In this document: piece by piece, positions 1 to 64,000 of the stretch
How the letters are laid out: every line of letters begins with the position of its first letter
Numbering within the stretch: the stretch's first letter is position 1
Origin: an uncultured Actinomycetes bacterium
Lineage (GTDB): Bacteria > Actinomycetota > Thermoleophilia > Gaiellales > Gaiellaceae
Reading direction: 5' to 3'
Assembly: GCA_963702655.1 (NCBI GenBank)
Contig: CAVPDO010000012.1
Span: 107,204-171,203 of the forward strand
Length of the DNA: 64,000 bases
Notes under the pieces: model-generated
The model's input: only the letters and a program-made list of their open reading frames with translations
Told to the model about the DNA's origin: nothing
The model's database searches: none
Made by a program: the position numbers and the translations under genes

Positions 1-22
1 ACTGATCGAAGACACGACACAG

Positions 23-962
23 ATGATCGGCGAGGAGGACGCTGCAGAGCGCCTCCGTGAGCTGATGGAGCGCTCGCGGGACGAGGTCTCCAAGGCGGTC
101 GTCGGCCAGGACCAGGCGGTCGACCTGATCCTGATCGCCGCGCTCGCCCGCGGGCACGTGCTTCTCGAAGGCGCGCCCGGCACGGCCAAGACCCTGCTCG
201 CGCAGGCGATGGCGCGCGTACTCGGCGCGCACTTCCAGCGCGTCCAGTTCTCGCCCGACACGACTCCGAGCGAGCTGATCGGGACGATGGAGATGCGCGG
301 CGGCGAGCTCGTGCTCGAGCGCGGAGCGATCTTCACGAACGTCCTGCTCGCCGACGAGCTCAACCGGACGCCGCCGCGCGTGCAGGCGGGCCTGCTCGAG
401 GCGATGCAGGAGCGGCACGTGACCGTGCGCGGGCGCACGTACTTCATCGATCCGCCGTTCTTCGTCATGGCCACGCAGAACCCGTACGAGCACGAGGGCG
501 TCTTCCCCATCACCGAGTCGCAGCTCGACCGCTTCCTGATCAAGGTCGACCTCGGCTACGGCGACGAGGACGCCGAGCTGAGTACGCTCAACCTCCCCCA
601 CCGCGGTGTCATCCCGGACATGCTCGGGGACATCTCGCCGCTCCTCGGCGAGCGCGCGTTCCTCGTGGCGCAGGAGATCGTCGACGAGGTGGAGGTGAGC
701 GAGGACGTCGCGCGCCTCTGCGTCCGCATCGTCCGCGAGACACGGAACGCGGACGGCGTCGAGCTCGGCGCCAGCCCTCGCGCCGCACGGCACCTGATGA
801 CCGCCGCGAAGGCTCGGGCGGCCGCCGAAGGAAGGCAGAGCGCCGAGGTCGAGGACGTGACGTGGCTCGCACCCTTCGTTCTCAGCCACCGCGTGAGCGC
901 CGAGAACGCCACCCCGAACGAGATCGTCGAGGCGAGCCCTCCAGAGAGCTCTCGAGCGCTAG
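23..962 (+). CDS. MoxR-like AAA+ ATPase (probable +1 frameshift near 930-945; as given the frame stays open to 1516)
   Basis: Walker A GAPGTAKT, Walker B LLADELNR, ATQNP sensor region and a MoxR-type lid (GASPRAARHL). Shifting frame near 935 gives ...ALQRALER-TAG at 960-962, a typical ~313 aa length. Interval length is 1 mod 3. Sequence 960-1260 looks non-coding. Confidence 0.85.
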
Positions 963-1073
963 GAGTTACCCCCGTATCGTCGGTCTCGAACCCACCGGAA
1001 GTGCTGGACGTTCGGCGCAAATCCGACGATACTGCGACAGGAACCCGTAAGCGAACCCAGAAAGCGGAGTCTC

Positions 1074-1157
1074 ATGTTTTACGTCATTCTCGCCATCATC
1101 TTCGTCGTCCTGCTCTTCGCCTACGTGCGGGTGCGCGGCCGGCGGGTGAGTCGCTAG
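1074..1157 (+). CDS. Candidate 27-aa hydrophobic micro-protein (MFYVILAIIFVVLLFAYVRVRGRRVSR)
   Basis: ATG preceded by GGAG 5 nt upstream. One predicted TM helix followed by a basic tail. Not in the ORF track because it is short; no homology evidence. Confidence 0.3.
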   Translation: MFYVILAIIFVVLLFAYVRVRGRRVSR

Positions 1158-1261
1158 CACCTTCGGCTCAGGCACGACGCTGCGGGTCGATGGCCGGCGA
1201 CCCCCAGCGGATAGGTTCGGCTGGAACACGGCCCACGTACGTACGGAAGGGGAAAAGGGAC

Positions 1262-1516
1262 GTGCCTGTCAGCGTCACCATCGAGGCCGCCTCGAAGGCC
1301 GAGGCGGAGTTGATTGCGCAGCACCTGCCCGTCGAGGCACGCGCGCAGTCGTGGCGCGGGCTCGGCGTCATCCGTCTCGGCCGACGCAGCTCGGCGGAGA
1401 CGAAGGCTTTCATCGATGCGGTCTCGCGGAGCTTTCGGCAGCACGAGCTGCGGTGGGCCCGCGTGCGGTACGACGACGAGGAGCGCCTCTTCAAGACCAG
1501 CCGCCCGGGTCGGTGA
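1262..1516 (+). CDS. Hypothetical 84-aa protein, candidate independent gene in the tail of the MoxR open frame
   Basis: GTG at 1262 preceded by a purine-rich GGAAGGGGAAAAGGGA. Coding-like GC3 resumes here (VPVSVTIEAASKAEAELIAQH...RVRYDDEERLFK). Confidence 0.3.
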   Translation: MPVSVTIEAASKAEAELIAQHLPVEARAQSWRGLGVIRLGRRSSAETKAFIDAVSRSFRQHELRWARVRYDDEERLFKTSRPGR

Positions 1517-1529
1517 CAGCGGCGGCCGG

Positions 1530-3394
<1,865 letters not shown>

Positions 3395-3468
3395 GTGCGC
3401 ACAATGCCACGCGAAGCGGCCGGCAGCGGCTCAAGGATCGCGTTCGGGAAGCCGATCTCCAGGCAGGA

Positions 3469-3801
3469 GTGGCGAAGATGCTCGAGCCTGCGATGGTGAT
3501 CGGCCTCGGCGCGGTGGCGGTCTGGACGCACGTCCGTTTCCCCGGCCTCCGCCCCGGCTCGCTCCTGCGCGCCGCCGTGCAGGTCGCCGTCTCGTTCGGC
3601 GCCTTCGCGTTCCTTCCAGCGGTGCTTGGCCTGGCGGTTCCGCTCCTGTCTCTTCACGCCATGCGGCTCTCGGTCACGCTCGCGCTGCTCATCGCTTCCA
3701 TGACATACCTCTTGCTGACCTGGGTGTGGCTGATCGCGCGGCTCCTGGACGACCTGCTGGGCGGCACTCCGCGCGGCGGGCACCCCGCCGCCACCTCCTA
3801 G
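3469..3801 (+). CDS. Hypothetical integral membrane protein (about 3 TM helices)
   Basis: Hydrophobic stretches and coding-like GC3; no recognisable family. Confidence 0.5.
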
Positions 3802-3846
3802 CCGCGACACGAGCCGGACGGCTGTAGGTTCTCCGGGAGCGGAGAG

Positions 3847-4353
3847 ATGAGCGAGCCTGCACAGCCACCGGAAAGCAACTGGTCGCCGAACACGATCGTC
3901 GTCACCTACGACGGAACCGCCTCGGCCGAGCGGTCGCTGGACCGCGCGATCGAGCTGGCACGGGTGTTCGGCTCGCGGGTCGTCGTGGCGGACGTCGCCG
4001 CTCTCACGCCGATGCCGTTGGAGCCGATGCCGGGCGCGTTCGGCTACATGCCGTACTACGACGTCGGCGCCATCGAAGAGGACGCCCGGACGGCCGACGC
4101 CGTCTGGCAGCAGCATCGGTCACACATCGAGGAGCTCTTCGCGGCGAGCGGTGTGGGACACGAGTTCGACCGCCTCTCCGCGGACGACGTCGCGGACATC
4201 GCCGATCTCGCGAGTCGCCATGACGCAGACCTGGTAATCCTCGGCACCCATGAAGCCGGCTTCCTGGAGCGCATGGTGGCAGGAAGCGTCGGCGAAGCGG
4301 TGGCACGCCGCGCGCGCTGCGACGTGCTGATCGTCCACCCCGACGACGAGTAG
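3847..4353 (+). CDS. Universal stress protein (UspA family)
   Basis: IVVTYDGTASAERSLDRAIELA near the N-terminus. C-terminal HDADLVILGTHEAGFLERMVAGSVGEAVARRARCDVLIV, a USP ATP-binding-type motif. Confidence 0.85.
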   Translation: MSEPAQPPESNWSPNTIVVTYDGTASAERSLDRAIELARVFGSRVVVADVAALTPMPLEPMPGAFGYMPYYDVGAIEEDARTADAVWQQHRSHIEELFAASGVGHEFDRLSADDVADIADLASRHDADLVILGTHEAGFLERMVAGSVGEAVARRARCDVLIVHPDDE

Positions 4354-4638
4354 GGCGCTTCCTAGACGAAGTGCAGCACGACACAGCCGAGCGCAACGGC
4401 CCACGCCGCCTCCACGAGCAAGACGAGCGAGAGAAAAACGATGCCGTGCACCCGCTCCCTGGGAACCTCTGTGGGCAACCTCAGTGTCAAGCGCTCGTCC
4501 TTTCGGCGACCGGCGAGCCCATCTCCGCAGGGGCTCGACCCTCGCTCTCATCCTCGGCGGCGAGGCCGATCCCGCGCTAGCCGAACGGCTAGACCCTGCA
4601 ACCCGAGAGCGCCAGCGAAAACTGCAGCCGGCCGCGGA

Positions 4639-6198
4639 TCAGTAGCCGGGGCCGCCGAGGCCGTGCGTGGCCTCGAGCTCGCTCGGCCGACGAGTCTCCT
4701 CGCCGAGACGCGTCACCGGAATCGGCACCACCTGGCCGCCTGCCGAGCCGAACGCCGTCAACGCCCGGTCATGCAGCTCGGCGTAGGGCTCGACGACGGT
4801 CGCGGGCGCGCTGCTGCGCGTCGCCGACTCGCCGCGGACGACCACAGCAAACGTCCGCAGCAGGATCGCCAGGTCGACCGTCAGGCTCCGGTGCCGGAGG
4901 TACCAGAGGTCGTACGAGAGCTTCGTCGCGGTCTCCTCGGCACTGGCGGCGTAGCCGTCCCGGACCTGCGCCCAACCGGTGAGCCCGGGCTTGATCAGGT
5001 GGCGCCGTATCCAGAAGGGAACGCGATCGCTCAGCTCCTCCAGGAACTCGGGCCGCTCGGGCCGCGGGCCCACGAGCGACATCTCGCCGCGGAGCACGTT
5101 CCAGAGCTGAGGGAGCTCGTCGAGTCTGAGCTGCCGCATCACCGCGCCCGCGCGGGTCAGCCGCGGATCGTTGGCGCTGGCCCAGACGGCCGCTCCGGCC
5201 GCCTCGGCGTCGGCACGCATCGTCCGAAACTTGTAGATGGTGAACAGCTTTCCGTGCTCGCCGAGGCGAGACTGGCGAAAGATCAGCGGGCCGTCCGTCC
5301 GCAGGACGAACACCGCCAGCAGCGGGAAGAGCGGCAGCGTGAGGAGGAGCAGCAGGGACGCCCCGACCAGGTCGAGTCCGCGCTTCACGGCCCGCGAATA
5401 GCGGCGCCGATAGAGGTGCAGGACGCTCATGAACCAGTCGTGGGAAACATCCTCGATCGGAACGCGGCCGAAGGCGTACTCGTAGAACTCGGCGAGCTCG
5501 AGGACTCCGAAGCCGGCCTCGGCGGCGTCGAGGAGTCCGGAGATCGTCTCGGGCGTCCTGCGCCCGTCCGACAGGACGACGAGGTCCGGTTGATGCTCTG
5601 CGATGACCGCTGCGAGCTCCGGGAGGCGACCGCGCAGCAGCGCGTCCGGATCCCGCTCGTCCGGGTGCTCGGCGGCGTCGACGACGACGCCGACCAACTC
5701 GTAGCCGCCGTCGGAGGGCAGGTCCTGCAGCAGCGTCTCCGCCTCGGCGATCTCGCCGACCAGCAGGAGGCGCACGGCAGGCCGGAGCTTCCGCACCGCC
5801 AACACCTCCCAGGCCGCGGCGACGAGGAAGACGGTCAAGGCAACGAGCCAGATCGCGGCCACCGACAGCTGCATCCCCGGCAGCCCGGCCGAGACTGCCA
5901 TCGATGCGGCAACGGCGATCAGCACGCCCCGGCAGATCGCGACCTCCGGGCCGAGAGCAGTCAGCGAAGGGCCGCCGACGGCATGGCCGATGGCGATCGA
6001 AACCGCCCAGATCGGAACCAGGACAGCAGCGGCGGCGATGCGCTCGTGCCAGCTGTGCCCGGGCAGCACGAAGACGAGAGCGAGGACCGGCAAGACGACC
6101 GCGAGCACCCGTCCCGTCTTGCAAACGAGTGCTGCACGACGCCGGACCGAGCGACGCTGCGGCCCAGTGTCCACGTCAAAATCCCCTTCGCGACCCAC
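4639..6198 (-). CDS. Polyprenyl-phosphate sugar phosphotransferase (WbaP/EpsB-type priming transferase)
   Basis: N-terminal TM bundle plus the bacterial sugar transferase core: PLIFRQSRLGEHGKLFTIYKFRTM, DELPQLWNVLRGEMSLVGPRPERP, KPGLTGWAQV. Confidence 0.9.
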   Translation of the reverse strand: MGREGDFDVDTGPQRRSVRRRAALVCKTGRVLAVVLPVLALVFVLPGHSWHERIAAAAVLVPIWAVSIAIGHAVGGPSLTALGPEVAICRGVLIAVAASMAVSAGLPGMQLSVAAIWLVALTVFLVAAAWEVLAVRKLRPAVRLLLVGEIAEAETLLQDLPSDGGYELVGVVVDAAEHPDERDPDALLRGRLPELAAVIAEHQPDLVVLSDGRRTPETISGLLDAAEAGFGVLELAEFYEYAFGRVPIEDVSHDWFMSVLHLYRRRYSRAVKRGLDLVGASLLLLLTLPLFPLLAVFVLRTDGPLIFRQSRLGEHGKLFTIYKFRTMRADAEAAGAAVWASANDPRLTRAGAVMRQLRLDELPQLWNVLRGEMSLVGPRPERPEFLEELSDRVPFWIRRHLIKPGLTGWAQVRDGYAASAEETATKLSYDLWYLRHRSLTVDLAILLRTFAVVVRGESATRSSAPATVVEPYAELHDRALTAFGSAGGQVVPIPVTRLGEETRRPSELEATHGLGGPGY

Positions 6199-6327
6199 TC
6201 TACGGCCAGCGTAGAGAGGCGCCCAGCGCCAGACCCTAGACCAAAGACTAAGCCGAGCAAGGCCAAAGCGCCGTGGGCAAAACCGCTTTCGAACTACAGT
6301 CGAAGAAGAGGCTGCGTGCCCTCTCCG

Positions 6328-7125
6328 ATGACCAGTCCGTCAGTCGACACTCCACGGCTCTTCGAGCACAACCTCGACCCCGCTCTCTTCACGAGCGACC
6401 GCCTCGATGCTCTCTGTCGTGGCGCAGCCGAGCGGGGGTCGCTGAAGGTGCAATTCACGGATCCCGGACGCCAGCGCTACGGGAACGAACCCATCTACAC
6501 GCGACCCAGCTATCCCGTGCTCGAGGACGCGAGACGGCGACCGGTGCAGTACCGGATCATGGACGTGGACCACTTCGGAGGACCGGAGTACAAGGCCTGT
6601 CTCGACCACATCTTCGACGTCGGGGGCCCCGACCCGAGCCTTGGGCGGATCCGGCCCGAGACCGTCGTGCGCGTCTTCGCGCCCGGGGCAGTCGTCGCCC
6701 TCCACGGCGACCCTGATCTCAAGCTCGTCTCGACCCTCTCGGGGGAAACGATCTGGTGGGTGCGGCCGCCCGACGCGATGACGGACGAGGAGCACGAGAA
6801 CCTCCTGCGCGGCGGGTTCTTCCTCGACTGGCGGGACTGGGAGGACCAGGGACTCCGCATCCCGCCCGGCCAGGGGTGCTTCGTACCGTCGCGCTGGGCG
6901 CACTGGCTGACGCATCCATGCGACGAGCCGATCGTCAGCTTCGAGATCGGCTTCTGGTCGATCGCAAGCGTCCGGGCGCGCAAGGTGTACGACGTCAACT
7001 GGATGCTGCGCCGCGCGCACGTGGCCCCGGCCGGGCCCGGTGGCGATCGGGACAAGGTGAAGACCCTCGCGTTCGACGGCATCAGCACCGTCACGCGCAA
7101 GGGTGTCGCGTATCGCGGCATCTGA
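6328..7125 (+). CDS. JmjC/cupin-like putative Fe(II)/2-oxoglutarate oxygenase, paralog 1
   Basis: Only the ATG-6328 portion of the 4441..7125 ORF looks real. Candidate HxD...H triad (VALHGD ... RWAHWLTHP) in a beta-rich C-terminal half. Paralogous to 8335..9126. Confidence 0.65.
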   Translation: MTSPSVDTPRLFEHNLDPALFTSDRLDALCRGAAERGSLKVQFTDPGRQRYGNEPIYTRPSYPVLEDARRRPVQYRIMDVDHFGGPEYKACLDHIFDVGGPDPSLGRIRPETVVRVFAPGAVVALHGDPDLKLVSTLSGETIWWVRPPDAMTDEEHENLLRGGFFLDWRDWEDQGLRIPPGQGCFVPSRWAHWLTHPCDEPIVSFEIGFWSIASVRARKVYDVNWMLRRAHVAPAGPGGDRDKVKTLAFDGISTVTRKGVAYRGI

Positions 7126-7139
7126 GGTCGCGATCCATC

Positions 7140-8333
7140 GTGGACATCGACGCACTCGTACTCGACCTCGACACACGCGCCGGCCTCTGCATCGCCCGCA
7201 GCCTCGGACGTGCCGGCTACGCCGTGGCCGTCGCGGCCAGGGACGGGAGGGCCTCGGGCCTGACCAGCCGCTACGTGTCACGGCGGATCGTCCTCCCGGA
7301 CCCCGCCGTCGACTTCCACGACCACACGAACGCGCTGCTCGATGCGCTCGCCTCCCAGCGCCCCGACGCCGCACTCCCTTCGATCGACTCGAGCGTCGAG
7401 GTTCTGCACACGAACCGGGACGCCGTGGGCCGATTCACGGCGCCGGCGCTCGGAAGCTTCGAGGCGGTGGAGATCGCCCTGAGCAAGGAGCGGACGATCG
7501 AGATCGCCCGCTCGCTCGGCGTTCCCGTGCCGCGCTCGACCCGGGTCGAAAACCTGGCCGAGCTCGAAGCAGCCGTGGCCGACACCGGACTGCCCTGCGT
7601 GCTCAAGCCGGACCGCTCGTGGCGACCGTCCGAGGCAGGCGGCGAACGGCTCTCGCCGATCATCGTCCGCGACGCGGAAGAGGCGCGTCGGGTGGGCGCC
7701 GGCCTCGTCCGTGGCGACGCGCCGGTGCTGGTACAGGAGTTCGCGGTCGGAGACCGGGAGACGATCAAGCTCTTCCGCGCGGACGGACGAACGCTCGTGC
7801 GGATGGCGATGCTCGTCGACCGTGCCTGGCCTCCCCTGGGCGGGTCATCGGTCATGCGGCGCACGGTCAGCCCTCCGGAGGACGTTCTCGACCATGCCGA
7901 GCGGCTCGTCGCCGAGGTCGGTCTCGACGGCTACTCGGAGGTGGAGTTCCGGCGGGATGCGAGCGGCCGGCCTCTGCTGATGGAGATCAACCCGCGGATC
8001 TCGCAGTCGGTGGAGGTTGCGGTGCGGGCCGGTGTCGACTTCCCCCGGATGCAGTTCGAGTGGGCTCGCGGCGGCTCGATACCCGACCCGCCGGCCCCCG
8101 TCCTGGGACTGCGGGTGGGTTGGCTCGCGGGCGACCTACGCCTGCTCACGGGAGCTCTCGGCGCAGGCCCGCCGCCGCGGCCGAGCTTGTGGCCGACCGT
8201 CCGCGCGATCGCGTCCGACTACGTCGTCCACCATGCGCGGATCGAGGGATTCGACAGGCGCGACCGCAAGCCCGTGCTCGGATCGATCAGCTTCGCCCTG
8301 CGCAGCCTCACCGCGCGAAACGGCAAGGCCTAG
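7140..8333 (+). CDS. ATP-grasp carboxylate-amine ligase (predicted ATP-grasp enzyme family)
   Basis: GTG at 7140, in frame with ORF 6756..8333. Has LPCVLKP, VLVQEF and the ATP-grasp signature YSEVEFRRDASGRPLLMEINPRISQS. Confidence 0.85.
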   Translation: MDIDALVLDLDTRAGLCIARSLGRAGYAVAVAARDGRASGLTSRYVSRRIVLPDPAVDFHDHTNALLDALASQRPDAALPSIDSSVEVLHTNRDAVGRFTAPALGSFEAVEIALSKERTIEIARSLGVPVPRSTRVENLAELEAAVADTGLPCVLKPDRSWRPSEAGGERLSPIIVRDAEEARRVGAGLVRGDAPVLVQEFAVGDRETIKLFRADGRTLVRMAMLVDRAWPPLGGSSVMRRTVSPPEDVLDHAERLVAEVGLDGYSEVEFRRDASGRPLLMEINPRISQSVEVAVRAGVDFPRMQFEWARGGSIPDPPAPVLGLRVGWLAGDLRLLTGALGAGPPPRPSLWPTVRAIASDYVVHHARIEGFDRRDRKPVLGSISFALRSLTARNGKA

Positions 8334-8334
8334 C

Positions 8335-9126
8335 TCAGACGCCCCGGAACTCGCCGCCTTTGCGGGTGATCACGGTCATGGCGTCGAACACCCGGCGCTT
8401 TCGCTGGTCGTGGCTCTCGTTCTCGCCCGGAGGCCTCGGGGAGAGCTTCGCCTTCCGCATCATCCAGTTGACATCCCAGACCTTGCGGTTGCGAACGTCG
8501 TCGGCCGTCCAGTAGCCGACCTCGAAGCTCACCGCCGGGTCCGGGCCGGGATGCTCGATCCAGTGGGGCCAGCGCGGCGGTGCCGCGAAGCCGTCTCCCG
8601 GGTGGAGGTCGTAGGTGGCGAAGAGCGGCATCTCTCGCCACGGCACGAAGTGGCCGCCGCGCAGCAGGGCCTCGTTCTCCTCCTGCGAGAGACCGCTCGG
8701 CGGGTACACGTGCCAGTCGTTGCGACCGGCGAGGCCGCAGTCGAGCTGCGTCTCACCGTCGCCGTGGAGCGCGACGGGCACGTCGGGGCTGAAGACGCGG
8801 ATCACGGTCATCTCGCCGTAGCGAGGCTCGTCCTGGGGGATGCCTGCGGCCTCGAGCACCTGCTGGCGCGGTTCCCGGTACTCCGGAGCCCAGTCCGTGA
8901 GGTCGCTGAAGTGGACGTGGAGCGGCCGGGCGAGAACGTCCTCGGCGATCGGCTTCTCGAGCTTCGTCATCTGCGGGCCCTCGCCGGGCTGACGCTCGCG
9001 TCCCGCATCCGCGAGCTGCACCTCCGCCTTGCCCGGAGGGGCCTGGCGGAAGAGCCGGTCGAGCCTGTCGAGCGCGAACAGGTCGGGGTCGAGCTCGTGC
9101 CGGAATGCGTACGGCGCGTCGATCAG
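8335..9126 (-). CDS. JmjC/cupin-like putative oxygenase, paralog 2 (start codon unresolved)
   Basis: VALHGDGETQ ... RWPHWIEHP. Homology to paralog 1 (YAFRHELDPDLFALDRLDRL vs RLFEHNLDPALFTSDRLDAL) extends upstream of the first ATG (8970). No ATG/GTG/TTG lies in frame between there and the GNAT stop at 9123. Confidence 0.65.
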   Translation of the reverse strand: MIDAPYAFRHELDPDLFALDRLDRLFRQAPPGKAEVQLADAGRERQPGEGPQMTKLEKPIAEDVLARPLHVHFSDLTDWAPEYREPRQQVLEAAGIPQDEPRYGEMTVIRVFSPDVPVALHGDGETQLDCGLAGRNDWHVYPPSGLSQEENEALLRGGHFVPWREMPLFATYDLHPGDGFAAPPRWPHWIEHPGPDPAVSFEVGYWTADDVRNRKVWDVNWMMRKAKLSPRPPGENESHDQRKRRVFDAMTVITRKGGEFRGV

Positions 9127-10298
9127 TCGACCTTCGACGCCGGCTCGGAAGATCCTTGGCTCCTGCGCAGAGAGCCGAACCCGCCGAGGTACAGACGGTG
9201 GAGGCGCTCGGACTGCTTCAGCTTCTTGCGCAAGCGGAGAGACGTGAGCTGCTGGCGGGCGGCGAGGGCGCCAAGCGGATTCTGGGCCAGGCCGATCCCC
9301 TGGTAGAGAGGCTCCTCCAGGTCGGCGAGCTCGAGCTTGTAGCGCTCGTTCCCGCCGAGGAACTCGACGCGGGTCAGTCCGTCCTCGCTGGCAACTCGGA
9401 GCGTCTCGAGGGTCGCGACGAGGCCGGGAGAGTACCGCGCCAGATCGGGGTCGAACGCGAGCCGGTGCACCACCATCGTCCCGTCGAGCGCGAAGAAGTA
9501 GTGGAACGCCGCAGGCCGGCCGCCCACCCGCATGAGCACGATCCGCAGCACATCGTCGTCGGCGATGCGGCGCAGTGCGGCGCGGTGGAAGTCTCGGCCC
9601 TCCTCCGTTCCGAACGTCGACCCGTCCGGGCGGCCCTGCCAGCGCAGGTTGTGCAGGAGAAATGCCTCCTCGAGCAGCGGCTCCAGCTCCTCGCGCGTCC
9701 GCCCGACCTCGAACTCGACCTCGCCGACCTCGCCGAGCTGGCGCAGCCGCCGCCGGTGCAGGTTGCGCTTCTTGGAGCTCGTCTTCGCCTGGTAGGCGTC
9801 CTCCCAGCCGTTCGGCATCAGCAGGACGGGCGCCTCCACTCTTTCGATCACGCGCAGGCCGCCGGACGCCCCGAGCAGCGACGCCTGGGGAAGACCGAAG
9901 AGGTCCGCGAAGTCGAAGGCCTGCGACTGAATCCCTTCCCTCAGCAACCGGGCCGTCGAGTCCGGCTCGTCCTCGGCGATCAGCAGATCCGCCAGGGCAG
10001 ACTCGTGCGCGCCGAGAAAGCGGGCAGTTCTGACGCCCTTCCCCCGCCTGACGAAGAGCGGCGCGGCGCCGACGAGCCGCCCCTGCCGGCGGACGGTGAC
10101 CACCGCCAGGCGCTCTCCCGAGCCGCCGTAGTGGCGCCACCACTCGACAAGCCAGCCGTGGAGCAGGAACGGACTCGGTCGTGCCATCGCCCGGACGAGC
10201 GTGTCCCATTCGGGGGCGAGTGCCTCGAGTCGATCCGACGACTGCACTGTCTCGACAACAGCGTCTTCCCGACTCGACAATTCCACCTCGGAGATCAT
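9123..10298 (-). CDS. GNAT-fold acyltransferase of the FemAB/CelD-like type
   Basis: About 390 aa. Opens with a typical ...LEALAPEWDTLV...PFLLHGWLVEWW and has a C-terminal GNAT core (FHYFFALDGTMVVHRLAFDP, RYSPGLV, FLGGNERYK). Confidence 0.8.
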   Translation of the reverse strand: MISEVELSSREDAVVETVQSSDRLEALAPEWDTLVRAMARPSPFLLHGWLVEWWRHYGGSGERLAVVTVRRQGRLVGAAPLFVRRGKGVRTARFLGAHESALADLLIAEDEPDSTARLLREGIQSQAFDFADLFGLPQASLLGASGGLRVIERVEAPVLLMPNGWEDAYQAKTSSKKRNLHRRRLRQLGEVGEVEFEVGRTREELEPLLEEAFLLHNLRWQGRPDGSTFGTEEGRDFHRAALRRIADDDVLRIVLMRVGGRPAAFHYFFALDGTMVVHRLAFDPDLARYSPGLVATLETLRVASEDGLTRVEFLGGNERYKLELADLEEPLYQGIGLAQNPLGALAARQQLTSLRLRKKLKQSERLHRLYLGGFGSLRRSQGSSEPASKVD

Positions 10299-10311
10299 AG
10301 GAGAGCTGCCG

Positions 10312-11184
10312 TCAGGCCCTCGCGCTGTCGCCGTACCGGACGCTCCGGTATCGACCGCGCCCGAGCAAGGGGCGATCGTGCGACCCGGCGACCTTCGCCG
10401 TGAACGTGCGCAGGCTGTCGGTCGACTCGACCTGTACGCGGTGAATGAGGAACGGGTCGGTCTCCGCGCTGTTCAGTCCGGGCTCGCACGTCACTGCGTA
10501 GCGCAGTCCGGCTTCCCGCACCAGGTCGGGCTCACGCGGCCCGAAGAGGCCCGACGGGTAGCAAAAGGCGTGCGTCCCACGCTCGATCTGTCGTTCGAGG
10601 TCGACCTTGGATCCGGCGATCTCGTCCTGAGCCTCGACGTCGTCGAGTCGCCTCAGATCAGGGTGAGTCCTGCTGTGAGGCTCGAACCGCAGGACGCCGG
10701 AAGCCTCCATCCGGCGAATCTCCGCCCAGCTCGCCGTCGCCGCGTCCGGCGGCGCCCAGGTGTACTTGGCCTCGCCGTCGATGACGGCCGTGGAGACGAA
10801 GACGGTGGCGGTGAAGCCGAGTTTCGCGAGCACGGGCTGCGCGTTGTCGAGGACATCCTGGAATCCGTCGTCGAAGGTGAGCGCCACGGTTCGCGGCTCG
10901 AGCTCCCCCGCGTAGAGCAGATCGAGGGCCGTCACGGCGTCCAGAGCCCGGATGCCGCTGCTCGCCAGGTATTCCATCTGGGCCCGGAACTTCGCCGGGC
11001 TGAGCGCCAGCGAGTCGGGATCGTCGCTGATCCGGTGGTAGAGGAACACGCGCAGAGTGCCTCTCGGATCCTCGGACGACCGCCTCCAGCTCCGTACCCG
11101 TGCCTGCGTCAGAGCCGCCTTCGCGACGCGAGCCGCATACTGGGCGGCCGGTGCGCTGAGTAGGCTGTGCGGTCTCGATTTCAT
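10312..11184 (-). CDS. Polysaccharide deacetylase (NodB homology domain)
   Basis: VALTFDDGFQD, HSRTHPDL, FCYPSG motifs. Confidence 0.9.
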   Translation of the reverse strand: MKSRPHSLLSAPAAQYAARVAKAALTQARVRSWRRSSEDPRGTLRVFLYHRISDDPDSLALSPAKFRAQMEYLASSGIRALDAVTALDLLYAGELEPRTVALTFDDGFQDVLDNAQPVLAKLGFTATVFVSTAVIDGEAKYTWAPPDAATASWAEIRRMEASGVLRFEPHSRTHPDLRRLDDVEAQDEIAGSKVDLERQIERGTHAFCYPSGLFGPREPDLVREAGLRYAVTCEPGLNSAETDPFLIHRVQVESTDSLRTFTAKVAGSHDRPLLGRGRYRSVRYGDSARA

Positions 11185-11293
11185 CGGAATGCTGAGACCG
11201 CAACCCCTGCGGCTCGAGTTCTTATCTTAGTTTCATAAACGGATTTTTGAATACCCGCGCGCGGTGCGCGGAACCGGAAGGGCCTAGAGAAGA

Positions 11294-11968
11294 ATGCGCG
11301 ACATTCCCGCCGGCGTCGTCGTCGCCAAGCTGAGAAGACGACTGTGGTCCGCCCACAGGGCGGTCGTCGTCTCGCGCGATCTCCGGGACGAGCCGTCCTT
11401 GCCGCTGGACAGCATCCGGGTTGAGTTCGTCGATCCGGACGCCTTCGACGACCTGCCGCGACTCGTCGAACAAGCGACAGGCGTGGAGTACCTCTACCTC
11501 CGCCCGATCGAGCGCGCGCGCCAGGCGCGTGCCGGGACACTCTCGGTCGCCAGGGCCGCTGACGGCGATCTCGTCGCCTTCCACTTCGTGCACGAGTCTG
11601 GCGACCACGCCGCTCTCGACTCCGTCGCGCCCGGGATGTACCCGGTGCTGCCCGAGGACGGCGTGCTGACCGAGGAGGTCTACTGCCTGCCGGCGCATCG
11701 GGGCCGGGGCCTGGCGCCGGCGCTGCTGCAGGCGACCGGGGCGATGCTGCTCGAACGCGGCAAGCGACGCGCCTCGGCCTATCTCGACACGAACGTCATC
11801 CCGGCGCTGCGCATGTTCAACCGTGCCGGCTATCGCCCGACGGGACAGGAACGAGTCGATCGCTACCGCGGAGGCCGCTTCGACACCGTCTTCCGCGATG
11901 CGAGCCCGCAGACGCTGGCCGAGTGGGAAGCGGCGCTGAGCGGCTCGCGGGAACGGGCCGCCGGTTGA
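11294..11968 (+). CDS. GNAT family N-acetyltransferase
   Basis: Acetyl-CoA binding motif: HRGRGLAPALLQATGAMLLERG ... FNRAGY. Confidence 0.75.
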   Translation: MRDIPAGVVVAKLRRRLWSAHRAVVVSRDLRDEPSLPLDSIRVEFVDPDAFDDLPRLVEQATGVEYLYLRPIERARQARAGTLSVARAADGDLVAFHFVHESGDHAALDSVAPGMYPVLPEDGVLTEEVYCLPAHRGRGLAPALLQATGAMLLERGKRRASAYLDTNVIPALRMFNRAGYRPTGQERVDRYRGGRFDTVFRDASPQTLAEWEAALSGSRERAAG

Positions 11969-12402
11969 CTTCTTATCTCTTGCCCGCCGTGGATCCCTCC
12001 AGCTCGGACTCGATCGGAAGCGACTTCGTCCTGCAGGCCACGCTCGAGAACCCGTCGCTCAGACCGAACGTCATCAGCGGCGAACCCGTCGAGTCCAAGC
12101 TCGTCCTGTACTCCGACCGGTTCACCGAGATCGGGATCTGGGAGGTGACGCCCGGCTCGTTCCCCGCCAGCAAGGACGGCGTCTGCGAGCTGATGCAGTT
12201 CGTGGCGGGATCCGCGACCATCGTCGACGCAAACGGGGAGACGACCGTCGAACCGGGCGTCGTCATGTTCCTGCCGGACGGCTGGACGGGTACCTGGACC
12301 GTCCGTGAGACGGTGAGAAAGACGTACGCGCTCCATCACACGAGATCACGCGTCCGTCGAGGCGTAGCCGCCGTCGCCAGACGCGTACGCCGGCGCCTCT
12401 AG
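11923..12402 (+). CDS. Small cupin protein (resembles the DUF861/EutQ-like cupin_3 type)
   Basis: IGIWEVTPGSF...ELMQFVAGSATIVDANGETTVEPGVVMFLPDGWTGTWTV. True start is probably internal to the ORF. Confidence 0.7.
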   Translation: MGSGAERLAGTGRRLTSYLLPAVDPSSSDSIGSDFVLQATLENPSLRPNVISGEPVESKLVLYSDRFTEIGIWEVTPGSFPASKDGVCELMQFVAGSATIVDANGETTVEPGVVMFLPDGWTGTWTVRETVRKTYALHHTRSRVRRGVAAVARRVRRRL

Positions 12403-13572
12403 CGCTCGATCGCCTGGCGCACGCGCAAGGCCGAGAACTCCGCCCCGAGGACGAAGCGTGAGAGCGGCCCGAATCGGTGCTCGGCCGCATAGCCGACGAA
12501 GAACATGGTCGGGTCGCTCGACCGGAAGAACCGATCGATCACCGGCCAGCCGTTCCGGGTTGCGATGCGTCCGCGAACCTGCGGCCGAGAGAAACGACAG
12601 CCGGTCGAGGTCGAACCGGTAGCCGCACGCGATCAGAATGTGGTCGACCTCTCGCTCGGTCCCGTCGGTGAGACGCACCACGAGGCCGCCGGACTGCTGC
12701 TCTACGTGCTCGACGGTGTTGTGCTCGGTGACCCGGACGCTGCGCTCGACGAACCCCCGGAGCCAGGGCGAGCCGCCCGAGCGCAGGATCCGCGCCGTCA
12801 GCGAGCGCCGCGTTCGTTCCGGCAGCTTCGCGAACACGTCGGGCATCATCACGAGGCGGTTCAGCGGCGGCGGCCCGTAACCGACCACGGGATACGCCAG
12901 CCGGTAGAGCCTGGCCTGGACGCGGCCCCGCGGATAGTGCGGCTCGTGGTCTGCGAACCAGCGGACGGTGGACCGGGTGACGAGCTCGACCGTGCCGCCG
13001 GCCTGCGCCGCCAGCCCGGCGGTCTCGAGGCCCGCCTGCCCGCCGCCGACGACGAGCACGCGCTGGCCGGAGTGACGGCCTGCGTCCTCGATGCCGGTCG
13101 CGAGCGAGATCGACTCGCCGAGCTGTTCGGCCAGCCGCGGAGGGACGTAGGCGAAAGGCATGACCCCGACCGCGACGACGACGTGCTCCGCATCCACCTC
13201 GGCGCCCGCCTCGGTGGTCAGGCGATAGCCGCTCTCGCTCGACTCGACGGAAGCAATCCGGCTGGGGTCTCGGTCGTCGACGAAACGCTCCGCGAACCAC
13301 TCGCTGTAGCGGAGGAACATCGGGAGCGGAATCGGCTCGGTCCGGGACTCCTCTGCCTCCCGCACCCACTCGTCGAGACTGCCTGCGCCTTCGGGCGCCG
13401 AGAGAGAAGTCTCCTCCCAGGCCGATCGCATGAGCATCTCCTGCGGCATGCAGGTGCGCCAGGTCTCCATCTCCGCCCCGAACGTCCGCACCCTGCGCCC
13501 GCGCAGGTGCGCCGCCACGGAGAGCCCGAATGGGCCGGCGCCCACGACGGCGACGTCCAGCTTCTCTGCCAA
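12399..13572 (-). CDS. FAD/NAD(P)-binding oxidoreductase (flavin monooxygenase-like), +1 frameshift near 12579-12586
   Basis: VAVVGAGPFGLSVAAHL (FAD GxGxxG) and VLVVGGGQAGLETA (second dinucleotide fold). After ...DLDRLSFLS the coding signal moves to another frame (VRGRIATRNGWPVIDRFFRSSDPTMFFVGYAAEHRFGPLSRFVLGAEFSALRVRQAIER-TAG at 12399-12401). Length is 1 mod 3. Confidence 0.8.
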
Positions 13573-13651
13573 TGCGCTCGTTCCGCCCCTCTGGAGGAAT
13601 GGAGGCCGCAGGATGCGGCCCCCATCAACCTCGACCTATATCACGAGTCGT

Positions 13652-15175
13652 CTACAGGTGGCCTGTGGAGACGGAGACCGCGCCTGCATCGAGCTGGTAG
13701 GTGTTGTCGCTGATCGAGTTGGTGCCGCTGTTCTTGTAGGTGCCGATTCCGGCCCAGCTCTGGTTCGCGAACGTGACGCCGCTGATCGTGGTGGAGCCGG
13801 TCCCCTCGTCGAGGAAGATGCCGGCCGTGTGGCCGCCCTTGTTCCAGCCGCTCGCGTCGATCGTCCCGTTCTCGATCGTGTCGTTGCGAGCGGCTTCGTT
13901 GCCGGGCGTGCCGTCGTCCCACTCGGCGTTGAAGCCGACCTTCGAGCCTGTGATCGAGAAGTTCTCGAACGTGTCACCGATCGAGAAGTGCTCGAGATAG
14001 ACCGCGACACCGTCGTAGGCGTGCGGACCGCTCATGTCGATGTCGAGGTCGCTGAAATCGGTGTTCCAGGAGTTGTTACAGGTCTCGATCCCCGACCAGG
14101 AGACATTCCGGATCTTGATCCGGTGCACACCGTCGGCGACCGGCTGTCCGATCCAGAGACCCGCCTCGGACGTCCCGTTCGACGCGCCCGGCGTGCTGCG
14201 GCTGACACCGTCGACCGAGATGTCGCTGATCGACTGGATCGTCGGCACGCTCGCCCCGTAGGAGGCCAGTTGGTTGTTCGTCGCCCGGATCGCCGAATCG
14301 GTGAAGTCGCTGAACTGAAGCCGCTGTGCGACCAGACCGTCGGGGTTCAGCGCGAGCAGCCCGACGCCGACGTTCCAGTTTCCGTCGAACGTCGAGTCGA
14401 GGACCTGCGTCCCCTCGCCGGCGGCTCCCCAGATGTTGACCTCGCTGTTCTGGAAGGTCGCCGCCGAGTTCGTCACGTCGAAGGCCAGCCCGCGAATCAC
14501 GGCACCGCCCGACGAGTGGTTGCCGCCGACCACGAGGCCGGCCGTCAGGACCGCCCCCAGCGGATGCTGCGCATACAGGTCGCTGCTACCCGAGTCGTCG
14601 AAGTAGCTCGACCCGCCGTAGGTCCCGTCGGCCAGCACGATCGTCTTCGACCCTGCGGCCAGGGCGGACGTCAGCTGGGCCGACGACGACACCGACACTG
14701 CACCCGCGGGCACCGAGTAGGACCCAGGGGCAGCCGGTGGCGCCACCGCGCCGGGAGCGCCGGGCGACCCGGTCGGCGGCGGCGAGGTGGGAATCGTGGT
14801 GGGAGGTGTCGGAGTCGGGACCGGCGCCTGAGTCTTGTGCTTCTTGCGCGGTCCGCGATACCCCGCCGGCGAGCGATCCTGCCGAGCGCGCAGGTAGAAG
14901 TGCAACTTCTGCCAGGCCCACTGCGGAACCTGCTGCGGTGCGTGGCTCGGGCGTAGGTGGGGCTTGAGAGCGTCTCCCTTGGCATAGCCCTCGCCAAGAC
15001 GCCACTGCACCCAGCGCCAGTACCAGGCGGGAGCGGGCTTTGGCCCGATTCGCTTCTCCTGCTGGGCCGCAGACAGCTGATGCGACTGCGCGAAAGCGCG
15101 GGAGAGGAGAGCTGTGGAGCCCATGCCTGCACAGAGCAGCATGAGCACGACGACGGTTGCGAGTTGGTTGCGCAT
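13652..15175 (-). CDS. Secreted right-handed beta-helix protein (candidate polysaccharide lyase/glycanase)
   Basis: Signal peptide (MRNQLATVVVLMLLCAGMGSTALLSRAFA), a Pro/Thr linker, then repeated N/G/S/T-rich beta-helix-like coils. Confidence 0.7.
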   Translation of the reverse strand: MRNQLATVVVLMLLCAGMGSTALLSRAFAQSHQLSAAQQEKRIGPKPAPAWYWRWVQWRLGEGYAKGDALKPHLRPSHAPQQVPQWAWQKLHFYLRARQDRSPAGYRGPRKKHKTQAPVPTPTPPTTIPTSPPPTGSPGAPGAVAPPAAPGSYSVPAGAVSVSSSAQLTSALAAGSKTIVLADGTYGGSSYFDDSGSSDLYAQHPLGAVLTAGLVVGGNHSSGGAVIRGLAFDVTNSAATFQNSEVNIWGAAGEGTQVLDSTFDGNWNVGVGLLALNPDGLVAQRLQFSDFTDSAIRATNNQLASYGASVPTIQSISDISVDGVSRSTPGASNGTSEAGLWIGQPVADGVHRIKIRNVSWSGIETCNNSWNTDFSDLDIDMSGPHAYDGVAVYLEHFSIGDTFENFSITGSKVGFNAEWDDGTPGNEAARNDTIENGTIDASGWNKGGHTAGIFLDEGTGSTTISGVTFANQSWAGIGTYKNSGTNSISDNTYQLDAGAVSVSTGHL

Positions 15176-15345
15176 AGGCCCACTTGTCGGCTCGATGCGC
15201 GACGACCTTTAGCCCGGACCTATCAACAGGCGAGTCGGGTCCTATCCACGCGGACGGCCGGGGCGAGGCTCTTCGACAGCTCGCTCCCAAGGGATTTCTA
15301 AGGAGTACTCAAGCGTCGATCGACTTCGCCCGACATACGAGTACG

Positions 15346-17172
15346 ATGTCTGATCCCGCAAGACCTGCGCGTGCCTTTCCCTCCCCGCCTCACCAGGAGC
15401 TAACGCTGGAAACCCCGGAGAACGTCACAGACGAGGGCTCGGATCTGCGGGCGTTCCTGGCGCTCTTCCGTCGGCACGCCGTGCTGATCGCGGTGGTCAC
15501 GATCCTGACGGGAGTCATCGCGTACGCCGTGACGAGTCAGCAGGCGGCGCAGTACAGCAGCACGGCCGCGCTCGAGTTCACGGAGCCTGCGAACGCACCG
15601 GCAAATGCCGATCCGGCGCGCGACGTCAGCACTCTGGTGGGCGTCGGGACCTCGAGCTCGGTCCTCGATGCCGTGGCGAAGAAGCACGACATGACTCCGG
15701 CCCAGCTCCGCAAGGCGATCTCGGTGACGGGCAACCCGGACGCGGACCTGATCAGCATCTCAGCCACCTCCGGCTCGGCGACGGGAGCGGAGGCTCTCGC
15801 CCAGGACGTCGCGCAGGGGATGATCAACTACACGACGACGCAGACGCAGCAGTCACTGCGCGAGCAGATCGTGTCATTCGGTACCCAGCTGCAGAGGCTC
15901 GCCGGCCATACCGACGCGGTCTCGGTGGCCGCCGCATCCAACCTGCGCGTGCAGCTGGCGCAGGCGAAGGCCGAGCTGAGCAGCGCCACGTCTCCGCTGT
16001 CGATTCTCAGTCCGGCGACCGTCCCCTCCAGCCCCTCGTCTCCGCACCCGGCGCGCGACGCCGGAATCGCGCTGCTCGCAGGTCTTGTGCTCGCTCTCAT
16101 GCTCGCCGCCGTGCGGGACCGGCTCGACCGCCGGATCCGCGAGCTCGAGGACGTCGAGGCCGTCTACCACGCGCCGACGCTCGGCGTCGTGCCGTTCGCT
16201 CATGGGCGGAAGAAGCTCAGCCGCTCCAGCCAGGTCGCGGACTTCTCGGGGGCAGCTCCCCTGGCCGATGCCTACCGCACGATCCGCACCAACCTCACGC
16301 TCATGGAGACGCACCACGACGGGCCCTCCGTGATCGTCGTGACCTCGGCGATCGCCGGGGAAGGCAAGAGTGCCGTCACCGCCAACCTCGCCCAGGCGCT
16401 CAGCGTCACGGGGCGACGCGTGCTCGCCATCTCGGCCGATCTCCACAACCCGGCTCTGCACAAGTATTTCCCGGGCGGCTACCAGGAGAGCGACCTCTTC
16501 GGCGACGCCGAGGCCGACCCACTCCGCGAGAGAACGCTCGACGACCCGACGCTCAATGCGTACTTCTCGACCGGCTACGGCGGGGACGACGCGGAGAGCG
16601 AGCCCAAGCCCGATCCGCGCAGGCGACGCAAGGCGAGCGGTCTCGGTGAGAGGTGGACAGGGCCCACGAGGCCGCAGGGGCTCGTCCCGGTCCTGGCGGG
16701 CGAAGTCCCGTTGGACAAGGCCGTGTACGTCATCCCGCTGTCGTCCCAGGAGCGGGAGCGCGGAGGCTCGCTGCATCTGCTCGCCGACGGGGGCACCTTC
16801 TTCGATCCGGCCGCCCTGCTCAGCTCGGACGCGATGCGCCAGTTGTTCAAGGAGGCGAGCCAGAACTACGACGCGATCGTGGTGGACACTCCGCCGCTGC
16901 TCGCCAACGCGGATGCCACGCTCCTGGCGCAGAGCGCCAACATCCTCGTCCTCGTCGCCCGGCTCGACCACCTGACGCGCAACCAGGCCCGACGCGCCTA
17001 CCGCGCCATGATCTCGATGCGGCTCTCACCGTCCGGGGTCATCGTCACCGGCGAGGTCGAGGAAGGGGCCTACGGATACGGGTACCGGTCCAATCAGCCC
17101 CTCGAATACGATCGCGGTCTGGCCGGAGAGGCGCCGCAGCGGCGAGCCTCCACCAGCACCGGATCGTCGTGA
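15346..17172 (+). CDS. Polysaccharide co-polymerase (Wzz domain) fused to a BY-type tyrosine kinase
   Basis: Wzz-like N-terminus with a TM helix (HAVLIAVVTILTGVIAYAV). Walker A SAIAGEGKS, Walker A' VLAISADLHNP, Walker B YDAIVVDTPP, and a C-terminal Tyr cluster GAYGYGYRS. Confidence 0.85.
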   Translation: MSDPARPARAFPSPPHQELTLETPENVTDEGSDLRAFLALFRRHAVLIAVVTILTGVIAYAVTSQQAAQYSSTAALEFTEPANAPANADPARDVSTLVGVGTSSSVLDAVAKKHDMTPAQLRKAISVTGNPDADLISISATSGSATGAEALAQDVAQGMINYTTTQTQQSLREQIVSFGTQLQRLAGHTDAVSVAAASNLRVQLAQAKAELSSATSPLSILSPATVPSSPSSPHPARDAGIALLAGLVLALMLAAVRDRLDRRIRELEDVEAVYHAPTLGVVPFAHGRKKLSRSSQVADFSGAAPLADAYRTIRTNLTLMETHHDGPSVIVVTSAIAGEGKSAVTANLAQALSVTGRRVLAISADLHNPALHKYFPGGYQESDLFGDAEADPLRERTLDDPTLNAYFSTGYGGDDAESEPKPDPRRRRKASGLGERWTGPTRPQGLVPVLAGEVPLDKAVYVIPLSSQERERGGSLHLLADGGTFFDPAALLSSDAMRQLFKEASQNYDAIVVDTPPLLANADATLLAQSANILVLVARLDHLTRNQARRAYRAMISMRLSPSGVIVTGEVEEGAYGYGYRSNQPLEYDRGLAGEAPQRRASTSTGSS

Positions 17173-18611
17173 AGTCGCCGGTTCTCGCTCGCAGCCGACT
17201 GCGGCACGACGACGCCGCGTTCGCGGCCCTGACGCTCGTCTTCTGCCTCGTCTTCGGGATGCTCTTCGGGCGGCTCGACACGTTCGGGCTCTCGCCGGGG
17301 AAGGTCGCGATCCTTCCCGTCGCCCTGCTGTTTCTCCTCGCCGCCGGATGGTTTTCGCTCTCGCGGCCGGTGGTGGCGTTCGGTGTGGCCTTCGTCCTGC
17401 TCGGCATCGTCGACGTTCAGCCGGCGCCCGTCGATGCGTTCTTCGCCCTGCTCATCGCCACGACCGTCGCCACGGTCAGGACGCGGCCGAACATTCCCGC
17501 CTTCGTCGGCGTGCCGCTCGCCGCATTCGTGCTGTTGACGATCATCTCGATCACGAACGCCGTCGACCTGAAGCGGGCGATCTCGTTCGAGGGGATCACG
17601 CTCTACATGGTCATTCTCGGGGTCTGGCTGTCCTGGGCATTTGCCAAGCGCCGGTGGGTGCGCGTGGGGATGAAGTGGTACGTCATCGGAACCGTCGTCA
17701 GCGCCGCGCTCGGGCCGCTCGCCCTCTACGGCCACCTCTCCTCCAGGCTCGTCTACGAGAACAGCAGGGCCATGGGACTCTTCAAGGACCCCAACGTCTA
17801 CGGCGCCTTCCTGGTGCCTGCCGCGATCATTCTGCTCGACGAGATCGCCGAGCCCAGGCTCCTCGGGTGGCGTCGGCGCACCAATGTCGCGCTCTTCGCG
17901 ATCGTCTCGCTGGGCGTCGTCGTCTCGTACTCGAGGGCGGCGTGGCTGAACTACGCCATCGCCGTCCTGACCCTCGTCTTCGTCCAGTCCAACCGGCGCG
18001 GCGGACTGAGGCGCGCCGCCAGGAGCATTGGGATCCTCGTCGGGTGCGCCCTCGCAGGGCTCGCCATGCTCGCCGCGACCGGGTCACTGAGCTTCCTCCT
18101 CGAGCGCTCCCACCTTCAGACCTACGACCAGCAGCGGTTCTCGAACCAGGACGTCGCGTTCAGCGACATGTTTCGCCACGTCTTCGGCTTCGGTCCCGGC
18201 CAGACCGAGATCCTGCGGCCGCTCTCGACCCACTCGTCCTTCGTGCGGGCCGCGTTCGAACAGGGTTTTCTCGGCCTCGCGATGCTGGTGCTCGTGATGG
18301 TGACCACGCTCATCTGTGCGGTCCGTCTCGCGCGTCACACCGTCGAGGTCAACGGAGTCGGCACCGGTGCCCTGCTGGGGATCTGGCTGGGCCAGGTCGC
18401 GAACAGCTTCTTCATCGACACGCTGCACTGGCGCCATCTCTGGGTCTGGGCGGCGCTGATCTGGTGCTCGTACACGCTCATGGAACGACGCGAGTCGGCC
18501 GACGACGTGCCGCTCTCGCGTTCCTCCCTCGTGCCGGCAGGCGAACCTGCCGGCGCGCCGCGCAAACCTGTCGGCGCGCCACGCCTGGTCGTGCCGCGCC
18601 AGGCTCGCTGA
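17169..18611 (+). CDS. O-antigen ligase/polymerase-like (Wzy-type) membrane protein
   Basis: GTG at 17169 overlaps the upstream stop (GTGA). About 10-12 TM helices with a YSRAAWL-type Wzy_C loop. Confidence 0.8.
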   Translation: MKSPVLARSRLRHDDAAFAALTLVFCLVFGMLFGRLDTFGLSPGKVAILPVALLFLLAAGWFSLSRPVVAFGVAFVLLGIVDVQPAPVDAFFALLIATTVATVRTRPNIPAFVGVPLAAFVLLTIISITNAVDLKRAISFEGITLYMVILGVWLSWAFAKRRWVRVGMKWYVIGTVVSAALGPLALYGHLSSRLVYENSRAMGLFKDPNVYGAFLVPAAIILLDEIAEPRLLGWRRRTNVALFAIVSLGVVVSYSRAAWLNYAIAVLTLVFVQSNRRGGLRRAARSIGILVGCALAGLAMLAATGSLSFLLERSHLQTYDQQRFSNQDVAFSDMFRHVFGFGPGQTEILRPLSTHSSFVRAAFEQGFLGLAMLVLVMVTTLICAVRLARHTVEVNGVGTGALLGIWLGQVANSFFIDTLHWRHLWVWAALIWCSYTLMERRESADDVPLSRSSLVPAGEPAGAPRKPVGAPRLVVPRQAR

Positions 18612-18615
18612 AGCG

Positions 18616-18927
18616 CTACTCCGTTGGCGGCTGCGGCGACTTGCGCGTCGCGCGCTGCAGGCCGAAACCGGCAACGATGAGCAGGACGCCCGCCAGAGCG
18701 ACGAAGCCGAGATCGAGGCCGGTGAACGGCAGCTGTCCGCCGCTGGCCGTGGCCGCATCCACCTGCGCCGAGTCCACCTGCTTGACATTCACCTGCTTGA
18801 CAACGGACGTGCCCTTCTTGCAATAGACCTTGCACATCGTCCCGTTACCCGCCAGGGCCGAGGCAGCGAATACGGACGCCGCGGCGAGAGCCAGCGTCAA
18901 CACAATCCCTTTTCTCGATCTGCTCAT
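18616..18927 (-). CDS. Small secreted LPXTG-type sortase substrate
   Basis: Signal peptide (...ASALA/GNG), a roughly 40-aa mature region with CKVYC, then LPFTG plus a hydrophobic helix plus RATRK. Confidence 0.7.
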   Translation of the reverse strand: MSRSRKGIVLTLALAAASVFAASALAGNGTMCKVYCKKGTSVVKQVNVKQVDSAQVDAATASGGQLPFTGLDLGFVALAGVLLIVAGFGLQRATRKSPQPPTE

Positions 18928-19051
18928 CGCGTAAGTCTCTCCCGAGTCGTCACCCTAACGTGTCGGTTGATGGTAGGCGAGGGCATCGGACGACGTCACG
19001 CACCTTGGTCGGGGTCCCGCCCCCCCTTACGCGAGTCTGCAGGCGATCGGG

Positions 19052-20947
19052 TCAGCCCCCGCCGCGGGCAAACGCGCGATTGATCGCGTCCGAGTCGATG
19101 CGGTGTCCCGCGTCGAACGTCCTCGTGACCTGCCTGACGATCGGCTCGGCCGGATCGAGTCGCCGGGCACGTGCCAGCGCAGCCGCGGCCTGGCGCCGAT
19201 GCCCCGTCAGCGACGCCGCAATCCCGAGCTCGAGGTTCGCGTACCAGTCGTCGGGCGTGCGCGCGACCGCGTCGCCGAAGCGTGCGCGCATGAGGCCGTA
19301 GCGATGGAGGCGGCTGGCGATCTCCCCCGCGACGAGGGCCGGGTCGTCGTCGAGCGGGTTCAGTGTGCCCGCCTTGCGGAGGAGCGAGAACGCCGCGTCC
19401 GGATCTCTCCGCCAGAGCGCCGTCGCGGTCTGGACGTCCCGAACCGCGAGCCACGGGAAGAGGAGACTCGCGGCGAGCGCCAGCCCGGCGACGACGATCG
19501 CCGCCGACCGCGCAGCGACTTCCAGCCGGCCACGCCCGCGCTCACCCGGCGGCCTCCGCGGGGCGAGGCCGCAAGCCGCACCGAGCAGGGCCGCCGCCAG
19601 CACCCCCAGGACCGGCATCTCCCACAGCCAGTCGACGAGCCCGTGAAAGACCAGGACCGACCCGGCGGCGGCGAGCACGGCTGCCAGCTCGCGATTTCGC
19701 CCGGGCGGGATGCGAACCACCACGATCACGACGAGGACGAGGAAGCCGGCGAAGAGGACGGTCCCGACGACACCCGTCTGCGACAGGAGGTCGATCGCGA
19801 GGCTATGCGGATAGATCGGCTCCTCGGAGGTGTGTCTCGCCTGAAGGTACGGGACGAGGAAGTTGTCGGTTCCGATTCCTGCGATCGGATGGCGCTCGAA
19901 CTCGATGAGCCCGACCCGCCAGAAGTCGTACCGGTTGCTGCCGAGCCCGCCGAAGCGCGACGTGCCCGCCGGCTCCTGCCCGGATTGGAAGCTGTGCCAG
20001 GCCGTGCCCGCGTGCTGCCACGGCCTGGCGGCTGCGGTGAAGCCGACGAGGACAAGGACGGCCGCAGCGGCAAGCGCCACGGCAATGCGGCGGGTCGTGC
20101 GGCGCGAGGGCCGCCACCGCCGGTCGACGCGTGCCAGCCCCCAGCCGGCGACGCCGACGACGAGCGCGGACACGAGCACGAGGTCGATCGCCCGGCTCAG
20201 GGCATGCGGGACGCCCGCAGGGTCGGCCCGGAAGACGTCGAGCACGGGCGGGATCACCGGAGCCGTGCCACACGCCACCAAGGCGAAGGTTGCGATCGAC
20301 CGCAGTCTCCCCGGGACGAGGATCAGGTAGGCGATGGCCACCGCCGGCAGCGTGTACACGGAGCCTCTGCTCTGGGCGAGGAGGCTGAGCGTGAGCTGCA
20401 GTCCTACGAGGCCGGCCGCCAGGCCGCGCACGGGCGCGGGTAGCCAGGCGCGCGAGGCGAGCCCGAGCATCAGCCACGCCATGGTCATGAACAGCGCCGC
20501 GGTCGCGTCCGGGTAGCCGAGCGGCGCCGAGAGGCGTGAGCCGAACAGGAATCCGGCGGCCGGGTGGCCGATCGCCTGCTCGACGGTGACGACGCCTTCG
20601 ACCGCGGTCACGACCCCGGCGCCGAGCAGCACCGGCCAGAGGCTGGTCGCGTCGGCGGCCCAGCAGGCCAGGAGCGCGAACACCAGCAGGTAGAGAGCGT
20701 CCCGGTCCGATCCGTACCACGCGCTGCTGCGGACGGCCGCCCAGCCGATCGTGGCGAAGTTCCAGAGGGTGAACCCGGCGAGGCAGCCGACGGCCGCGAG
20801 GACCGCATGCGGCACCGATGCCAGCCTCGGCGCGGCGGACAAGGCGACGGTCAGCACGGCAGCGACCAGGAACAGCGCGACCGGGTACCAGACCGTGGCC
20901 GCGAAGCCTCCGCCGCGGACGACCATGAGAACCGCCAGCGCAAGCAC
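19052..20947 (-). CDS. O-antigen ligase-like membrane protein with a C-terminal TPR-like region
   Basis: Polytopic N-terminal region with an AQSRGSVY loop and HPIAGIGTDNF...PHSLAIDLLSQTG. Helical repeat tail. Confidence 0.8.
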   Translation of the reverse strand: MLALAVLMVVRGGGFAATVWYPVALFLVAAVLTVALSAAPRLASVPHAVLAAVGCLAGFTLWNFATIGWAAVRSSAWYGSDRDALYLLVFALLACWAADATSLWPVLLGAGVVTAVEGVVTVEQAIGHPAAGFLFGSRLSAPLGYPDATAALFMTMAWLMLGLASRAWLPAPVRGLAAGLVGLQLTLSLLAQSRGSVYTLPAVAIAYLILVPGRLRSIATFALVACGTAPVIPPVLDVFRADPAGVPHALSRAIDLVLVSALVVGVAGWGLARVDRRWRPSRRTTRRIAVALAAAAVLVLVGFTAAARPWQHAGTAWHSFQSGQEPAGTSRFGGLGSNRYDFWRVGLIEFERHPIAGIGTDNFLVPYLQARHTSEEPIYPHSLAIDLLSQTGVVGTVLFAGFLVLVVIVVVRIPPGRNRELAAVLAAAGSVLVFHGLVDWLWEMPVLGVLAAALLGAACGLAPRRPPGERGRGRLEVAARSAAIVVAGLALAASLLFPWLAVRDVQTATALWRRDPDAAFSLLRKAGTLNPLDDDPALVAGEIASRLHRYGLMRARFGDAVARTPDDWYANLELGIAASLTGHRRQAAAALARARRLDPAEPIVRQVTRTFDAGHRIDSDAINRAFARGGG

Positions 20948-21221
20948 GAGTGCGAGCGGCGCCGCCTCCAGGAAGGGCTCGACGCCAGAACGAGCTGTGT
21001 CGGAATCTGCGGCTATCGTCCGGCGCCTCGTCGTGCGTGCGCGGCCACGGTCGCGTGGCAGCGCCGAATCCTAGCCTCCGACCCGGCTCCACTACCCTGC
21101 GCGCATCGACCGCGCGAGACCTCTCATCCTCTTCGTCGTCACGCTGGCCGAGGTCGGCGGTGCGCAGTCGTACGTCCGTGACCTCGTCTCCGCGGCGCGC
21201 GGCGAGGGGTTCGACGTCGCC

Positions 21222-22229
21222 GTGGCGGCCCACGGCGAAGGGCCGCTCAAGACGGCTGCTGCGCGACTCGATGTCCCCTTCTTCCCGCTCGTTCAGGTGC
21301 GAAGGAGCGTGTCGCCGATCCACGACCCTCTCGGCATCGTCGAGCTCACGAGGCTCTTCCGGCGCCTGCGCCCCGACGTCGTTCACCTGAACAGCTCCAA
21401 GGCCGGCGTGCTGGGCAGGATCGCCGCGGTCGCCGCCCGGGTACCGGTGCGGATCTTCACCGCCCACGGCTGGGCCTTCAAGGCGGCGTCCGGGGTGGAT
21501 TCGCGTCTCTATCTCCTCGCCGATCGTGGCGTCGAGCCGTTGACCTCGATGGTGATCTGCGTCTCGGAGAACGAGCGACGCGCGGGGCTCGCGGCCGGCG
21601 TGTGCACCGGGGATCGCTCGGTCGTGATTCGCAATGCCGTCGACGTCGGAGCCGCTCCGTCCCGTACTCGCGGAGATGACGCGCCGGTGCAGGTCGTGAG
21701 CGTCGGCAGGCTGGCCGCGCCGAAGGATTTCGCGACGCTCGTCGCGGCGGTCGCCCGCCTGCCGGAAGGCCGCGCGCACCTCCGCGTCTTCGGCGACGGG
21801 CCGTTTCGCAGCGAGCTCGAGGCGCAGAAGCAGGCGCTCGGACTCGACGCCGCGGTGGAGTTCGCCGGCGAGGTTCCCGATGTGCGGCCACACCTCGAGG
21901 ATGCCGACGTGTTCGTCCTCTCGAGTCTCTCCGAAGGCATGCCCGTCTCCATCCTCGAGGCGATGGCCGCAGGCCTGCCCGTCGTCGCGAGCGCCCTCCC
22001 CGGCCTCGAGGAGGTGGTCGTCGACGGCGAGACGGGACTCCTCGTCGCGCCCGGCGACGCCGCCGCCCTCGCAGCCGGGCTCGGCCGGCTCGTCGACGAT
22101 CCTGCCCTGAGGCGCTCCTTGGGGACGGCCGGACGCGCGCGCGCCGAGGAGCACTTCTCACTGCCGGCCTGGCGCGACGCGCACTTCTCGCTCTACCGCT
22201 CGCTGCTCGCCGCCAGAGGCGCCCCGTGA
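21222..22229 (+). CDS. Family 4 glycosyltransferase (homology extends upstream to ~21123 without a canonical start)
   Basis: GT4 C-terminal EGMPVSILEAMAAGLPVVAS...GETGLLV. The upstream in-frame PLILFVVTLAEVGGAQSYVRDL matches a GT4 N-terminus, but no ATG/GTG/TTG lies between the TAG at 21072 and 21222. Confidence 0.9.
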   Translation: MAAHGEGPLKTAAARLDVPFFPLVQVRRSVSPIHDPLGIVELTRLFRRLRPDVVHLNSSKAGVLGRIAAVAARVPVRIFTAHGWAFKAASGVDSRLYLLADRGVEPLTSMVICVSENERRAGLAAGVCTGDRSVVIRNAVDVGAAPSRTRGDDAPVQVVSVGRLAAPKDFATLVAAVARLPEGRAHLRVFGDGPFRSELEAQKQALGLDAAVEFAGEVPDVRPHLEDADVFVLSSLSEGMPVSILEAMAAGLPVVASALPGLEEVVVDGETGLLVAPGDAAALAAGLGRLVDDPALRRSLGTAGRARAEEHFSLPAWRDAHFSLYRSLLAARGAP

Positions 22230-23590
22230 CCGACACCGGCGTGCAGGCTCCCCCGGAGGCGACCGCACCTCCGGTCCATACAGGCCTCGCGCGGCAGTCG
22301 CTCGGTCTGCTCGTCGCGAGCGTCGCCGGCAACGTGGCGTTCTTCGCGAGCTCGCTCATCATCGCGCGCTCGCTCGGTCCGTCGGGGCGCGGAGTCATCG
22401 CCTTCTTCATCGTCAGCGTGCTCGTCGGGTGCCGGTTGGTGAGCCTGGGCACAGCCGAGGCGACGGCGGTCGCCTCCGGGCGCTATCCGGACCGCCGCTC
22501 GGCGATCCTGTCGCAGGCCGTCGGCCTCAGCCTCGTGCTCGGGCTCGCAGGAGGCGCGCTGCTCGCAGGCCTGCTGGCGCTTGCGAGGGGGTGGCTGCCT
22601 CAGGGCATCGACGGCTTGATGATCGTGTTGATCGGGATCGGGATCCTCGCCAACACGGTGTTCCTCGTCGCGTTCGGCTACCTGCGCGGATGTTCGCGAT
22701 TCAAGGCCTACGGCGGTGTCCTTGCCCTCTCTCCCTGGGTCTACGCGATCTCCCTCGCCGTGCTGTGGACCAGAAGCGACCTCACGATCAGGAGCGTGGC
22801 GGTCGTCTGGGTCGTCTACTCCAGTGCGACGGCGGCGGCCTCTGTCGCCCTGTCGATCCGGGTCGCCGGGCTCTCCCGGCCTGATCCGCGGCTCGTCCGT
22901 GAATCGCTGAGGTTCGGAGTTCGCGCGTGGGCCGGGTCGCTGTCGAGCATGGTCAACGCCCGGATCGACCAGGTGATCATGGGCTTCATCACGACCGAGG
23001 CCGTGCTCGGCTTCTACTCGGTGGCCGTCAACGTCTCCGAGATCCTGCTCTACCTCCCCATGGCGACCGCCGCGGCCCTGCTGCCGGCTCTGATGGGACG
23101 AGCAGCCGAGGATCGCGTCGCCGAGACCTTGAGCGTGATGCGCCGTCTGATCCTCGTCATGCTCGCGGCGACGGTCGTGGCGGCCGCGGTGGGCGCGCCG
23201 CTGATCCCGGTGGTCTTCGGGGAGGCCTACCACTCGTCGGTCACGCCGTACCTGCTCCTCCTGCCGAGCGGCATCGGATTTGCGGCGCTTCTCGTGTCGG
23301 AGGCAGGCCTGCTTGCCGCCGGGACTCCCGTCCGGGCCTCGCTGACCATGGTCACCGCCGTCGTCACGGGAATCGTGCTCGACTTCGTCCTCGTTCCGCG
23401 GCTCGGCGCCAACGGAGCATCGATCGCGGCCTCTGCGGCCTGGCTCGCCGGTGGGACGCTCGGCATCCTGTTCCTGCGCAAACGCGGCAGGCTGCCCTGG
23501 AGCGACCTGGTCCCCGGGCGCAGCGACGTCTCCGGTGTCGTCGCCACCGCCCGGTCGACGATGTCCTCGCTGGCGGCGATGAGAGGCTGA
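22226..23590 (+). CDS. Oligosaccharide flippase (Wzx/MOP superfamily)
   Basis: About 12-14 TM helices with a typical polysaccharide-biosynthesis-protein pattern. GTGA overlap with the GT4 gene. Confidence 0.85.
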   Translation: MTDTGVQAPPEATAPPVHTGLARQSLGLLVASVAGNVAFFASSLIIARSLGPSGRGVIAFFIVSVLVGCRLVSLGTAEATAVASGRYPDRRSAILSQAVGLSLVLGLAGGALLAGLLALARGWLPQGIDGLMIVLIGIGILANTVFLVAFGYLRGCSRFKAYGGVLALSPWVYAISLAVLWTRSDLTIRSVAVVWVVYSSATAAASVALSIRVAGLSRPDPRLVRESLRFGVRAWAGSLSSMVNARIDQVIMGFITTEAVLGFYSVAVNVSEILLYLPMATAAALLPALMGRAAEDRVAETLSVMRRLILVMLAATVVAAAVGAPLIPVVFGEAYHSSVTPYLLLLPSGIGFAALLVSEAGLLAAGTPVRASLTMVTAVVTGIVLDFVLVPRLGANGASIAASAAWLAGGTLGILFLRKRGRLPWSDLVPGRSDVSGVVATARSTMSSLAAMRG

Positions 23591-23638
23591 CTCGTTCGGG
23601 GCACGCGGCGTCCGAACAAAAGAGCCACACTTACGTCG

Positions 23639-24340
23639 ATGCGCAGACTCGCTCGAATCTCGGGAATCGCTCTGGCCACCCTCGGGGTGCTCGCCCTGGT
23701 CTGGGTGGTCGTCGTCTGGCGCTGGCAGGATCCCTTCACCGCGCTCTACACCACCTGGCAGCAGCACAAGCTCGCCCAGCAGCTCGATCACGAGATGGTG
23801 GCCCAGCCGGAGCCGAAGCCGCGGCGGGGCGAGTCGCTCGCCGTCGAGGCCCGCGCGATCGAGACTGCGGCGGCCCGGTTCCGCCACACGACCAAGGAGG
23901 GACAGGCGATCGGGCGGATCGTCGTCACCCGCCTCGGCCTGAGCATGGTGCTGGTGAACGGCACCGACGAGAGCTCCCTGGAGCGCGGCCCCGGCCGCGA
24001 CCTCCGCTCGTACATGCCGGGGCAGAGCCGCCTCGTCTACATCGCCGGGCATCGCACGACCTTTCTGGCTCCGTTCTCGAACATCAACCAGATGCGGCCG
24101 GGTGACCTGGTCCGTCTGGAGATGCCGTACGGGACGTTCGTCTATCGCGTGTTCAAGCACCGGATCGTCCCGTCCGACGACCTGGCGGTCCTCAAGTCGC
24201 CGCGGCATGAAGTCCTGATCCTCCAGGCCTGCAACCCGCGTTTCTTTGCCACGCAGCGCTACCTCGTCTACGCCCACCTCACCTCGGTCGATCCCAGGAA
24301 CGGCCAACCGTTGCGACCGTCGCTGCTGGCGGCTCCCTAG
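23639..24340 (+). CDS. Sortase (transpeptidase)
   Basis: N-terminal TM anchor. Catalytic His (YIAGHRTT), Cys (LILQACNP) and Arg (QRYLVYA). Confidence 0.85.
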   Translation: MRRLARISGIALATLGVLALVWVVVVWRWQDPFTALYTTWQQHKLAQQLDHEMVAQPEPKPRRGESLAVEARAIETAAARFRHTTKEGQAIGRIVVTRLGLSMVLVNGTDESSLERGPGRDLRSYMPGQSRLVYIAGHRTTFLAPFSNINQMRPGDLVRLEMPYGTFVYRVFKHRIVPSDDLAVLKSPRHEVLILQACNPRFFATQRYLVYAHLTSVDPRNGQPLRPSLLAAP

Positions 24341-25028
24341 GGGCACGATCGGAGCCGGCAGACCCACCGGGGGCTATGCCCCGCTCGAGCATCCGACTGT
24401 TCTCGTCGCGGACGACGACGTGCCGCACCGTCGCGGAGTGCGCGCCGGACTCGAGGCGCACGGCTTCATCGTGGTCGCCGAGGCCGGAGAAGCCGCCCAG
24501 GCGGTCTCCTCGGCTTCCCGCCTGCGACCGAACGTCTGCCTGATCGACGTCGAGCTGGCCGGCGGCGGCCTGAACGCTATCGCCCGGATCGCGAAGGCGT
24601 CACCCGGCTCGCTGATCGTCGTACTGAGCGCGTCGGAACGTGCCGGAGACGTCGTCGCAGCCGTGGCCCGCGGCGCTTCCGGCTACCTGCTCAAGGGGCT
24701 CGACGACGAGCATCTCGCCTCCGCTCTGCGGGCCGCCTTCGCCGGCGAGCCGGCGGTCTCGCGGTCGCTCGTTCCTCACCTGGTCGCCGAGATCAGACGC
24801 GAGTCCACGCGCCGGCTGACGATGCAGGAGGGTGCCGTGACCCTGACCCCACGCGAATGGGAGGTGGGAGAGATGCTGGTGGCCGAGAGCTCGACTATAG
24901 AGATCGCGGACCGCCTCGGTGTCTCCCCCGTCACCGTCCGCAGGCATGTCGGCCAGCTCCTGCGCAAGCTCGGCGTGGAGACCCGTGGGGAAGCCGTCGA
25001 CGTGCTCCGCACCTACGGCTGGCGCTGA
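24246..25028 (+). CDS. NarL/LuxR-family response regulator (start uncertain)
   Basis: Receiver domain (VLVADDD, CLIDVEL, VVLSAS, YLLKG) plus a LuxR HTH (LTPREWEVGEML...STIEIADRLGVSPVTVRRHV). The only in-frame canonical start is TTG 24246, which overlaps the sortase gene by 95 nt. Confidence 0.8.
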   Translation: MPRSATSSTPTSPRSIPGTANRCDRRCWRLPRGTIGAGRPTGGYAPLEHPTVLVADDDVPHRRGVRAGLEAHGFIVVAEAGEAAQAVSSASRLRPNVCLIDVELAGGGLNAIARIAKASPGSLIVVLSASERAGDVVAAVARGASGYLLKGLDDEHLASALRAAFAGEPAVSRSLVPHLVAEIRRESTRRLTMQEGAVTLTPREWEVGEMLVAESSTIEIADRLGVSPVTVRRHVGQLLRKLGVETRGEAVDVLRTYGWR

Positions 25029-25176
25029 GATCTGCCAGCGCTTTTTCGAGCCCACCCGGACCTGAGTCGACGTCGGACTGGACGTCCGGCGGGCAGGCCG
25101 GCACGGCTGCCGCGCAACGATGCACCCGACAGGCACGCCCCCGCGCAGACAGTCAGGCCTCCTTGGGCCCGCAGGG

Positions 25177-25872
25177 TCAGGACGTCGATTCGAGCGTCAG
25201 AGTCAGGGGGCGTGTCTGCCTTACCTTTTGCGCCACCGAGGCCAGGTGCCGGCGTACGGTCACGACCGACAGCCCGAGCTCGTGCGCGATCTCCTTCGGC
25301 GTCATCCCCTCGCGGCGCCGCGCCATCACGTCGGCCTCGCGGCGCGTCAGCTCGACCGGAGGGCCGTCCGCCGAGACGTGCTTCTCGCGCAACTCGCCGC
25401 GCACCTGTTCGATCAGGGTGACGACCGCAGCCCGCGGGATCACCGCCTCGCCGCGGAAAGCGACCTCGACGGCGCGCGCGAGCCCTCCGGCTCCGATCGT
25501 CTCGGGAACGAAACCGATCGCCCCGGCCCGAAGGGCGGCGAGCAGCACTTCCTGGTCGAGCACCGGCGCGACGACGAGCACCGGGACCGTGGGGGCCTGC
25601 TCGACGATGCGTCGCACGGCGGCGAAGGAGCCACCCGGAACGTGGACGTCGACGAGCGCGACTCCGGCGTGCTGCAGGGAGGTGGCCTCGGTCGCAGCGG
25701 TCACGTCGGACGTATCGGCGACCACGTCCCAGCCGAAGCGCATAAGGACGCTGCGGCGCGCCGCGCGAACGAGCCCCAGACCGCCGACCAGCACGATCGT
25801 GCGCGGCGACTCATCGGGCGTGGCCGAGGCGGCGACGCAACCAGCAGAATGGGATGTCAACGAAGCGTCCAA
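25177..25872 (-). CDS. LuxR-family regulator with an atypical receiver domain
   Basis: LuxR HTH (LTRREADVMARRREGMTPKEIAHELGLSVVTVRRHL). The receiver keeps ALVDVHVPG, but the N-terminal acidic pair is replaced (IVLVGGLG). Confidence 0.8.
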   Translation of the reverse strand: MDASLTSHSAGCVAASATPDESPRTIVLVGGLGLVRAARRSVLMRFGWDVVADTSDVTAATEATSLQHAGVALVDVHVPGGSFAAVRRIVEQAPTVPVLVVAPVLDQEVLLAALRAGAIGFVPETIGAGGLARAVEVAFRGEAVIPRAAVVTLIEQVRGELREKHVSADGPPVELTRREADVMARRREGMTPKEIAHELGLSVVTVRRHLASVAQKVRQTRPLTLTLESTS

Positions 25873-26030
25873 ATCGCCACAGTGGCTCGCCCGTCGAATC
25901 GTTCACCGCAGTGCGTCGAGCCGCACCCAGAGAATGTACGTAGCGCTCACGCGGCGCAATCCCCCCGCCGAGTGATAGTCGGCAGCCCGGCTACCGATTA
26001 GGCCGCGCGGGGGGAAGGCTCAGCCGCTGC

Positions 26031-26948
26031 TCAGCGCGGGTCGCCGAACTCGTCGACCAGGGCACGATACGTCGCGGCGAGCCCCTCCTCCAGGCCGATC
26101 TCGGCCTGCCAGCCGAGCTGCTCGCGCGCCCGTCCCGAGTCGAGGCAGCTCCGCTCGAGCTCTCCCTCCCGCAGCGGCGCGAGCTCCGGTTCGACCGCCG
26201 CGCCGGCGGCGGCCTGCAGCAGCTCCCAGAGGCGGGACACCGGCGTCTCGACACCGGTCGAGACGTTGTAGACGCCCGGCCGGCCGAGGGCCGCGAGATG
26301 CGCCCGGGCGACGTCGTGCACGTGCACGTAGTCGCGCGTCGGCTTCCCGAATCCGAACAGGGTCGGAGTCTCGCCGTGCGACAGCTGGTGGCTGAAGATC
26401 GCGACCACACCCGCCTCGCCGTGCGGGTTCTGCCGCGGCCCGTAGACGTTGGCGAGCCTGCAGACCGCGTGGGGAGCCCCACTCGCTTCTCTCCACGTCG
26501 TCACGTAGGCCTCGGCGGCCCACTTCGAGGCGCCGTACGGAGAGATCGGGGCGGGAGGCGTGTCCTCGGACGCCGGCAACGTCGCGCCGTTGCCGAACAG
26601 GGCTCCGCCGGTCGAGGTGAAGACGACAGGCGCGCCGTGGCGTGTGGCTCCCTCGAGGACGTTCAGCGTCCCGCGCACGTTGACCTCGAGATCCCGCCCG
26701 GGGTCGGCGACGGAACGCGTGACGCTCGCCTGCGCCGCGAGGTGGAAGACCGCCTCCGGCCGCGCTGCATCGACCACGGCGTCGAGCGCCGCCCGGTCGG
26801 TGATGTCGACGACCTCGAGCGTGGCGGTGTCTGCCACGCGCTTGGAGTCTCCGGTGGAGAGGTCGTCGACGACCACCACCCGCCAGTCGTCCGCAAGCAG
26901 TGCGTCGACGACGTGTGAGCCGATGAAGCCCGCGCCGCCCGTGACCAT
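26031..26948 (-). CDS. NAD-dependent sugar epimerase (UDP-glucose 4-epimerase-like SDR)
   Basis: MVTGGAGFIGSH, a YGASK catalytic motif and NVYGPRQ. Only the ATG-26948 portion of ORF 26031..27410 is taken. Confidence 0.9.
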   Translation of the reverse strand: MVTGGAGFIGSHVVDALLADDWRVVVVDDLSTGDSKRVADTATLEVVDITDRAALDAVVDAARPEAVFHLAAQASVTRSVADPGRDLEVNVRGTLNVLEGATRHGAPVVFTSTGGALFGNGATLPASEDTPPAPISPYGASKWAAEAYVTTWREASGAPHAVCRLANVYGPRQNPHGEAGVVAIFSHQLSHGETPTLFGFGKPTRDYVHVHDVARAHLAALGRPGVYNVSTGVETPVSRLWELLQAAAGAAVEPELAPLREGELERSCLDSGRAREQLGWQAEIGLEEGLAATYRALVDEFGDPR

Positions 26949-27095
26949 CGCGCATCTGTTCGACACCGTGTTCCTCCCGAAGTGAGTGCGTGGATCCCGT
27001 CGAACCTTAGAGACGAAGCGGCGACTCGACCGCCGGTGAGTGCGGCCCCCCCGTTCGGTGGACGACATCGATAGCGCCCGCAACATACTGGGCGT

Positions 27096-27548
27096 GTGGC
27101 GCAACGTCTGCCCCGCCGTCCGCTCGAGAGCCAGTTCGCCCGCTTCTGCGCGGTCGGCGCCTCCGGTTACGCAGTCAACCTCGCCGTCTACGCAGCACTG
27201 CTTCAGGCGGGGCTCCACTACCTCGCCGCGGCAGCGATCGCGTTCCTCGTCGCGGCCGCGAGCAACTACGCGTGGAACCGCACCTGGACGTTCCACACCG
27301 CCGGTGCGCCCGTGCTGGGCCAGGGAGCCCGCGCCCTCGTCGTCTCGGCGCTCTCGCTCGCGGCGAACCAGCTCTTCCTGGTCGTCCTCGTCGCGGCGGG
27401 CGCGCACCACCTCGCCGCTCAGGCGGTGGCGATCATCCTCGCCACGCCGTTCAGCTTCGCAGCGAACAAGCTGTGGGCGTTCGCGGAGCCGGCCTCCGTC
27501 GGCGCGCTGCAGCCGGCTGCAGTGCGGCCGGGCCGGCGCGACCGCTAG
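27096..27548 (+). CDS. GtrA-family membrane protein
   Basis: FARFCAVGASGYAVNLAVY...NYAWNRTWTF...FSFAANKLWAF; 4 TM helices. Confidence 0.85.
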   Translation: MAQRLPRRPLESQFARFCAVGASGYAVNLAVYAALLQAGLHYLAAAAIAFLVAAASNYAWNRTWTFHTAGAPVLGQGARALVVSALSLAANQLFLVVLVAAGAHHLAAQAVAIILATPFSFAANKLWAFAEPASVGALQPAAVRPGRRDR

Positions 27549-27563
27549 CCGGCCACTCCCGGC

Positions 27564-28232
27564 CTAGCGGGTCGTCTCGCGGAAGAACGCGATCGCCTGT
27601 TCGCGGTCCTTCACGCCGAGCTTGCGGACGATGGAGGAGATGTGGGCGCGGACGCCGCTCTGCTTCAGCTGCAGCCGCCGTCCGATCTCACGCGTCGACA
27701 TGCCGTCGGCCAGCGCCGCGAGGACGTCCCACTCGCGGCTCGTCAGCCGCACGCCGAGCTCGCCCGACACGGCCGTCGTGCGGAAACGCGGGTCGCTCGC
27801 ATGGAACTCCTTGACCAGGCGCGCGACCAGGGTCCGCGGAAGCGCGGCCTTGCCGTCGACGACGTCCTGCAGCGTGCGAGGCAGGAGGCTCAGATTGAGA
27901 TCCTTGACGAGGTAGCCGACCGCCCCGGCCCGGAGCGCGGAGAAGAGGCTCGCGTCGTCGTCCGAAACCGTGAGCATCACGACCTTCGTGGTTGGCAGGC
28001 GCGCCGAGATCTCCCAGGCGGCCGCGACGCCGCTGCCCGGCATGCGGAGGTCGAGCAGGCAGATGTCGGGCCTGGTCTCGAGCGCCTGCTGCACGGCGCG
28101 TGCCGCATCCGCGGCCTCGGCGCAGACGATCAGACCGCCGTCGGTCAGCGCGCGCCGGACGTCGTCGCGGGTCGGAGCGTGGTCGTCGGCGATGAGCACG
28201 CGGAGCGGTACGGCCGGCGCGGCGGCGTTCAC
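27564..28232 (-). CDS. NarL-family response regulator
   Basis: VLIADDH, CLLDLRMPG, VVMLTVS, YLVKD, plus a LuxR HTH (LTSREWDVLAALADGMSTREIGRRLQLKQSGVRAHI). GTGA overlap with the kinase gene. Confidence 0.9.
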   Translation of the reverse strand: MNAAAPAVPLRVLIADDHAPTRDDVRRALTDGGLIVCAEAADAARAVQQALETRPDICLLDLRMPGSGVAAAWEISARLPTTKVVMLTVSDDDASLFSALRAGAVGYLVKDLNLSLLPRTLQDVVDGKAALPRTLVARLVKEFHASDPRFRTTAVSGELGVRLTSREWDVLAALADGMSTREIGRRLQLKQSGVRAHISSIVRKLGVKDREQAIAFFRETTR

Positions 28233-29596
28233 AGCTCGAGCTCCACCTTGGTCCCGGCGCCGCGGCGCGAGTCGATCCGCAGCTTCCCGCCCAGCGCCTC
28301 GGCCCGCTCCTTCATGGTGACCAGGCCGTAGCCGCGCAGCGCTCCCTCGACGAAGCCCGCGCCGTCGTCGACGATTCCGAGCCGCATGCCCGCCTCGAGG
28401 CGCTCGAGGTAGACCCGCAGCACGTCCGCACCGCTGTGCTCCGCAGCGTTCGCCACCGCCTCGGACGCGATCCGCACCACGGCTTCCCGTTCCCGCGGCG
28501 AGAGGACGATGCCGCTGTCCAGCTCCATGTCCACGGCCGCCCCGTAGCGGCGGGCCGCCTCCCTGGTCGCTGCGGCGATTGCGTCCTCGAAGGGCTCGTC
28601 GGCCCTGGCCGAGAGCGCACCGACCACGCGCCGCGACTCCTCCTGCGCGCGCCCCACGCCGCGGAGGATCCGCTCGACGAGCTCGGGGTCCGGTCCCTGC
28701 TCCCGCAGGAGCCGGACGTTGCGGGCGATGAACGCGATCTCCTGGGCCAGCCCGTCGTGCACGTCGCGCGCAAGCCGGCGCCGCTCCTCGAGCGACGCGG
28801 CCGCGACGACGCTCGTCCAGTAGGAGGCGATTTCGCGCGCGGCCCCGATCAGCAGGGCGAGGTAGGAGCCGAGACGGAAGACGTCGCCCGTGTAGACCCA
28901 ATTGGGATGGAGCGACGGATGGAAGAAGTAGTTGACGTGACTCGCGGCCGACAGGATGCAGGCGATGACGAGCCAGGCGCTGAGCTCGTCCGCGGCGAAA
29001 CGCTGGCGCCGCGCGAAACCGAACGCCGCCAGGATGTACAGCGCTGCCAGCGCGAGCTGCAAGGTGCCGATGAGACCCGCCTGTGTGCCCTGCGCGGACG
29101 CGGACACGGTGATGCCGCTCGGGAGCAGTCTCGTATCGACCGCCAGCGGGACCGTTCCGGCGAGCGCGAGCGCCGTCGTGCAACCGAAGATCCGCAGCGC
29201 CCAGTGAGGGCCGACCGCCAGTCGCCGCCGGGGCAGGAGCGCGGCAATGGAGATGAGGGCCGCGGCCAGGAGGTTGGTGAAGAACATGTTCCAGACCGTC
29301 GCGCGGTTCGACTGCAGATCGAAGACGGCAGGCAGAGCGGCGAAGGCGAGGTTGGAGAAAGCGAGCAGCGCGAGTCCCGCCGACAGAATCAGCTCGTCGA
29401 GGAGACCGCTGCGGCGGAAGCGGCCGAGGAAGAGAAAGGCCGCTGCCGAGGCGGCGAGCGCCGCAGTCGTCTCGAGGGCGACGTGCACCCCCGGCGCCCG
29501 GACGGCGAAATCGAGCCTCGCGACGAATGCGATCACGATGGTCGCCACCGCCGACGCCACCGCGCACCCGTACGCAAGCCTCCTGAGCCGCACCAC
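28229..29596 (-). CDS. Sensor histidine kinase (HisKA_3/NarX-like)
   Basis: Six or more TM helices. H-box RRLARDVHDGLAQEI and HATPase motifs (EAVANAAEHSGA, IVDDGAGF, GYGLVTMKERAEALGG). Confidence 0.9.
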   Translation of the reverse strand: MVRLRRLAYGCAVASAVATIVIAFVARLDFAVRAPGVHVALETTAALAASAAAFLFLGRFRRSGLLDELILSAGLALLAFSNLAFAALPAVFDLQSNRATVWNMFFTNLLAAALISIAALLPRRRLAVGPHWALRIFGCTTALALAGTVPLAVDTRLLPSGITVSASAQGTQAGLIGTLQLALAALYILAAFGFARRQRFAADELSAWLVIACILSAASHVNYFFHPSLHPNWVYTGDVFRLGSYLALLIGAAREIASYWTSVVAAASLEERRRLARDVHDGLAQEIAFIARNVRLLREQGPDPELVERILRGVGRAQEESRRVVGALSARADEPFEDAIAAATREAARRYGAAVDMELDSGIVLSPREREAVVRIASEAVANAAEHSGADVLRVYLERLEAGMRLGIVDDGAGFVEGALRGYGLVTMKERAEALGGKLRIDSRRGAGTKVELEL

Positions 29597-29739
29597 GACG
29601 CCTTAGCTTCACCGCGCGGCGAAGGCGAGCGGCCAGCTTTATGGCTGGACCCGGCTCCCGGTTCGGCTACGGATGGAATCGAGCCGCAAGGGGAATGTGC
29701 CGGGCGACGCCGAAGAACGACAGCTGCAGAGGTGCTTTT

Positions 29740-30033
29740 GTGAACGCCGTTCCCCAGCTTGCACCCGACGAGCCGCTCTCACCCGAGCTCGTTCTCGTGC
29801 TCCCGGCCGAGCTTCGAGCCCAGGTTCTCGCCGGCCTCGACCTCCCCGCCCGGCCGACACCGAGACCGCTCGCGCGACCAGTTCCGCCTCGGGTTCCGCC
29901 TAGGCCCGCCGAGCCCATCGGGCGATCCGTGGCCAAGCTCGTCGTCGCCCGCTTCGCGCAGCTCGCATTGATCTTCGTCGCCGTCACGATCCTGACCCTC
30001 GCGCTGTCGCTCGTCGCGCAAGCGTTTCGCTGA
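29740..30033 (+). CDS. Hypothetical Pro-rich tail-anchored protein
   Basis: GTG at 29740, in frame with ORF 29641..30033. C-terminal TM helix (LALIFVAVTILTLALSLVAQAF). No homology evidence. Confidence 0.3.
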   Translation: MNAVPQLAPDEPLSPELVLVLPAELRAQVLAGLDLPARPTPRPLARPVPPRVPPRPAEPIGRSVAKLVVARFAQLALIFVAVTILTLALSLVAQAFR

Positions 30034-30207
30034 CGGTGCCGACCAAGGTCCTGGCCGGACCAGACCATCGTCCGGACTGGAGCGCCGCCGTGGTGTCGAA
30101 ACCGTGAGCAGACGCGGACGATGCACGGCATCCACAGACGGTGATGTCTCCTCGGACCCGGCGGGTCAGGACGTGTCACCAGAACTCGATGCCGTGCGCG
30201 GGCCGCG

Positions 30208-30681
30208 CTAGCCGCTCCGTGCAGCGATCGGCTCCACCACGTCCGCGGGCGCTTTCTTTCGAAGCGTGATGAAGAGCCAGAGGTACATGCCGAGGATCAG
30301 GAACGCGTTCACGGGATGGAGCGCCCCGACCCAGCGTCCCCCTCCGGGCAGGATCATCTGCACGAACGTCAGGATCGGCACCAGGATCGACACGACGCGG
30401 ACGCGGGTGTTCGGGTGCCACGCGATCAGTGCGCAAATCAGGAAGAGAAGCGCGCCGGGGAGCGTGAGGATGAACCCGAGCGCGCGGTGCGCATCGAGCG
30501 TCTTGGAGTTGCCGATGCAGTGCTCGGCCGCCAGATTGGCGCCTTTCTTGTCGCAGTCGTCCGAATGCTGGATCACCTTCAACCCGAAGATTCCCTCGCC
30601 CGCGAGGTAGACCTGGATCACGATCAGCACCACGTAGAGCGCCGAGAACCACTTGAGAACCGCCGTCGCGCCGCGCCGCAT
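30208..30681 (-). CDS. Small 4-TM membrane protein (resembles the DUF6220 type)
   Basis: ATG at 30681 with an AAAGGAG SD 8 nt upstream. VVLIVIQVYLAGEGIFG ... DAHRALGFILT ... ALHPVNAFLILG. Confidence 0.6.
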   Translation of the reverse strand: MRRGATAVLKWFSALYVVLIVIQVYLAGEGIFGLKVIQHSDDCDKKGANLAAEHCIGNSKTLDAHRALGFILTLPGALLFLICALIAWHPNTRVRVVSILVPILTFVQMILPGGGRWVGALHPVNAFLILGMYLWLFITLRKKAPADVVEPIAARSG

Positions 30682-30718
30682 CGTCTGACTCCTTTGCCGT
30701 CGTTTGCCGACGCGCGGG

Positions 30719-30755
30719 AGGCTACTACTCCCGCGTCCCGGAATCGTTACGGCGC
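30719..30755 (-). promoter_or_regulatory. Copy a of the conserved 22-bp element plus a -10-like TAGCCT
   Basis: Minus strand reads GCGCCGTAACGATTCCGGGACG, with ACGATT-N17-TAGCCT. It overlaps the stop codon of 30747..31931 and lies 37 nt upstream of ATG 30681. Confidence 0.55.
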
Positions 30756-31931
30756 CGCGCGCACCCAGACGGTCACGTGGGCCGGCTCGAGCGAGCGGGC
30801 TGCAGCATCGGCGAGCTCGTCGACGACCGTCTCGACGTCGACCGCGTCGCGGAGCCGTGTGCCGAACGCCACGACGGTCGCCTCGGAGTCGTAACGGGCC
30901 CGGTTGAAGCGGCGATCGACGAGACGCTGCAGCCGGAACCGCAACGGCGAGAAGAGCGCTGCCGCGGCGAGCGTCGAGGCCGCGACCCCGACCGGGCTCG
31001 AGAACGGCAGCACCCGCGTGGTCAGCAGGACGATTCCTGCGAAGACGCCGACCAGGAGCCCGGTGAGCAGCGTGTAGGACAGCGTCCGCGAGATCAGCCG
31101 GTCGATGTCGTAGAGCCGGTAGCGCAGGACCCCGACGCCGATCGAGATCGGCAGCGCGACGAGCCCGAGGAAGCCGGCCTTCCCGACCACCGAGATGATC
31201 CCGTGGTTCCCCGAGCCGACCGAGATCGCGATGAAGAAGCCGAACACCGCGAACGACCCTCCGGCCAACAGCCACTTCAGCTGCTGCCGGCGATCACCGG
31301 TCGAGCGGCGGTAGAGGACGACCTGGCGGACGACCCATGAGAGCGCGATCGCGAAGAAGGGGAGCACGACGGCGACGAACGCGGCGTTGTTGCCGTTGGC
31401 GCCGAGCTGCTTCAGCTCGCCGGAGGAGTCAATCCTGATCGGGTGGTCCGTGAAGGCGCCGAGATCCGTGTTGGTGAGATGGCCGACCAGCACGGCCACA
31501 AGCGCGATGTACGTCCAGAGCGTCCAACGCCAACGTCGCGAGACCTGGCCGTCGGGGAAGAAGAGGATCGGCAGAGGCAGAAGCACGAGCATCGACGCCC
31601 ATCCCTGGGTCAGGAAGACGGCGAGGCGCGAGAGTGGAAGGCCGTGATGGTCGATGCGGTAGGCACGGACGGCGTAGAAGCCCGCGTCAGCGCCGTAGGA
31701 GGCGGTGATGGCGATCGCGAGCAGAAGCCAGCCGATCGGGTTCCGCGGCTGCCGGCTCGCCACGAGCGCGCCCACGGCCGCGAACGGGATCATCAGCAGC
31801 TGCTGTCCGACTCCGCCGAGGGTGAGCTGATGTGCGACTGCCGACAGCGGGAAGGCCGCCAAGATCAGCACGCCGGCGGCCGCGCCGAGCCAGAGCGCAA
31901 GCTTCGAGTGCGGTTGTGCGCGCGCGCTCAC
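30747..31931 (-). CDS. Sensor-like polytopic membrane protein without a kinase domain, paralog 1
   Basis: QPRNPIGWLLL motif, about 9-10 TM helices and a conserved C-terminal module: LRYRLYDIDRLISRTLSYTLLTGLLVGVF...PFSSPVGVAASTLAAAALF...VDRRFNRARYD...LEPAHVTVWV. Confidence 0.8.
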   Translation of the reverse strand: MSARAQPHSKLALWLGAAAGVLILAAFPLSAVAHQLTLGGVGQQLLMIPFAAVGALVASRQPRNPIGWLLLAIAITASYGADAGFYAVRAYRIDHHGLPLSRLAVFLTQGWASMLVLLPLPILFFPDGQVSRRWRWTLWTYIALVAVLVGHLTNTDLGAFTDHPIRIDSSGELKQLGANGNNAAFVAVVLPFFAIALSWVVRQVVLYRRSTGDRRQQLKWLLAGGSFAVFGFFIAISVGSGNHGIISVVGKAGFLGLVALPISIGVGVLRYRLYDIDRLISRTLSYTLLTGLLVGVFAGIVLLTTRVLPFSSPVGVAASTLAAAALFSPLRFRLQRLVDRRFNRARYDSEATVVAFGTRLRDAVDVETVVDELADAAARSLEPAHVTVWVRAAP

Positions 31932-33118
31932 CGCTTGATCCAGACGCTGACGTGGGTGGGCTCGAGCGAGGCGCCGGCGGCAGCGGCGAGCTCGTCAAGG
32001 ACGGTGTCGACGTCGACCGCGTTCCGCAGTCGCGCCGCGAACGCGGAAACGGTCAGTTCGGCGTCGTAGTGCGCGCGGTTGAAGCGGCGATCGACGACGC
32101 GTTGAATCCGGCGGCGGAGAGGGTTGAAAAGCGCGAGCGACGCCAGCGTCGAGGCAGCGACCCCGACCGGCGAGGAGAACGGCAGCACGCGGGTCGTCAG
32201 CAGTACGAGCCCGGCGAAGACACCCACGAGCAAGCCGGTCAGGAGCGCGTAGGAGAGCGTGCGCGAGATCAGCCGGTCGATGTCGTACAGCCGGTAACGC
32301 AGGATCCCGATGCCGATCCCGATCGGAAGGCCGAGCAGCGCCAGCGTGCCGAGATAGCCGACTAGGGCGAAGACGCCGGAGCCGTTGTGTCCGATGATCG
32401 TCACGAGCCCGCCCGCCACTGCCAGCGCCGCGCCGGCCATCAGCCACTTCAGCTGCACCCGCCGCACGCCGGTAGCCCGTCGATAGCCGGGAATCTGGGC
32501 GACGATCCACGCGAGCCCGACGCCGAGGACGATGAAGAAGAACACGTTCTGGTAGATGCTCCACCAGGCCCAGGCTCCGGTCGGATGGTCCTCGAGAAGC
32601 AGGTTGCCGGTCGAGTCGATGCGCACCCGGCCGGTAACGACCGCATCGACGGCGATCCCGTATGCGGCGGTGAGCCAGACGACGCAGCCGACACCGAAGC
32701 CGCCGAGCGGCAGGCGCCAACGTCCCGGCGGGAGCTCGCCGTCCGGGAAGAGCAGGATCGAGAGGGCGAGCAGCGCGATCCCGGGCGCCCACGAGGGCTG
32801 GAGCAGGACGGCAAGCCGGCCGAGGGGCAGGCTCCCGTGATGGTCGCGGTAGTCGAGCACCGAGTAGCTCGACGCCGCGTCGTCGAAGGAGAGAAAGAGC
32901 GCGCAGCCGAGGAGCACCCAGCCCATCGGGTTCCGGGGTTGTCGCCAGGCGACGATGAGACCGACGATCCCGAAGCCCGGGATGAGGACGATCGAGCCGC
33001 CGTCACCGGCGCTGAAGCTGTGGTCGGCCGCAGTGAAGACCACGGCTGCGACCGCGAGCAGGATCGTCGCGATTCCCAGCGCGAAAGCCGTCCCGGGCGT
33101 CGCGAGTCGGCGTGGCAT
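31928..33118 (-). CDS. Sensor-like polytopic membrane protein without a kinase domain, paralog 2
   Basis: ATG at 33118 (MPRRLATPG). Same architecture as paralog 1. GTGA overlap with paralog 1. Confidence 0.8.
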   Translation of the reverse strand: MPRRLATPGTAFALGIATILLAVAAVVFTAADHSFSAGDGGSIVLIPGFGIVGLIVAWRQPRNPMGWVLLGCALFLSFDDAASSYSVLDYRDHHGSLPLGRLAVLLQPSWAPGIALLALSILLFPDGELPPGRWRLPLGGFGVGCVVWLTAAYGIAVDAVVTGRVRIDSTGNLLLEDHPTGAWAWWSIYQNVFFFIVLGVGLAWIVAQIPGYRRATGVRRVQLKWLMAGAALAVAGGLVTIIGHNGSGVFALVGYLGTLALLGLPIGIGIGILRYRLYDIDRLISRTLSYALLTGLLVGVFAGLVLLTTRVLPFSSPVGVAASTLASLALFNPLRRRIQRVVDRRFNRAHYDAELTVSAFAARLRNAVDVDTVLDELAAAAGASLEPTHVSVWIKR

Positions 33119-33125
33119 GTGCGGG

Positions 33126-33162
33126 AATCTATTCCTGTTCCGTCCCGGGATCGTTACGGCGC
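33126..33162 (-). promoter_or_regulatory. Copy b-minus of the 22-bp element plus -10 TAGATT (leaderless)
   Basis: Minus strand reads GCGCCGTAACGATCCCGGGACG, with ACGATC-N17-TAGATT, then 7 nt to ATG 33118. Confidence 0.6.
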
Positions 33163-33173
33163 GTAACGATCCC
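33147..33173. promoter_or_regulatory. Perfect 12-3-12 palindrome GGGATCGTTACG-GCG-CGTAACGATCCC in the divergent intergenic region
   Basis: Read directly from the sequence. Each arm forms the -35-proximal part of one of the two divergent promoters. Confidence 0.7.
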
Positions 33174-33194
33174 GTAGCGCGTGAGGCGTAGATT
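33159..33194 (+). promoter_or_regulatory. Copy b-plus of the element plus -10 TAGATT (leaderless)
   Basis: GCGCGTAACGATCCCGTAGCG, with ACGATC-N17-TAGATT, then 6 nt to GTG 33201. Confidence 0.6.
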
Positions 33195-33200
33195 CCTGGC

Positions 33201-34376
33201 GTGGTCGCATGCCACGAACGCATCCGAGTCGCAGCGGCGGCGGCGATCGTGCTGTTCCTCGCTGCCGGGCTCGCGCTAACCGGCGTGACGCACGATCCCT
33301 GGCCCACGAATGACGGGATAGCCCTCGTCGTGCTGACCGCGTACGGCGGCGTCGGTTACGTGATCGCACGGGCCGAGCCGCGGAATCCCATCGGCTGGAT
33401 CTTTCTCGGGCTTGGGTTCTTCACGCTGGCGGACTACCTGAACCGCCTCTACCTGGTTCTCGATTACCGGGAACACGGCGGTGGGCTGCCACTGGGCGGC
33501 ATCGCGGTCTTCTGGCAAGGAAGCTGGTCGCTCTTTCCGATCATCGTCGCCCTGCCGGCGATCGTCCTGTTCCCGGACGGCCGCGTCTCGCAGCGGTGGC
33601 GGAAGCTGCTCTACATCTACGCAGGCGCCACGATCGTCTTCATGACCCTTTCGTTCACGAGTCAGCTCACCGACGGCGTTTCCGGCCGGATCGCCGTCAC
33701 CGTTCGTGGGGATCTCCCGAACAGCGGCGGCGGCCCCTTGGCTTCTGCCGGTTGGGTGCTGGTTCCGTTCTTCCTCGGCTGCTGGATCGCGTTCGTGTGG
33801 CGGCAGGTCAGCGCGTGGCGATCCTCGTCCGGCGTACGTACGGCACAGCTGAAGTGGCTGGCGGCCGGCAGCGCGATACTCGTCGTGTCCTGCATCGTCA
33901 TCGTGATGTTCGGGGACGGCTCGACCGTCGGCTCCCGCGTCGCCGCCGACCTGGCCACCATCGGAATCGGCGTCCTGCCGGTCGCGGTGGGGGTGGCCAT
34001 CCTGCGGTTCCGTCTCTACGAGATCGACCGGCTGATCAGCAGAACGTTGGCGTATGCGCTCCTGACCGGGCTGCTGGTCGGCGTGTTCGGCGGGATCGTG
34101 CTGCTGACCACGCGCGTTCTGCCCTTCTCGTCGCCCGTCGGCGTTGCGGCATCGACCCTTGCTGCGGCCGCGCTGTTCAACCCGCTGCGCCGCCGCGTGC
34201 AGCACCTCGTCGACCGGCGCTTCAACCGCGCGCGCTACGACCGGGACGCACTCGTGGCTCGGTTCGGCGTGCGACTGCGGGATGCGGTCGACTCGGACAC
34301 GGTCGTCGCCGAGCTTGCCGGGGTTGCGGCAAGCTCCGTCGAGCCGGCGCACATCTCCGTCTGGGTGCAGAGCTAA
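33201..34376 (+). CDS. Sensor-like polytopic membrane protein without a kinase domain, paralog 3
   Basis: EPRNPIGWIFL. C-terminal module LRFRLYEIDRLISRTLAYALLTGLLVGVF...VDRRFNRARYD...VEPAHISVWV. Confidence 0.8.
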   Translation: MVACHERIRVAAAAAIVLFLAAGLALTGVTHDPWPTNDGIALVVLTAYGGVGYVIARAEPRNPIGWIFLGLGFFTLADYLNRLYLVLDYREHGGGLPLGGIAVFWQGSWSLFPIIVALPAIVLFPDGRVSQRWRKLLYIYAGATIVFMTLSFTSQLTDGVSGRIAVTVRGDLPNSGGGPLASAGWVLVPFFLGCWIAFVWRQVSAWRSSSGVRTAQLKWLAAGSAILVVSCIVIVMFGDGSTVGSRVAADLATIGIGVLPVAVGVAILRFRLYEIDRLISRTLAYALLTGLLVGVFGGIVLLTTRVLPFSSPVGVAASTLAAAALFNPLRRRVQHLVDRRFNRARYDRDALVARFGVRLRDAVDSDTVVAELAGVAASSVEPAHISVWVQS

Positions 34377-34383
34377 CTCCCGG

Positions 34384-37161
34384 CTACCACTCGACGAGCT
34401 TCCAGATCTCCGGCTCGCTCTGGCCGCCTTCGCCGATCTCGGCGAAGATCGCGACCGCGGACTTGAGGTGCTCCATCGCCTCCTCCCGCCGGCCGGCGGC
34501 GTTGAGGAGGTCGGCGACGTTGTTCGCCAGCGCGGCTTCGCGGTGGCGGTCGCCGACGGCGGCACAGAGCACCAGCGCCTCCTCGGTCAGCTCGAGCGCC
34601 CGCTCCAGCTCGCCCTCGGCGCGCAGGTCGAGCGCGAGGTTGTTGAGCGCCGCCGCGCGGGCCGAGGGGTCGTCCTCCTCGCTCGCCAGCTCGAGGCTGC
34701 GTTCGAGCCGGGAACGCGCCTCCGCGTGGTCGCCGCGGCCGGTGGCGAGGATGCCGAGGATGTTGTGAGCCTGGGCGAGGGCGCGGCCGGTCCCCGGCGG
34801 CGTCGGCGAGCTCCAGCGCCCGCCGGGCCAGCTCCTGCGCCTCGCCGTCGTGGCGTCTGTGGGCCGTCAGGCTTCGATCGGCCAGGAGCCGCGCCTCGAG
34901 CACGTCCGCGTCGTCCGGCAGCGCAGCGAGCGCCTCGGCGAACGAGCTGTCGGCGAGCTCCCACTCGCCGCGACGGAGATGGACGAGGCCGATGCGGTGC
35001 GCGATCGAGGCGAGTCGCTCCGCGGGGGCGAGCGCGGCCGCCGCCTCGTAGCTCTCGAGCGCGGCCGAGTAGTCGCCGCCGAGCGTGAGCAGGTCGCCGA
35101 TCTCCTCGTGCAGCGCCGCCGGATCGTCGTGCCCGAGGCCGAGCGCCTCCCGGAAGTGGGCGTGCGCCTCGGCGTTCGCGTACAGCCCGCGCGCGTGCGC
35201 ACCGGCGACCCGGAACCACTCCGCGGCCTCGGTCTCGCGACCCGCGTCGCGGAGGTGTCGAGCGACCGCGCCGGCGGCGGCGCCGTTCCGGTCGCGTGCG
35301 GCGAGGGCCTCGGCGGCCCGGCGATGGAGCAGGCGACGGCGGCCGGAGCTCGTCAGGTCGACGGCCACCCGGCGTGCCTGCTCGTGCCGGAAGGCGTAGC
35401 CCGCGTCCACCTCGACGAGCAGCCCGCGCCGCATGAGCTCCTCGAGCGACGCGACCGTCTCCTCCTCGTTGCGGCCGCTGACGGTCGCGGATCAGGTCCG
35501 CGTCGAACGGGCGGCCCACCACGGCGGCGGCGGCGAGCACCTGGCCGGCGACCTCGCTCGCCGCGGCGATCCGCGACTCGAGCAGCCGGCGCAAACCGGG
35601 CGGAATGTCCGTCGGCGTCTCCGTCCGGCGGAGCAGTCGAGATACTGCATGACGAAGAACGGGACGCCGTCGCGTCTCCTCGTAGAGCCGCGCCGATGAG
35701 CTCTCGGCGCAGCGCCGGCCGCCTCCGCGAACTCGGCCACGTCGTCGCGGTCCGAGCCGATCGAGACTGGATCGCCGTGCCGAGCCGTCTTGCGCCGGCG
35801 CGGCGAGGATCGCCTCACCGGATGAGTCGGCGGGCGTCTCCTCCGGCCGCCAGGTGAGCAGCAGCAGCACCGGCCGATCCGCGCAGGCGGCGGGTCAGGA
35901 ACGCGAGCAGCTTCGAGCGACGGCGGGTCGGCCCAGTGCGACGTCGTCGACGAACGAGTCACGCCGGGCCGCGTCGCCGGCGGTTGCGTCAAGAGCTCGC
36001 GTGACGCCGTCGAGGAAGCGCGCCTGCGCGCCCGGCCCGTCGAGCGCGGCGCAGGCGACGTGCCGAGCTCGGGGACGCAGCCGCGCGGCCTCGGCCGCGG
36101 CACCGGGATCGACACCGCAGCCGCCGGCCGCGCGCGAGAGCGCCCCGCACAGCTCGATCGCGCAGCCGAACGCCAGCCCGGCCTCGCTCCTCGACGGCGC
36201 GGGCCGACGCGACGCGGAGCCCGCGGCACGCGCCCAGGTCGACGGCAGCTCCTGCGGCCAGCCGCGTCTTCCCGATGCCCGTCTCGCCCTCGAGGACGAC
36301 GAGCCGGCCGTCCGGCCCGACCGCTGCGTAGGCGCCGGAGCGCGGCCCACTCGCGCTTCGCGGCCGACGAGCGGATAGTCGCGCGCCGCCGCCTTCGGGA
36401 GCGGGCATCGGCTCCGGCGACCGGCCGCGCCGGACAGCCCTCGCGCACCGCATGGTAGGCGGCCGTCGTCTCCTCGGTCGGCGCGACTCCGAGCTCGCGG
36501 TGGAGCGTGCGGACGCACTCGCGGTACTGCGCGAGCGCCGCGGCCCGCTCGCCGCTCGCGCCGTAGAGCTCGATCAGCCGCCGGTGAGCCGTCTCGTTCA
36601 GCGGCTCGAGCGCCAGCCGGCGGCGGGCGTGCTCGATCGCGCGCACGTGGCTGCCGCGCGCGCCGAGCCCTTCGGCGAGGCGATCGAGGACGGCGCCGAG
36701 CTCGCGCGCGAGGGTTCCCGCCTGGAGCGACTGCCAGTCGTCGAACGGGGCGCTGTCGCGCAGGCCGAAGCCGGCAAGGAAGGCTCCGCGCTGCAAGCGC
36801 CGCAGCCTGCTCGAGCTCGGCCGAGGTCCGCTGCCGGCCGCGAGCCGACGGAACTCGTCGACGTCGAGCGAGGACGCCTTCCCGCTCGAGCGAGACCGCG
36901 TCGCGCGCGACGGCGAGCCAGCGCCCGCCGAGCGCCGAGCGCAGCGTCGAGAGCGTGCGCCGCAGCGCCGCGCGCGCGCGGTCGGGCGCGTACTCGGGCC
37001 ACAGCAGCTCCGCCAGCACGTCGCGTCCGTGCCGGCCCTGCTCGACGCGCCAGATAGGCGAGCAGCGCGGTCGCCTTGCGCGTGTCGACCGTGAGCGGAA
37101 CGCCGTCGCAGAGCGCCTCCGGAGGGCCGAGGAGCGACAGCCGCAGCGTCGAGTCGCCCAC
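34384..37161 (-). pseudogene. AfsR/SARP-like regulator (winged-helix + BTAD + NB-ARC-type ATPase + TPR), with a dozen or more frame changes as given
   Basis: Fragments in three frames stitch into one protein. MGDSTLRLSLLGPPEALCDGVPLTVDTRKATALLAYLA / VLAELLWPEYAPDRARAALRRTLSTLRSAL. BTAD: FLAGFGLRDSAPFDDWQ...NETAHRRLIELYGASGERAAALAQYRECVRTLHRELGVAPTEET. P-loop: LVVLEGETGIGKTRLA. Then LLLLTWRPEE, GVPFFVMQYL and TPR repeats ending ...EIWKLVEW-TAG. Confidence 0.85.
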
Positions 37162-37201
37162 AGCACGATCCTAGACGCAACGAGCCGCAGGGCATAGCGT
37201 T

Positions 37202-37238
37202 GCGCCGTAACGATTTCGGGACGGTCGTCCCGTAGAAC
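37202..37238 (+). promoter_or_regulatory. Copy c of the 22-bp element plus a -10-like TAGAAC
   Basis: GCGCCGTAACGATTTCGGGACG, with ACGATT-N17-TAGAAC, then 9 nt to ATG 37248. Confidence 0.55.
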
Positions 37239-37247
37239 GGGAGCGGA

Positions 37248-38862
37248 ATGAGCGCCTGGCCACAGTCGATCGCGAGAGTCATCCGCCGGACGGAGCGCCC
37301 CACCGCAGCGGCGGAGGCCACCGCCGTCGAGACCGACGTCGGAGCCCCAGGAGCAGCTCGACGTCCGCCCGATCGAGATCTCGCCGAACGATCCGATCGT
37401 CGCCTACTTCCAGAGCGCCCCCGGCGCGGTCGACCTCGAGGAGCTCGAACTCGAGTCGCCGGCGCTGACTGCGCTGCGCGCGGCGGGCGTGAAGCTCGCG
37501 GTGCCGCTCGTCAGCCAGGGCGAGCTCGTCGGCCTGCTCAACCTCGGCCCGCGGCTCTCGGACCAGGACTACTCCACCGACGACCGGAAACTGCTCGACT
37601 CGCTCGCCGCGCAGGCCGCGCCGGCCCTGCAGGTGGCGCAGCTCGTACGTCGGCAGGAGGCGGAGGCGCGGTCGCGCGAGCGGATCGAGCAGGAGCTGCG
37701 CGTAGCGACGACGATCCAGCAGAACTTCCTGCCGCGCGAACTGCCCGACCTGCCCGGCTGGGACGTCTCCGCCTACTACCGCCCGGCGCGGGAGGTCGGC
37801 GGCGACTTCTACGACTTCATCGGGCTGCCGGAGGGTCACATCGGGATCGTGATCGGCGACGTCACCGACAAGGGCGTCCCGGCGGCGATGGTCATGGCCG
37901 CAACGCGAAGCGTCCTGCGCGCCTCGGCCCAGCGCGTCGTCTCCCCGGGCGAGGTGCTCGGGCGAGTCAACGACCTCATGTGCCCGGACATGCCGTCGAA
38001 GATGTTCGTCACCTGCCTCTACGGCGTGCTCGAGTCCGCCACGGGGCGCTTCACCTTCGCGAACGCCGGCCACAACCTCCCCTACGTGCGCACCGACGGC
38101 GGCTCGGCCGAGCTGCGCGCGACCGGGATGCCGCTCGGGCTGCTGCCGGGGATCGCGTACGAGGAGACCGAGGCGCAGCTCGAGCCCGGGCAGACGATGC
38201 TCCTCCACTCCGACGGCGTCGCCGAGGCGCACGGGCCGGGCGCGGAGATGTTCGGCTTCCCGCGGCTTCAGGACGTGGTGGGCGCCCGCAGCGGGCGCGG
38301 CGAGGTGATCGACCGCGTCCTCACCGAGCTCGGGCGCTTCACCGGCTCCGACTGGGAGCAGGAGGACGACATCACTCTCGTCGCGCTGACGCGGTACGGG
38401 GCGGCGCCGGTGGAGTCCGCGGGCAGGCTAGACGTCTCGTTTCAGGTCGCGAGCGAGCCCGGCAACGAGAAGCAGGTGAGCGAGCGGGTGGCCGAGGCGA
38501 CTGCGCCGCTCGCGCTCCCGGCGGCGCGGCTCGAGCAGCTCAAGACCGCCGTGGCCGAGGCGGCCATGAACGCGATCGAGCACGGCAACGAGAGCCGGGC
38601 CGAGCTTCCCGTCGACGTCTCCGTGCGTGCCTCCGACGCCGAGCTCGTGGTGGCGATCACCGACCACGGCGGCGGCCGCGAGATCCCCGAGGCGGAGGAG
38701 CCCGACCTCGAGGCGAAGCTCGACGGGCTGCAGAAGCCCCGCGGCTGGGGCCTCTTCCTGATCCAGAACATGGTCGACGACATCCGCGTCTCGAGCGACG
38801 AGAGCACGCACACGATCGAGCTCGTCATGCGACTGGAACGGGGCGGCAATGGAAGCGACTGA
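37248..38862 (+). CDS. GAF-like / PP2C (SpoIIE) phosphatase fused to an RsbW-like HATPase domain; +1 frameshift at the C-run 37345-37348
   Basis: The frame from ATG 37248 continues in the 37489 frame (...EQLDVRPIEISPNDPIVAYFQSAPGAVDLEELELESPALTALRAAGVKLAVPLVSQGELVGLLNLGPR). PP2C motifs: GGDFYDF, IGDVTDKGVPAAMVMA, LLHSDGV, DDITLVAL. HATPase: AVAEAAMNAIEHGN, ITDHGGG, GWGLFLIQNMVD. Length is 1 mod 3. Confidence 0.85.
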
Positions 38863-39179
38863 GTTCGCGGCGAGCGCGCGCCGCGCAGGACGGCGTGGCC
38901 GTGCTGGAGCTCTCCGGCGACGTGAGTGCGGGAGCAGAGAGCGAACTGCAGCTCGCCTACGGCCAGGTGGCCACGGAGCCGGTCGTCGTGCTCGACTTCG
39001 CCGCCGTCGACTACATCAACTCGACCGGAATAGCCCTGATCGTCGGGCTCCTGGCCCAGGCGCGCAAGAGCGGACAGGAGGTCCGCGCGCGGGGGCTGGC
39101 CCAGCACTACCGGGAGATCTTCCGCATCACGCGGCTCTCGGACTTCATGACCATCCTCGACGAGGAGGAAGCGGAATGA
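38849..39179 (+). CDS. STAS-domain anti-sigma-factor antagonist 1 (+1 frameshift near 38871-38885)
   Basis: DGVAVLELSGDV...VVLDFAAVDYINSTGIALIVGLLAQARKSGQEVRARGL..HYREIFRITRLSDF. ATG 38849 is in another frame, and no canonical in-frame start precedes the domain. Length is 1 mod 3. Confidence 0.75.
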
Positions 39180-39529
39180 CGCAGGACACTGCGGCGACGA
39201 TGGAGGTGCATCTCGCCGGCGCCGAGCTGGGCGTGATCACCGTCCGGGGCGACGTCACGGCCGGTTCGGAGGACGCCCTGATGGACGCCTACACGCGAGC
39301 CGCGGAGGGCTCGCCACGGGCCATCCTGCTCGACTTCTCCGGGCTCGAGTACATGAACTCGGGCGGAATCGGCCTGCTCGTGACGCTGCTCGTCCGCGCC
39401 AACCGCGCGAGGCAGCGGCTGCTCGCCTGCGGGCTCAACGACCACTACCGCCAGATCTTCGAGCTGACCCGCCTCGACGAGGCGATCTCGATCTTCACGA
39501 ACGAGGCCGAGGCGCTGGCCGCGTTGTGA
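39176..39529 (+). CDS. STAS-domain anti-sigma-factor antagonist 2
   Basis: ATGA overlap with STAS1. ILLDFSGLEYMNSGGIGLLVTLLVRANRARQRLLACGLNDHYRQIFELTRLDE. Confidence 0.85.
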   Translation: MTQDTAATMEVHLAGAELGVITVRGDVTAGSEDALMDAYTRAAEGSPRAILLDFSGLEYMNSGGIGLLVTLLVRANRARQRLLACGLNDHYRQIFELTRLDEAISIFTNEAEALAAL

Positions 39530-39550
39530 GGCGAACACGTTGAGGAGGAC

Positions 39551-40270
39551 ATGATGAGCGAGCAGCAGAACACGGCACGCGACCAGGGCAACTGGGCGAC
39601 TCCGGTCGACCGGCTCGCCGCGACGAACATCCCGGCGGGCGCGCTCGACACGGTCGGCGGCAAGCAGGTCGTCTCGCCGATCCAGGGCTTCGGGAAGATG
39701 TGGCAGAAGACGTACCGCATCTCGCTGGCCGGGACGGACGTGTCGCCGGCCGAGCTGATCCAGACGTGGAAGGACGAGTTCCCGAGCTTCTGGCCGAAGG
39801 GCAGCCAGTTCCACGCGCCGCTGACCGGGATCGCGCCCGGAGAGGTGGCGCTGCTGCAGGCATCCGTGGGCGGCGGCATGAAGCTGTCCACCGGCGTCTT
39901 CGTCCTCTACGCCGACGAGAACTCGTTCACGTTCATGACGCCCCAGGGGCACATGTTCGCGGGCTGGATCACGTTCTCGGCGGCCGAGGAGGACGGCGCG
40001 ACGATGGCGCAATGCCAGGTGCTGATGCGGGCCCAGGACCCACTGACCGAGGTCGGACTCGTGCTCGGCGGCCACCGCAAGGAGGACCGCTTCTGGCAGG
40101 ACACCATGCGGGCGCTGGCGGCCCGGTTCGGCATCGAAGCCGAGCCGGAGACGAGCGTCGTGTGCGTCGATAAGCGGCGCCAGTGGGGACGTGCCGGAAA
40201 CGTGCGCCACTCGAGCGCCTTCCGCTCGAGCGTCCACACCGCAACCGCGCCGCTCCGGAAGCGCAAGTAG
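39551..40270 (+). CDS. Conserved-looking hypothetical protein (family not recognised)
   Basis: Clean ORF with good GC3 (GFGKMWQKTYRI...FTFMTPQGHMFAGWITF). Confidence 0.6.
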   Translation: MMSEQQNTARDQGNWATPVDRLAATNIPAGALDTVGGKQVVSPIQGFGKMWQKTYRISLAGTDVSPAELIQTWKDEFPSFWPKGSQFHAPLTGIAPGEVALLQASVGGGMKLSTGVFVLYADENSFTFMTPQGHMFAGWITFSAAEEDGATMAQCQVLMRAQDPLTEVGLVLGGHRKEDRFWQDTMRALAARFGIEAEPETSVVCVDKRRQWGRAGNVRHSSAFRSSVHTATAPLRKRK

Positions 40271-40280
40271 CCTCAGCGGC

Positions 40281-44408
<4,128 letters not shown>

Positions 44409-44420
<12 letters not shown>

Positions 44421-45527
44421 CACGCGCTCGTAGGCCGCGGCGAGCCGCTGGGCGAGGAACGGCCACGCGTACTCCGTCTCGGCACGCTCGCGCGCGGCGC
44501 GGCCTCGTTCGACGCGCGCAGGCTCGTCCTCCAGCAGTGCGGCGATCGTCTCGGCGAGAGCTTCTGCGTCGCCGGGCGGGACGAGCGCACCGGTTTCCTC
44601 GGTAACCACCTCGCGGTAGCCCGGGATGTCGGAGGCGACGACCGGGGCCGCGCAGGCGAAGGCCCGCGTGATCGTCATCCCGAAGCTCTCGTTTCCGAGC
44701 GACGGCGCGACGAGGAGCTTCGCCGCCGCGAGCTCCTCGGTGAGCGCCTCGTCGGACACGAAGCCGAGGATGTCGATCCCCTCCTCCGCCATGCGCAGCC
44801 GGGCCAGGAGCAGCCGCACGGCGAGCGGGTCGGCGCCGAGGACGCGCAGGCGAATCCCGCGGCCCCGCAGGCGAGGCCACGCCCGGAGCAGCACGGGCAG
44901 CCCCTTGCGGGGGTCGTGGCGGCCGGCGAACACGATGCGGTCGGCGCGGTCGGCCGGCTCGACGCCGTCCGGGATCTCGACGCCGTTCGGGATCACCTCG
45001 TAGTGGCCCGGCGCGTACGGAGAGGCGGCGAGGCGCGCCTGCTCCGAGACGGCGACGCGCAGGTCGATCCGGTCGAGCAGGAAGCCCCATAACGGCTCGG
45101 CGAACCGGCGCCAGGCCGAGTCGCCCGCCGCGTGGAACGTCGCGACCGCCGGCCCGTCCCAGAGAGCGAGCGCCGCCGGGCTGAGCATCGGCGCGAGGGG
45201 CTCGTGCACGTGGATGAGGTCGAACCGCTCGCGCGCCAGCGCGCGCCGCATCTGCGACACCCCGCGCGGGCTCAGAACGAGGTTGGAGAGCGCACCGTTG
45301 CCGGGCACGATCACCGAGCGGCCGAGCGGGATCACGCCGGGCGGCGGCGGCCCCGGCCGTCCCTGCCGCGGGTGGAGGACGCGGCTGAAGGAGCCCGGCG
45401 GGTCGTTGCCGATCAGCAGACGCGTGTCGATCCCGACCGCCGCGAGCGCGCGCGCCTGCGCGTCGGCGTGATCGACGACGCCGCCGCCGAACGACCACGA
45501 GTACGGGACCACGATTCCGACCTTCAT
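44409..45527 (-). CDS. Family 4 glycosyltransferase (PimA-like mannosyltransferase type)
   Basis: MKVGIVVPYSWSFGGGVVDH..., HVHEPL, ESFGMTITRAFACAAPVVASDIPGYREVV. Confidence 0.85.
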
Positions 45528-45538
45528 GCGGGGCGAGG

Positions 45539-45973
45539 CTACCGGCGGCGTGCGAGCAGCAAACCGAGGAGCGTCCCCGCGAGCAGGAGCTGCGACTCGA
45601 CGGACATCCCGACGCCGTGGCGCCCGCCGCCGCGGTGGAAGATCTTCTCGCCACGCAGCCGGAGCCACGGCACGAGGTGCTCGAGGTCGGGCATGGACGC
45701 CGCCGCGCCTCCGACCACAGCCGGGTCGAGCGGGCCGCGCCAGGCGGCGAGCAGCCCGAGCGCGGCGAGGCCGCTGCCGATCTCGAAGCTCCGGTCGGGG
45801 ATGTCCTCGTGTGGCACGCGGTCGCCCGCGACGTGCAACGGGGGCCCGAGCAGCAGCGCGAGCGGCCGCGAGCGGACGACGGCTCCCAGCGCCGCGCCCG
45901 TCGCGACGTGCAGCGAGACGATCACGAACCAATCATTGCGTATGGTTCCGGCGATGGGTCTCGGCGATTTCAT
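45539..45973 (-). CDS. Small membrane-bound metal-dependent hydrolase-like protein (YdjM/DUF457-like)
   Basis: His-rich motifs spaced between TM helices (SLHVATGAALG, DRVPHEDIPD, PDLEHLVP, HRGGGRHG). Start taken at ATG 45973. Confidence 0.45.
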   Translation of the reverse strand: MKSPRPIAGTIRNDWFVIVSLHVATGAALGAVVRSRPLALLLGPPLHVAGDRVPHEDIPDRSFEIGSGLAALGLLAAWRGPLDPAVVGGAAASMPDLEHLVPWLRLRGEKIFHRGGGRHGVGMSVESQLLLAGTLLGLLLARRR

Positions 45974-46241
45974 GCGCAAGGTGTTCTCGGGAAAGCCGCA
46001 CGTGGCCGGCGGAGACCCCGAAACGGAGGCGATCCTCCGTGAGGAATACGGCGCCGGCGATCCCGACGTGCCGCTCGAGGGGCCGGCCCACAGCACCATG
46101 CTCGCTCGGCAGAGAGCGTCTGTGACGGGAGGCCCTGTGGGAGCCGGGAGTGCCGAGGCGGCCCTGCTGGGAGGCGAGGTCGGCGAAGCGGGCGAGGACG
46201 CGATCGAGGCGACCGACGCGCCGTCCGACCCGACCCCGTAG
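45954..46241 (+). CDS. Hypothetical small acidic protein
   Basis: MGLGDFMRKVFSGK... start, coding-like GC3. Its 5' end overlaps the divergent gene. Confidence 0.25.
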   Translation: MGLGDFMRKVFSGKPHVAGGDPETEAILREEYGAGDPDVPLEGPAHSTMLARQRASVTGGPVGAGSAEAALLGGEVGEAGEDAIEATDAPSDPTP

Positions 46242-46299
46242 GGCACTCCCGCGCTAGCGTTCGGCCCGGTGTGCCGGGAAGGCTGGTCGGCGACAGCCG

Positions 46300-47280
46300 A
46301 TGACGCCCGCAGCCGCCATCCCACTCTTCGTCGTCTGCATCGCCCTGATGCTTGTCGCATCGGCCGTGTTCGCGCGGCGGCTCGACCGCATCGGGCTGCG
46401 GCTCGGCCTGCCCGAGGCGCTGCTCGGCCTGCTCACCGCGCTAGCCGCCGACGCGCCGGAGATCTCGTCCGCGATCGCGGCGCTGGTCCAGAACGAGCAC
46501 GCCGTCGCGGTCGGGGTGGTCGTCGGCTCGAACGCGTTCAACCTCGCGGCGATGCTCGGCGTGAGCGCCGTCGTCGCGGGCCACGTGCGGGCTCGGCACG
46601 AGACGCTCGAGCTCGAGGCGTTCGTCGGGCTCTGGTTGCTCACGGTGATGCTCACGGTGGTCGCCGGCTGGCTCGGAGCGACGACCGGCGGCGTGCTCGT
46701 CGCGCTCGCCGTCGTGCCGTACGTCGCGCTGCTCGCATTCGGACGCCGCCTTGCGCGCAGATCGCTGTTCCTCCGCCGCAGCTTCGGCGAGCGTCACCGC
46801 CGGGAACGGTCGCTCGACTCGCACCGGGAAGCGGCCGGCGCGGTCGTCGTGCTCCTCGTCGCGCTCTGCTTGATCGTCGCCGGCAGCGTCGGCGCCGTGC
46901 GGGCGGCGACCGATCTCGCGCACACGTGGTCGATACCTGAGGCGCTGGTGGGAGTGGTCGTGCTCGCCATCCTCACGAGCCTGCCCAACGCCTGGACGGG
47001 CGTCCGCTTCGGCCTCCAGCGGCGGGGCTCGGCGCTGATGAGCGAGACGCTGAACTCGAACTCGATCAACATCGTGGCCGGCCTCGCCGTGCCCGCCGCG
47101 CTCGGCACCCTCGCGGCCTTCCCCGGCCTCGCGATCTTCGACATCGCCTGGCTGATTGCGATGACGGCCGCGGCGGTCGTCCTGTTCGGCAAGCGCGGCG
47201 GCGGCGGTCGAAGCGCCGGAGTCCTGCTGATCGTCCTCTACGCGGTTTTCCTCGCGGTGCAGTTCGCGAAGCTGGCCTAG
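46300..47280 (+). CDS. Sodium/calcium exchanger (CaCA family) membrane protein
   Basis: Two alpha-repeats: ALAADAPEISSAIAAL...GSNAFNLAAMLG and LTSLPNAWTGVRFG...SNSINIVAGL. Confidence 0.85.
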   Translation: MTPAAAIPLFVVCIALMLVASAVFARRLDRIGLRLGLPEALLGLLTALAADAPEISSAIAALVQNEHAVAVGVVVGSNAFNLAAMLGVSAVVAGHVRARHETLELEAFVGLWLLTVMLTVVAGWLGATTGGVLVALAVVPYVALLAFGRRLARRSLFLRRSFGERHRRERSLDSHREAAGAVVVLLVALCLIVAGSVGAVRAATDLAHTWSIPEALVGVVVLAILTSLPNAWTGVRFGLQRRGSALMSETLNSNSINIVAGLAVPAALGTLAAFPGLAIFDIAWLIAMTAAAVVLFGKRGGGGRSAGVLLIVLYAVFLAVQFAKLA

Positions 47281-48983
47281 TCTCGAACGACCGCAGGCTG
47301 GTCGAGCGCGGATTCCTCGGGCGCGACGACGCGGCCTCCGCGCGACCAGGAGGCGAGCGCCGCGACCAGGCAGGCGGCGATGGCGAAGGCGAAGGCCTCG
47401 TCCAGGCCGCTGCGGAACGGCGCCGCGATCAGGTGCGGGAAGAACGCGCGCCCGCGGATCGCGGCCGCACTGTGCGCGGGGAGCCGTGCGAGGACGTGCG
47501 GGCCGAGCAGCTTCTGCGCCGGGTTGTAGCCGAGGAATGCGGCGAAGAGCACCGAGACCGGCGGCAGCTTGCTCACGCGGTTGGCGACGTGAGCGGACAC
47601 GCCGTGCGCCTGGAGGCCGGTCGCCAGCGCATGCGGCAGCGTCGCCGAGAGCCCGACGATCATCAGCGTGAAGAAGATCCCGATCGACAGGACCTGGGCC
47701 GAGTTCTGGAACGTCTGGTTCATGCCGCCGCCGGCGCCACGGTGCTGGGCGGGCAAGCTGTTCATCACTCCCGCCCGGTTCGGCGCAGCGAAGGCACCCA
47801 TCGACAGTCCCATCAGCAGGAGGATGGCGGCCAGCTCCGCATACGAGAAGTTGACCGGCAGCATCGCGAGCAGGAAGAAGGCGAGCGCCGAGACGAGCAT
47901 CCCACCGGTGGCGAAGGGCCGGGCGCCGTAGCGGTCCGAGAGGATCCCCGAGATCGGGCCGGCGATGAGAAACCCGACCGTCAGCGGCAGCATCCGGATC
48001 CCCGCCCAGAGCGGTGTCGAGGCGAAGCCGACACCGTGCTCGGGCAGCCAGATGCCCTGCAGCCAGATGATCAGCATGAACATCAGGCCGCCACGCGAGA
48101 TCGCCGAGAGAAAGCTCGACAGGACGCCGAACGTGAACGCGCGGATCCGGAACAACTGCAGCCGGAACATCGGCGCCTGCGAACGCAGCTCCACGTAGAC
48201 GAACAGCCCGAGCAGGGCCGCGCCGGCCGCAAGGCACGAATCGACGACGGGCGAGGTCCAGCCCATCGGGTGACTCCCGTACGGCCGGATCCCGTACGTG
48301 ATCCCGACCATCACGAGTACGAGCCCCGCCGCGAAGGTGAGGTTGCCCGCCCAGTCGATCGGCTCCCGAGTGCGGACGCCGATCTCGCGCAGGCTCCGGT
48401 ACGACCAGATCGTCCCCACGACGCCGGCCGGCACCGAGACGAGAAAGACGAGCCGCCACGAGATCGGGGCGAGCACGCCGCCCAGCACGAGCCCGATGAA
48501 CATGCCGCTGATGCCGACGACGTTGTTGATCCCGAGCGCCATCCCACGCTGGTTCGCCGGGAACGCGTCGGTGAGGATCGCGACCGAGTTCGCGACCAGG
48601 AATGCGGCGCCGACCCCCTGCACGATCCGGAACGAGATGAGCCAGTCGGCGCCGGCCCTCCCGTGCAGCCAGTCGATCGTGAGCAGGAGCGACGCCAGCG
48701 TGTAGACGACGAAGCCGACGTTGTACATCCTCACGCGCCCGAACTGGTCGCCGAGCCGGCCGAGGCTGACGACGAGCACGCTCGAGACGACGAGGAAGCC
48801 GAGGATCATCCAGAGCAGGTAGAAGCTGTTGCCGGGCTGGAGCGGGTCGAGGTGGATGCCGCGGAAGATGGCGGGCATCGCGATCAGCACGATCGAGCCG
48901 TCGATCGTCGCGAGCAGCACTCCGAGCGTCGTGTTCGACAGCGCGACCCACTTGTAGTCCGGTTTCCGCCACTTGCCAGGCAA
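47277..48983 (-). CDS. MFS transporter, DHA2 family
   Basis: TTG start. 14 TM helices; LGRLGDQFGRVRMY, QGVGAAFLVANSVAILTDAFP. Confidence 0.85.
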   Translation of the reverse strand: MPGKWRKPDYKWVALSNTTLGVLLATIDGSIVLIAMPAIFRGIHLDPLQPGNSFYLLWMILGFLVVSSVLVVSLGRLGDQFGRVRMYNVGFVVYTLASLLLTIDWLHGRAGADWLISFRIVQGVGAAFLVANSVAILTDAFPANQRGMALGINNVVGISGMFIGLVLGGVLAPISWRLVFLVSVPAGVVGTIWSYRSLREIGVRTREPIDWAGNLTFAAGLVLVMVGITYGIRPYGSHPMGWTSPVVDSCLAAGAALLGLFVYVELRSQAPMFRLQLFRIRAFTFGVLSSFLSAISRGGLMFMLIIWLQGIWLPEHGVGFASTPLWAGIRMLPLTVGFLIAGPISGILSDRYGARPFATGGMLVSALAFFLLAMLPVNFSYAELAAILLLMGLSMGAFAAPNRAGVMNSLPAQHRGAGGGMNQTFQNSAQVLSIGIFFTLMIVGLSATLPHALATGLQAHGVSAHVANRVSKLPPVSVLFAAFLGYNPAQKLLGPHVLARLPAHSAAAIRGRAFFPHLIAAPFRSGLDEAFAFAIAACLVAALASWSRGGRVVAPEESALDQPAVVRD

Positions 48984-48995
48984 CCTGCTCAGGTT
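48982..48995. promoter_or_regulatory. Palindrome AACCTG-CT-CAGGTT, candidate MarR operator
   Basis: Lies between the divergent MFS and MarR genes, immediately upstream of TACAAT (49003-49008), which is 6 nt from the MarR ATG. Confidence 0.5.
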
Positions 48996-49014
48996 ACCTG
49001 TCTACAATCTCGGC

Positions 49015-49443
49015 ATGCCTCATCCCTCGACGCAGGTCGTCCACGGCGCCGGCGAGCTCCGGCTGGTGCTCGGCCAGCTCGTCCGGAGGCTCCGGGCGGA
49101 GTACTCGTTCCCGGTCGCGCAGGCGACCGTCCTCAGCCGGCTCGACCGCGAAGGCCCGCAGACGGCGAGCGCGCTCGCGACGGCCGAGCACGTCCGCCCG
49201 CAGTCGATGGCGCAGACCCTCTCCGAGCTCGAGACGGCGGGCCTGATCGAGCGGCGCCCCGACCCCGGAGACGGACGACGCAACCAGATCGAGCTCACGC
49301 AGGAAGGCCGCGAGCGCGTGCTCGAAGAGCGAGGCCGCCGCGAAGACTGGCTCGCCGCCGCGATCGCGGCCGAGCTGAGCCCCGAGGAGCAGCGGACGCT
49401 TCTGTCCGCGGTGCCTCTCCTGCAGCGGCTGTGCGGATATTGA
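49015..49443 (+). CDS. MarR-family transcriptional regulator (probably leaderless)
   Basis: Winged helix: VAQATVLSRLDREGPQTASALATAEHVRPQSMAQTLSELETAGLIERRPDPGDGRRNQIELT. Confidence 0.9.
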   Translation: MPHPSTQVVHGAGELRLVLGQLVRRLRAEYSFPVAQATVLSRLDREGPQTASALATAEHVRPQSMAQTLSELETAGLIERRPDPGDGRRNQIELTQEGRERVLEERGRREDWLAAAIAAELSPEEQRTLLSAVPLLQRLCGY

Positions 49444-49530
49444 CGTTCCGGAGCCGGTAAGCATCCCGTAAACCCCGCGGGCGGCGGCGCCGATACCCGG
49501 TTACCCTCCAAAACAAGGGGGTAACTGAAG

Positions 49531-51066
49531 ATGTTGTCGTCGCCCGGAAGACGGTTCGGAGTTGCGCTCGTCGCCTTACTGGCCGCCAGCGCGGCTTTCG
49601 CCTGCCTCGCGGGAGCCGCCGGGGCTGCGTCGACCTCGTTCAATCAGGGGACACGGACGATCCTGTTCAACGGGAAGCCGACGTTCCCGCTCGTCCTCTC
49701 GCCGGGGCCGCCGCTCGGTGTGGACACGCCCTGGGGCACGAACGGCCTTGCCGAGACCGCCGCGGCGGGGGTGAACGTGTACCGGACCGGAACCGGCGGG
49801 ATCTGGACGCCGGCCGACATCAGCGCCGGGCTCGCCTGGGATCGCGCGGCAGCTGCACTCCACGTCTACACGTGGGCCAACCTGGGCGGCTACTCGCAGG
49901 CGCTCCCGGGCTCGACGGAGGACGAGGAGCTCGCGCAGGTGATCAACACGCTCACGAGCGACCCGAGCGGGAGCGCGATCGCGATGTGGAAGGGGCGCGA
50001 CGAGCCCTGGTACAGCGACATCGCGCCGTCGGCGCTCCAGTTCGCCTACTGCCGCGTCACCTCCCGCGGCGACCCCTCCTGGTGCGACGGCGAGGCCCCG
50101 CTCGATCCGAGCCGGCTCTGGGTGACGATCGAGGCGCCGCGCGGCACTGCCGCCGATCTCGCGCCGTACTCCGACGTCACCGACGTGCACGGCGTCGATA
50201 TCTACCCCGTGACGCTCAAGCATCCGTCGCCGAACCTGCAGGCGGTCGGCAACTGGACGGCCACGCTCGACTCCATCGCCCCGCTGCAACCCGTCTGGAC
50301 GACGATCCAGATCTGCGCGAGCGGCAGCGTCGACCACTCGACCGGCGCCTACATCCTGCCGACCTACCTGCAAGAGCGGTACATGGCCTACGACGCGATC
50401 CTGAACGGCGCCAAGGCGCTCACCTTCTACGGCGGCAACAACACGAACTGCTTCAGCGGCAGCGACGCGACGTACGGGTGGAACTGGAGCTTCTGGCAGA
50501 GCGTCCTCGAGCCGCTCGTTCGGCAGCTCTCGGCCTCGAGCCCGCTCGCGCCCGCTCTGGTCAACGCGGCGGGCGTTCGGCAGGTGAGCACGGGCTCGGG
50601 CACCCAGACGATGCTGAGAGAAGGCACCTCGGTCGACGACCTGTGGCTGATCGCCGCCCGCAGCGGCGTCGGCACGAGGACGGTGACGTTCAAGGGGCTC
50701 CCCCGTTGGGTGCACCGGGGCGCCGTCTATACCGAGAACCGCTCTGTCGTCGCTTCGTCGGGCTCGTTCCGTGACCGGTTCACCCAGTGGGGCGTTCACG
50801 TCTACCACTTCGTCGAGCCGCTGATCCTGCGCACGGTGGCACCGCTCAGGGGACGGGTCGGTTCGCGCGTCACGCTGCGGGGGAAGGGTCTCGCCGCGGC
50901 GAAGACCGTCAGCTTCGGGAGCATCAAGGCCAAGTTCAGGATCGTCGGCGACGGAAAGCTCGTCGTGACCGTTCCCAAGCGGGCCAAGAGCGGACCGATC
51001 GTCGTCACCTCCGCCCTCAAGCAGATCACGTCCAGAGTCGCGTTCCGCGTTCTCCACAGCGGCTGA
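49531..51066 (+). CDS. Secreted glycoside-hydrolase-like protein with a C-terminal IPT/TIG-like domain
   Basis: Signal peptide (LLAASAAFACLAGAAGA). The central region is compatible with a TIM barrel. C-terminal beta-sandwich (GSRVTLRGKGL...KLVVTVPKRAKSGPIVV). The family call is weak. Confidence 0.55.
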   Translation: MLSSPGRRFGVALVALLAASAAFACLAGAAGAASTSFNQGTRTILFNGKPTFPLVLSPGPPLGVDTPWGTNGLAETAAAGVNVYRTGTGGIWTPADISAGLAWDRAAAALHVYTWANLGGYSQALPGSTEDEELAQVINTLTSDPSGSAIAMWKGRDEPWYSDIAPSALQFAYCRVTSRGDPSWCDGEAPLDPSRLWVTIEAPRGTAADLAPYSDVTDVHGVDIYPVTLKHPSPNLQAVGNWTATLDSIAPLQPVWTTIQICASGSVDHSTGAYILPTYLQERYMAYDAILNGAKALTFYGGNNTNCFSGSDATYGWNWSFWQSVLEPLVRQLSASSPLAPALVNAAGVRQVSTGSGTQTMLREGTSVDDLWLIAARSGVGTRTVTFKGLPRWVHRGAVYTENRSVVASSGSFRDRFTQWGVHVYHFVEPLILRTVAPLRGRVGSRVTLRGKGLAAAKTVSFGSIKAKFRIVGDGKLVVTVPKRAKSGPIVVTSALKQITSRVAFRVLHSG

Positions 51067-51099
51067 GGAAGCCGCGGCGGTGGCGACCGGCGCCCGCCG

Positions 51100-51588
51100 C
51101 TACGGCTTGCGCTTGAGGACGTTGCCCGAAGGCGTGAGCACGTACCACTTGCCGCCGCTGTTCTTGACCCCCTGCCCCTTCGCCTGGCCGGGCTTCGTGT
51201 CCGGGAGGTACGTGTAGAGCGGCCAGCGGTTGTACGTGACGACGCGGCCGTCCAGGCCGAGCAGCTTCTTCTTCGCCGCGCCACCCGCCGTGGGCTTCTG
51301 GCCCTTCTTCAGCTTCAGCGGCGGCCAGACCGTCACGCAGGCCTTGGAGGTGCAGGTCACCTTCTTTTGCTTGTCGGGCACGAACATGTAGAGCGTCCGG
51401 TCCTTGCTGTTCACAAGCACGACGCCGAGGTTCTTGATCTTCTTGGTCTGCACCGTCGGCGCCGCGGCGGCGCGTCGAGCGGCCGCCCTGGAGCTGGCCG
51501 CTCCGTTCCAGCCGATCGCCGCGACCGCAACCAGTGCGGCCAGCGCCGCGACGAACCCGATCCGCTTGCGCGTTGCCACGGCCTTCAC
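51100..51588 (-). CDS. Secreted/lipoprotein with a Yx(FWY)xxD repeat motif
   Basis: Signal anchor, then TLYMFVPD ... WPPL ... PLYTYLPDTKPGQAKGQG ... GKWYVL. Confidence 0.75.
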   Translation of the reverse strand: MKAVATRKRIGFVAALAALVAVAAIGWNGAASSRAAARRAAAAPTVQTKKIKNLGVVLVNSKDRTLYMFVPDKQKKVTCTSKACVTVWPPLKLKKGQKPTAGGAAKKKLLGLDGRVVTYNRWPLYTYLPDTKPGQAKGQGVKNSGGKWYVLTPSGNVLKRKP

Positions 51589-51606
51589 TGTAGCTCTCCG
51601 AAAGGC

Positions 51607-51632
51607 GAAGCGGCGGACTGAGCCGCCGCTTC
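51607..51632 (-). terminator. Hairpin GAAGCGGCGG-N6-CCGCCGCTTC downstream of the GGDEF/EAL gene
   Basis: Perfect 10-bp GC-rich stem followed on the minus strand by GCCTTTCGG. Confidence 0.45.
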
Positions 51633-51749
51633 AATCACTCCGCCGCAGAGTTGTTGCCGTCAGCCCCGAGCGGGAGTCGAGTTCATCATCTCGCGGGCCC
51701 GTCGTGGTGGGCCTCCCCCTTTTGGGGGATCTGCGGAACATCGGCTCCG

Positions 51750-54383
51750 CTAGGCCGTATGCGAGGCCGGAACGAGCGAGAGCTGCGGCCTGGGCTGCGA
51801 CCGCCGATACAGAAGCCGCTCCACCTCGTCGGCAGGCGCCGGGCGTCCGAAGAGATAGCCCTGCCCGAAGCGGCAGCCCATCTGCTTGAGCCGGTCGGCC
51901 TGGGCGACATGCTCGATTCCCTCGGCAACCGCCGCCAGGCCGAGCGAGTCTCCCAGCCGCAGGATCGCGTCGACGAACGCCTCGTCCGGCTCGTCGCCGA
52001 CGAGCCGGTCGACGAACGGCTTCGGGATCTTCACCGACTCGATCGGGAACTCGGCGAGACGGCTCAGCGACGAGTAGCCCGTGCCGAAGTCGTCGATCGT
52101 CAGGCTCACTCCGAGCTCACGCAGGCGGCGCATCGCGACGAGCGCGCCGTCGCTCCCCTGGATCACGCCCGACTCCGTCACCTCGATCACGAGTCGGCCC
52201 GGCTCGACCCCGTACCCCTTCAGAGCCTCGGAGAGGGTGTCGACGAGCCGCTCGTTCGCGAGCTCGGCGGCGGCGACGTTGAGCCAGATCGTCAGCCGCT
52301 GCGGCCAGCGGCGGGCCGCCTCGAGAGCCTGCTGGAGGACAAGACGGCCGAGCTCGATCGTCAATCCGGTCTCTTCCGCCGCCGGCAGGAAATCCGCGGC
52401 GCTGAGGAGGCCGCGCGTGGGGTGCGGCCAGCGGGCGAGCACCTCGAAGCCTTCGATCTCCCCGTCTTCCAGTCGCACGACCGGCTGGAAGTGGACGAGG
52501 ATCTCGCGGCGTTCGATTGCCGCCTCGAGATCCAGACTGAGCTGCCGCTGGACGCGAAGCTTCTCGTGGAGCGCAGCCTCGTAGAGCGTGTAGGCGCGCT
52601 CCGAACGCTTGACGCTGTACATCGCGATGTCCGCGTTGCGGATGAGGTCCTCGCCGTCCGTGGTGGCGGCGGTGCCGACGGCGATCCCGACGCTCACGTG
52701 ACAGGCGACGTCGCCGCAGCCGAGCACGTACGTCCCGTCGATCGTGTCGAGCATGCGCCGCGCCGCGGCCACAGCAGCCTCGGCGTCCGCGTCGCGAACG
52801 AGAACCGCGAACTCGTCGCCGCCGAGCCGCGCGGCGAGGTCCTGAACGCGGATGGCGCCGCTCAGGCGGCGCGAGAACTCGGTCAGCAGCTCGTCGCCCG
52901 CGCTGTGGCCCCACGTGTCGTTGACCGTCTTGAAGCGGTCGAGATCGAGGTAGAGGACGGCCGTCGAGCCGCTGCCGCGCGCGAGTTCCTCCTCCACCGC
53001 CTCGAGCAGGTTGAGCCGGTTGGGAAGACCGGTGAGAGCGTCGTGGTACGCCTGGTGGCGAAGCTGCTCCTTGAGCTCGGTCACCTCCGCGAGCGAGTGC
53101 TCGAGCCGGCCGTTCTCGAGCAGGATGCTGGCATGGCCGGCGAACGTCACGAGCAGCTCGACGTCGGGCTCGGCGAAGGTGCTGACGTCGCCGAGGCGCT
53201 CGCCCACCACGAGCAGGCCGAAGGTCCGGTCCTCCCCGCGCAGCGGCGCCACGATCGCGTCCTCGAGGCCGCGCGAGCGAAGGAACGCGTCGAACGCGTG
53301 GGTGGCGCGCCGTCGCGCGAGCAGGCTCGCCGAGCCGATGGTCGCGATCTCCGCGAACGCGGCCGCGTCCTCCGGGGCGAACGTTTCCTCGGGATGCATG
53401 AGCAGCTCCCCTTCCGCGCCGCTGACGCTCCGCAGCGGTCCTCCGCCGTCGGCGGCCGGCAGCAGCAGGATCTCGGCGTACTCGGCGCGGAGCAGCCGGC
53501 GCGCAGCCACCAGCAGCTGCCCGATCGCGAGGCCGAACTCCGGCGCGCCCTGCGTCGCGCGCATCGACTCGTACAGGAACTCGACGTGCTCCCGCTGCTC
53601 GCGCTGCTCCATGTAGCCCCGGAACGCCGCGACGGTGGCGAGGACGGGGATGACGAGCAGGAGGACGGCGGCCGGCCGTACCTGGAGGAGCTCGACGACC
53701 GCGAGGCCCAGCGACGCTGTCGCGAGCGCGCCGAGCGTGGACGAGACCAGCGTGTGTCCGAGCTGGGGAGCCTGGAGGCGCTCCTCGGCGATCGCGATCA
53801 CCGCCGAGACGAGCAGGATGCCCACGACGTGTGCCACGGCGCACGCGAACAGCACGAGCACCCACAGGTGAGGCGCCGAGTCGGCCGGCGAGGCGAGCGC
53901 GCGGAAGACCAGCAGCGCGATTCCGCTGCAGAGCGGCAGCTCGGCGAGGTTGAAGGCGAACTTGGCGAGCTGGCGCATCTGGCTCCTGCGCCGGTTCACG
54001 ACGAGGGCGATGAACGTGCCCACGAGCTGTCCGATCAACAGCGACGAGGGCGCCGCGAGCAGAAGGCCCAACGTGAGCCCGATCTCGGTCAGCGACAGGG
54101 TGTGCGCCTGCTTGCGGAACTGGAGATGGACGACGAGGACCTCGGCGAGGTAGAAGGCGAGGGCGAGCCAGTACCACGAGAGGGTCGGGGTGAGCCCGAA
54201 CGCCGGCAGGTTCAGACCGCGCAGCGCGATCGTCCACACGACCGCACACGCAAGGGCGAGCACCCCGTTGAACGCCCAGACGCGGCGGGGCGCGCGCAGA
54301 GCCTCACGCACGGACGCGCCGAGCGGCTGCGAGGCCTCGCTCGACGCGCGCCGTGTGTGGGTGGGAAGCCGGCCGACGGTCAC
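51750..54383 (-). CDS. Membrane sensor with GAF, GGDEF and EAL domains (c-di-GMP turnover)
   Basis: N-terminal multi-TM region. RLGGDEFAVL (GGDEF). EAL region (EILVHFQP, EVTES, DDFGTGYSSL, GQGYLFGRP). Confidence 0.9.
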   Translation of the reverse strand: MTVGRLPTHTRRASSEASQPLGASVREALRAPRRVWAFNGVLALACAVVWTIALRGLNLPAFGLTPTLSWYWLALAFYLAEVLVVHLQFRKQAHTLSLTEIGLTLGLLLAAPSSLLIGQLVGTFIALVVNRRRSQMRQLAKFAFNLAELPLCSGIALLVFRALASPADSAPHLWVLVLFACAVAHVVGILLVSAVIAIAEERLQAPQLGHTLVSSTLGALATASLGLAVVELLQVRPAAVLLLVIPVLATVAAFRGYMEQREQREHVEFLYESMRATQGAPEFGLAIGQLLVAARRLLRAEYAEILLLPAADGGGPLRSVSGAEGELLMHPEETFAPEDAAAFAEIATIGSASLLARRRATHAFDAFLRSRGLEDAIVAPLRGEDRTFGLLVVGERLGDVSTFAEPDVELLVTFAGHASILLENGRLEHSLAEVTELKEQLRHQAYHDALTGLPNRLNLLEAVEEELARGSGSTAVLYLDLDRFKTVNDTWGHSAGDELLTEFSRRLSGAIRVQDLAARLGGDEFAVLVRDADAEAAVAAARRMLDTIDGTYVLGCGDVACHVSVGIAVGTAATTDGEDLIRNADIAMYSVKRSERAYTLYEAALHEKLRVQRQLSLDLEAAIERREILVHFQPVVRLEDGEIEGFEVLARWPHPTRGLLSAADFLPAAEETGLTIELGRLVLQQALEAARRWPQRLTIWLNVAAAELANERLVDTLSEALKGYGVEPGRLVIEVTESGVIQGSDGALVAMRRLRELGVSLTIDDFGTGYSSLSRLAEFPIESVKIPKPFVDRLVGDEPDEAFVDAILRLGDSLGLAAVAEGIEHVAQADRLKQMGCRFGQGYLFGRPAPADEVERLLYRRSQPRPQLSLVPASHTA

Positions 54384-54402
54384 CGGCTTCGCCCGCTATC
54401 CA

Positions 54403-55956
54403 TCAGCCCCAGCTGGCGCCGAGCCATTGGTCTCCCGACCAGCTCGAACCGCTCCAGCTGGAGCCGCTCCAGGAGCTTCCGCTCCACGAGCTGCCCGACC
54501 AGCTGGAACCGCCCCAGGAGTTGCCCGACCAGGAGAGAAGGCTGCTCCAGCTCGAGCCGCTCCAGGAGCTTCCGCTCCACGAGCTGCCCGACCAGCTCGA
54601 GCCGCTCCAGGAGTTGCCGTTCCACGAATCGCCCGTCCACTGGGAGTCGTTCCACCTGCCGCCCGACCAGCTGGAGCCTTGCGCCTCGAGCCTGGCCATC
54701 CGCAGCGAGTTGAACGGCCGGCCGAAGATGTCCTCCGGGCCCTGGAGCACGACGCCGCCGAGCGAGAGGTGGTTCGAGCCGCGCGACGCCTCGAGCGAGC
54801 CCACCCCGAACGACGACAGATGGAACTGCCTGGCGTTGCGCGACGGCGAGTCCGCGAGCAGCGCGTTCAGGTCGAGCTCTCCGGCGCCTTGCCAGAGCCG
54901 TGAGGCGCCGGACAGCGGGTCGGAGCTCTCTACCAGCATTTGCTTGACCTGGTCCGGCGACAGATGCGGATACTCCTGGAGCAGCAGCGCGACAGCGCCC
55001 GTCACGTATGCCGCCGCCTCGGACGTGCCGCTGCCGCGGAAGTACTGGTCGCCGAGCTCGGCGCTCGGGTTGTTCTGGTCGACGTACGATCCCGGGTCGC
55101 GCAGGCCCTGCATGTGGACACCCGGCGCGAGGAGGTCCGGAGCGCGGCAGTCGAGGAAGCCGCAGCCCGCGGCGCCCGCCGAGAAGGAGGCGGGCTGATC
55201 GTCGGAGATGGACGGCGTGCCCATCGTGTCCGCAGCGCCCACCGCGACCACCCACGGGTCGTAGGCGGGATCCGCCAGACCCGAGCCCGGCCCGGTGTTC
55301 CCGGCGCCCGTGACGACCACGATGCCGGCCTTCCAGGCACGCTCGACGGCGAATGCGAGCGGATCGATCACGAACGGCTGCGAGGAGTCCGTGCCATAGG
55401 AGAGGTTGAGGACGCGGATGTTCATCCCGTGGTCGGTGCGGTGCTGCACGACCCAGTCGATGGCCGCGATCACCTGGCTGACGTCGACGCCGCCGTCGGC
55501 GTCGCCGACCTTGACCGACAGGATCCGCGAGTCCGGAGCCACGCCGCGATAGCCGCCGGGCTGGTCGTCGTTGCCGCCGATGATCCCGGCCATGAAGGTC
55601 CCGTGACCGTTCGTGTCGAGGTACTCGAAGTTCGGATTCTGCGACTCGAGCGAGAGATCGGGGCCGTTCACGATCTTGCCGTTCCCGCTCAGGGCGGGCA
55701 CGGGAGCGACGCCGGTGTCGATGAGCGCGACGTCGACGCCCTGGCCCGTGAGGCCCGAGTTCCACCACGCCTGCGCGCCGTCGCCGGCTGTGATGTTCTG
55801 CATGGAGTACGGGTCGCCCGCGGGGTCGTACGCCGAAGCGCCCCACGATGCGCCCGGGCGGATCAGCCCGACCGCCAGCGCCAGGACGAGGGCGAGGAGC
55901 CCCACCTGCCAGGCCTTGAAGCGTGAAGCGTCGCGCGTGGTGAGGGGTGCCCTCAC
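54403..55956 (-). CDS. Secreted subtilisin-like S8 serine protease with a C-terminal Trp-pentad repeat tail
   Basis: GTG at 55956 with an AAGGAGG SD. Signal anchor. Catalytic D (ALIDTGV), H (NGHGTFMAG) and S (GSGTSEAAAYVTG). Confidence 0.9.
   Translation of the reverse strand: MRAPLTTRDASRFKAWQVGLLALVLALAVGLIRPGASWGASAYDPAGDPYSMQNITAGDGAQAWWNSGLTGQGVDVALIDTGVAPVPALSGNGKIVNGPDLSLESQNPNFEYLDTNGHGTFMAGIIGGNDDQPGGYRGVAPDSRILSVKVGDADGGVDVSQVIAAIDWVVQHRTDHGMNIRVLNLSYGTDSSQPFVIDPLAFAVERAWKAGIVVVTGAGNTGPGSGLADPAYDPWVVAVGAADTMGTPSISDDQPASFSAGAAGCGFLDCRAPDLLAPGVHMQGLRDPGSYVDQNNPSAELGDQYFRGSGTSEAAAYVTGAVALLLQEYPHLSPDQVKQMLVESSDPLSGASRLWQGAGELDLNALLADSPSRNARQFHLSSFGVGSLEASRGSNHLSLGGVVLQGPEDIFGRPFNSLRMARLEAQGSSWSGGRWNDSQWTGDSWNGNSWSGSSWSGSSWSGSSWSGSSWSSLLSWSGNSWGGSSWSGSSWSGSSWSGSSWSGSSWSGDQWLGASWG
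54406..54675 (-). repeat. About 18 tandem 15-nt (pentapeptide x-S-W-S-G) coding repeats
   Basis: SSWSG GRWND SQWTG DSWNG NSWSG (SSWSG)x3 SSWSS LLSWSG NSWGG (SSWSG)x5 DQWLG ASWG. Confidence 0.9.
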
Positions 55957-56119
55957 GTCTACCTCCTTGTCGCGACCGCCCTGATGCCGCAGAACGCGCC
56001 GCCGTAGCCGCCAATCAGTCGCCGGACGGTAGACCCACGTCGGAGGGCGATCTTCCCGCAGAAGGGGGAGCCGAATACCTGAAACGAGGGATTCTGGCCC
56101 GCTGGAATACCGTGCACCC

Positions 56120-58313
56120 GTGAGCTCCGTCCTCGAATCGGCCCCACCGCGGTTCACCGCGGACGAGGCTGCACGGATCGCAGCGGACCTGTTCGGCGTC
56201 CGGGGCACCGCGTCCGGGCTCGGCAGCGAGCGCGACCAGGCGTTCCTGTTGGAGGACGCAGGCCGCGGCGGAGTCCTCAAGATCTCGAACGCCGGCGAGG
56301 ACGAGGCCGTGCTCGACCTCGAGGAAGCCGCGATCGCCCACGTAGCGGCCGTCGACCCAGACCTGCCGGTCGCCCGGCCGCTCGCTCCGCGGGCGACCTT
56401 CGACGGCCACCAGGTGCGCCTGCTCGAGCGGCGGTCACGGCCGCAAGGGCGGGCCCGAGCTCGACGACGCCGCGGTGCGCGGGATCGCCGCGGTGCACGC
56501 GCGTCTCTGTCTCGCGCTCCGGTCGTTCTTCCACCCCGCAGCCGGCCGAGAGCTGCTGTGGAACGTTCGGGCGGCGCCACGGCTTCGCCCGCTGCTCGAC
56601 GAGATCGCCGATCCCGCCCGGCGGGCCCTCGTCGCTCGCACCCTCGACCGGTACGAGGCGCGCGTGCTGCCGGAGTGGGATCGCCTGCGCGGTCAGGTCG
56701 TGCACGGCGACTTCAACCTCGACAACCTCCTGCTCGACGAGCGCGGACGGGTGGCCGGGATCCTCGACTTCGGCGACTGCTGCCACACGGCGCTCGCGGC
56801 CGACGTCGCCGTCGGGCTCGCGTCGTTCCTGCGCGGACGGCCGCCCGACGACGCGTTCCGGACGGCGCGGATCGCCCTCGACGGCTTCTCTTCCGGTCTC
56901 CCGCTCGAGCAGCTCGAGCTCGAGCTGCTGGGCGACCTGGTGGCGGCGCGACTCGCGGCGATCGTCTCGATCAGCGCCTGGCGGTCACACCGCTTCCCCG
57001 AGAACGCTGCCTACATCGAGGCCTGGGACGACGATTCCTGGCGCCTGCTCGAGCTGCTCGACGGCCTCGACCCGGAGGACGTCGCGTGCGAGCTCGGTGG
57101 ACGCCGCGCCGCGGCCGCGAGCCCCGAGCTCGTGCGGCGACGGAACGCAGCGCTCGGCGCGCTCCTGACACCGCTCACCTACGTGCGGCCGGTGCACGCG
57201 GTCCGGGCGGAGGGCGTCTGGATCCACGAGCCGGACGGCGGCCGGCTCCTCGACGCCTACAACAACGTCCCGGTCGTCGGCCACTGCCATCCGCGGGTGA
57301 CCGAGGCCGTCGTCCGCCAGACGCGCCTGGGCGCGACGAACGCCAGGTACCTCGCCGAGCCGCTCGTCGAGCTCTCCGAGCGGCTGCTCGCGACCCTCCC
57401 GGGCCTCGACACGGTCTTGCTCGTCAACTCCGGCAGCGAGGCGAACGACCTCGCGTGGCGGCTCGCCGCGGGCGTCACCGGACGCGACGGGGTGCTCGTG
57501 ACCGAGAACGCGTACCACGGAGTCACCGCGGCGACGACCGCGCTCTCCCCCGAGGACTGGCCGGCGGCGGATCGACCTCGGCGCGTCGCCGTCATCCCGC
57601 CGCCCGGGAGCGGCGTCGACCTCGCGAGTGCCCTGGACGTCGCGCTCGACGGGCTCGACGGCGAGCTCGCCGCGACGTTCCTCGACGGCTCGCTCATGAG
57701 CGACGGGATCTACGTGCCCGAGACCTCGGAGCTCCGGCTGCTCGTGGAGCGGACCCGCGCCGCCGGAGGCCTCTACGTCGCAGACGAGGTGCAGGCCGGC
57801 CACGGCCGGCTCGGGCCGGAGCTCTGGTCGTTCACGCGGCACGGGATCGTGCCGGACGTCGTCACGCTCGGCAAGCCGATGGGCAACGGCTATCCGGTCG
57901 CCGCGGTCGTGACGCGGCGGGAGCTCGCCGAGCAGTTCCGGTACTCGGGCCGGACGTTCTCCACCTTCGGCGGCAACCCGGTCGCGGCCGCCGCCGCGCT
58001 CGCCGTGCTGGACGTGCTCGACGACGAGCGGCTGCCGGAGGGCGCCGCAGAGGTCGGACAGCGCCTGCGCGCGGCGATCGAGAGCCTCGGCAAGCGGGAC
58101 GTCGTCGAGGTGCGGGGCCGTGGTCTGCTGGCCGGCGTCCAGCTCTCGGGCGGCGAGCCGGCCGCACGCGTCACCGAGGAGCTACGTGCGCGCGGGATCC
58201 TCGTGGGACGCACGGGACGAGGCGGAGAAGTGCTCAAGATCCGGCCGCCGCTCGTGTTCACGGATGAACATGCCGAGCTGCTCGTCTCCGCGCTCGACGG
58301 CGCTCTGGGCTGA
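56120..58313 (+). CDS. Phosphotransferase (APH/kinase-like) domain fused to a class-III PLP aminotransferase; +1 frameshift near 56425-56450
   Basis: APH part: VVHGDFNLDNLLLDERGRVAGILDFGD. Aminotransferase part: LVNSGSEANDLAWRLA, ADEVQAGHGRLG, VTLGKPMGNGYPVAAV. Length is 1 mod 3. Confidence 0.85.
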
Positions 58314-58346
58314 TTCCTTCGCCACGAAGTCGTATCTTCAGGTCCC

Positions 58347-58898
58347 ATGGCCGTGGAGCAGACAGACGCGCAGCTCGTCTCGCGTTGCCGCGCAGGCGAT
58401 CCGGGCGCCTGGAACGAGTTCGTGGAGCGCTTTTCGCGCTACGTCTACGCGATCTGCGGCCGCGGCTTCCGCCTCGCGCAGCACGACGCAGAGGACGTCT
58501 TCCAGGAGGTCTTCGCCCGCGCATACGAGCGGCTGCCCGAACTGCGCAACGACGACGCCGTCCGGCCCTGGCTCGCACAGCTGACGCGGCGGCTCTGCAT
58601 CGACCGGCTGCGGCTGAACGCCCGCGACCTCCCCTCCGACGAGGAGCCGGACGAGCGGGAGACCGACGACGTGCTCGCCCAGCTCGACGAGGCAATGGCC
58701 GTGCGGGCCGCGCTCGACAAGGTCGGCGACCCGTGCCGGGAGATCCTCGATCGCTTCTTCTGCCGCGACGAGAGCTACCGCACCATCGGCGAGTCGCTCG
58801 ACATCCCCGCCGGAACGATCGCCAGCCGGATCTCGCGCTGCCTCGAGAAAGTTCGTTCCGAACTCGATGGAAGGAGTCGGGCCTCTCGCCCGTCATGA
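58347..58898 (+). CDS. ECF-type sigma-70 family RNA polymerase sigma factor
   Basis: Region 2 (DAEDVFQEVFARAY...PWLAQLTRRLCID) and region 4 (ESYRTIGESLDIPAGTIASRISRCLEKV). Confidence 0.9.
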   Translation: MAVEQTDAQLVSRCRAGDPGAWNEFVERFSRYVYAICGRGFRLAQHDAEDVFQEVFARAYERLPELRNDDAVRPWLAQLTRRLCIDRLRLNARDLPSDEEPDERETDDVLAQLDEAMAVRAALDKVGDPCREILDRFFCRDESYRTIGESLDIPAGTIASRISRCLEKVRSELDGRSRASRPS

Positions 58899-59161
58899 AG
58901 ATTGAGATGAACGGTTACGACGAGGAACAGATCGGCCGGCTGCTACGCCTCCTCCCGCCCGCACCGCAGGGGTGGGTGCGCGCAGCGCAGGAGCTGCCGA
59001 CGGCACGGGCGGCGCTCGACGAGCTCGTCGCACGTGCCGAACAGGACGCCGAGTTCCGGCTCCAGCTCCGGGCCGACCTCGAGCGTGCGGTTGCCTCCGC
59101 CGGTTACGAGCCCTCGCCGTTCATCGTCTCCCGGCTGCGCCGGCTCCTCGAGGAGGTCTGA
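58895..59161 (+). CDS. Small helical protein translationally coupled to the ECF sigma gene (candidate anti-sigma factor)
   Basis: ATGA overlap. 88 aa with no TM helix. The call rests on position only. Confidence 0.4.
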   Translation: MKIEMNGYDEEQIGRLLRLLPPAPQGWVRAAQELPTARAALDELVARAEQDAEFRLQLRADLERAVASAGYEPSPFIVSRLRRLLEEV

Positions 59162-59197
59162 CGCACGCGGGTCGGCGCCGGTTGAGACACTCCCAAG

Positions 59198-59764
59198 GTG
59201 CTCACCGGCCTCCCCCTTCCCGCGCTGCTCGAGGAGCTGGCAGCGCCGCGCGAGGTTCCCGGCGCAGGCTCCGCGCTGGCGGCGGCCCTCGCGGCGGCCG
59301 CCGCGGTCGTGCAGATGGCCGCACGGCTCTCGCCGGAGAGCTGGGCCGACGCCGGTGGAGTCGCGGCCCAGGCCGAAGCTTTGCGCGAGCGCGCGGTACA
59401 GCTCGTCGACGAGGACGCCGAGGCGTACCGGCTGGCGCTCGAGGCGAGGACGGCCGCCGACGAGACGGGAAGACCGGAGCAGCGCGACTGGGCCCTCGGG
59501 CGGGCTACGGCGGCAGCCGCCGAACCGCCACTGGCGCTCGCGCGGCTGGCCGGCGACCTGGCCGAGCTCTGCGCAGCAGCGGGCGCGCGGGTCGAGCCGC
59601 GCGTGCATGCCGACGTCGCCGCGGCCGCCGCGCTCGCGGCGGCGGTCGCACGCGGGGCGCGCGCGCTCGTGGCGACGAACCTCACGACGCTCCCCGGCGA
59701 CGCCCGCGTGCAGGAGGCCGATCTCCTGGCGGCGGCCGCCGAAGCGGCGGCCAGGTCCCTGTAA
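59198..59764 (+). CDS. Cyclodeaminase/cyclohydrolase family protein (FTCD C-terminal-like)
   Basis: LLEELAAP.EVPGAGSALAAALAAAAAVVQMAARL ... DEDAEAY; an all-helical Ala-rich pattern typical of the family. Confidence 0.7.
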   Translation: MLTGLPLPALLEELAAPREVPGAGSALAAALAAAAAVVQMAARLSPESWADAGGVAAQAEALRERAVQLVDEDAEAYRLALEARTAADETGRPEQRDWALGRATAAAAEPPLALARLAGDLAELCAAAGARVEPRVHADVAAAAALAAAVARGARALVATNLTTLPGDARVQEADLLAAAAEAAARSL

Positions 59765-59778
59765 CCGGCCTGGTCCAT

Positions 59779-59808
59779 GAGAAGGCCCGGGTCGAGCCGG
59801 GCCTCCTC
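59779..59808. terminator. Bidirectional hairpin between convergent genes
   Basis: GAGAAGGCCCGG-N6-CCGGGCCTCCTC (one mismatch), between the stop at 59764 (+) and the stop at 59830 (-). Confidence 0.5.
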
Positions 59809-59829
59809 GTGACGGGTCAGGTCAACTGT

Positions 59830-59976
59830 TCAGATGCTGCTGGGGGAGTCCATGCGCACGTTCGGGAACTTGATGTGCGCTTCGAACTCGGACTCGTCGT
59901 CCTCGACGTGCTCGGCCGCTGTTGCGGCGTGGCCCTCGACCTCGGTTTCGTCGTCCTTGCGCTGTTCGTCCGGCAT
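59830..59976 (-). CDS. 48-aa acidic His-containing peptide A (MPDEQRKDDETEVEGHAATAAEHVEDDESEFEAHIKFPNVRMDSPSSI)
   Basis: Translated by hand. Strong SD GAAGGAGG 6 nt upstream of the ATG, hairpins on both sides, paralog of peptide B. Confidence 0.6.
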   Translation of the reverse strand: MPDEQRKDDETEVEGHAATAAEHVEDDESEFEAHIKFPNVRMDSPSSI

Positions 59977-60004
59977 CTCGTTCCTCCTTCGGAGCCGCGA
60001 GCAC

Positions 60005-60036
60005 GAGAAAGGCCCGGCATGCGCCGGGCCTTTCTC
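60005..60036 (-). terminator. Perfect 14-bp stem hairpin GAGAAAGGCCCGGC-ATGC-GCCGGGCCTTTCTC
   Basis: Read directly. Lies 19 nt downstream of the peptide B stop and upstream of the peptide A SD. Confidence 0.65.
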
Positions 60037-60054
60037 AAAGCTCCTGCCGCTGGT

Positions 60055-60201
60055 TCAGCTGTAGCTCGGCTTGTCGAACTTCTTGCCGTGAGCCTCGACC
60101 TCGTCGTCGGTCTCGGCCTCGTCGCGCGGCTCGTCGCTCGCGTGGATCCCGGTCTTATGAGCCTCGACCTCGTTCTCGTCGTTGCGCTGCTCCTCCGACA
60201 T
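60055..60201 (-). CDS. 48-aa acidic His-containing peptide B (MSEEQRNDENEVEAHKTGIHASDEPRDEAETDDEVEAHGKKFDKPSYS)
   Basis: Translated by hand. SD AAAGGAGG upstream of the ATG, followed by the 60005-60036 hairpin. Confidence 0.6.
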   Translation of the reverse strand: MSEEQRNDENEVEAHKTGIHASDEPRDEAETDDEVEAHGKKFDKPSYS

Positions 60202-60325
60202 TGCTCCTCCTTTTAGAAGCCCGTTGCGCCTGTGTTGGCGCTTTCACATCTCTAGACGTGCTGCTGACGACAAATCTTCCCATCGACTCTTCAAATCCGC
60301 AACCGTGCCTGCGATCCTCCCTGGC

Positions 60326-61966
60326 GTGAAGGGCTATGCGGCTTCGCTGCGCGCGTTCGCTCAGGTTTTCTCGAACCCGCGCGTGCGCAACGTCCAACTC
60401 GCCGACCTCGGCTCGACCCTCGGGACGTGGGCGTACGGCGTCGCCCTGCCCGTCTATGCCTTCCACGCCGGGGGTACGCGCGCCGTGGGTCTGCTCTTCT
60501 TCGCGCGCTTCGTGCTCGCGGCGCTCGCGGCTCCGTGGCTCGGCCTCCTCGCCGACCGCCGCTCCCGGCGACAGCTGATGCTGATCGCCGACATCGTCCG
60601 CGCCGCAATCTTCGCCGGCGTGACCGCGGTTGCGATCACGGGCGGAAGTGCCTACATCGTCTACGCGCTCGCCATCTCGTCGACGATCATCTCCGGCTCG
60701 TACCCGCCGGCGCAGGCCGCGCTGATGCCTACGCTCGTGGACTCGCCGGAGGAGCTCACGGCCGCGAACGTCGTGGGCAACACGATCTCGAGCATCGGCA
60801 TGTTCGCCGGACCGGCTGTAGCCGGAATCCTGCTCGCGCTCAGTGGCCCGTCCGCCGTGTTCGCGCTCAACGGTGCGCTCTTCGTCTGGTCGGCGGTCTT
60901 CATCGCCCTGGTTCCACGCGACGAGCCCCCTCCGCGCCCCGAGCGACCGCGCTTCCTGCCGGAGCTTCTGGCCGGCGTCACGACCGTGCTGAGTCGGCCG
61001 GCCCTCCGTGTCCTGGTCGGACTGACCGCGGCGATGACACTCGTCGACGGAGCGCTCGAGGTGCTGCTCGTCGTGATCGGGCTGCGGCTGCTGGAGGGCG
61101 GCAACGCGAGCCTGGGCTGGTTGAACACGGCCATCGGCGTCGGCTCGATCTTCGGCGCCCTCGTCGTCGCCGCCTTCGTTTCGCGCCGCCGGCTGGCGGG
61201 AGGTTTTGCGCTGGGGATCCTGCTCTCGTCCATCCCCCTCGCTCTCACTGCCGCCGTTTCCACCCTCGGACCGGCGCTCGTGCTCATCGGGGCGCTCGGG
61301 ATCGGCTCGATCCTCGTGCAGGTCAACAGCGTCACGTTGCTGCAGCGCTCCGCCGACAACGAGGTGCTCGGTCGCGTGTTCGGCTGCCTGCAGAGCCTCA
61401 TGCTGGGCGCACTCGCGATCGGTTCTCTCGTCACGCCGGGCCTCGTGAGCTGGCTCGGGCCGCACGGCGCGCTGATCGCGGCGGGCGCGCTCGGTCCCCT
61501 CCTGCTCGTGCCCCTCTGGCCGTCCCTCCGACGGGTGGACGCCGAGGCCGTGATCGCCGAGGAACCGCTGGAGCTCCTGCGGAGGATCGAGATCTTCGCC
61601 GAGCTACCCGAAGTGGCGCTCGAGCGTCTCGCTGCGGGCGCCGCGACGGTTTCGGTCGCCGCGGACGCAGTCGTCATCTCGCGGGGCGAGGCCGGCAATC
61701 ACTTCTACGTCGTCGCCGCGGGACGAGCTGCCGTCGAGCTCGACGACGGCACGATGCGGGAGCTCGGACAAGGTGACTTCTTCGGCGAGATCGCGCTGCT
61801 CCGCGACGTACCGCGGACGGCGACGGTGCGGGCGCTCGAACCGCTGCGGCTATTCACGGTGAAGAGAGACGAGTTCCTGATCGCAGTGACCGGCCACGCG
61901 CCGACGCTCGCCACTGTCGAAAACATCGTGACGACCCGACTTCCCGCAGGCGCCCTCGCAGGTTAG
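60326..61966 (+). CDS. MFS transporter fused to a C-terminal cyclic-nucleotide-binding domain
   Basis: GTG at 60326. 12 TM MFS region (LGLLADRRSRRQLM). cNMP domain FAELPEVALERLA...GDFFGEIALLRDVPRTATVRA. Confidence 0.85.
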   Translation: MKGYAASLRAFAQVFSNPRVRNVQLADLGSTLGTWAYGVALPVYAFHAGGTRAVGLLFFARFVLAALAAPWLGLLADRRSRRQLMLIADIVRAAIFAGVTAVAITGGSAYIVYALAISSTIISGSYPPAQAALMPTLVDSPEELTAANVVGNTISSIGMFAGPAVAGILLALSGPSAVFALNGALFVWSAVFIALVPRDEPPPRPERPRFLPELLAGVTTVLSRPALRVLVGLTAAMTLVDGALEVLLVVIGLRLLEGGNASLGWLNTAIGVGSIFGALVVAAFVSRRRLAGGFALGILLSSIPLALTAAVSTLGPALVLIGALGIGSILVQVNSVTLLQRSADNEVLGRVFGCLQSLMLGALAIGSLVTPGLVSWLGPHGALIAAGALGPLLLVPLWPSLRRVDAEAVIAEEPLELLRRIEIFAELPEVALERLAAGAATVSVAADAVVISRGEAGNHFYVVAAGRAAVELDDGTMRELGQGDFFGEIALLRDVPRTATVRALEPLRLFTVKRDEFLIAVTGHAPTLATVENIVTTRLPAGALAG

Positions 61967-62592
61967 GCCGTCTCGGCGAGCACGCGCTCGAGCGCGCGCA
62001 AGAGATCGAAGGCGGCGTCGCGCTCGTCCTCCTCCAGGCGGCCGGCGATTCGGGCCAGCGGCGCCAGGCGGCCCTCGCCGGCGAGTGCCTCGCGCGCCCG
62101 GCGGGCGCGCTGCAGGAGGTCGAGCGCGATCGCCGCCTGGTTCGCGAACAGGCCGAGCAGATCGACCTCCGCGAGCCTGAGCTTCGTCTCCGGCGGCCGG
62201 TCGAGCACCGAGAGCACCCCGAGCGCGCGCTCCTCGACGAGCAGGGGGACGGCCATCATGCTCTTCGGCACGTAGCCGGTCGATTCGGCGGCCGAGCGCG
62301 ACCAGCGAGTGTCGGCGCTCAGATCGTCGACGACGAGGGGCTGGCGCGTCGTCAGCACCCAGCCGGCGACGCCCGTGCCCGCCGGGAACCGCATCCCGAT
62401 CAGCTCGCCCTCGCCCCTGCCTGCGACCGCCTCGAAGACGAGCTCGTCCGCGTCCTCGTCGAGGAGAAATACCGAAGCCGCCTTCGCGCCGAAGATCGCG
62501 CGCGCCACCTCCACGGTTGCCTGCAGGAGCGCCCGGTGCGCCTCGTCCGCACCCAGCACACCGGCGGCGACGGCCGCCTCGAGATCGCTCAT
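61963..62592 (-). CDS. GAF-domain protein
   Basis: ASVFLLDEDADELVFEAVAGRG...GTGVAGWVLTTRQPLVVDD...SMMAVPLLVEERALGVLSVLD. ATGA overlap with the upstream S8 gene. Confidence 0.8.
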   Translation of the reverse strand: MSDLEAAVAAGVLGADEAHRALLQATVEVARAIFGAKAASVFLLDEDADELVFEAVAGRGEGELIGMRFPAGTGVAGWVLTTRQPLVVDDLSADTRWSRSAAESTGYVPKSMMAVPLLVEERALGVLSVLDRPPETKLRLAEVDLLGLFANQAAIALDLLQRARRAREALAGEGRLAPLARIAGRLEEDERDAAFDLLRALERVLAETA

Positions 62593-63440
62593 GCCGCCTC
62601 CTTCGCGTTCGAGGCCGTCTGGTAGAGGACGCTCTTGAGCTGGAACGGCGTCAGGTCGGGATGCTTGCCGAGGATGAGCGCGCAGATGCCGGCGATGTGG
62701 GGCGTGGCGAAGCTGTTGCCGGTGGCGCGGATCGTGCCGCCCTCCAGCCACGCGAGGTCGAGATCGAGGCCGCGCCCGAAGAACTCGACCGGCGGCGTGG
62801 GGTTGTAGTAGAAGGTCAGCCCGTCGGCCTCCTCGTGACTGCCGACGGAGATCACGCTGGCGAAGCGCCACGGGAAGCTCTCCACGGGCATGTTGTGGGC
62901 CGAGGCGACGAGGAGGACACGCTTGAAGTAGGCGCGGTCGGCGAGCTCGTGCAGCCGCTCCACGTACTTGGTGCGCGTCGTCGAGAGGCTCATGTTCACG
63001 ACCGGGAACTCCTGCTCGATCGCCCACGCCAGCCCGCGCAGCAGGATCTCGCCGCCGCCCTTGTAGCCGGCACCGAGGACGCGGACGCTCGTCAGCTCGA
63101 CGTCCGGGGCGAGCGCGCGCACGACTCCCGCGCAGGCAGTTCCGTGCCCGCAGAGGTCGCCTTCGCCGTCCTCGACGACCTGCAGCTCGCCTTCCTCGTC
63201 GCGGATGACCGCGACCGAGTGGTCGACGCGCCCGACGAGGGGATGGTCGAGCTCGATACCGCTGTCGAGAATGCAGACCCGGACGCCGGCGCCGGTCGAG
63301 CCGCCCCAGGCCCACTCTCGCGTCACCTGCTCGGGCAGCGTCACCGGTACGCGGATCCGGTCGACCGCCTCCGCCGGCAGGCTCCAGGCCGGGAGGTCCT
63401 CCTCCTCGGAGTGCTCGTGCAGCTCGATCGCGGTGGTCAC
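62589..63440 (-). CDS. Minimal S8 (subtilisin-like) serine peptidase without a signal peptide
   Basis: D (VCILDSGI), H (CGHGTACAG), N (SAHNMP), S (TGNSFATPHIAG). The acidic N-terminus has no hydrophobic segment. Confidence 0.85.
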   Translation of the reverse strand: MTTAIELHEHSEEEDLPAWSLPAEAVDRIRVPVTLPEQVTREWAWGGSTGAGVRVCILDSGIELDHPLVGRVDHSVAVIRDEEGELQVVEDGEGDLCGHGTACAGVVRALAPDVELTSVRVLGAGYKGGGEILLRGLAWAIEQEFPVVNMSLSTTRTKYVERLHELADRAYFKRVLLVASAHNMPVESFPWRFASVISVGSHEEADGLTFYYNPTPPVEFFGRGLDLDLAWLEGGTIRATGNSFATPHIAGICALILGKHPDLTPFQLKSVLYQTASNAKEAA

Positions 63441-63447
63441 CGGTCGA

Positions 63448-64000
63448 TCATCGCAAGATCCGCACCGGAGTCCCGAGGGGAACGGTCCGCATCAGGTAGC
63501 GGACGTCCGCCTCGGTCGCGTGCAGGCAGCCGGCCGAGACCGCCGAGCCCTGTCCGGAACCGGTGTGGATCGCGACGTAGTACGTCAGGTGCGTGTTCCA
63601 GCCCGGGGGGAGGTGCGGCTGACGCGCAGTCAGGGCCAGGATGCAGCAGCCGAAGGCGGGACCGAAGTCGCCGGTGAACTTCTCCGCGACGGCGAAGCGG
63701 CCTATCGGGGTGGGAGACCCGGGACGGCCGACGCCGATCGGGATCCTCCGGACGAGGCGGCCGTCCCGCAGGACGTCGAGCTGCCGCCGTGAGAGCGAGG
63801 CGCGAAGCCTCCATCGGATCGGCCGGACGGCGACGCTGCTGCCGAACTCCACCCAGCCGTAGCGGCCGTTGGGCAGCGCGTCGGTCGTCACCTCGACCCA
63901 GCGACCACGGACGCCGACGACGCCGAAGACGAGCGGGCCGCCGAACGGGCCGCGACGCCCGACGCGGACGAGCGGCCTCCCGTCGGGCTGCGCGCGAAGT
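63448..64000 (-). CDS. L,D-transpeptidase (YkuD) domain protein, 5' end beyond the window
   Basis: IAIHTGSGQGSAVSAGCLHA catalytic motif. The frame stays open upstream of the GTG at 63891 to the window edge. Confidence 0.8.
   Translation of the reverse strand, partial: LRAQPDGRPLVRVGRRGPFGGPLVFGVVGVRGRWVEVTTDALPNGRYGWVEFGSSVAVRPIRWRLRASLSRRQLDVLRDGRLVRRIPIGVGRPGSPTPIGRFAVAEKFTGDFGPAFGCCILALTARQPHLPPGWNTHLTYYVAIHTGSGQGSAVSAGCLHATEADVRYLMRTVPLGTPVRILR

Follow-up and report, generated by a model that had tools for sequence, protein, structure and literature searches.

A conserved set of cupin, ATP-grasp and acyltransferase genes as a candidate sugar-tailoring module in a Gaiellales exopolysaccharide cluster

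Two related cupins, an ATP-grasp enzyme, an acyltransferase and a deacetylase lie side by side in a 64-kb window, the whole stretch of 64,000 nucleotides analysed here, and raise the question of what such a combination could contribute to polysaccharide synthesis. The genes form a conserved, uncharacterised enzyme set inside the exopolysaccharide (EPS) cluster of Gaiellales soil actinobacteria, and their enzyme classes suggest chemistry carried out on the sugars of that polysaccharide.

Gene layout of the locus

The module, its accessory genes and the neighbouring EPS genes are arranged as follows.

4639-6198, minus strand: priming polyprenyl-phosphate glycosyl-phosphotransferase of the EPS pathway (PF02397, E=6e-63)
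6328-7125, plus strand: cupin-1, 265 aa, JmjC-type double-stranded beta-helix protein, putative Fe(II) oxygenase
7140-8333, plus strand: ATP-grasp enzyme, 397 aa, GTG start, stand-alone 'carbamoyl-phosphate-synthase-like' type
8335-9126, minus strand: cupin-2, 263 aa, paralog of cupin-1 with the same H126/D128/H192 triad
9123-10298, minus strand: FemAB/CelD/HfsK-like acyltransferase (Acetyltransf_6 GNAT), 391 aa, PF13480
10312-11184, minus strand: NodB/CE4 polysaccharide deacetylase, 290 aa, PF01522
11294-11968, plus strand: small GNAT N-acetyltransferase (Acetyltransf_1), accessory (PF00583 and PF13508, E=1.4e-5)
11923-12402, plus strand: small EutQ-like cupin (Cupin_3), accessory (PF05899, E=5.4e-13)
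12346-13572, minus strand: flavin monooxygenase with two dinucleotide-binding domains (class B / N-hydroxylating-like), 408 aa
15184-17172, plus strand: Wzz/BY-kinase (Pfam match)
19052-20947, minus strand: Wzy_C polymerase/ligase-like protein (Pfam match)
21222-22229, plus strand: GT4 glycosyltransferase (Pfam match)
22226-23590, plus strand: Wzx-type flippase (Pfam match)

The priming phosphotransferase scores 335.9 bits on TIGR03025 (cutoff 295.6) and has five hydrophobic segments, and the genes at 15184-23590 are the remainder of the Wzy-dependent assembly machinery. The ATP-grasp gene starts 14 nt downstream of the end of cupin-1 and converges with cupin-2, the two stop codons being separated by 1 nt at 8333/8335. 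The coordinates of the five genes from cupin-1 to the deacetylase, and their convergent junction, are as an earlier sequence-only reading of this DNA had placed them; the flavin monooxygenase, which is co-conserved with them, was absent from that reading. The codon-position GC of the cassette genes is typical of real genes, with a GC3 of 0.85-0.91 in a genome of 70% GC.

Conservation of the module in Gaiellales

The module was surveyed in 21 species-level Gaiellales loci, a gene being counted as present when it lies within 10 kb of cupin-1. The ATP-grasp enzyme is present in 19 of the 21 loci, the deacetylase in 18, and the FemAB-like GNAT, cupin-2 and the flavin monooxygenase in 17 each, cupin-2 being missing from the other four. 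Direct adjacency is seen in 17 loci for cupin-1 and the ATP-grasp enzyme, in 13 for the ATP-grasp enzyme and cupin-2 and in 12 for cupin-2 and the GNAT, and the adjacency of the flavin monooxygenase to the other module genes is variable. All of the loci that were read gene by gene are Wzy-type polysaccharide clusters, with genes for PGT, Wzy_C, Wzz-kinase or GT4 in the vicinity, and all hosts found are uncultured MAGs. The cassette is kept as a unit across these loci. The sequence-only reading had not recognised the gene combination as a described pathway, and no published description of it was found in the literature.

Two cupins with an invariant metal triad

Cupin-1 and cupin-2 share 41% identity across 264 aligned residues (E=6e-66), which extends to full length a paralogy previously noticed over the C-terminal 120 residues. 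The motifs quoted at that time are present (VALHGD..., W(A/P)HW(L/I)xHP and ...TRKGxx(Y/F)RG(I/V)). Neither protein has a Pfam or NCBIfam match above threshold. The AlphaFold model of cupin-1 has a pLDDT of 95.1, and Foldseek comparison with the PDB placed JmjC hydroxylases on top with a probability of 1.00 and E values of 1e-10 to 1e-8 (YxbC, NO66, YcfD, MINA53, TYW5, JMJD5, KDM2A and FIH; also JMJD6). The best of these matches act on proteins or tRNA, not glycans. The 2-His-1-carboxylate triad H126/D128/H192 (H-x-D...H) is invariant in all 49 cupin sequences (29/29 cupin-1 and 20/20 cupin-2 orthologs). H126 ends the predicted strand 122-126 and H192 lies inside the predicted strand 191-195; we take these to be the positions on beta-II and beta-VII that are usual for JmjC enzymes. 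A profile built from the cupin family matches Pfam Cupin_8/JmjC_2 proteins along their entire length (E 1e-16 to 1e-10). Judged by predicted structure, both cupins are JmjC-type double-stranded beta-helix proteins; their earlier assignment to an oxygenase family with retained metal ligands holds.

The cosubstrate pocket departs from that of the characterised enzymes. The FIH-like Cupin_8 motif is H-x-D-x-E-x-N-F-x-x-Q-x-x-G-x-K, in which the beta-IV Lys binds the C5 carboxylate of 2-oxoglutarate (2OG). The full-length Cupin_8 homologs retain this motif complete, whereas in the window the Lys of G-x-K is replaced by Thr in cupin-1 and by Asn/Thr in cupin-2, and the Asn of N-F by Lys in cupin-1 and by Gln in cupin-2. 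Since the 2OG-binding Lys is replaced in both cupins, the cosubstrate is uncertain and 2OG dependence unproven. R115, an invariant Arg specific to the cupin family, may make up for the lost Lys. The pockets of the paralogs differ (K132/T141/R146 in cupin-1; Q132/R140/N141 in cupin-2, with N/T141 among its orthologs), and these aligned residues are compatible with two different substrates. In comparison with the JmjC/Cupin_8 Fe(II)/2-oxoglutarate-dependent hydroxylases (FIH, YcfD/RoxA, NO66, MINA53, TYW5 and B. subtilis YxbC), the window cupins thus share the fold, the triad and full-length profile homology to Cupin_8/JmjC_2 members, but differ in the substituted Lys and Asn, in R115, in falling below the Pfam thresholds and in a conserved C-terminal helical extension (RKVYDVNWxLRR...PPG...D..K). 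Their genomic context is polysaccharide tailoring, whereas the known enzymes modify ribosomes, tRNA or transcription factors.

Coupling of GNAT and cupin genes in other phyla

Distant Cupin_8/JmjC relatives were traced to Planctomycetota and Acidobacteriota (phyla taken from named records). In each of the four contexts examined, an Acetyltransf_6 gene is adjacent to the relative or close to it within one EPS locus. In L034, an EPS locus of 49% GC with a deacetylase, overlapping Acetyltransf_6 and Cupin_8 genes follow each other in that order. The two genes are also adjacent on a contig that shares an identical protein with a Rubinisphaera brasiliensis record, and on one from Blastocatellia, here outside any EPS locus; a JGI contig carries both genes in the same EPS locus. 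Five representative proteins are fusions of a JmjC cupin with a GNAT domain: Acetyltransf_6 precedes the cupin in P0194 and P0227, the cupin precedes the GNAT in P0211, and Acetyltransf_1 precedes the cupin in P0231 and P0258. The gene order and the fusions indicate that the GNAT and the cupin are functionally linked, a coupling that appears to be undescribed so far. Neither the adjacency nor the fusions across phyla figured in the sequence-only reading.

The acyltransferase and the deacetylase

The FemAB-like and NodB assignments made from the sequence proved correct, both proteins lying far above the Pfam thresholds (PF13480, 118.6 bits vs. a cutoff of 22, E=3.1e-34; PF01522 Polysacc_deac_1, 73.7 bits vs. 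23.1, E=1.7e-20). The TFDDG and HSRTH motifs are visible in the deacetylase translation, which also has weak matches to the NCBIfam IcaB, PgaB and HfsH models. A similar pairing is found in the HfsH/HfsK system of the Caulobacter holdfast, where a CE4 deacetylase and an Acetyltransf_6/FemX-like GNAT likewise act in the cytoplasm in a Wzy-type pathway, HfsK being proposed to re-acylate amines bared by HfsH in the N-acetylglucosamine-containing adhesin (PMC5362036). However, the window deacetylase scores 13.5 bits against a cutoff of 400 on the HfsH model and is therefore not an HfsH ortholog, and the JmjC-type cupin, ATP-grasp enzyme and flavin monooxygenase of the window module go unmentioned for HfsH/HfsK in the part of that report drawn on here. 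FemABX and MurM, of the related tandem-GNAT fold family, attach an amino acid to an amine on cell-wall precursors that are lipid- or nucleotide-linked (PMC2655667; PMC5362036). They depend on aminoacyl-tRNA and serve peptidoglycan synthesis with the stem peptide as acceptor, whereas the window GNAT matches PF13480 and not PF02388 (FemAB), and its acceptor is presumably an EPS sugar.

A proposed tailoring pathway

None of the tailoring enzymes, including the deacetylase, has a predicted membrane segment or signal peptide, which points to a stepwise modification of the sugar in the cytoplasm. Such a location would give the enzymes the ATP, the acyl-CoA or aminoacyl-tRNA, and the NAD(P)H that they require. 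We infer that sugars most likely receive hydroxylated groups in amide linkage from the module. The acceptor would be a nucleotide-linked or undecaprenyl-pyrophosphate-linked sugar prior to flipping. The NodB deacetylase would remove an N-acetyl group and free the sugar amine, which the FemAB-like enzyme would re-acylate, drawing an acyl group from acyl-CoA or an aminoacyl group from aminoacyl-tRNA. Cupin-2, probably coupled to the GNAT in translation, would then hydroxylate the new group using an Fe(II) centre and O2, much as FIH, YcfD and NO66 hydroxylate amino-acid residues at C3. The ATP-grasp enzyme would activate a carboxylate and ligate another partner, either an amine or a carboxylate, the adjacent cupin-1 would hydroxylate the product, and the flavin monooxygenase would follow with one more N- or C-oxygenation. 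The sequence-only reading had suggested that hydroxylated amino acids or peptides decorate a glycan or an envelope protein; for the glycan, this too is an inference. As a whole, the reading of the genes as a module that tailors sugars in the cytoplasm for the Wzy-dependent EPS pathway of a Gaiellaceae bacterium has an even chance of being right.

The module might instead target an envelope or EPS-machinery protein, with the cupins hydroxylating residues, the GNAT acylating either a lysine or the N-terminus, and the ATP-grasp enzyme appending amino acids in the manner of RimK. The nearest structures of the cupins, all protein or tRNA hydroxylases, are consistent with this, as are the Blastocatellia pair outside an EPS locus, the sortase and LPFTG substrate encoded in the same window, and the match of the GNAT to the related NCBIfam model of BspF, a protein crotonyltransferase (E=2.9e-15, well short of the cutoff). 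However, the sugar deacetylase is co-conserved, an EPS cluster is found in all loci read gene by gene despite shuffled gene order, the distant pairs in L034 and on the JGI contig again have an EPS setting that includes DegT, GT4 and Wzy genes, and no conserved candidate target-protein gene accompanies the module. A protein target is thus unlikely.

The ATP-grasp enzyme

The family assignment of the ATP-grasp enzyme is supported by PF15632 ATPgrasp_Ter (48.4 bits vs. a cutoff of 29.1) and by structural comparison of its AlphaFold model (pLDDT 93.6), with Foldseek matches to the carbamoyl-phosphate synthetase (CPS) large subunit, PurK, 2pn1, biotin carboxylase, RizA and PylC. Its Mg/ATP residues are conserved, K156, E282, N284 and R286 showing no variation among 24 homologs. 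The three-domain fold, Lys, E-x-N and Arg are common to PRK12767, 2pn1, RizA and PylC, whereas the window enzyme has a C-terminal helical extension of roughly 90 residues and scores far under every NCBIfam equivalog cutoff. The amide specificity assumed in the sequence-only reading did not stand to the same degree: the nearest solved structures, CPS, PurK and biotin carboxylase, all activate bicarbonate, and an amide-bond ligase is therefore only one option.

The enzyme could alternatively be a bicarbonate-dependent carboxylase or form a carbamate (PurK-/CPS-like), acting on the amine that the deacetylase exposes, with the other steps remaining as proposed. The top structural and sequence matches agree with such chemistry, including the best NCBIfam match, a PRK12767-like 'carbamoyl phosphate synthase-like protein' (63 bits, below the cutoff of 218). 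However, CPS, PurK and biotin carboxylase are the ATP-grasp structures most heavily represented in the PDB, and RizA and PylC, amino-acid ligases that rank lower, have nearly the same scores (E about 3e-17 to 8e-17). The best target coverage belongs to 2pn1 (TMt 0.75, r.m.s.d. 3.6 Å), a stand-alone enzyme of unknown function, and a biotin-carrier or glutaminase partner is absent. Bicarbonate chemistry accordingly carries a low probability.

The flavin monooxygenase and accessory genes

The flavin monooxygenase matches the Pfam families Pyr_redox_2, Pyr_redox_3, NAD_binding_9 and Lys_Orn_oxgnase (E=1.6e-11), the last of which would suit a free siderophore-like or signalling small molecule made by a non-NRPS route and merely encoded beside the EPS genes. 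Amides would then be formed by the ATP-grasp and FemAB-like enzymes, a hydroxamate by the flavin N-monooxygenase and GNAT, and beta-hydroxy amino acids by the cupins. Fe(III) ligands classically arise by two routes, an N-hydroxylase with an acyltransferase or beta-hydroxylation by an Fe oxygenase, and an Asp_Arg_Hydrox gene adjoins the distant pair in L034. However, no exporter, receptor or uptake gene is conserved with the module in the loci read gene by gene, the polysaccharide deacetylase and EPS context are conserved, and the flavin monooxygenase changes neighbours, making a small-molecule product quite improbable. It is very unlikely that the cupins are metal-dependent isomerases/epimerases or serve the ATP-grasp enzyme and GNAT as non-catalytic binding subunits, as the sub-threshold Pfam scores, the missing canonical Lys and a weak profile similarity to phosphoglucose isomerase of the cupin type (E about 0.06) might suggest, given the invariant triad with both His on predicted strands, the exclusively JmjC top structural matches and the full-length homology to Cupin_8 proteins with an intact FIH-like motif.

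The EutQ-like cupin occurs in 5 of the 21 loci by tblastn (in L001 and L004 by Pfam) and the small Acetyltransf_1 GNAT in 2 of the 21.

The start codon of cupin-2

No ATG, GTG or TTG start for cupin-2 is found between 9126 and 9500. The orthologs in L008 and L013 have ATG at this position, whereas the window, L006 and L007 have ATC, and the CTGATC overlapping the TGA stop of the GNAT is conserved in three independent assemblies. A non-canonical start is therefore probable, and translation of cupin-2 probably begins at CTG 9126, or else at ATC 9123, in coupling with the end of GNAT translation.

Organization of the module and its locus

The genes around the two JmjC-like cupin paralogs form a Wzy-dependent polysaccharide locus in the window, which has a GC content of about 70%. 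The genes of the module and of the locus are as follows.

4639-6198, priming glycosyl-phosphotransferase (locus context)
6328-7125, plus strand, cupin-1
7140-8333, plus strand, ATP-grasp protein (PF15632, E = 1e-12)
8335-9126, minus strand, cupin-2
9123-10298, minus strand, Acetyltransf_6 GNAT, FemAB-like (PF13480, E = 3e-34)
10312-11184, minus strand, CE4 (NodB-type) deacetylase (PF01522, E = 2e-20)
12346-13572, flavin monooxygenase (two Rossmann motifs and a Pfam match to Lys_Orn_oxgnase)
15184-17172, Wzz/BY-kinase (locus context)
19052-20947, Wzy_C protein (locus context)
21222-22229, GT4 glycosyltransferase (locus context)
22226-23590, flippase (locus context)

The five genes from cupin-1 to the deacetylase had been proposed in a sequence-only reading. 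All of them are real at these positions, and each has the codon-position GC pattern of coding sequence. The flavin monooxygenase was absent from that gene set. The convergent junction between the ATP-grasp gene and cupin-2 is as first read, with the two stop codons separated by one base (TAG-C-TCA, 8331-8337). No terminator-like structure was found at this junction; the transcripts of the opposite strands must overlap or run into each other. A promoter and terminator scan of 6000-11500 gave nothing above chance.

Cupin-2 has no ATG, GTG or TTG start codon. Its orthologs in two related loci (L008 and L013) begin with ATG, and the same position reads ATC in the window and in the loci L006 and L007. 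A sequencing error was considered and rejected, since the sequence CTGATC at the probable start of cupin-2, in which the CTG overlaps the TGA of the GNAT gene, is identical in three assemblies. Judged from this overlap, the GNAT and cupin-2 are probably translationally coupled through a non-canonical cupin-2 start.

Fold and metal site of the cupins

The AlphaFold model of the cupin, computed from 30 sequences, has a pLDDT of 95.1 and a pTM of 0.91. Structural comparisons with Foldseek showed that its 50 best matches in the PDB are JmjC enzymes (E = 8e-11 to 3e-8, probability 1.00, query TM 0.42-0.57), with Bacillus subtilis YxbC, NO66, YcfD, MINA53, TYW5, JMJD5, KDM2A, PHF2, JMJD6 and FIH at the top. 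A library of viral structures also yields JmjC proteins. His126, Asp128 and His192, together with His196, are invariant in 29 cupin-1 and 20 cupin-2 orthologs, and the triad aligns with the distal histidine of KDM2A and, in Cupin_8 relatives, with the H-x-D and P-H-W motifs. In the model, His126 ends a predicted strand (residues 122-126) and His192 lies within a later one (residues 191-195); we take these strands to be beta-II and beta-VII, the usual positions of the JmjC triad. The modelled fold and metal site are thus those of a JmjC oxygenase, as anticipated from the first reading of the cupins as oxygenase-type proteins, and the hydroxylase activity is putative. Sugar-isomerase and RmlC-like cupins were also considered; they were rejected because the triad is invariant and the structural matches are JmjC proteins throughout.

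Cupin-1 has no Pfam match, and neither paralog reaches any Pfam or NCBIfam threshold, those of Cupin_8, JmjC and JmjC_2 included. The best Pfam match of cupin-2 is Cupin_2 alone (16.4 bits vs. a threshold of 27.2). Among 30 family members, all matches are weak: three to JmjC_2 (best E = 0.0049), two to Cupin_8 (best E = 0.057) and scattered ones to Cupin_2. A search of 5.8 billion proteins returned 137 relatives, all hypothetical, and the few named ones are from Gaiellaceae. The family profile, run against 1.84 billion representative proteins, recovered 564 clusters at E<=1e-3. The next tier of its matches (E = 1e-16 to 1e-10, 280-335 residues) is made up of true Pfam Cupin_8/JmjC_2 proteins, matched over their whole length; their annotations in Planctomycetota, Acidobacteriota and other groups read 'JmjC domain-containing' or 'cupin-like'. 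At the sequence level, homology to Cupin_8 is therefore transitive only, through the family profile. The best matches of this profile to PDB sequences, KDM2A and cupin-type PGI at E about 0.06, serve as an alignment hint and carry no evidential weight.

The two paralogs are closer than the 40-45% identity over the C-terminal 120 residues first estimated by eye would imply, with 41% identity over 264 residues (E = 6e-66). They form separate orthologous groups, indicating that the duplication predates the divergence of these lineages.

The cosubstrate pocket

In the joint alignment, the distant Cupin_8 relatives share an FIH-like motif, H-x-D-x-E-x-N-F-L-x-Q-x-x-G-x-K, whose final lysine is nearly invariant among them. 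In FIH and the JMJD enzymes, this beta-IV lysine binds the C5 carboxylate of 2-oxoglutarate (2OG). In the Gaiellales cupins, the aligned column holds Thr141 in cupin-1 (28 of 29) and Asn or Thr141 in cupin-2 in place of this basic residue; Lys229 of KDM2A, which we take to be its 2OG-binding lysine, falls in the same column. The asparagine of the N-F motif is replaced by lysine in cupin-1 and by glutamine in cupin-2. Arg115 occurs in every member of the Gaiellales family and not in the distant Cupin_8 relatives, and its position presumably corresponds to one lining the pocket in FIH. By analogy, Arg115 could take over carboxylate binding; Arg115, Lys132 and Arg189 are possible substitutes for the beta-IV lysine. 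By these alignments, the cosubstrate pocket is remodelled and 2OG is a putative cosubstrate. Retention of the iron triad with loss of the canonical 2OG-binding lysine poses a defined cosubstrate question. Pocket residues also differ between the paralogs (Lys132, Thr141 and Arg146 in cupin-1; Gln132, Arg140 and Asn141 in cupin-2), which would fit two different substrates.

The partner enzymes

The family assignments of the other three enzymes in the sequence-only reading all hold above threshold. The ATP-grasp protein, 98% identical to a protein from a Gaiellaceae MAG (P0388), scores 48.4 bits against PF15632 (threshold 29.1), and its AlphaFold model has a pLDDT of 93.6. The ATP-binding Lys156, the Mg2+ ligands Glu282 and Asn284 of the E-x-N motif, and Arg286 are invariant in 24 homologs. 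Foldseek places the carbamoyl-phosphate synthetase large subunit, PurK and biotin carboxylase first (E = 1e-18), with the orphan structure 2pn1 also among the best; the amino-acid ligases RizA and PylC rank below these bicarbonate-activating enzymes, with E-values within about 100-fold. On the model, the fold is certain. Of the amide-bond ligase proposed earlier, the ATP-grasp fold thus stands, and its chemistry may be either amide ligation or bicarbonate activation.

The GNAT scores 118.6 bits against PF13480 (cutoff 22), covering profile positions 1-142 of 143; Pfam gave no match to PF02388 (FemAB). The deacetylase scores 73.7 bits against PF01522 (cutoff 23.1), and its translation (10312-11184) keeps the TFDDG and HSRTH metal and catalytic motifs. 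Sequence searches of the PDB with the GNAT, the flavin monooxygenase and Cupin_3 returned no informative relatives. No hydrophobic segment or signal peptide is predicted in any of the tailoring enzymes, which would place their chemistry in the cytoplasm; such segments are present in the priming transferase, the Wzz-kinase and the neighbouring beta-helix protein.

Conservation of the module in Gaiellales

When one genome from each GTDB species was scanned, 27 loci were found, all from uncultured Gaiellales, Thermoleophilia or Actinomycetota MAGs apart from the label of one (L007). Across the 21 loci whose 10-kb flanks are complete, the ATP-grasp gene is present in 19 and the deacetylase in 18, and the GNAT, the flavin monooxygenase and cupin-2 in 17 each. 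Cupin-1 directly adjoins the ATP-grasp gene in 17 of these loci, the ATP-grasp gene adjoins cupin-2 in 13, and cupin-2 adjoins the GNAT in 12. Gene order is rearranged in several lineages (L005, L028 and L030), in which the set is kept together. Exopolysaccharide (EPS) assembly genes surround the module in every locus inspected gene by gene. The cassette is thus conserved as a unit in related genomes.

The locus L007, labelled 'uncultured Acidobacteriaceae bacterium', is syntenic with the window and its proteins are 84-91% identical; it is probably a mis-binned contig or carries a wrong taxonomic label. A variant Gaiellaceae locus (L001/L009, 3600-9900) lacks cupin-2. By its flavin monooxygenase and Cupin_3 genes lie genes for a 388-residue protein with no Pfam match, an Acetyltransf_6 protein, a thiamine-diphosphate enzyme and a Formyl_trans_N protein, a set suggestive of another acyl substituent in this lineage.

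Coupling of GNAT and cupin in other phyla

Association beyond Gaiellales was assessed from four genomic contexts and five fusion proteins rather than from a census. In an EPS locus of 49% GC (L034), the gene order is Asp_Arg_Hydrox, Acetyltransf_6, Cupin_8, with the last two overlapping. Among the other products of this locus are a priming transferase, Wzy, Wzz, GT4, a sulfotransferase and a CE4 deacetylase. Genes for Acetyltransf_6, DegT, GT4, Cupin_8 and Wzy_C share one locus in a JGI contig. Acetyltransf_6 lies immediately upstream of the cupin in a Blastocatellia contig and in a contig one of whose proteins is identical to a Rubinisphaera brasiliensis record. Natural fusions occur in both orders, Acetyltransf_6 preceding the cupin in P0194 and P0227 and following it in P0211; in P0231 and P0258, a classical small GNAT (Acetyltransf_1) precedes the cupin. 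Three features speak for a common substrate of the GNAT and the JmjC-type protein: their pairing within the same locus in all four contexts, their fusion in both orders and, in the window, the overlap of stop and start. The JmjC-type family is thus linked to FemAB-like acyltransferases through adjacency, translational coupling and fusion, mostly in polysaccharide loci.

In the non-actinobacterial L034 (5739-9011), the gene directly upstream of the Acetyltransf_6-Cupin_8 pair belongs to the PF05118 Asp/Arg beta-hydroxylase family, indicating recruitment of a second, unrelated Fe oxygenase to the same acyltransferase; a second Acetyltransf_6 gene and a sulfotransferase gene lie nearby. The window, too, has a small Acetyltransf_1 gene (11294-11968) near the module.

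Proposed function

How bacterial polysaccharides are charged, bind metals, adhere and act as antigens depends largely on their non-sugar decorations, and to our knowledge the genes installing N-acyl and aminoacyl substituents are mostly unassigned. In the mechanism we propose, the deacetylase would act on a nucleotide- or lipid-linked intermediate and free an amine of its sugar, the FemAB-like GNAT would put an acyl or aminoacyl group on this amine, and cupin-2 would hydroxylate the attached group. The ATP-grasp protein would ligate a further carboxylate or amine partner, cupin-1 would hydroxylate the resulting product, and the flavin monooxygenase would carry out another oxygenation.

More broadly, the GNAT and its dedicated JmjC-type oxygenase, adjacent or fused, may form a widespread two-enzyme unit, with hosts including Actinomycetota, Planctomycetota and Acidobacteriota, that decorates amino sugars in surface polysaccharides with hydroxylated acyl or aminoacyl groups. 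Its Gaiellales version would have undergone duplication and gained an ATP-grasp ligase and a flavin N-monooxygenase as partners, giving siderophore-like (beta-hydroxy-amino-acid or hydroxamate) metal-binding EPS decorations, with the cosubstrate pocket remodelled and Arg115 replacing the beta-IV lysine. That all parts of this joint reading hold together is rather improbable. The amino-acid or peptide decoration of a glycan suggested in the sequence-only reading stays at the level of what we infer, while its family assignments, the metal ligands and the conservation of the cassette stand.

Tailoring of a glycan is placed above four less likely alternatives, mainly because a sugar deacetylase is conserved along with the module and the EPS setting persists. 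Modification of a protein would agree with the protein hydroxylases that are the structural neighbours of the cupins and with one GNAT-cupin pair located outside an EPS locus. A free siderophore-like small molecule as the product would agree with the presence of an N-hydroxylase-like flavin monooxygenase, acyltransferases and beta-hydroxylase-like enzymes. Also less well supported are a bicarbonate-dependent ATP-grasp protein, which its structural ranking would fit, and non-oxygenase cupins, against which the invariant metal ligands speak.

The nearest precedent for the module is the Caulobacter pair of the deacetylase HfsH and the FemX-like GNAT HfsK, which, according to the available text of the HfsK report, jointly tune holdfast cohesion (PMC5362036). 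Unlike the module, the pair has no oxygenase, ATP-grasp or flavoenzyme partner mentioned in that portion of the report. The window deacetylase is not an HfsH ortholog (NF050820, 13.5 bits vs. a cutoff of 400), and the likeness is an analogy of logic only. A literature search found no description of JmjC/cupin, ATP-grasp, FemAB/Acetyltransf_6 and deacetylase genes combined in an EPS context. Each of the enzymes belongs to a known family. The searchable literature describes neither the coupling of a dedicated JmjC-type subfamily with FemAB-like acyltransferases in polysaccharide loci nor the duplicated Gaiellales form of this subfamily with an ATP-grasp protein and a flavin monooxygenase. Glycan tailoring would widen JmjC chemistry beyond proteins and tRNA, its known range so far, and for Acetyltransf_6 proteins, HfsK among them, it offers a hypothesis open to test. 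A search for Gaiella exopolysaccharide found no EPS study among the papers listed; the surface chemistry of Gaiellales appears undescribed, and the hosts found here are all uncultured.

Other genes of the window

An FtsH-like protease gene (1530-3334, minus strand) is split over three frames (ORFs 1979-3334, 1666-2907 and 1530-2024). The syntenic position in L006 (5210-7208) has single ORFs of 642 and 644 residues. The window near 2030 reads GGCAGCCGATCC, apparently with one base inserted relative to the expected frame; by its sequence, the split gene would be either the result of assembly indel errors or a pseudogene.

The 507-residue protein adjoining the module (13652-15175, minus strand) has a hydrophobic, signal-like segment at its N-terminus and weakly matches a right-handed beta-helix. 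Its relatives lie beside the module in L004/L017, L006 and L012 (tblastn), and L005 has a Pel9A-like beta-helix protein (Pfam). The protein is a candidate secreted lyase or depolymerase for the same polymer. Between the Wzz-kinase and Wzy_C genes, the downstream part (17171-18611, plus strand) of an ORF that runs 16653-18611 reads as a strongly hydrophobic multi-pass membrane protein, which could be a second, divergent polymerase or ligase; its 479-residue stretch (17171-18608) has no Pfam match at E<=0.001. A 103-residue secreted protein (18616-18927, minus strand) ends in LPFTG, a hydrophobic stretch and RATRKS, by sequence the classical sorting signal of a sortase substrate. Five kilobases from it, the same polysaccharide locus has a sortase gene (23639-24340, plus strand; PF04203, E = 7e-21).

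Follow-up and report, generated by a model that had tools for sequence, protein, structure and literature searches.

The locus under study lies in a 64-kb stretch of DNA, hereafter the window. A DUF6220-like membrane protein of 157 aa was encoded on the minus strand (30208-30681, frame plot), next to the genes of three further membrane proteins: paralogs A (30747-31931, minus strand, 394 aa), B (31928-33118, minus strand, 396 aa), and C (33201-34376, plus strand, 391 aa). Paralogs B and A were the first and second genes, respectively, of an operon read from box b-, one of four copies of a sequence element described below. None of the three paralogs, nor a 419-aa relative in the related locus L001, could be assigned to a family with Pfam or NCBIfam. 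These genes were followed by an AfsR-like large SARP gene (34384-37161, minus strand), encoding a winged helix, BTAD, P-loop NTPase, and TPR. The plus-strand operon beyond it started with a GAF-PP2C(SpoIIE)-HATPase_c_2 gene (37248-38862), whose start, MSAWPQSIAR, was conserved and which carried a frameshift here between 37301 and 37336. Genes for two STAS proteins came next, the first of the anti-sigma-antagonist type (38849-39179, with a frameshift here in the first ~14 codons) and the second at 39179-39529. A weakly DUF1990-like protein of 239 aa (39551-40270) was encoded by what is always the last gene of the conserved operon. PADLOC gave a generic TPR match only and thus did not support a known defence system. 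The sole terminator-like site was located inside the DUF6220-like gene, at chance level, and an Rfam scan of 30000-38000 gave no match at E ≤ 1. A NarL/GerE-type two-component pair nearby was absent from loci L005-L008.

The SARP-like gene was the only one in the window, as an earlier note on this DNA had held: tblastn with an intact ortholog found one such gene (34387-37161), at the centre of the presumed targets. It contained at least five frameshifts and was split over frames -2, -1, -2, -1, and -2 plus further breaks; this count was taken from tblastn because indels are over-called in the divergent middle of the gene when its nucleotides are aligned with those of L004. Orthologs elsewhere were intact, with 906-930 aa. 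Since the copy in the window is frame-disrupted, the boxes here are perhaps orphaned, or the local assembly may be poor. The predicted architecture of the protein is that of a large, AfsR-like SARP, with an OmpR-type winged helix, BTAD, a P-loop NOD, and C-terminal TPR. BTAD was found by Pfam, the GETGIGKTRL motif was present in the window copy, and the L004 ortholog matched AAA_16 at 2e-26 and TPR_12 at 2e-17. In a single-sequence search, residues 15-257 aligned to residues 10-260 of EmbR from Mycobacterium tuberculosis (PDB 2FEZ; E 2e-8), the best structural relative of the N-terminal 250 residues by this kind of search. A profile of the orthologs matched EmbR 8-269 (E 5e-17) and AfsR 24-349 (E 2e-22). 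The winged helix and BTAD are shared with EmbR; however, EmbR has an FHA domain, is driven by Ser/Thr kinases, and possesses neither NOD/TPR nor a comparable defined box. The DNA-binding helix region, DTRKA...LRRTLS, was invariant in 16 orthologs of 39-84% identity.

Four copies of a box, CGTAACGATyyCG(G/T)(G/A)(A/G)CG, were present in the 64 kb and none elsewhere in the window. The full 22-mer occurred three times at up to 3 mismatches against 0.01 expected in the 64-kb window, and the core GTAACGAT four times against 0.28 expected, with no others in the 64 kb. The four copies, their coordinates and sequences, and the lack of a further exact one had been reported in the earlier note; coordinates and sequences proved correct, and the core search recovered exactly this set. 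Box a (30731-30752, minus strand; C-CGTAACGATTC / CGGGACGCGGG) is a 22-bp direct-repeat pair and overlaps the upstream paralog's stop codon (30747-30749). Boxes b- (33138-33159, minus strand; C-CGTAACGATCC / CGGGACGGAAC) and b+ (33161-33182, plus strand; G-CGTAACGATCC / CGTAGCGCGTG) stand back to back with 3 nt between, the second repeat of b+ being weaker. Box c (37205-37226, plus strand; C-CGTAACGATTT / CGGGACGGTCG) precedes the PP2C gene. Each box thus comprises a pair of direct repeats of 11 bp, YCGTAACGATy and YCGGrACGnnn. The heptamers in an 11-bp register described previously (CGTAACG-N4-CG(G/T)(G/A)(A/G)CG) were present in 4/4 window copies and in the 144 non-redundant sites considered below, the second ending 9 nt before the hexamer (8 nt if the unit is counted as an 8-mer); the functional unit, however, is 2 x 11 bp and includes the leading pyrimidine.

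Direct reading of all four copies confirmed the spacing claimed before, 17 nt between ACGATY and the downstream TAGCCT, TAGATT, TAGATT, or TAGAAC, and the gaps to the start codons likewise proved correct. The -10-like TAGCCT of box a (30719-30724, minus strand) is followed by a 37-nt leader with AAAGGAG and then by ATG 30681. The geometry at the other boxes is leaderless or close to it: ATG 33118 lies 7 nt after TAGATT of box b- (33126-33131, minus strand), GTG 33201 lies 6 nt after TAGATT of box b+ (33189-33194, plus strand), and ATG 37248 lies 9 nt after TAGAAC of box c (37233-37238, plus strand). The sixth base of the last hexamer is C instead of the usual T, a feature shared by most PP2C promoters (TACAAC or TAGAAC). 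Several of them also have a GGAG-like stretch between the hexamer and ATG, so that transcription may start at another place. At the -35 position, ACGATY matches TTGACA in only 2/6 bases, and a sigma-70 consensus promoter scan of 30500-37400 found no -35/-10 pair. The SARP gene has its own -10-like TAGGAT (37168-37173, minus strand) 6 nt before GTG 37161, kept as TAsGAT or TAGCAT in L001 and L003-L008; this gene has no box at the proper position upstream.

The divergent spacer between paralogs B and C contains a palindrome that had been described as 12-3-12. It is present, and its full extent is 13-3-13 (CGGGATCGTTACG-GCG-CGTAACGATCCCG, 33146-33174); since the gap between back-to-back boxes varies between genomes (3 nt here, 1 nt in L006), we regard it as incidental. 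A perfect inverted repeat overlapping both promoters would suit a repressor operator, with boxes a and c as half-sites, and we consider this very improbable: a and c, like the majority of sites in other loci, are solitary and directional, and the second repeat is conserved and tied to the -10 hexamer although it lies outside the palindrome. A palindromic operator class was also rejected when sites were compared between genomes, the inverted repeat occurring in the divergent spacer only, with a gap of 1-3 nt.

The box recurred in at least 120 related loci, beside an intact AfsR-like regulator gene. The hosts were uncultured Actinomycetota (Thermoleophilia, Acidimicrobiia) and Chloroflexota-labelled genomes; copy numbers per genome and the taxonomic range, both obtained from the genome scan, are lower bounds. 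The families fronted by the box were the GAF-PP2C-kinase/STAS operon, 7TM-like membrane paralogs, and DUF6220-like and DUF1990-like genes, and the box was restricted to this one gene set; members of the putative regulon were also located far from the cluster. Conservation upstream of orthologous genes in related genomes, which the earlier note had proposed to check, was evident: before the orthologs of the DUF6220-like, paralog, and PP2C genes the box was kept and its flanks had diverged, both in loci with protein identity as low as 53-55% and in at least 118 further genome stretches. Sites orthologous to box a were present in L001, L003-L006, L050, L056, and L078. Among the matches listed, a gene of the same families started at most 400 nt downstream in the same orientation at 123/184 sites; at the other 61/184 no gene of a recognised family followed, some of these sites being chance matches in unrelated phyla.

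These data also bear on a dispersed REP/MITE-like repeat, the alternative named in the earlier note, or a leftover of promoter duplication that plays no part in regulation; either could account for several near-identical copies within 6.5 kb before paralogous genes. However, paralogs A, B, and C share only 46-53% protein identity and the DNA flanking the boxes differs, and the box was retained across classes and phyla where the surrounding DNA had diverged. It was always oriented towards a gene at a fixed distance from a -10 signal, and terminal repeats and target duplications were absent. The dispersed-repeat explanation is thus largely refuted, and we give it almost no credence.

Positional statistics were calculated for 144 non-redundant sites. 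The 18-bp core was nearly constant across classes; conservation inside positions 1-18 is partly by construction, since the genome scan used the pattern itself to select its sites. Position 0 was a pyrimidine in 130/144 sites, as was position 11 in 143/144, where the search pattern required Y in pattern-selected sites. Perfect repeat pairs exist, for example, CGTAACG-ATGC-CGTAACG in L027. Two signals came from positions outside the search pattern: 78/144 sites had nAnnnT at offset 28, compared with about 3/144 for other offsets, and ATG or GTG followed the hexamer by 5-9 nt in 69/144 sites, with a peak at 6-7 nt. The fixed offset of TAnnnT and the start-codon peak thus bear out the -10 boxes read earlier in the window.

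Next, we considered whether the box is a -35 element recognised by an alternative sigma factor, either of the ECF SigD type or controlled by partner switching through the PP2C, kinase, and STAS proteins of the operon. The operon does encode an RsbW/SpoIIAB-like kinase domain and two anti-sigma-antagonist-like STAS proteins. The PP2C promoters share GGTACAAC, loosely resembling the GGGTAC of SigB/F-type -10 regions. The reported -35 consensus of M. tuberculosis SigD is GTAACG or GTAACGct, and in mycobacteria and corynebacteria this hexamer lies at about -35, as in the box (PMC13537577). In our sites, however, 20 nt separate the end of GTAACG from the conserved TA, an excessive length for a spacer of the sigma-70 family. 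With GGAAC of the second repeat as -35, no conserved -10 follows 16-17 nt on (positions 34-39, <0.15 bit); a SigD-type promoter, having its -10 16-18 nt after GTAACG, was rejected, since no -10 signal stood at the needed distance from either repeat. The second conserved repeat inside the spacer would be left unexplained, and most hexamers are of the housekeeping TAnnnT type. No sigma gene was found in the conserved cluster. The 239-aa last gene was rejected as a hidden sigma factor because it had a weak DUF1990 match only and no NCBIfam match. An alternative sigma factor is therefore unlikely.

The SARP-like gene was the only DNA-binding gene conserved in the cluster and adjoined the PP2C operon in almost every locus whose sequence was long enough. 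For an independent view, 80 loci were chosen by SARP protein similarity alone. The box was present in 8/8 of those with at least 46% identity and available upstream DNA, seven being detected by the weight matrix (L130 weakly, with a score of 18.1) and one, L128, by eye; it was present in 1 of about 69 loci below 46% identity. The box thus tracks one SARP ortholog group. At their own divergent promoters, loci L138, L144, and L190 (29-32% identity) had other heptamer pairs in the same geometry, separated from TAnnnT by N9-10. Retention of the box before orthologous genes and only together with one SARP ortholog group agrees with the putative regulon of the earlier note. The box, the same gene set, and the same neighbouring regulator appear to constitute a regulon that is as yet undescribed.

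Binding by another OmpR/PhoB-type winged-helix regulator encoded elsewhere, for example, a GlnR-like orphan response regulator, would also be compatible with 11-bp direct repeats, which such proteins likewise bind. GlnR boxes have the pattern gTnAc-n6-GaAAc (a-site/b-site), and GTAAC-N6-GGAAC in our box resembles it. The targets, however, were five or six families travelling with the SARP gene and not genes of nitrogen or phosphate metabolism, and the box was confined to loci with the one SARP ortholog group. The two-component pair nearby is of the NarL/GerE type and is missing in L005-L008, and the fixed placement at -40 to -19 is the SARP pattern. We consider such a regulator quite unlikely.

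The adjacent SARP is, in our opinion, the probable activator, and the boxes would be its sites on -10-only promoters. SARP sites consist of repeats spaced by 11 or 22 bp, the 3' repeat lying 8 bp away from the -10 element; the afs box of the afsS promoter in Streptomyces coelicolor spans -40 to -19, the first 8 bp of each repeat being contacted (PMC10936776). The SARP-promoter geometry claimed in the earlier note agrees with these published sites (PMC10936776). AfsR and the afs box (PMC10936776; PDB 8K60, 8JKE, 8HVR) share with our system the four-part regulator (OmpR-type winged helix, BTAD, P-loop NOD, TPR), a 22-bp box of two 11-bp direct repeats with the first 8 bp conserved, overlap with a poor -35, and a -10 that is suboptimal in some targets. 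The box here would likewise span about -40 to -19 if +1 is taken at the start codon as the assumed start site. In contrast to the afs box, the repeats read YCGTAACG / YCGGrACG, and in place of afsS the putative targets comprise membrane paralogs and a partner-switching operon. Most of the mRNAs are predicted to lack a leader, and the system occurs in uncultured Thermoleophilia, Acidimicrobiia, and Chloroflexota. Overall protein identity to AfsR is low, the relationship being detected by profile only (E 2e-22). Pathway-specific small SARPs of the ActII-ORF4, DnrI, and RedD type also use heptamers repeated directly in an 11-bp register, with 8 bp separating the last one from the -10 (PMC10936776), and their genes stand beside their targets, often divergently. 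They control antibiotic biosynthetic clusters and lack NOD/TPR, whereas no biosynthetic genes were seen here and the box is nearly constant across phyla, which is unusual for pathway-specific regulators.

Binding and activation by the SARP, the start sites, and the signal are inferred. In this model, every copy would act as activator site for a promoter that has only a -10 element. The adjacent AfsR-like large SARP would bind as a dimer, side by side and head to tail, to the two 11-bp repeats, which fill the place of the absent -35 element. The dimer may then recruit RNA polymerase with the housekeeping sigma factor to TAnnnT 9 nt downstream. For the membrane paralogs and the PP2C/STAS operon, mRNAs with little or no leader would result, and for the DUF6220-like gene a leadered one. 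The P-loop and TPR part of the regulator would gate its activity.

SARPs have so far been known almost solely as switches of Streptomyces antibiotic clusters. Here, uncultured Actinomycetota that are abundant in soil, and also Chloroflexota-labelled genomes, show the same promoter logic, with a fixed target set of membrane sensor-like paralogs and a PP2C/kinase/STAS phosphorelay that has no adjacent sigma factor. More tentatively, the box may mark an undescribed signalling system of several phyla, in which an AfsR-like STAND regulator would switch on arrays of 7TM-like membrane proteins that diverge fast, together with a sigma-less partner-switching module (GAF-PP2C-kinase, two STAS proteins, and the DUF1990-like protein) that would feed back on the regulator. 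It would then be a SARP circuit unrelated to antibiotic biosynthesis and older than the Streptomyces paradigm. The finding offers a testable regulon with a defined box, regulator, and targets for proteins so far without known function, and the natural variants of the box and regulator (CGTAACG, TGTAACG, CGTCACG, TGTGACG) may be used for studying how SARP domains read DNA.

The gene layout of the window (G+C ~70%) was derived from third-position G+C and Pfam. It comprised a DUF6220-like membrane protein gene (30208–30681, minus strand), three genes encoding membrane paralogs of ~390 aa (A, 30747–31931, minus; B, 31928–33118, minus; C, 33201–34376, plus), a SARP-like gene with BTAD, P-loop, and TPR regions (34384–37161, minus), and a GAF-PP2C(SpoIIE)-HATPase_c_2 gene (37248–38862, plus), followed in the layout by two STAS genes and, last, by a weakly DUF1990-like gene of 239 aa. 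The three paralogs shared 46–53% pairwise identity, and no Pfam family was found for them. A FAD amine-oxidase-type gene was located after the operon (40183–41718). Genes of a HisKA_3 histidine kinase and a GerE-type response regulator (27567–29596) adjoined the cluster in the window and in the related loci L001 and L004; they were absent near the cluster in L005–L008 and thus lie outside the conserved module.

Three copies of the 22-mer (a, 30734–30755, minus; b-, 33141–33162, minus; c, 37202–37223, plus) and a shorter fourth copy (b+, 33159–33179, plus) were read from the sequence, exactly as the earlier note had placed and spelled them. In the 64-kb window, the 22-mer at ≤3 mismatches gave 3 matches versus 0.01 expected, and its core GTAACGAT occurred 4 times versus 0.28 expected; the core was absent from the rest of the window, so the claim that no further copy exists held. 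The previously described spacing was also reproduced: ACGATY was separated by 17 nt from the hexamers TAGCCT, TAGATT, TAGATT, and TAGAAC, and start codons followed the hexamer after 7, 6, and 9 nt (ATG 33118, GTG 33201, and ATG 37248, respectively), while 37 nt including AAAGGAG preceded ATG 30681 of the DUF6220-like gene. The palindrome reported for the divergent spacer (33119–33200) as 12-3-12 was present but extended to 13-3-13. The number of nucleotides separating these back-to-back boxes differed among the genomes compared, so this palindrome is a by-product of two independent promoters.

Homologs of paralog C, originating from soil metagenomes and Gaiellaceae-like MAGs, led to eight loci, or seven separate genomic contexts once L002, a duplicate of part of L001, is discounted. 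All eight contained the same cluster with an intact regulator of 906–930 aa, including L007 and L008, with 53–55% identity and rearranged gene order. Conservation upstream of orthologous genes, a check suggested by the earlier note, was evident: the core CGTAACGATyyCGgrACG was kept while its flanks diverged, preceding the PP2C gene in all these loci, the divergent paralogs wherever those occurred, and the DUF6220-like gene except in L008, which had no such gene. In L001 and L005, an extra paralog was found between the regulator and PP2C genes, and this paralog and the PP2C gene each had their own box.

Flanking genes of the window (24438–41715) shared 95–100% protein identity with L001, the three paralogs only 77–82%, and the SARP pieces 67–95%; the paralog/regulator segment is therefore where divergence concentrates locally, the two genomes being nearly identical elsewhere. 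In the window, the SARP-like gene was split by five or more frame changes; the PP2C gene carried one frameshift near its 5' end (37301–37336), and STAS1 another in its first ~14 codons. Some 20 further genes, compared with L001 and L004, were each in a single frame. Frameshifts thus clustered in three neighboring genes (34384–38900), reflecting either a locally poor assembly consensus or recent inactivation of the system. Several window indels occurred in GCGCG-type contexts, and many related contigs were long-read MAGs.

Scanning 185,579 species genomes with the pattern CGTAACGATYYCGGRACG yielded matches in at least 118 stretches. The matches listed were mostly from MAGs labelled Actinomycetes, Thermoleophilia, Gaiellales, Solirubrobacterales, or Acidimicrobiia, with several labelled Chloroflexota, Limnocylindrales, or Dormiibacterota. 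Among them, 123 of 184 scored sites had a same-family gene start in the same orientation ≤400 nt downstream (paralog family, 66; PP2C, 41; DUF6220-like, 11; DUF1990-like, 4; SARP, 1). The remaining sites were partly chance hits in unrelated phyla; others preceded, as named solely by translated N-termini, genes resembling ABC-transporter ATPases (L068 3607, L096 1500, L111 6700, L087 5821), SRPBCC proteins (by eye; L061, L115, L126), an FAD amine oxidase (L085, similar to the oxidase-type gene of the window), or secreted proteins. The ATPase-, SRPBCC-, and oxidase-like genes adjoined a SARP gene in their genomes. Single MAGs held sites hundreds of kb apart (L033/L113, on one contig; L037/L060; L035/L108), so the putative regulon extends beyond the cluster. 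Tandem arrays of up to ~10 paralog-family genes upstream of the PP2C operon (L070, L092, L095, L061, L096) indicate strong lineage-specific expansion. Exact matches in proteobacterial and myxococcal MAGs (L012, L051, L109) lay inside ORFs sharing the protein motif FNYR...HVFVGV, possibly of an amino-acid biosynthesis enzyme, and appear to be chance matches within genes.

Promoter anatomy was computed on 144 non-redundant sites among the matches listed, and several positions outside the search pattern carried signal. A pyrimidine immediately preceded the first repeat, outside the pattern, and another the second, where the pattern already had Y; the unit is thus YCGTAACGATy followed by YCGGrACGnnn. 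TAnnnT was evident at positions 28–33 (T 84/144, A 111/144, T 88/144), with nAnnnT at offset 28 in 78/144 sites versus ~3 at other offsets; the hexamer of PP2C promoters was atypical. ATG or GTG was found 5–9 nt past the hexamer in 69/144 sites (PP2C, 24/29; paralog family, 38/55; DUF6220-like, 0/11). No sigma-70-type -35/-10 pair was detected in 30500–37400, and no Rfam match in 30000–38000. The letters also fit the GlnR-type pattern gTnAc-n6-GaAAc, but the targets and co-occurrence do not. The SigD -35 consensus, GTAACGct (PMC13537577), is only a lookalike, since the conserved TA lies 20 nt past GTAACG, an ECF-type -10 signal is missing, and the cluster lacks a sigma gene.

Near box c, the heptamer CGCAACG or CGTAACG was conserved immediately upstream of the -10 that serves the SARP gene itself, on the opposite strand (window 37174–37182, GACGCAACG; equivalent place in L001 and L003–L008). 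It lay 30 bp before the box, out of phase with the 11-bp register, and may act as an autoregulatory half-site or belong to the SARP promoter. A conserved octamer, ATAGCGTT (37190–37197; equivalent in L001 and L003–L006), lay a short way upstream of box c; it looks like the first repeat in inverted, degenerate form and coincides with the -35 position of that promoter.

Regarding the regulator, the SARP-like gene was the only DNA-binding gene travelling with the boxes in the loci compared. Its first 250 residues aligned to EmbR (E 2e-8), and the ortholog profile matched AfsR residues 24–349 (E 2e-22) and EmbR (E 5e-17). The DNA-binding region (DTRKA..., LLWP, LRRTLS) was invariant in 16/16 orthologs, with overall identity of only 39–84%. 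Six orthologs (L030, L054, L055, L101, L111, L122) had an insertion H-x-H-x5-6-C-x2-C between winged helix and BTAD (alignment columns ~118–135), absent in the window's lineage, which looks like a small metal-binding knuckle. Among 80 metagenome loci chosen by regulator similarity alone, the box was found in 8/8 with ≥46% identity and upstream DNA (L128 by eye; L130 weak) versus 1 of ~69 below 46%. In three of the more distant relatives, the divergent promoters of the locus itself held different heptamer pairs with this geometry: CGTCACG x3-N9-TATACT (L138), TGTAACG-N4-TGTAACG-N10-TACGCT (L144), and TGTGACG-N4-TGAGACG-N9-TATACT (L190). The repeat sequence accordingly varies by regulator subfamily.

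In SARP sites described previously, direct repeats recur at 11 or 22 bp and the 3' repeat lies 8 bp from the -10; for AfsR, the 22-bp afs box covers -40 to -19, overlaps a poor -35, and is contacted at the initial 8 bp of both repeats (PMC10936776). Placing +1 at the first start-codon base, with a gap of six nt as at 33201, gives the box described here the same span of -40 to -19. This kind of mechanism is already known, while the box sequence, target set, and phylogenetic range appear undescribed, no description of them having been found in the literature searched. Two caveats are the atypical -10 of the PP2C promoters and the disruption of the regulator gene in the window. With these, the best explanation for the element is a predicted binding site for a large SARP of the AfsR-like type, at promoters that have only a -10 and are predicted to give mostly leaderless mRNAs. 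The conserved putative regulon so defined contains the sensor-like membrane paralogs, the DUF6220-like protein, and the operon encoding PP2C/kinase and STAS proteins.

Follow-up and report, generated by a model that had tools for sequence, protein, structure and literature searches.

Three adjacent genes in the window (the whole 64,000-nt stretch of DNA that was analysed) encode paralogous proteins with ten predicted membrane helices: g1 (30747-31931, minus strand; 394 aa), g2 (31928-33118, minus strand; 396 aa) and g3 (33201-34376, plus strand; 391 aa). g1 is translationally coupled to g2, the stop codon of g2 and the start codon of g1 overlapping in GTGA, as can be read directly from the sequence, and g3 is divergent from g2, with 82 bp in between. 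An earlier note on this DNA had described three paralogs of about 390 aa each and the GTGA overlap, and both descriptions are accurate. The g2 reading frame is extendable up to 33307 but, because homologs and the promoter geometry favour 33118, the ATG at this position was taken as the start. As it lies 7 nt past a -10-like hexamer, the g2 transcript is probably leaderless. The GC3 values of the three genes (0.86–0.90) match those of real genes of the window. Overall, g2 is 53% and g3 46% identical to g1.

Downstream of g1 is a gene for a small membrane protein of 157 aa (30208-30681, minus strand), with a weak DUF6220 match and the ribosome binding site AAGGAG. It is kept after the last ten-helix gene in loci L001-L003 and L051 of the comparative set described below. 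On the other side, next to g3, lies the gene of a large AfsR-like SARP (34255-37161, minus strand) with a SARP domain (EmbR, E 5.5e-7; AfsR, E 3e-6), an AAA_16/STAND region and TPRs. As assembled here, about 30 single-base indels split it into at least 6 frame segments; it is intact in L004 and L014. The plus-strand genes that follow encode a GAF-PP2C(SpoIIE)-HATPase_c_2 protein (37248-38862; frame shifts between 37298 and 37339), STAS-A, of the anti-sigma-antagonist type (38849-39179; the ATG at 38849 is in another frame than the rest of the gene), STAS-B (39176-39529), the conserved protein c5 of about 240–270 aa with a weak resemblance to DUF1990 (39551-40270), and a CrtI/CrtO-like FAD oxidoreductase (40183-41718), also a conserved cluster member. 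Homology of the latter begins at 40351, and its N-terminal Rossmann segment was not found in the frame of 40183-41718. A partner-switching set of the RsbU/RsbW/RsbV type is encoded together here (SpoIIE, 1.3e-51; HATPase_c_2, 4.6e-21; two STAS domains), and neither a sigma nor an anti-sigma factor was found as its target. Frameshifts affect the SARP, PP2C and STAS-A genes as assembled, possibly also the oxidoreductase gene; these partners may be defective in the window, or the consensus may be poor.

Divergence and topology of the three proteins

The N-terminal parts of g1, g2 and g3 (about 265 codons) share 30–40% amino-acid identity. The C-terminal module of g1 (30750-31124, minus strand; 125 residues) comprises the cytoplasmic RYRLYDIDRLISRTL loop, helices 9 and 10, and a tail of about 65 residues with VDRRFNRARYD within it and EPAHVTVW at its end; those of g2 and g3 are at 31931-32302 (minus strand) and 34002-34373 (plus strand). 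All three proteins end 0–6 residues past the conserved EPxHVxVW segment. Over the last 124 codons, identity is 73–80% at the protein and 73–77% at the DNA level, so that the description of the C-terminal 130 residues or so as "almost identical" in the earlier note holds for the first 70 or so and is somewhat overstated across all 124. Its view that selection, not recent gene conversion, lies behind this likeness is borne out: dS over these codons is 0.65–0.80 (dN/dS 0.22–0.26), which is near saturation at a GC3 of about 0.9, so recent gene conversion is excluded and the likeness of the tails is maintained by selection. Between orthologs in related genomes, dN/dS is 0.10–0.22 for the C-terminal part and 0.22–0.71 for the N-terminal part (8 of 10 pairs at 0.22–0.43, the two higher values coming from g2 pairs at 41–46% identity that may not be true orthologs). 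This means that purifying selection acts on both parts.

The predicted topology is N-in/C-in, with 24 K+R inside and 4 outside. According to this count and the conservation map, every conserved motif is on the cytoplasmic side. The paralogs differ in the outward loops and in helices 1, 3, 5, 6 and 7, which together presumably form the sensing surface; all cytoplasmic loops, helices 8–10 and the tail are near-constant and presumably form a common output surface. A fixed cytoplasmic tail joined to a variable sensing part had been proposed before, but the constant module also takes in helices 8–10 and all cytoplasmic loops. Such variation of the membrane core and outer loops, with a constant cytoplasmic face and tail, is as would be expected of receptors with a common partner. 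The AlphaFold2 model of g1 has a mean pLDDT of 83.7; its invariant last 14 residues stay below 52 in the monomer, and such a low value fits a docking peptide.

A kinase-less family related to histidine kinase sensor regions

As claimed earlier, g1–g3 have no kinase or other output domain: searches against Pfam and NCBIfam detected no kinase, GAF or other domain. Neither a HisKA_3 DHp domain with its phospho-accepting histidine nor a HATPase_c catalytic domain was found with Pfam or NCBIfam, and there was no Pfam match to a STAS domain, the C-terminal feature of RsbR-type proteins. g1 is nevertheless homologous to the N-terminal polytopic input region of sensor histidine kinases. Its residues 42-388 align with residues 64-413 (approximately) of GAF-HisKA_3-HATPase_c kinases from Streptomyces, Nonomuraea, Embleya and Deinococcus (BLASTP E 5e-22 to 5e-26; 26–31% identity across about 350 residues). 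All four matches from cultured organisms are full-length kinases, and two further kinases carry the same motifs as the g1 family. The connection to kinases, drawn in the earlier note for the last 130 residues, is real but extends to the whole protein. In kinases such as WP_138957284.1 (Streptomyces sp. YIM 121038) and WP_015231682.1 (Deinococcus peraridilitoris) the entire ten-helix region is alignable, including the cytoplasmic motifs P.N..GW, FP(D/N)G..RWR, QLKW and RYRLYDID, as are the first helices past helix 10. Where these kinases run on into the body of a GAF-like domain, however, g1–g3 end, at what appears to be its first helix and strand, and the rest of this domain, the DHp histidine and the ATPase are all lacking.

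The Pfam domain HisKA_7TM (PF16927), which PMC5847659 describes as a kinase sensor domain, was matched over helices 1–7 by 6 of 60 relatives at E ≤0.05 (best E 1.6e-6); g1–g3 gave no match even at E ≤1, the gathering threshold of 28.6 bits not being reached. These profile matches make a remote relation of the family to HisKA_7TM plausible, with membership unsupported at the gathering threshold. The model spans neither helices 8–10 nor the tail, and the domain is described within kinases, whereas the window proteins are free-standing.

The kinase-less family consists of 14,614 representative clusters. It was defined by a length of about 380–430 aa, the set of cytoplasmic motifs, a C-terminal module with VDRRF.R.RYD and an end within about 15 residues of EP.HVS.W; g1–g3 agree with it in length, motif set, module and end point. 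The landmarks (Q/E)PRNP(I/M)GW and FPDG..RWR, already pointed out for the three paralogs, are real and moreover occur family-wide. A kinase core was found in 0 of 300 relatives (phmmer with three kinase cores; positive control 25 of 50). For comparison of gene neighbourhoods, 77 loci were picked by similarity to the g1 tail, most of them from one metagenome project, which makes the sample biased. Intact family ORFs in these loci stop 0–22 residues past the module; longer remainders come from ORFs that are over-extended or split by frameshifts, and no Pfam domain was present in two long ones that were checked. The earlier note had considered that orthologs might always carry a kinase and that the three genes might be truncation artefacts. 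Orthologs never carry one, and g1–g3 are therefore not such artefacts. In a rough neighbour-joining tree the kinase-less proteins form one clade, separate from the kinases. About two-thirds of the family loci are single genes, with the cluster absent within 10 kb. Overall, the family is very large, has no name so far and belongs to soil bacteria.

Conserved cluster and common promoter box

In 26 of the 77 loci, from Actinomycetota, Chloroflexota, Dormibacterota and Acidobacteriota, tandem arrays of ten-helix genes stand beside genes for an AfsR-like SARP, a GAF-PP2C-HATPase_c_2 protein, two STAS proteins, a DUF1990-like protein and a CrtI-like oxidoreductase. The same arrangement is present in both of two independent metagenome contigs (precomputed Pfam labels). 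Co-occurrence with PP2C/STAS genes in other genomes, the lack of which would have spoken against the earlier proposal, is conserved across phyla. The mean array size is 3.2 copies where the cluster is present and about 1 in the other loci (p = 3e-9), with up to 8 copies in tandem, plus scattered copies. In L066, L074 and L075 the array and the PP2C gene share a strand, and the array immediately precedes the gene.

The genes also have a promoter element in common, a 35-nt box of two direct repeats 11 bp apart, an 8-bp gap and a -10-like hexamer. The repeats are GTAACG and GGGACG/GGAACG, offset by 11 nt; the hexamer, TAGATT, TAGCGT or TAGAAC, lies 8 nt further on. The box for g2-g1 with its hexamer (33125-33159, minus strand; CCGTAACGATCCCGGGACGGAACAGGAATAGATTC) scores 42.7 bits with a position weight matrix (PWM), against a null maximum of 10.9, and that for g3 (33161-33195, plus strand) 37.5 bits. 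The two form a nested palindrome in the divergent intergenic region, conserved in L001-L003. A further box (30718-30752, minus strand) overlaps the g1 stop codon (TAA within CGTAACGAT) and serves the downstream small membrane-protein gene, and another is found ahead of the PP2C operon (37205-37239, plus strand; CCGTAACGATTTCGGGACGGTCGTCCCGTAGAACG). The co-regulation claimed earlier is supported by a common 23-nt motif, which occurs before g2, g3, the PP2C gene and the small membrane-protein gene and is family-wide. There are 3 copies of the 23-mer in the window against 0 expected, and 40 occurrences of an exact 13-mer against 0.1 expected. Over 1.5 Mb, the PWM gave 109 matches in 69 of the 77 loci (null maximum under the threshold), of which 65 directly precede ten-helix genes and about 25 PP2C genes; the kinase loci L078-L081 have none. 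Such a direct-repeat box, with a TANNNT hexamer ahead of the gene or its operon, was also part of the definition of the family; g2 and g3 have their own, and g1 has it via coupling to g2.

The published rule for SARP boxes (PMC10936776) asks for a distance of 11 bp between the repeats and a gap of 8 bp before the hexamer. The box has this geometry, which marks the promoters as putatively SARP-dependent. Its most likely binding protein is the AfsR-like SARP, whose gene is divergent from the PP2C operon. The motif suggests this neighbouring protein, absent from the earlier note, as the most direct regulator.

Proposed role and comparison with known systems

As the family shares its promoter motif and a conserved cluster with the partner switch, g1–g3 are probably receptors for it, the coupling being suggested by conserved synteny and the common cis-element. 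The full reading, that they are free-standing membrane receptors feeding the PP2C/kinase/STAS switch as part of a SARP-box regulon, is given a probability of about 0.45.

The ten-helix proteins could also be the regulated output of the SARP/partner-switching circuit and not its input, co-induced with the CrtI-like oxidoreductase, DUF1990-like and SRPBCC proteins, for example against a hydrophobic or membrane compound. A common regulon is equally compatible with such regulated products, and almost every family gene, even where it is a scattered single copy, has an activator-type box in front; in L075, L056, L073 and L082 the box also precedes CrtI-like and SRPBCC-like genes, which resembles an effector regulon. 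Sensors are, however, often auto-regulated along with their own pathway, conservation sits on the cytoplasmic face and tail and not on the membrane core and outer loops, and the only relatives by fold and sequence are kinase sensor modules (HisKA_7TM, weakly 5TMR-LYT), not transporters or enzymes. An output role is possible but doubtful. Less likely again is a membrane role other than signalling (in structure, transport or lipids), the domain being merely recruited by kinases as an input. The domain has no known function, the adjoining cluster genes hint at lipid chemistry, and JGI pipelines call some family members "DsbB", but g1–g3 have no Pfam DsbB or transporter match even at E ≤1. Foldseek gave no significant structural match, its best hits (E 0.02–0.07) being solely 7TM receptor bundles, and the invariant cytoplasmic tail and tight linkage to signalling genes also argue against such a role.

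It is improbable that the proteins are decoys or co-sensors that tune two-component signalling in mixed oligomers with full-length kinases of the same module, although homology with GAF-HisKA_3 kinases covers their entire sensor region and the most conserved part includes helices 8–10, a possible oligomerisation surface. A kinase with a homologous ten-helix module was found neither in the window nor in the 77 loci, and the kinase next door (28229-29596) has an unrelated N-terminus. Unlike the homologous kinases, the family has no response regulator as a conserved neighbour (response regulators or kinases adjoin it in 2–4 loci only), and the two groups, apart on the tree, differ in their tail motifs (DRRFNRARYD in the kinase-less clade, DRLLYG.RD.PY in the kinases). 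Truncation of kinase genes, by assembly errors or as pseudogenes, is refuted in spite of the frameshifts in other cluster genes of the window, given three intact ORFs with gene-like codon usage and purifying selection (dN/dS well under 1), the same end position in thousands of relatives, and a promoter box or the next gene directly past the stop codon.

In the preferred receptor reading, the family would be an ancient, very large clade sharing common ancestry with the ten-helix input module of GAF-HisKA_3 kinases and having no enzymatic output. The ten-helix genes and the PP2C/STAS-A/STAS-B/c5/CrtI-like operon would be driven from promoters with one conserved box. Each paralog would sense a different membrane or external cue and use the invariant cytoplasmic face and tail to relay it to the GAF-PP2C-kinase protein, which would then set the phosphorylation state of the STAS proteins and with it the switch output. 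More tentatively, the proteins might represent a new class of bacterial receptors, 7TM-like sensors with no enzymatic or nucleotide-binding domain. Their invariant tail, whose end would be all that is left of a lost GAF domain, its first helix and strand, would dock on the GAF-PP2C-kinase protein and set STAS phosphorylation, which would act on the activity of the AfsR-like SARP and, through it, on the receptor genes. If true, this would be a self-contained receptor/partner-switch/SARP circuit, widespread in uncultured soil Actinomycetota, Chloroflexota, Dormibacterota and Acidobacteriota.

In the RsbR paralogs of the Bacillus stressosome and in chemoreceptors, variable sensing parts are combined with a near-invariant part that plugs into one partner-switching or kinase hub. 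The logic proposed for g1–g3, of paralogs converging on a common hub, would by analogy be the same; their folds are unrelated, however, and they are integral membrane proteins with no STAS or methyl-accepting domain. Rv1364c of M. tuberculosis (sensor-PP2C-kinase-STAS), a multidomain PP2C/GHKL regulator, has the sensor-PP2C-HATPase_c_2 order of the neighbouring gene product, not of g1–g3, and differs in that the STAS domains of the window are on separate genes, with no linked sigma factor. The neighbouring regulator has the SARP, NOD/AAA_16 and TPR regions of AfsR-type large SARPs, and the family box has the 11-bp spacing and the 8-bp gap to a TANNNT hexamer of 22-bp direct-repeat SARP boxes, but its repeat sequence (GTAACG / GGAACG) is its own. 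In contrast to the antibiotic pathway controlled by AfsR-type SARPs, the putative regulon here would consist of membrane receptors and a partner-switching operon.

Three paralogs and their conserved cytoplasmic face

The genes g1 (30747-31931, minus strand), g2 (31928-33118, minus strand) and g3 (33201-34376, plus strand) encode paralogous membrane proteins of 391-396 aa, and the positions given for them in the earlier note proved correct on re-reading of the sequence. The GTGA overlap that couples g2 to g1 can be read directly, and g3 diverges from g2 across 82 bp. Their closest relatives come from metagenome-assembled genomes of Gaiellaceae. Over their full length, g2 is 53% and g3 46% identical to g1; when the proteins are split at the RYRLYD motif, the N parts share 30-40% identity. 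The last 124 codons are 73-80% identical as protein but only 73-77% as DNA (dS 0.65-0.80, dN/dS 0.22-0.26). With a GC3 of about 0.9 in these genes (window G+C about 70%), such dS values are close to saturation, so the likeness of the C parts is kept by selection, as had been claimed, and recent gene conversion among the three is rejected. Compared with orthologs in related genomes, dN/dS is 0.10-0.22 for the C part and mostly 0.22-0.43 for the N part, with 0.53 and 0.71 in two g2 pairs that are only 41-46% identical and possibly not true orthologs. No domain was found in g1-g3 by Pfam and NCBIfam scans, the PADLOC scan gave nothing usable, and a PDB sequence search returned no match. Weak matches to DUF6118 and DUF1652 fall on hydrophobic stretches and were ignored, while the name 'disulfide bond formation protein DsbB', applied by the JGI pipeline to several relatives (P0003, P0004, P0018 and others), is not backed by any DsbB profile match.

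The cytoplasmic face and tail of these ten-helix (10TM) proteins are under strong selection. Two AlphaFold2 models were built (the better with mean pLDDT 83.7 and pTM 0.76), and models and hydropathy agree on ten membrane helices; Lys and Arg together number 24 in the inward loops and 4 in the outward ones, giving a topology with both termini inside. In a conservation map of 126 family members, the constant elements are the cytoplasmic motifs RQPRNPIGW, LFPDG..SRRWRW and WRRS.G.RRQQLKWL, helix 8, the cytoplasmic LRYRLYDIDRLISRTL loop, helices 9-10 and the tail PLR.R.QRLVDRRFNRARYD...LEPAHVSVW; variation falls in helices 1, 3, 5, 6 and 7 and in the outward loops. The sequence of the last 14 residues does not vary, but the monomer model gives them pLDDT below 52. 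Foldseek searches of the PDB with the two models gave no significant match, only 7TM receptor bundles at E >= 0.02 and TM about 0.3, and the fold is therefore left unassigned.

A kinase-less offshoot of a kinase sensor module

An exhaustive search with the conserved last 125 aa (the C-module) returned 14,614 representative clusters at 50% identity with E <= 1e-3, and 8,370 with E <= 1e-10. Among the best 150 matches, the C-module lies at most 15 residues from the C-terminus in 123, is followed by 16-50 residues in 16 and by more than 50 in 11; none of the 150 has a kinase core. The question raised earlier, whether the module occurs without a kinase, is thus answered: of 300 relatives searched for kinase cores, none had one, while the positive control gave 25 of 50. 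Genome loci carrying family genes number 77 here, selected by similarity to the g1 tail and mostly from one soil metagenome project; they span Gaiellaceae, Solirubrobacterales, Streptosporangiaceae, Acidimicrobiia, Dormibacterota, Limnocylindrales and Acidobacteriota. Their intact family ORFs end 0-22 residues past the C-module, and those with longer remainders are split by frameshifts or over-extended, two long ones having been checked and found free of Pfam domains. The long matches P0158, P0210, P0241, L032 and L006, candidate kinase fusions, also lack a kinase domain. That g1-g3 are artefacts, truncated from longer proteins, is extremely improbable, given that intact relatives end at the matching place and carry no kinase core.

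A link to kinases is nevertheless real. A tblastn search of plasmid and megaplasmid records with the C-module gave four matches (Streptomyces, Deinococcus, Nonomuraea and Embleya), all of them GAF-HisKA_3-HATPase_c kinases of 680-720 aa. The earlier note had proposed a C-terminal module preceding kinase domains, but the likeness extends well beyond the tail, as the alignment covers residues 42-388 of g1 and ~64-413 of the kinases (E 5e-26 and 5e-22), with every landmark motif in common. The three proteins end about where the kinases run on into the body of a GAF-like domain, and their retained end looks, from the alignment, like the first helix and strand of that domain. Pfam HisKA_7TM, a sensor domain known from kinases (PMC5847659), matches weakly in 6 of 60 relatives. 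With the Streptomyces kinase as query, both architectures came up, and in a rough neighbour-joining tree, based on distances only, the kinase-less proteins form one clade. The 10TM family descends from a kinase sensor module as a single clade without kinases.

The window also encodes a HisKA_3 kinase, whose polytopic N-terminus is unrelated, and after it a NarL-type regulator (27564-29596, minus strand), as well as two more LuxR-type regulators at 24246-25872. The adjacent kinase (28229-29596) was dismissed as a partner together with its regulators, as its N-terminus is unrelated and the genes are not conserved neighbours; nor are the two LuxR-type genes conserved neighbours of the 10TM family.

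Conserved synteny and a common regulon

The 10TM genes keep conserved synteny with a partner-switching module and a SARP gene, and belong to the same regulon as these. All-against-all ORF clustering of the 77 loci with profile annotation revealed a gene cluster, present in 26 of them, whose counterpart in the window occupies 34255-41718. Its recurrent members are an AfsR-like large SARP (SARP domain matching EmbR and AfsR, AAA_16/STAND and TPR), divergent from the rest; a GAF-PP2C-HATPase_c_2 protein; STAS-A and STAS-B; c5, an unknown protein of 240-270 aa with weak DUF1990 resemblance; a CrtI/CrtO-like flavoprotein; and a tandem array of 10TM genes. In about 19 loci the genes for c5 and the oxidoreductase follow the STAS genes. 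Copies of 10TM genes average 3.2 (maximum 8) in cluster loci and about 1 in the others (p = 3e-9). In the lineages farthest removed (L066, L074, L075), array and PP2C gene share a strand, with the array immediately before the PP2C gene, and two metagenome contigs, reached independently through the kinase query, show a like arrangement by their precomputed Pfam labels. The co-occurrence with PP2C and STAS genes suspected earlier thus extends to other genomes.

In the window, c5 (39551-40270, plus strand) carries the invariant motif GFGKMWQKTYR, and the CrtI/CrtO-like FAD oxidoreductase lies at 40183-41718 (plus strand). A recurring small ORF, 'c8', was discarded as a shadow ORF on the strand opposite to the oxidoreductase gene. 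In one lineage (L014, L019, L022, L029, L030, L036, L037, L042, L052) PP2C and HATPase_c_2 are separate overlapping ORFs, and a second, distant PP2C gene follows the array on the opposite strand. Tail-only family fragments (101 and 157 aa) and a small gene with a Guanylate_cyc domain lie between array and PP2C gene (L082 8846-9151 and 8277-8849; L083 6422-6895), and a PemK/RHH toxin-antitoxin pair is inserted among the array copies of L082.

Several partner genes of the window are disturbed as assembled. Comparison with the intact L004 ortholog shows the SARP-STAND-TPR gene (34255-37161, minus strand) split across no fewer than 6 frame segments by about 30 single-base indels, which are concentrated at 35440-36450; the gene has either become a pseudogene or suffers from a local error in the consensus. 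In the PP2C gene the frame shifts about 17 codons in (37298-37339), the STAS-A start ATG at 38849 is out of frame with the remainder of the gene (38849-38886), and the oxidoreductase gene probably changes frame too, its N-terminal Rossmann segment (40183-40351) not being found in the frame of the ORF. These defects may reflect partner decay or poor consensus quality; g1-g3 are intact and free of them.

The palindrome between g2 and g3 consists of two back-to-back copies of one motif, which recurs 24 nt ahead of the PP2C start and across the stop codon of g1; GCGCCGTAACGATYYCGGGACGG is present in 3 copies, with 0 expected. Loci and window together contain the exact 13-mer 40 times, where 0.1 would be expected. 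A 35-nt weight matrix, with a threshold of 14 bits (maximum 10.9 bits in 1.2 Mb of shuffled sequence), gave 109 matches in 1.5 Mb; 65 of these stand immediately before 10TM genes, about 25 before PP2C operons and 4 before the small membrane-protein gene. This box precedes the 10TM gene in about 45 of 51 single-copy loci; the same scan found none in four kinase loci (L078-L081). In its common form, CGGTAACGTTCCCGGAACGGTCCGGGCGTAGCGT, the direct repeats are offset by 11 nt and a TANNNT hexamer lies 8 nt past the second heptamer. No Rfam match was found in the window, so the motif is not a known RNA family, and a sigma-70 consensus scan of 30000-34600 found no promoter. An ECF-sigma reading, with GTAAC as the -35 element, is a less likely alternative: the spacer to CGTA would be about 19 nt, when ECF-sigma promoter spacers are usually shorter, and the 11-nt repeat fits a SARP better. 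The geometry of the box equals that reported for SARP-dependent promoters (PMC10936776). The repeats stand in place of the -35 region, and 6-9 nt separate the end of the hexamer from the start codon in g2, g3 and the PP2C gene, which predicts leaderless transcripts and supports the chosen starts.

Six loci of one lineage (L014, L019, L030, L036, L037, L052) have an extra conserved element, ACCGTAACGCAGCAGCGTGAAAT, about 45 nt upstream of the PP2C box, perhaps an additional repeat for the regulator of that box. A small membrane protein of 157 aa with a weak DUF6220 match is encoded after g1 (30208-30681, minus strand); its own box overlaps the g1 stop codon, with a like arrangement in L001, L002, L003 and L051. 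The box also precedes CrtI-like genes in some loci and small SRPBCC/Polyketide_cyc2-like genes in three lineages (L056 8345, L073 11140, L082 1466). Together with the CrtI-like enzyme, the boxes at SRPBCC-like genes hint that the regulon deals with a hydrophobic compound.

Possible roles of the 10TM proteins

Judged from sequence and synteny, the 10TM proteins may form a membrane receptor repertoire that signals through its invariant cytoplasmic surface to the GAF-PP2C-kinase protein, the most likely reading, given a probability of about 0.45. Its main rival makes the proteins regulated products of the circuit, beside which stand the boxes directly upstream of their genes; this is rather unlikely. 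A membrane role outside signalling is more doubtful again, and a role as decoys for the kinases, with which the family shares its sensor region, is the least probable of the three; these two and the artefact reading have less support than the receptor and regulated-product readings. If the proteins are receptors, kinase input modules would have been re-wired to a serine-phosphorylation switch simply through kinase loss, and thousands of 'hypothetical membrane proteins' would need a new annotation.

A family of about 14,600 representative clusters (50% identity), without a Pfam or NCBIfam model, is now defined, as is its origin as the sensor half of a kinase class. With it come a conserved cluster of seven components and a precise cis-element that marks the regulon in four phyla, mostly in uncultured soil bacteria; all of these lend themselves to direct tests. 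Searches of Pfam, NCBIfam, PADLOC, Rfam and the literature turned up neither the family nor the cluster nor the motif. To our knowledge, the environmental input to partner-switching phosphatases and large SARPs is largely unknown beyond a few model systems. The parts are of known kinds, namely a kinase input domain, a partner-switching module and a SARP box; what is new is their combination and the free-standing receptor family, if such it is.
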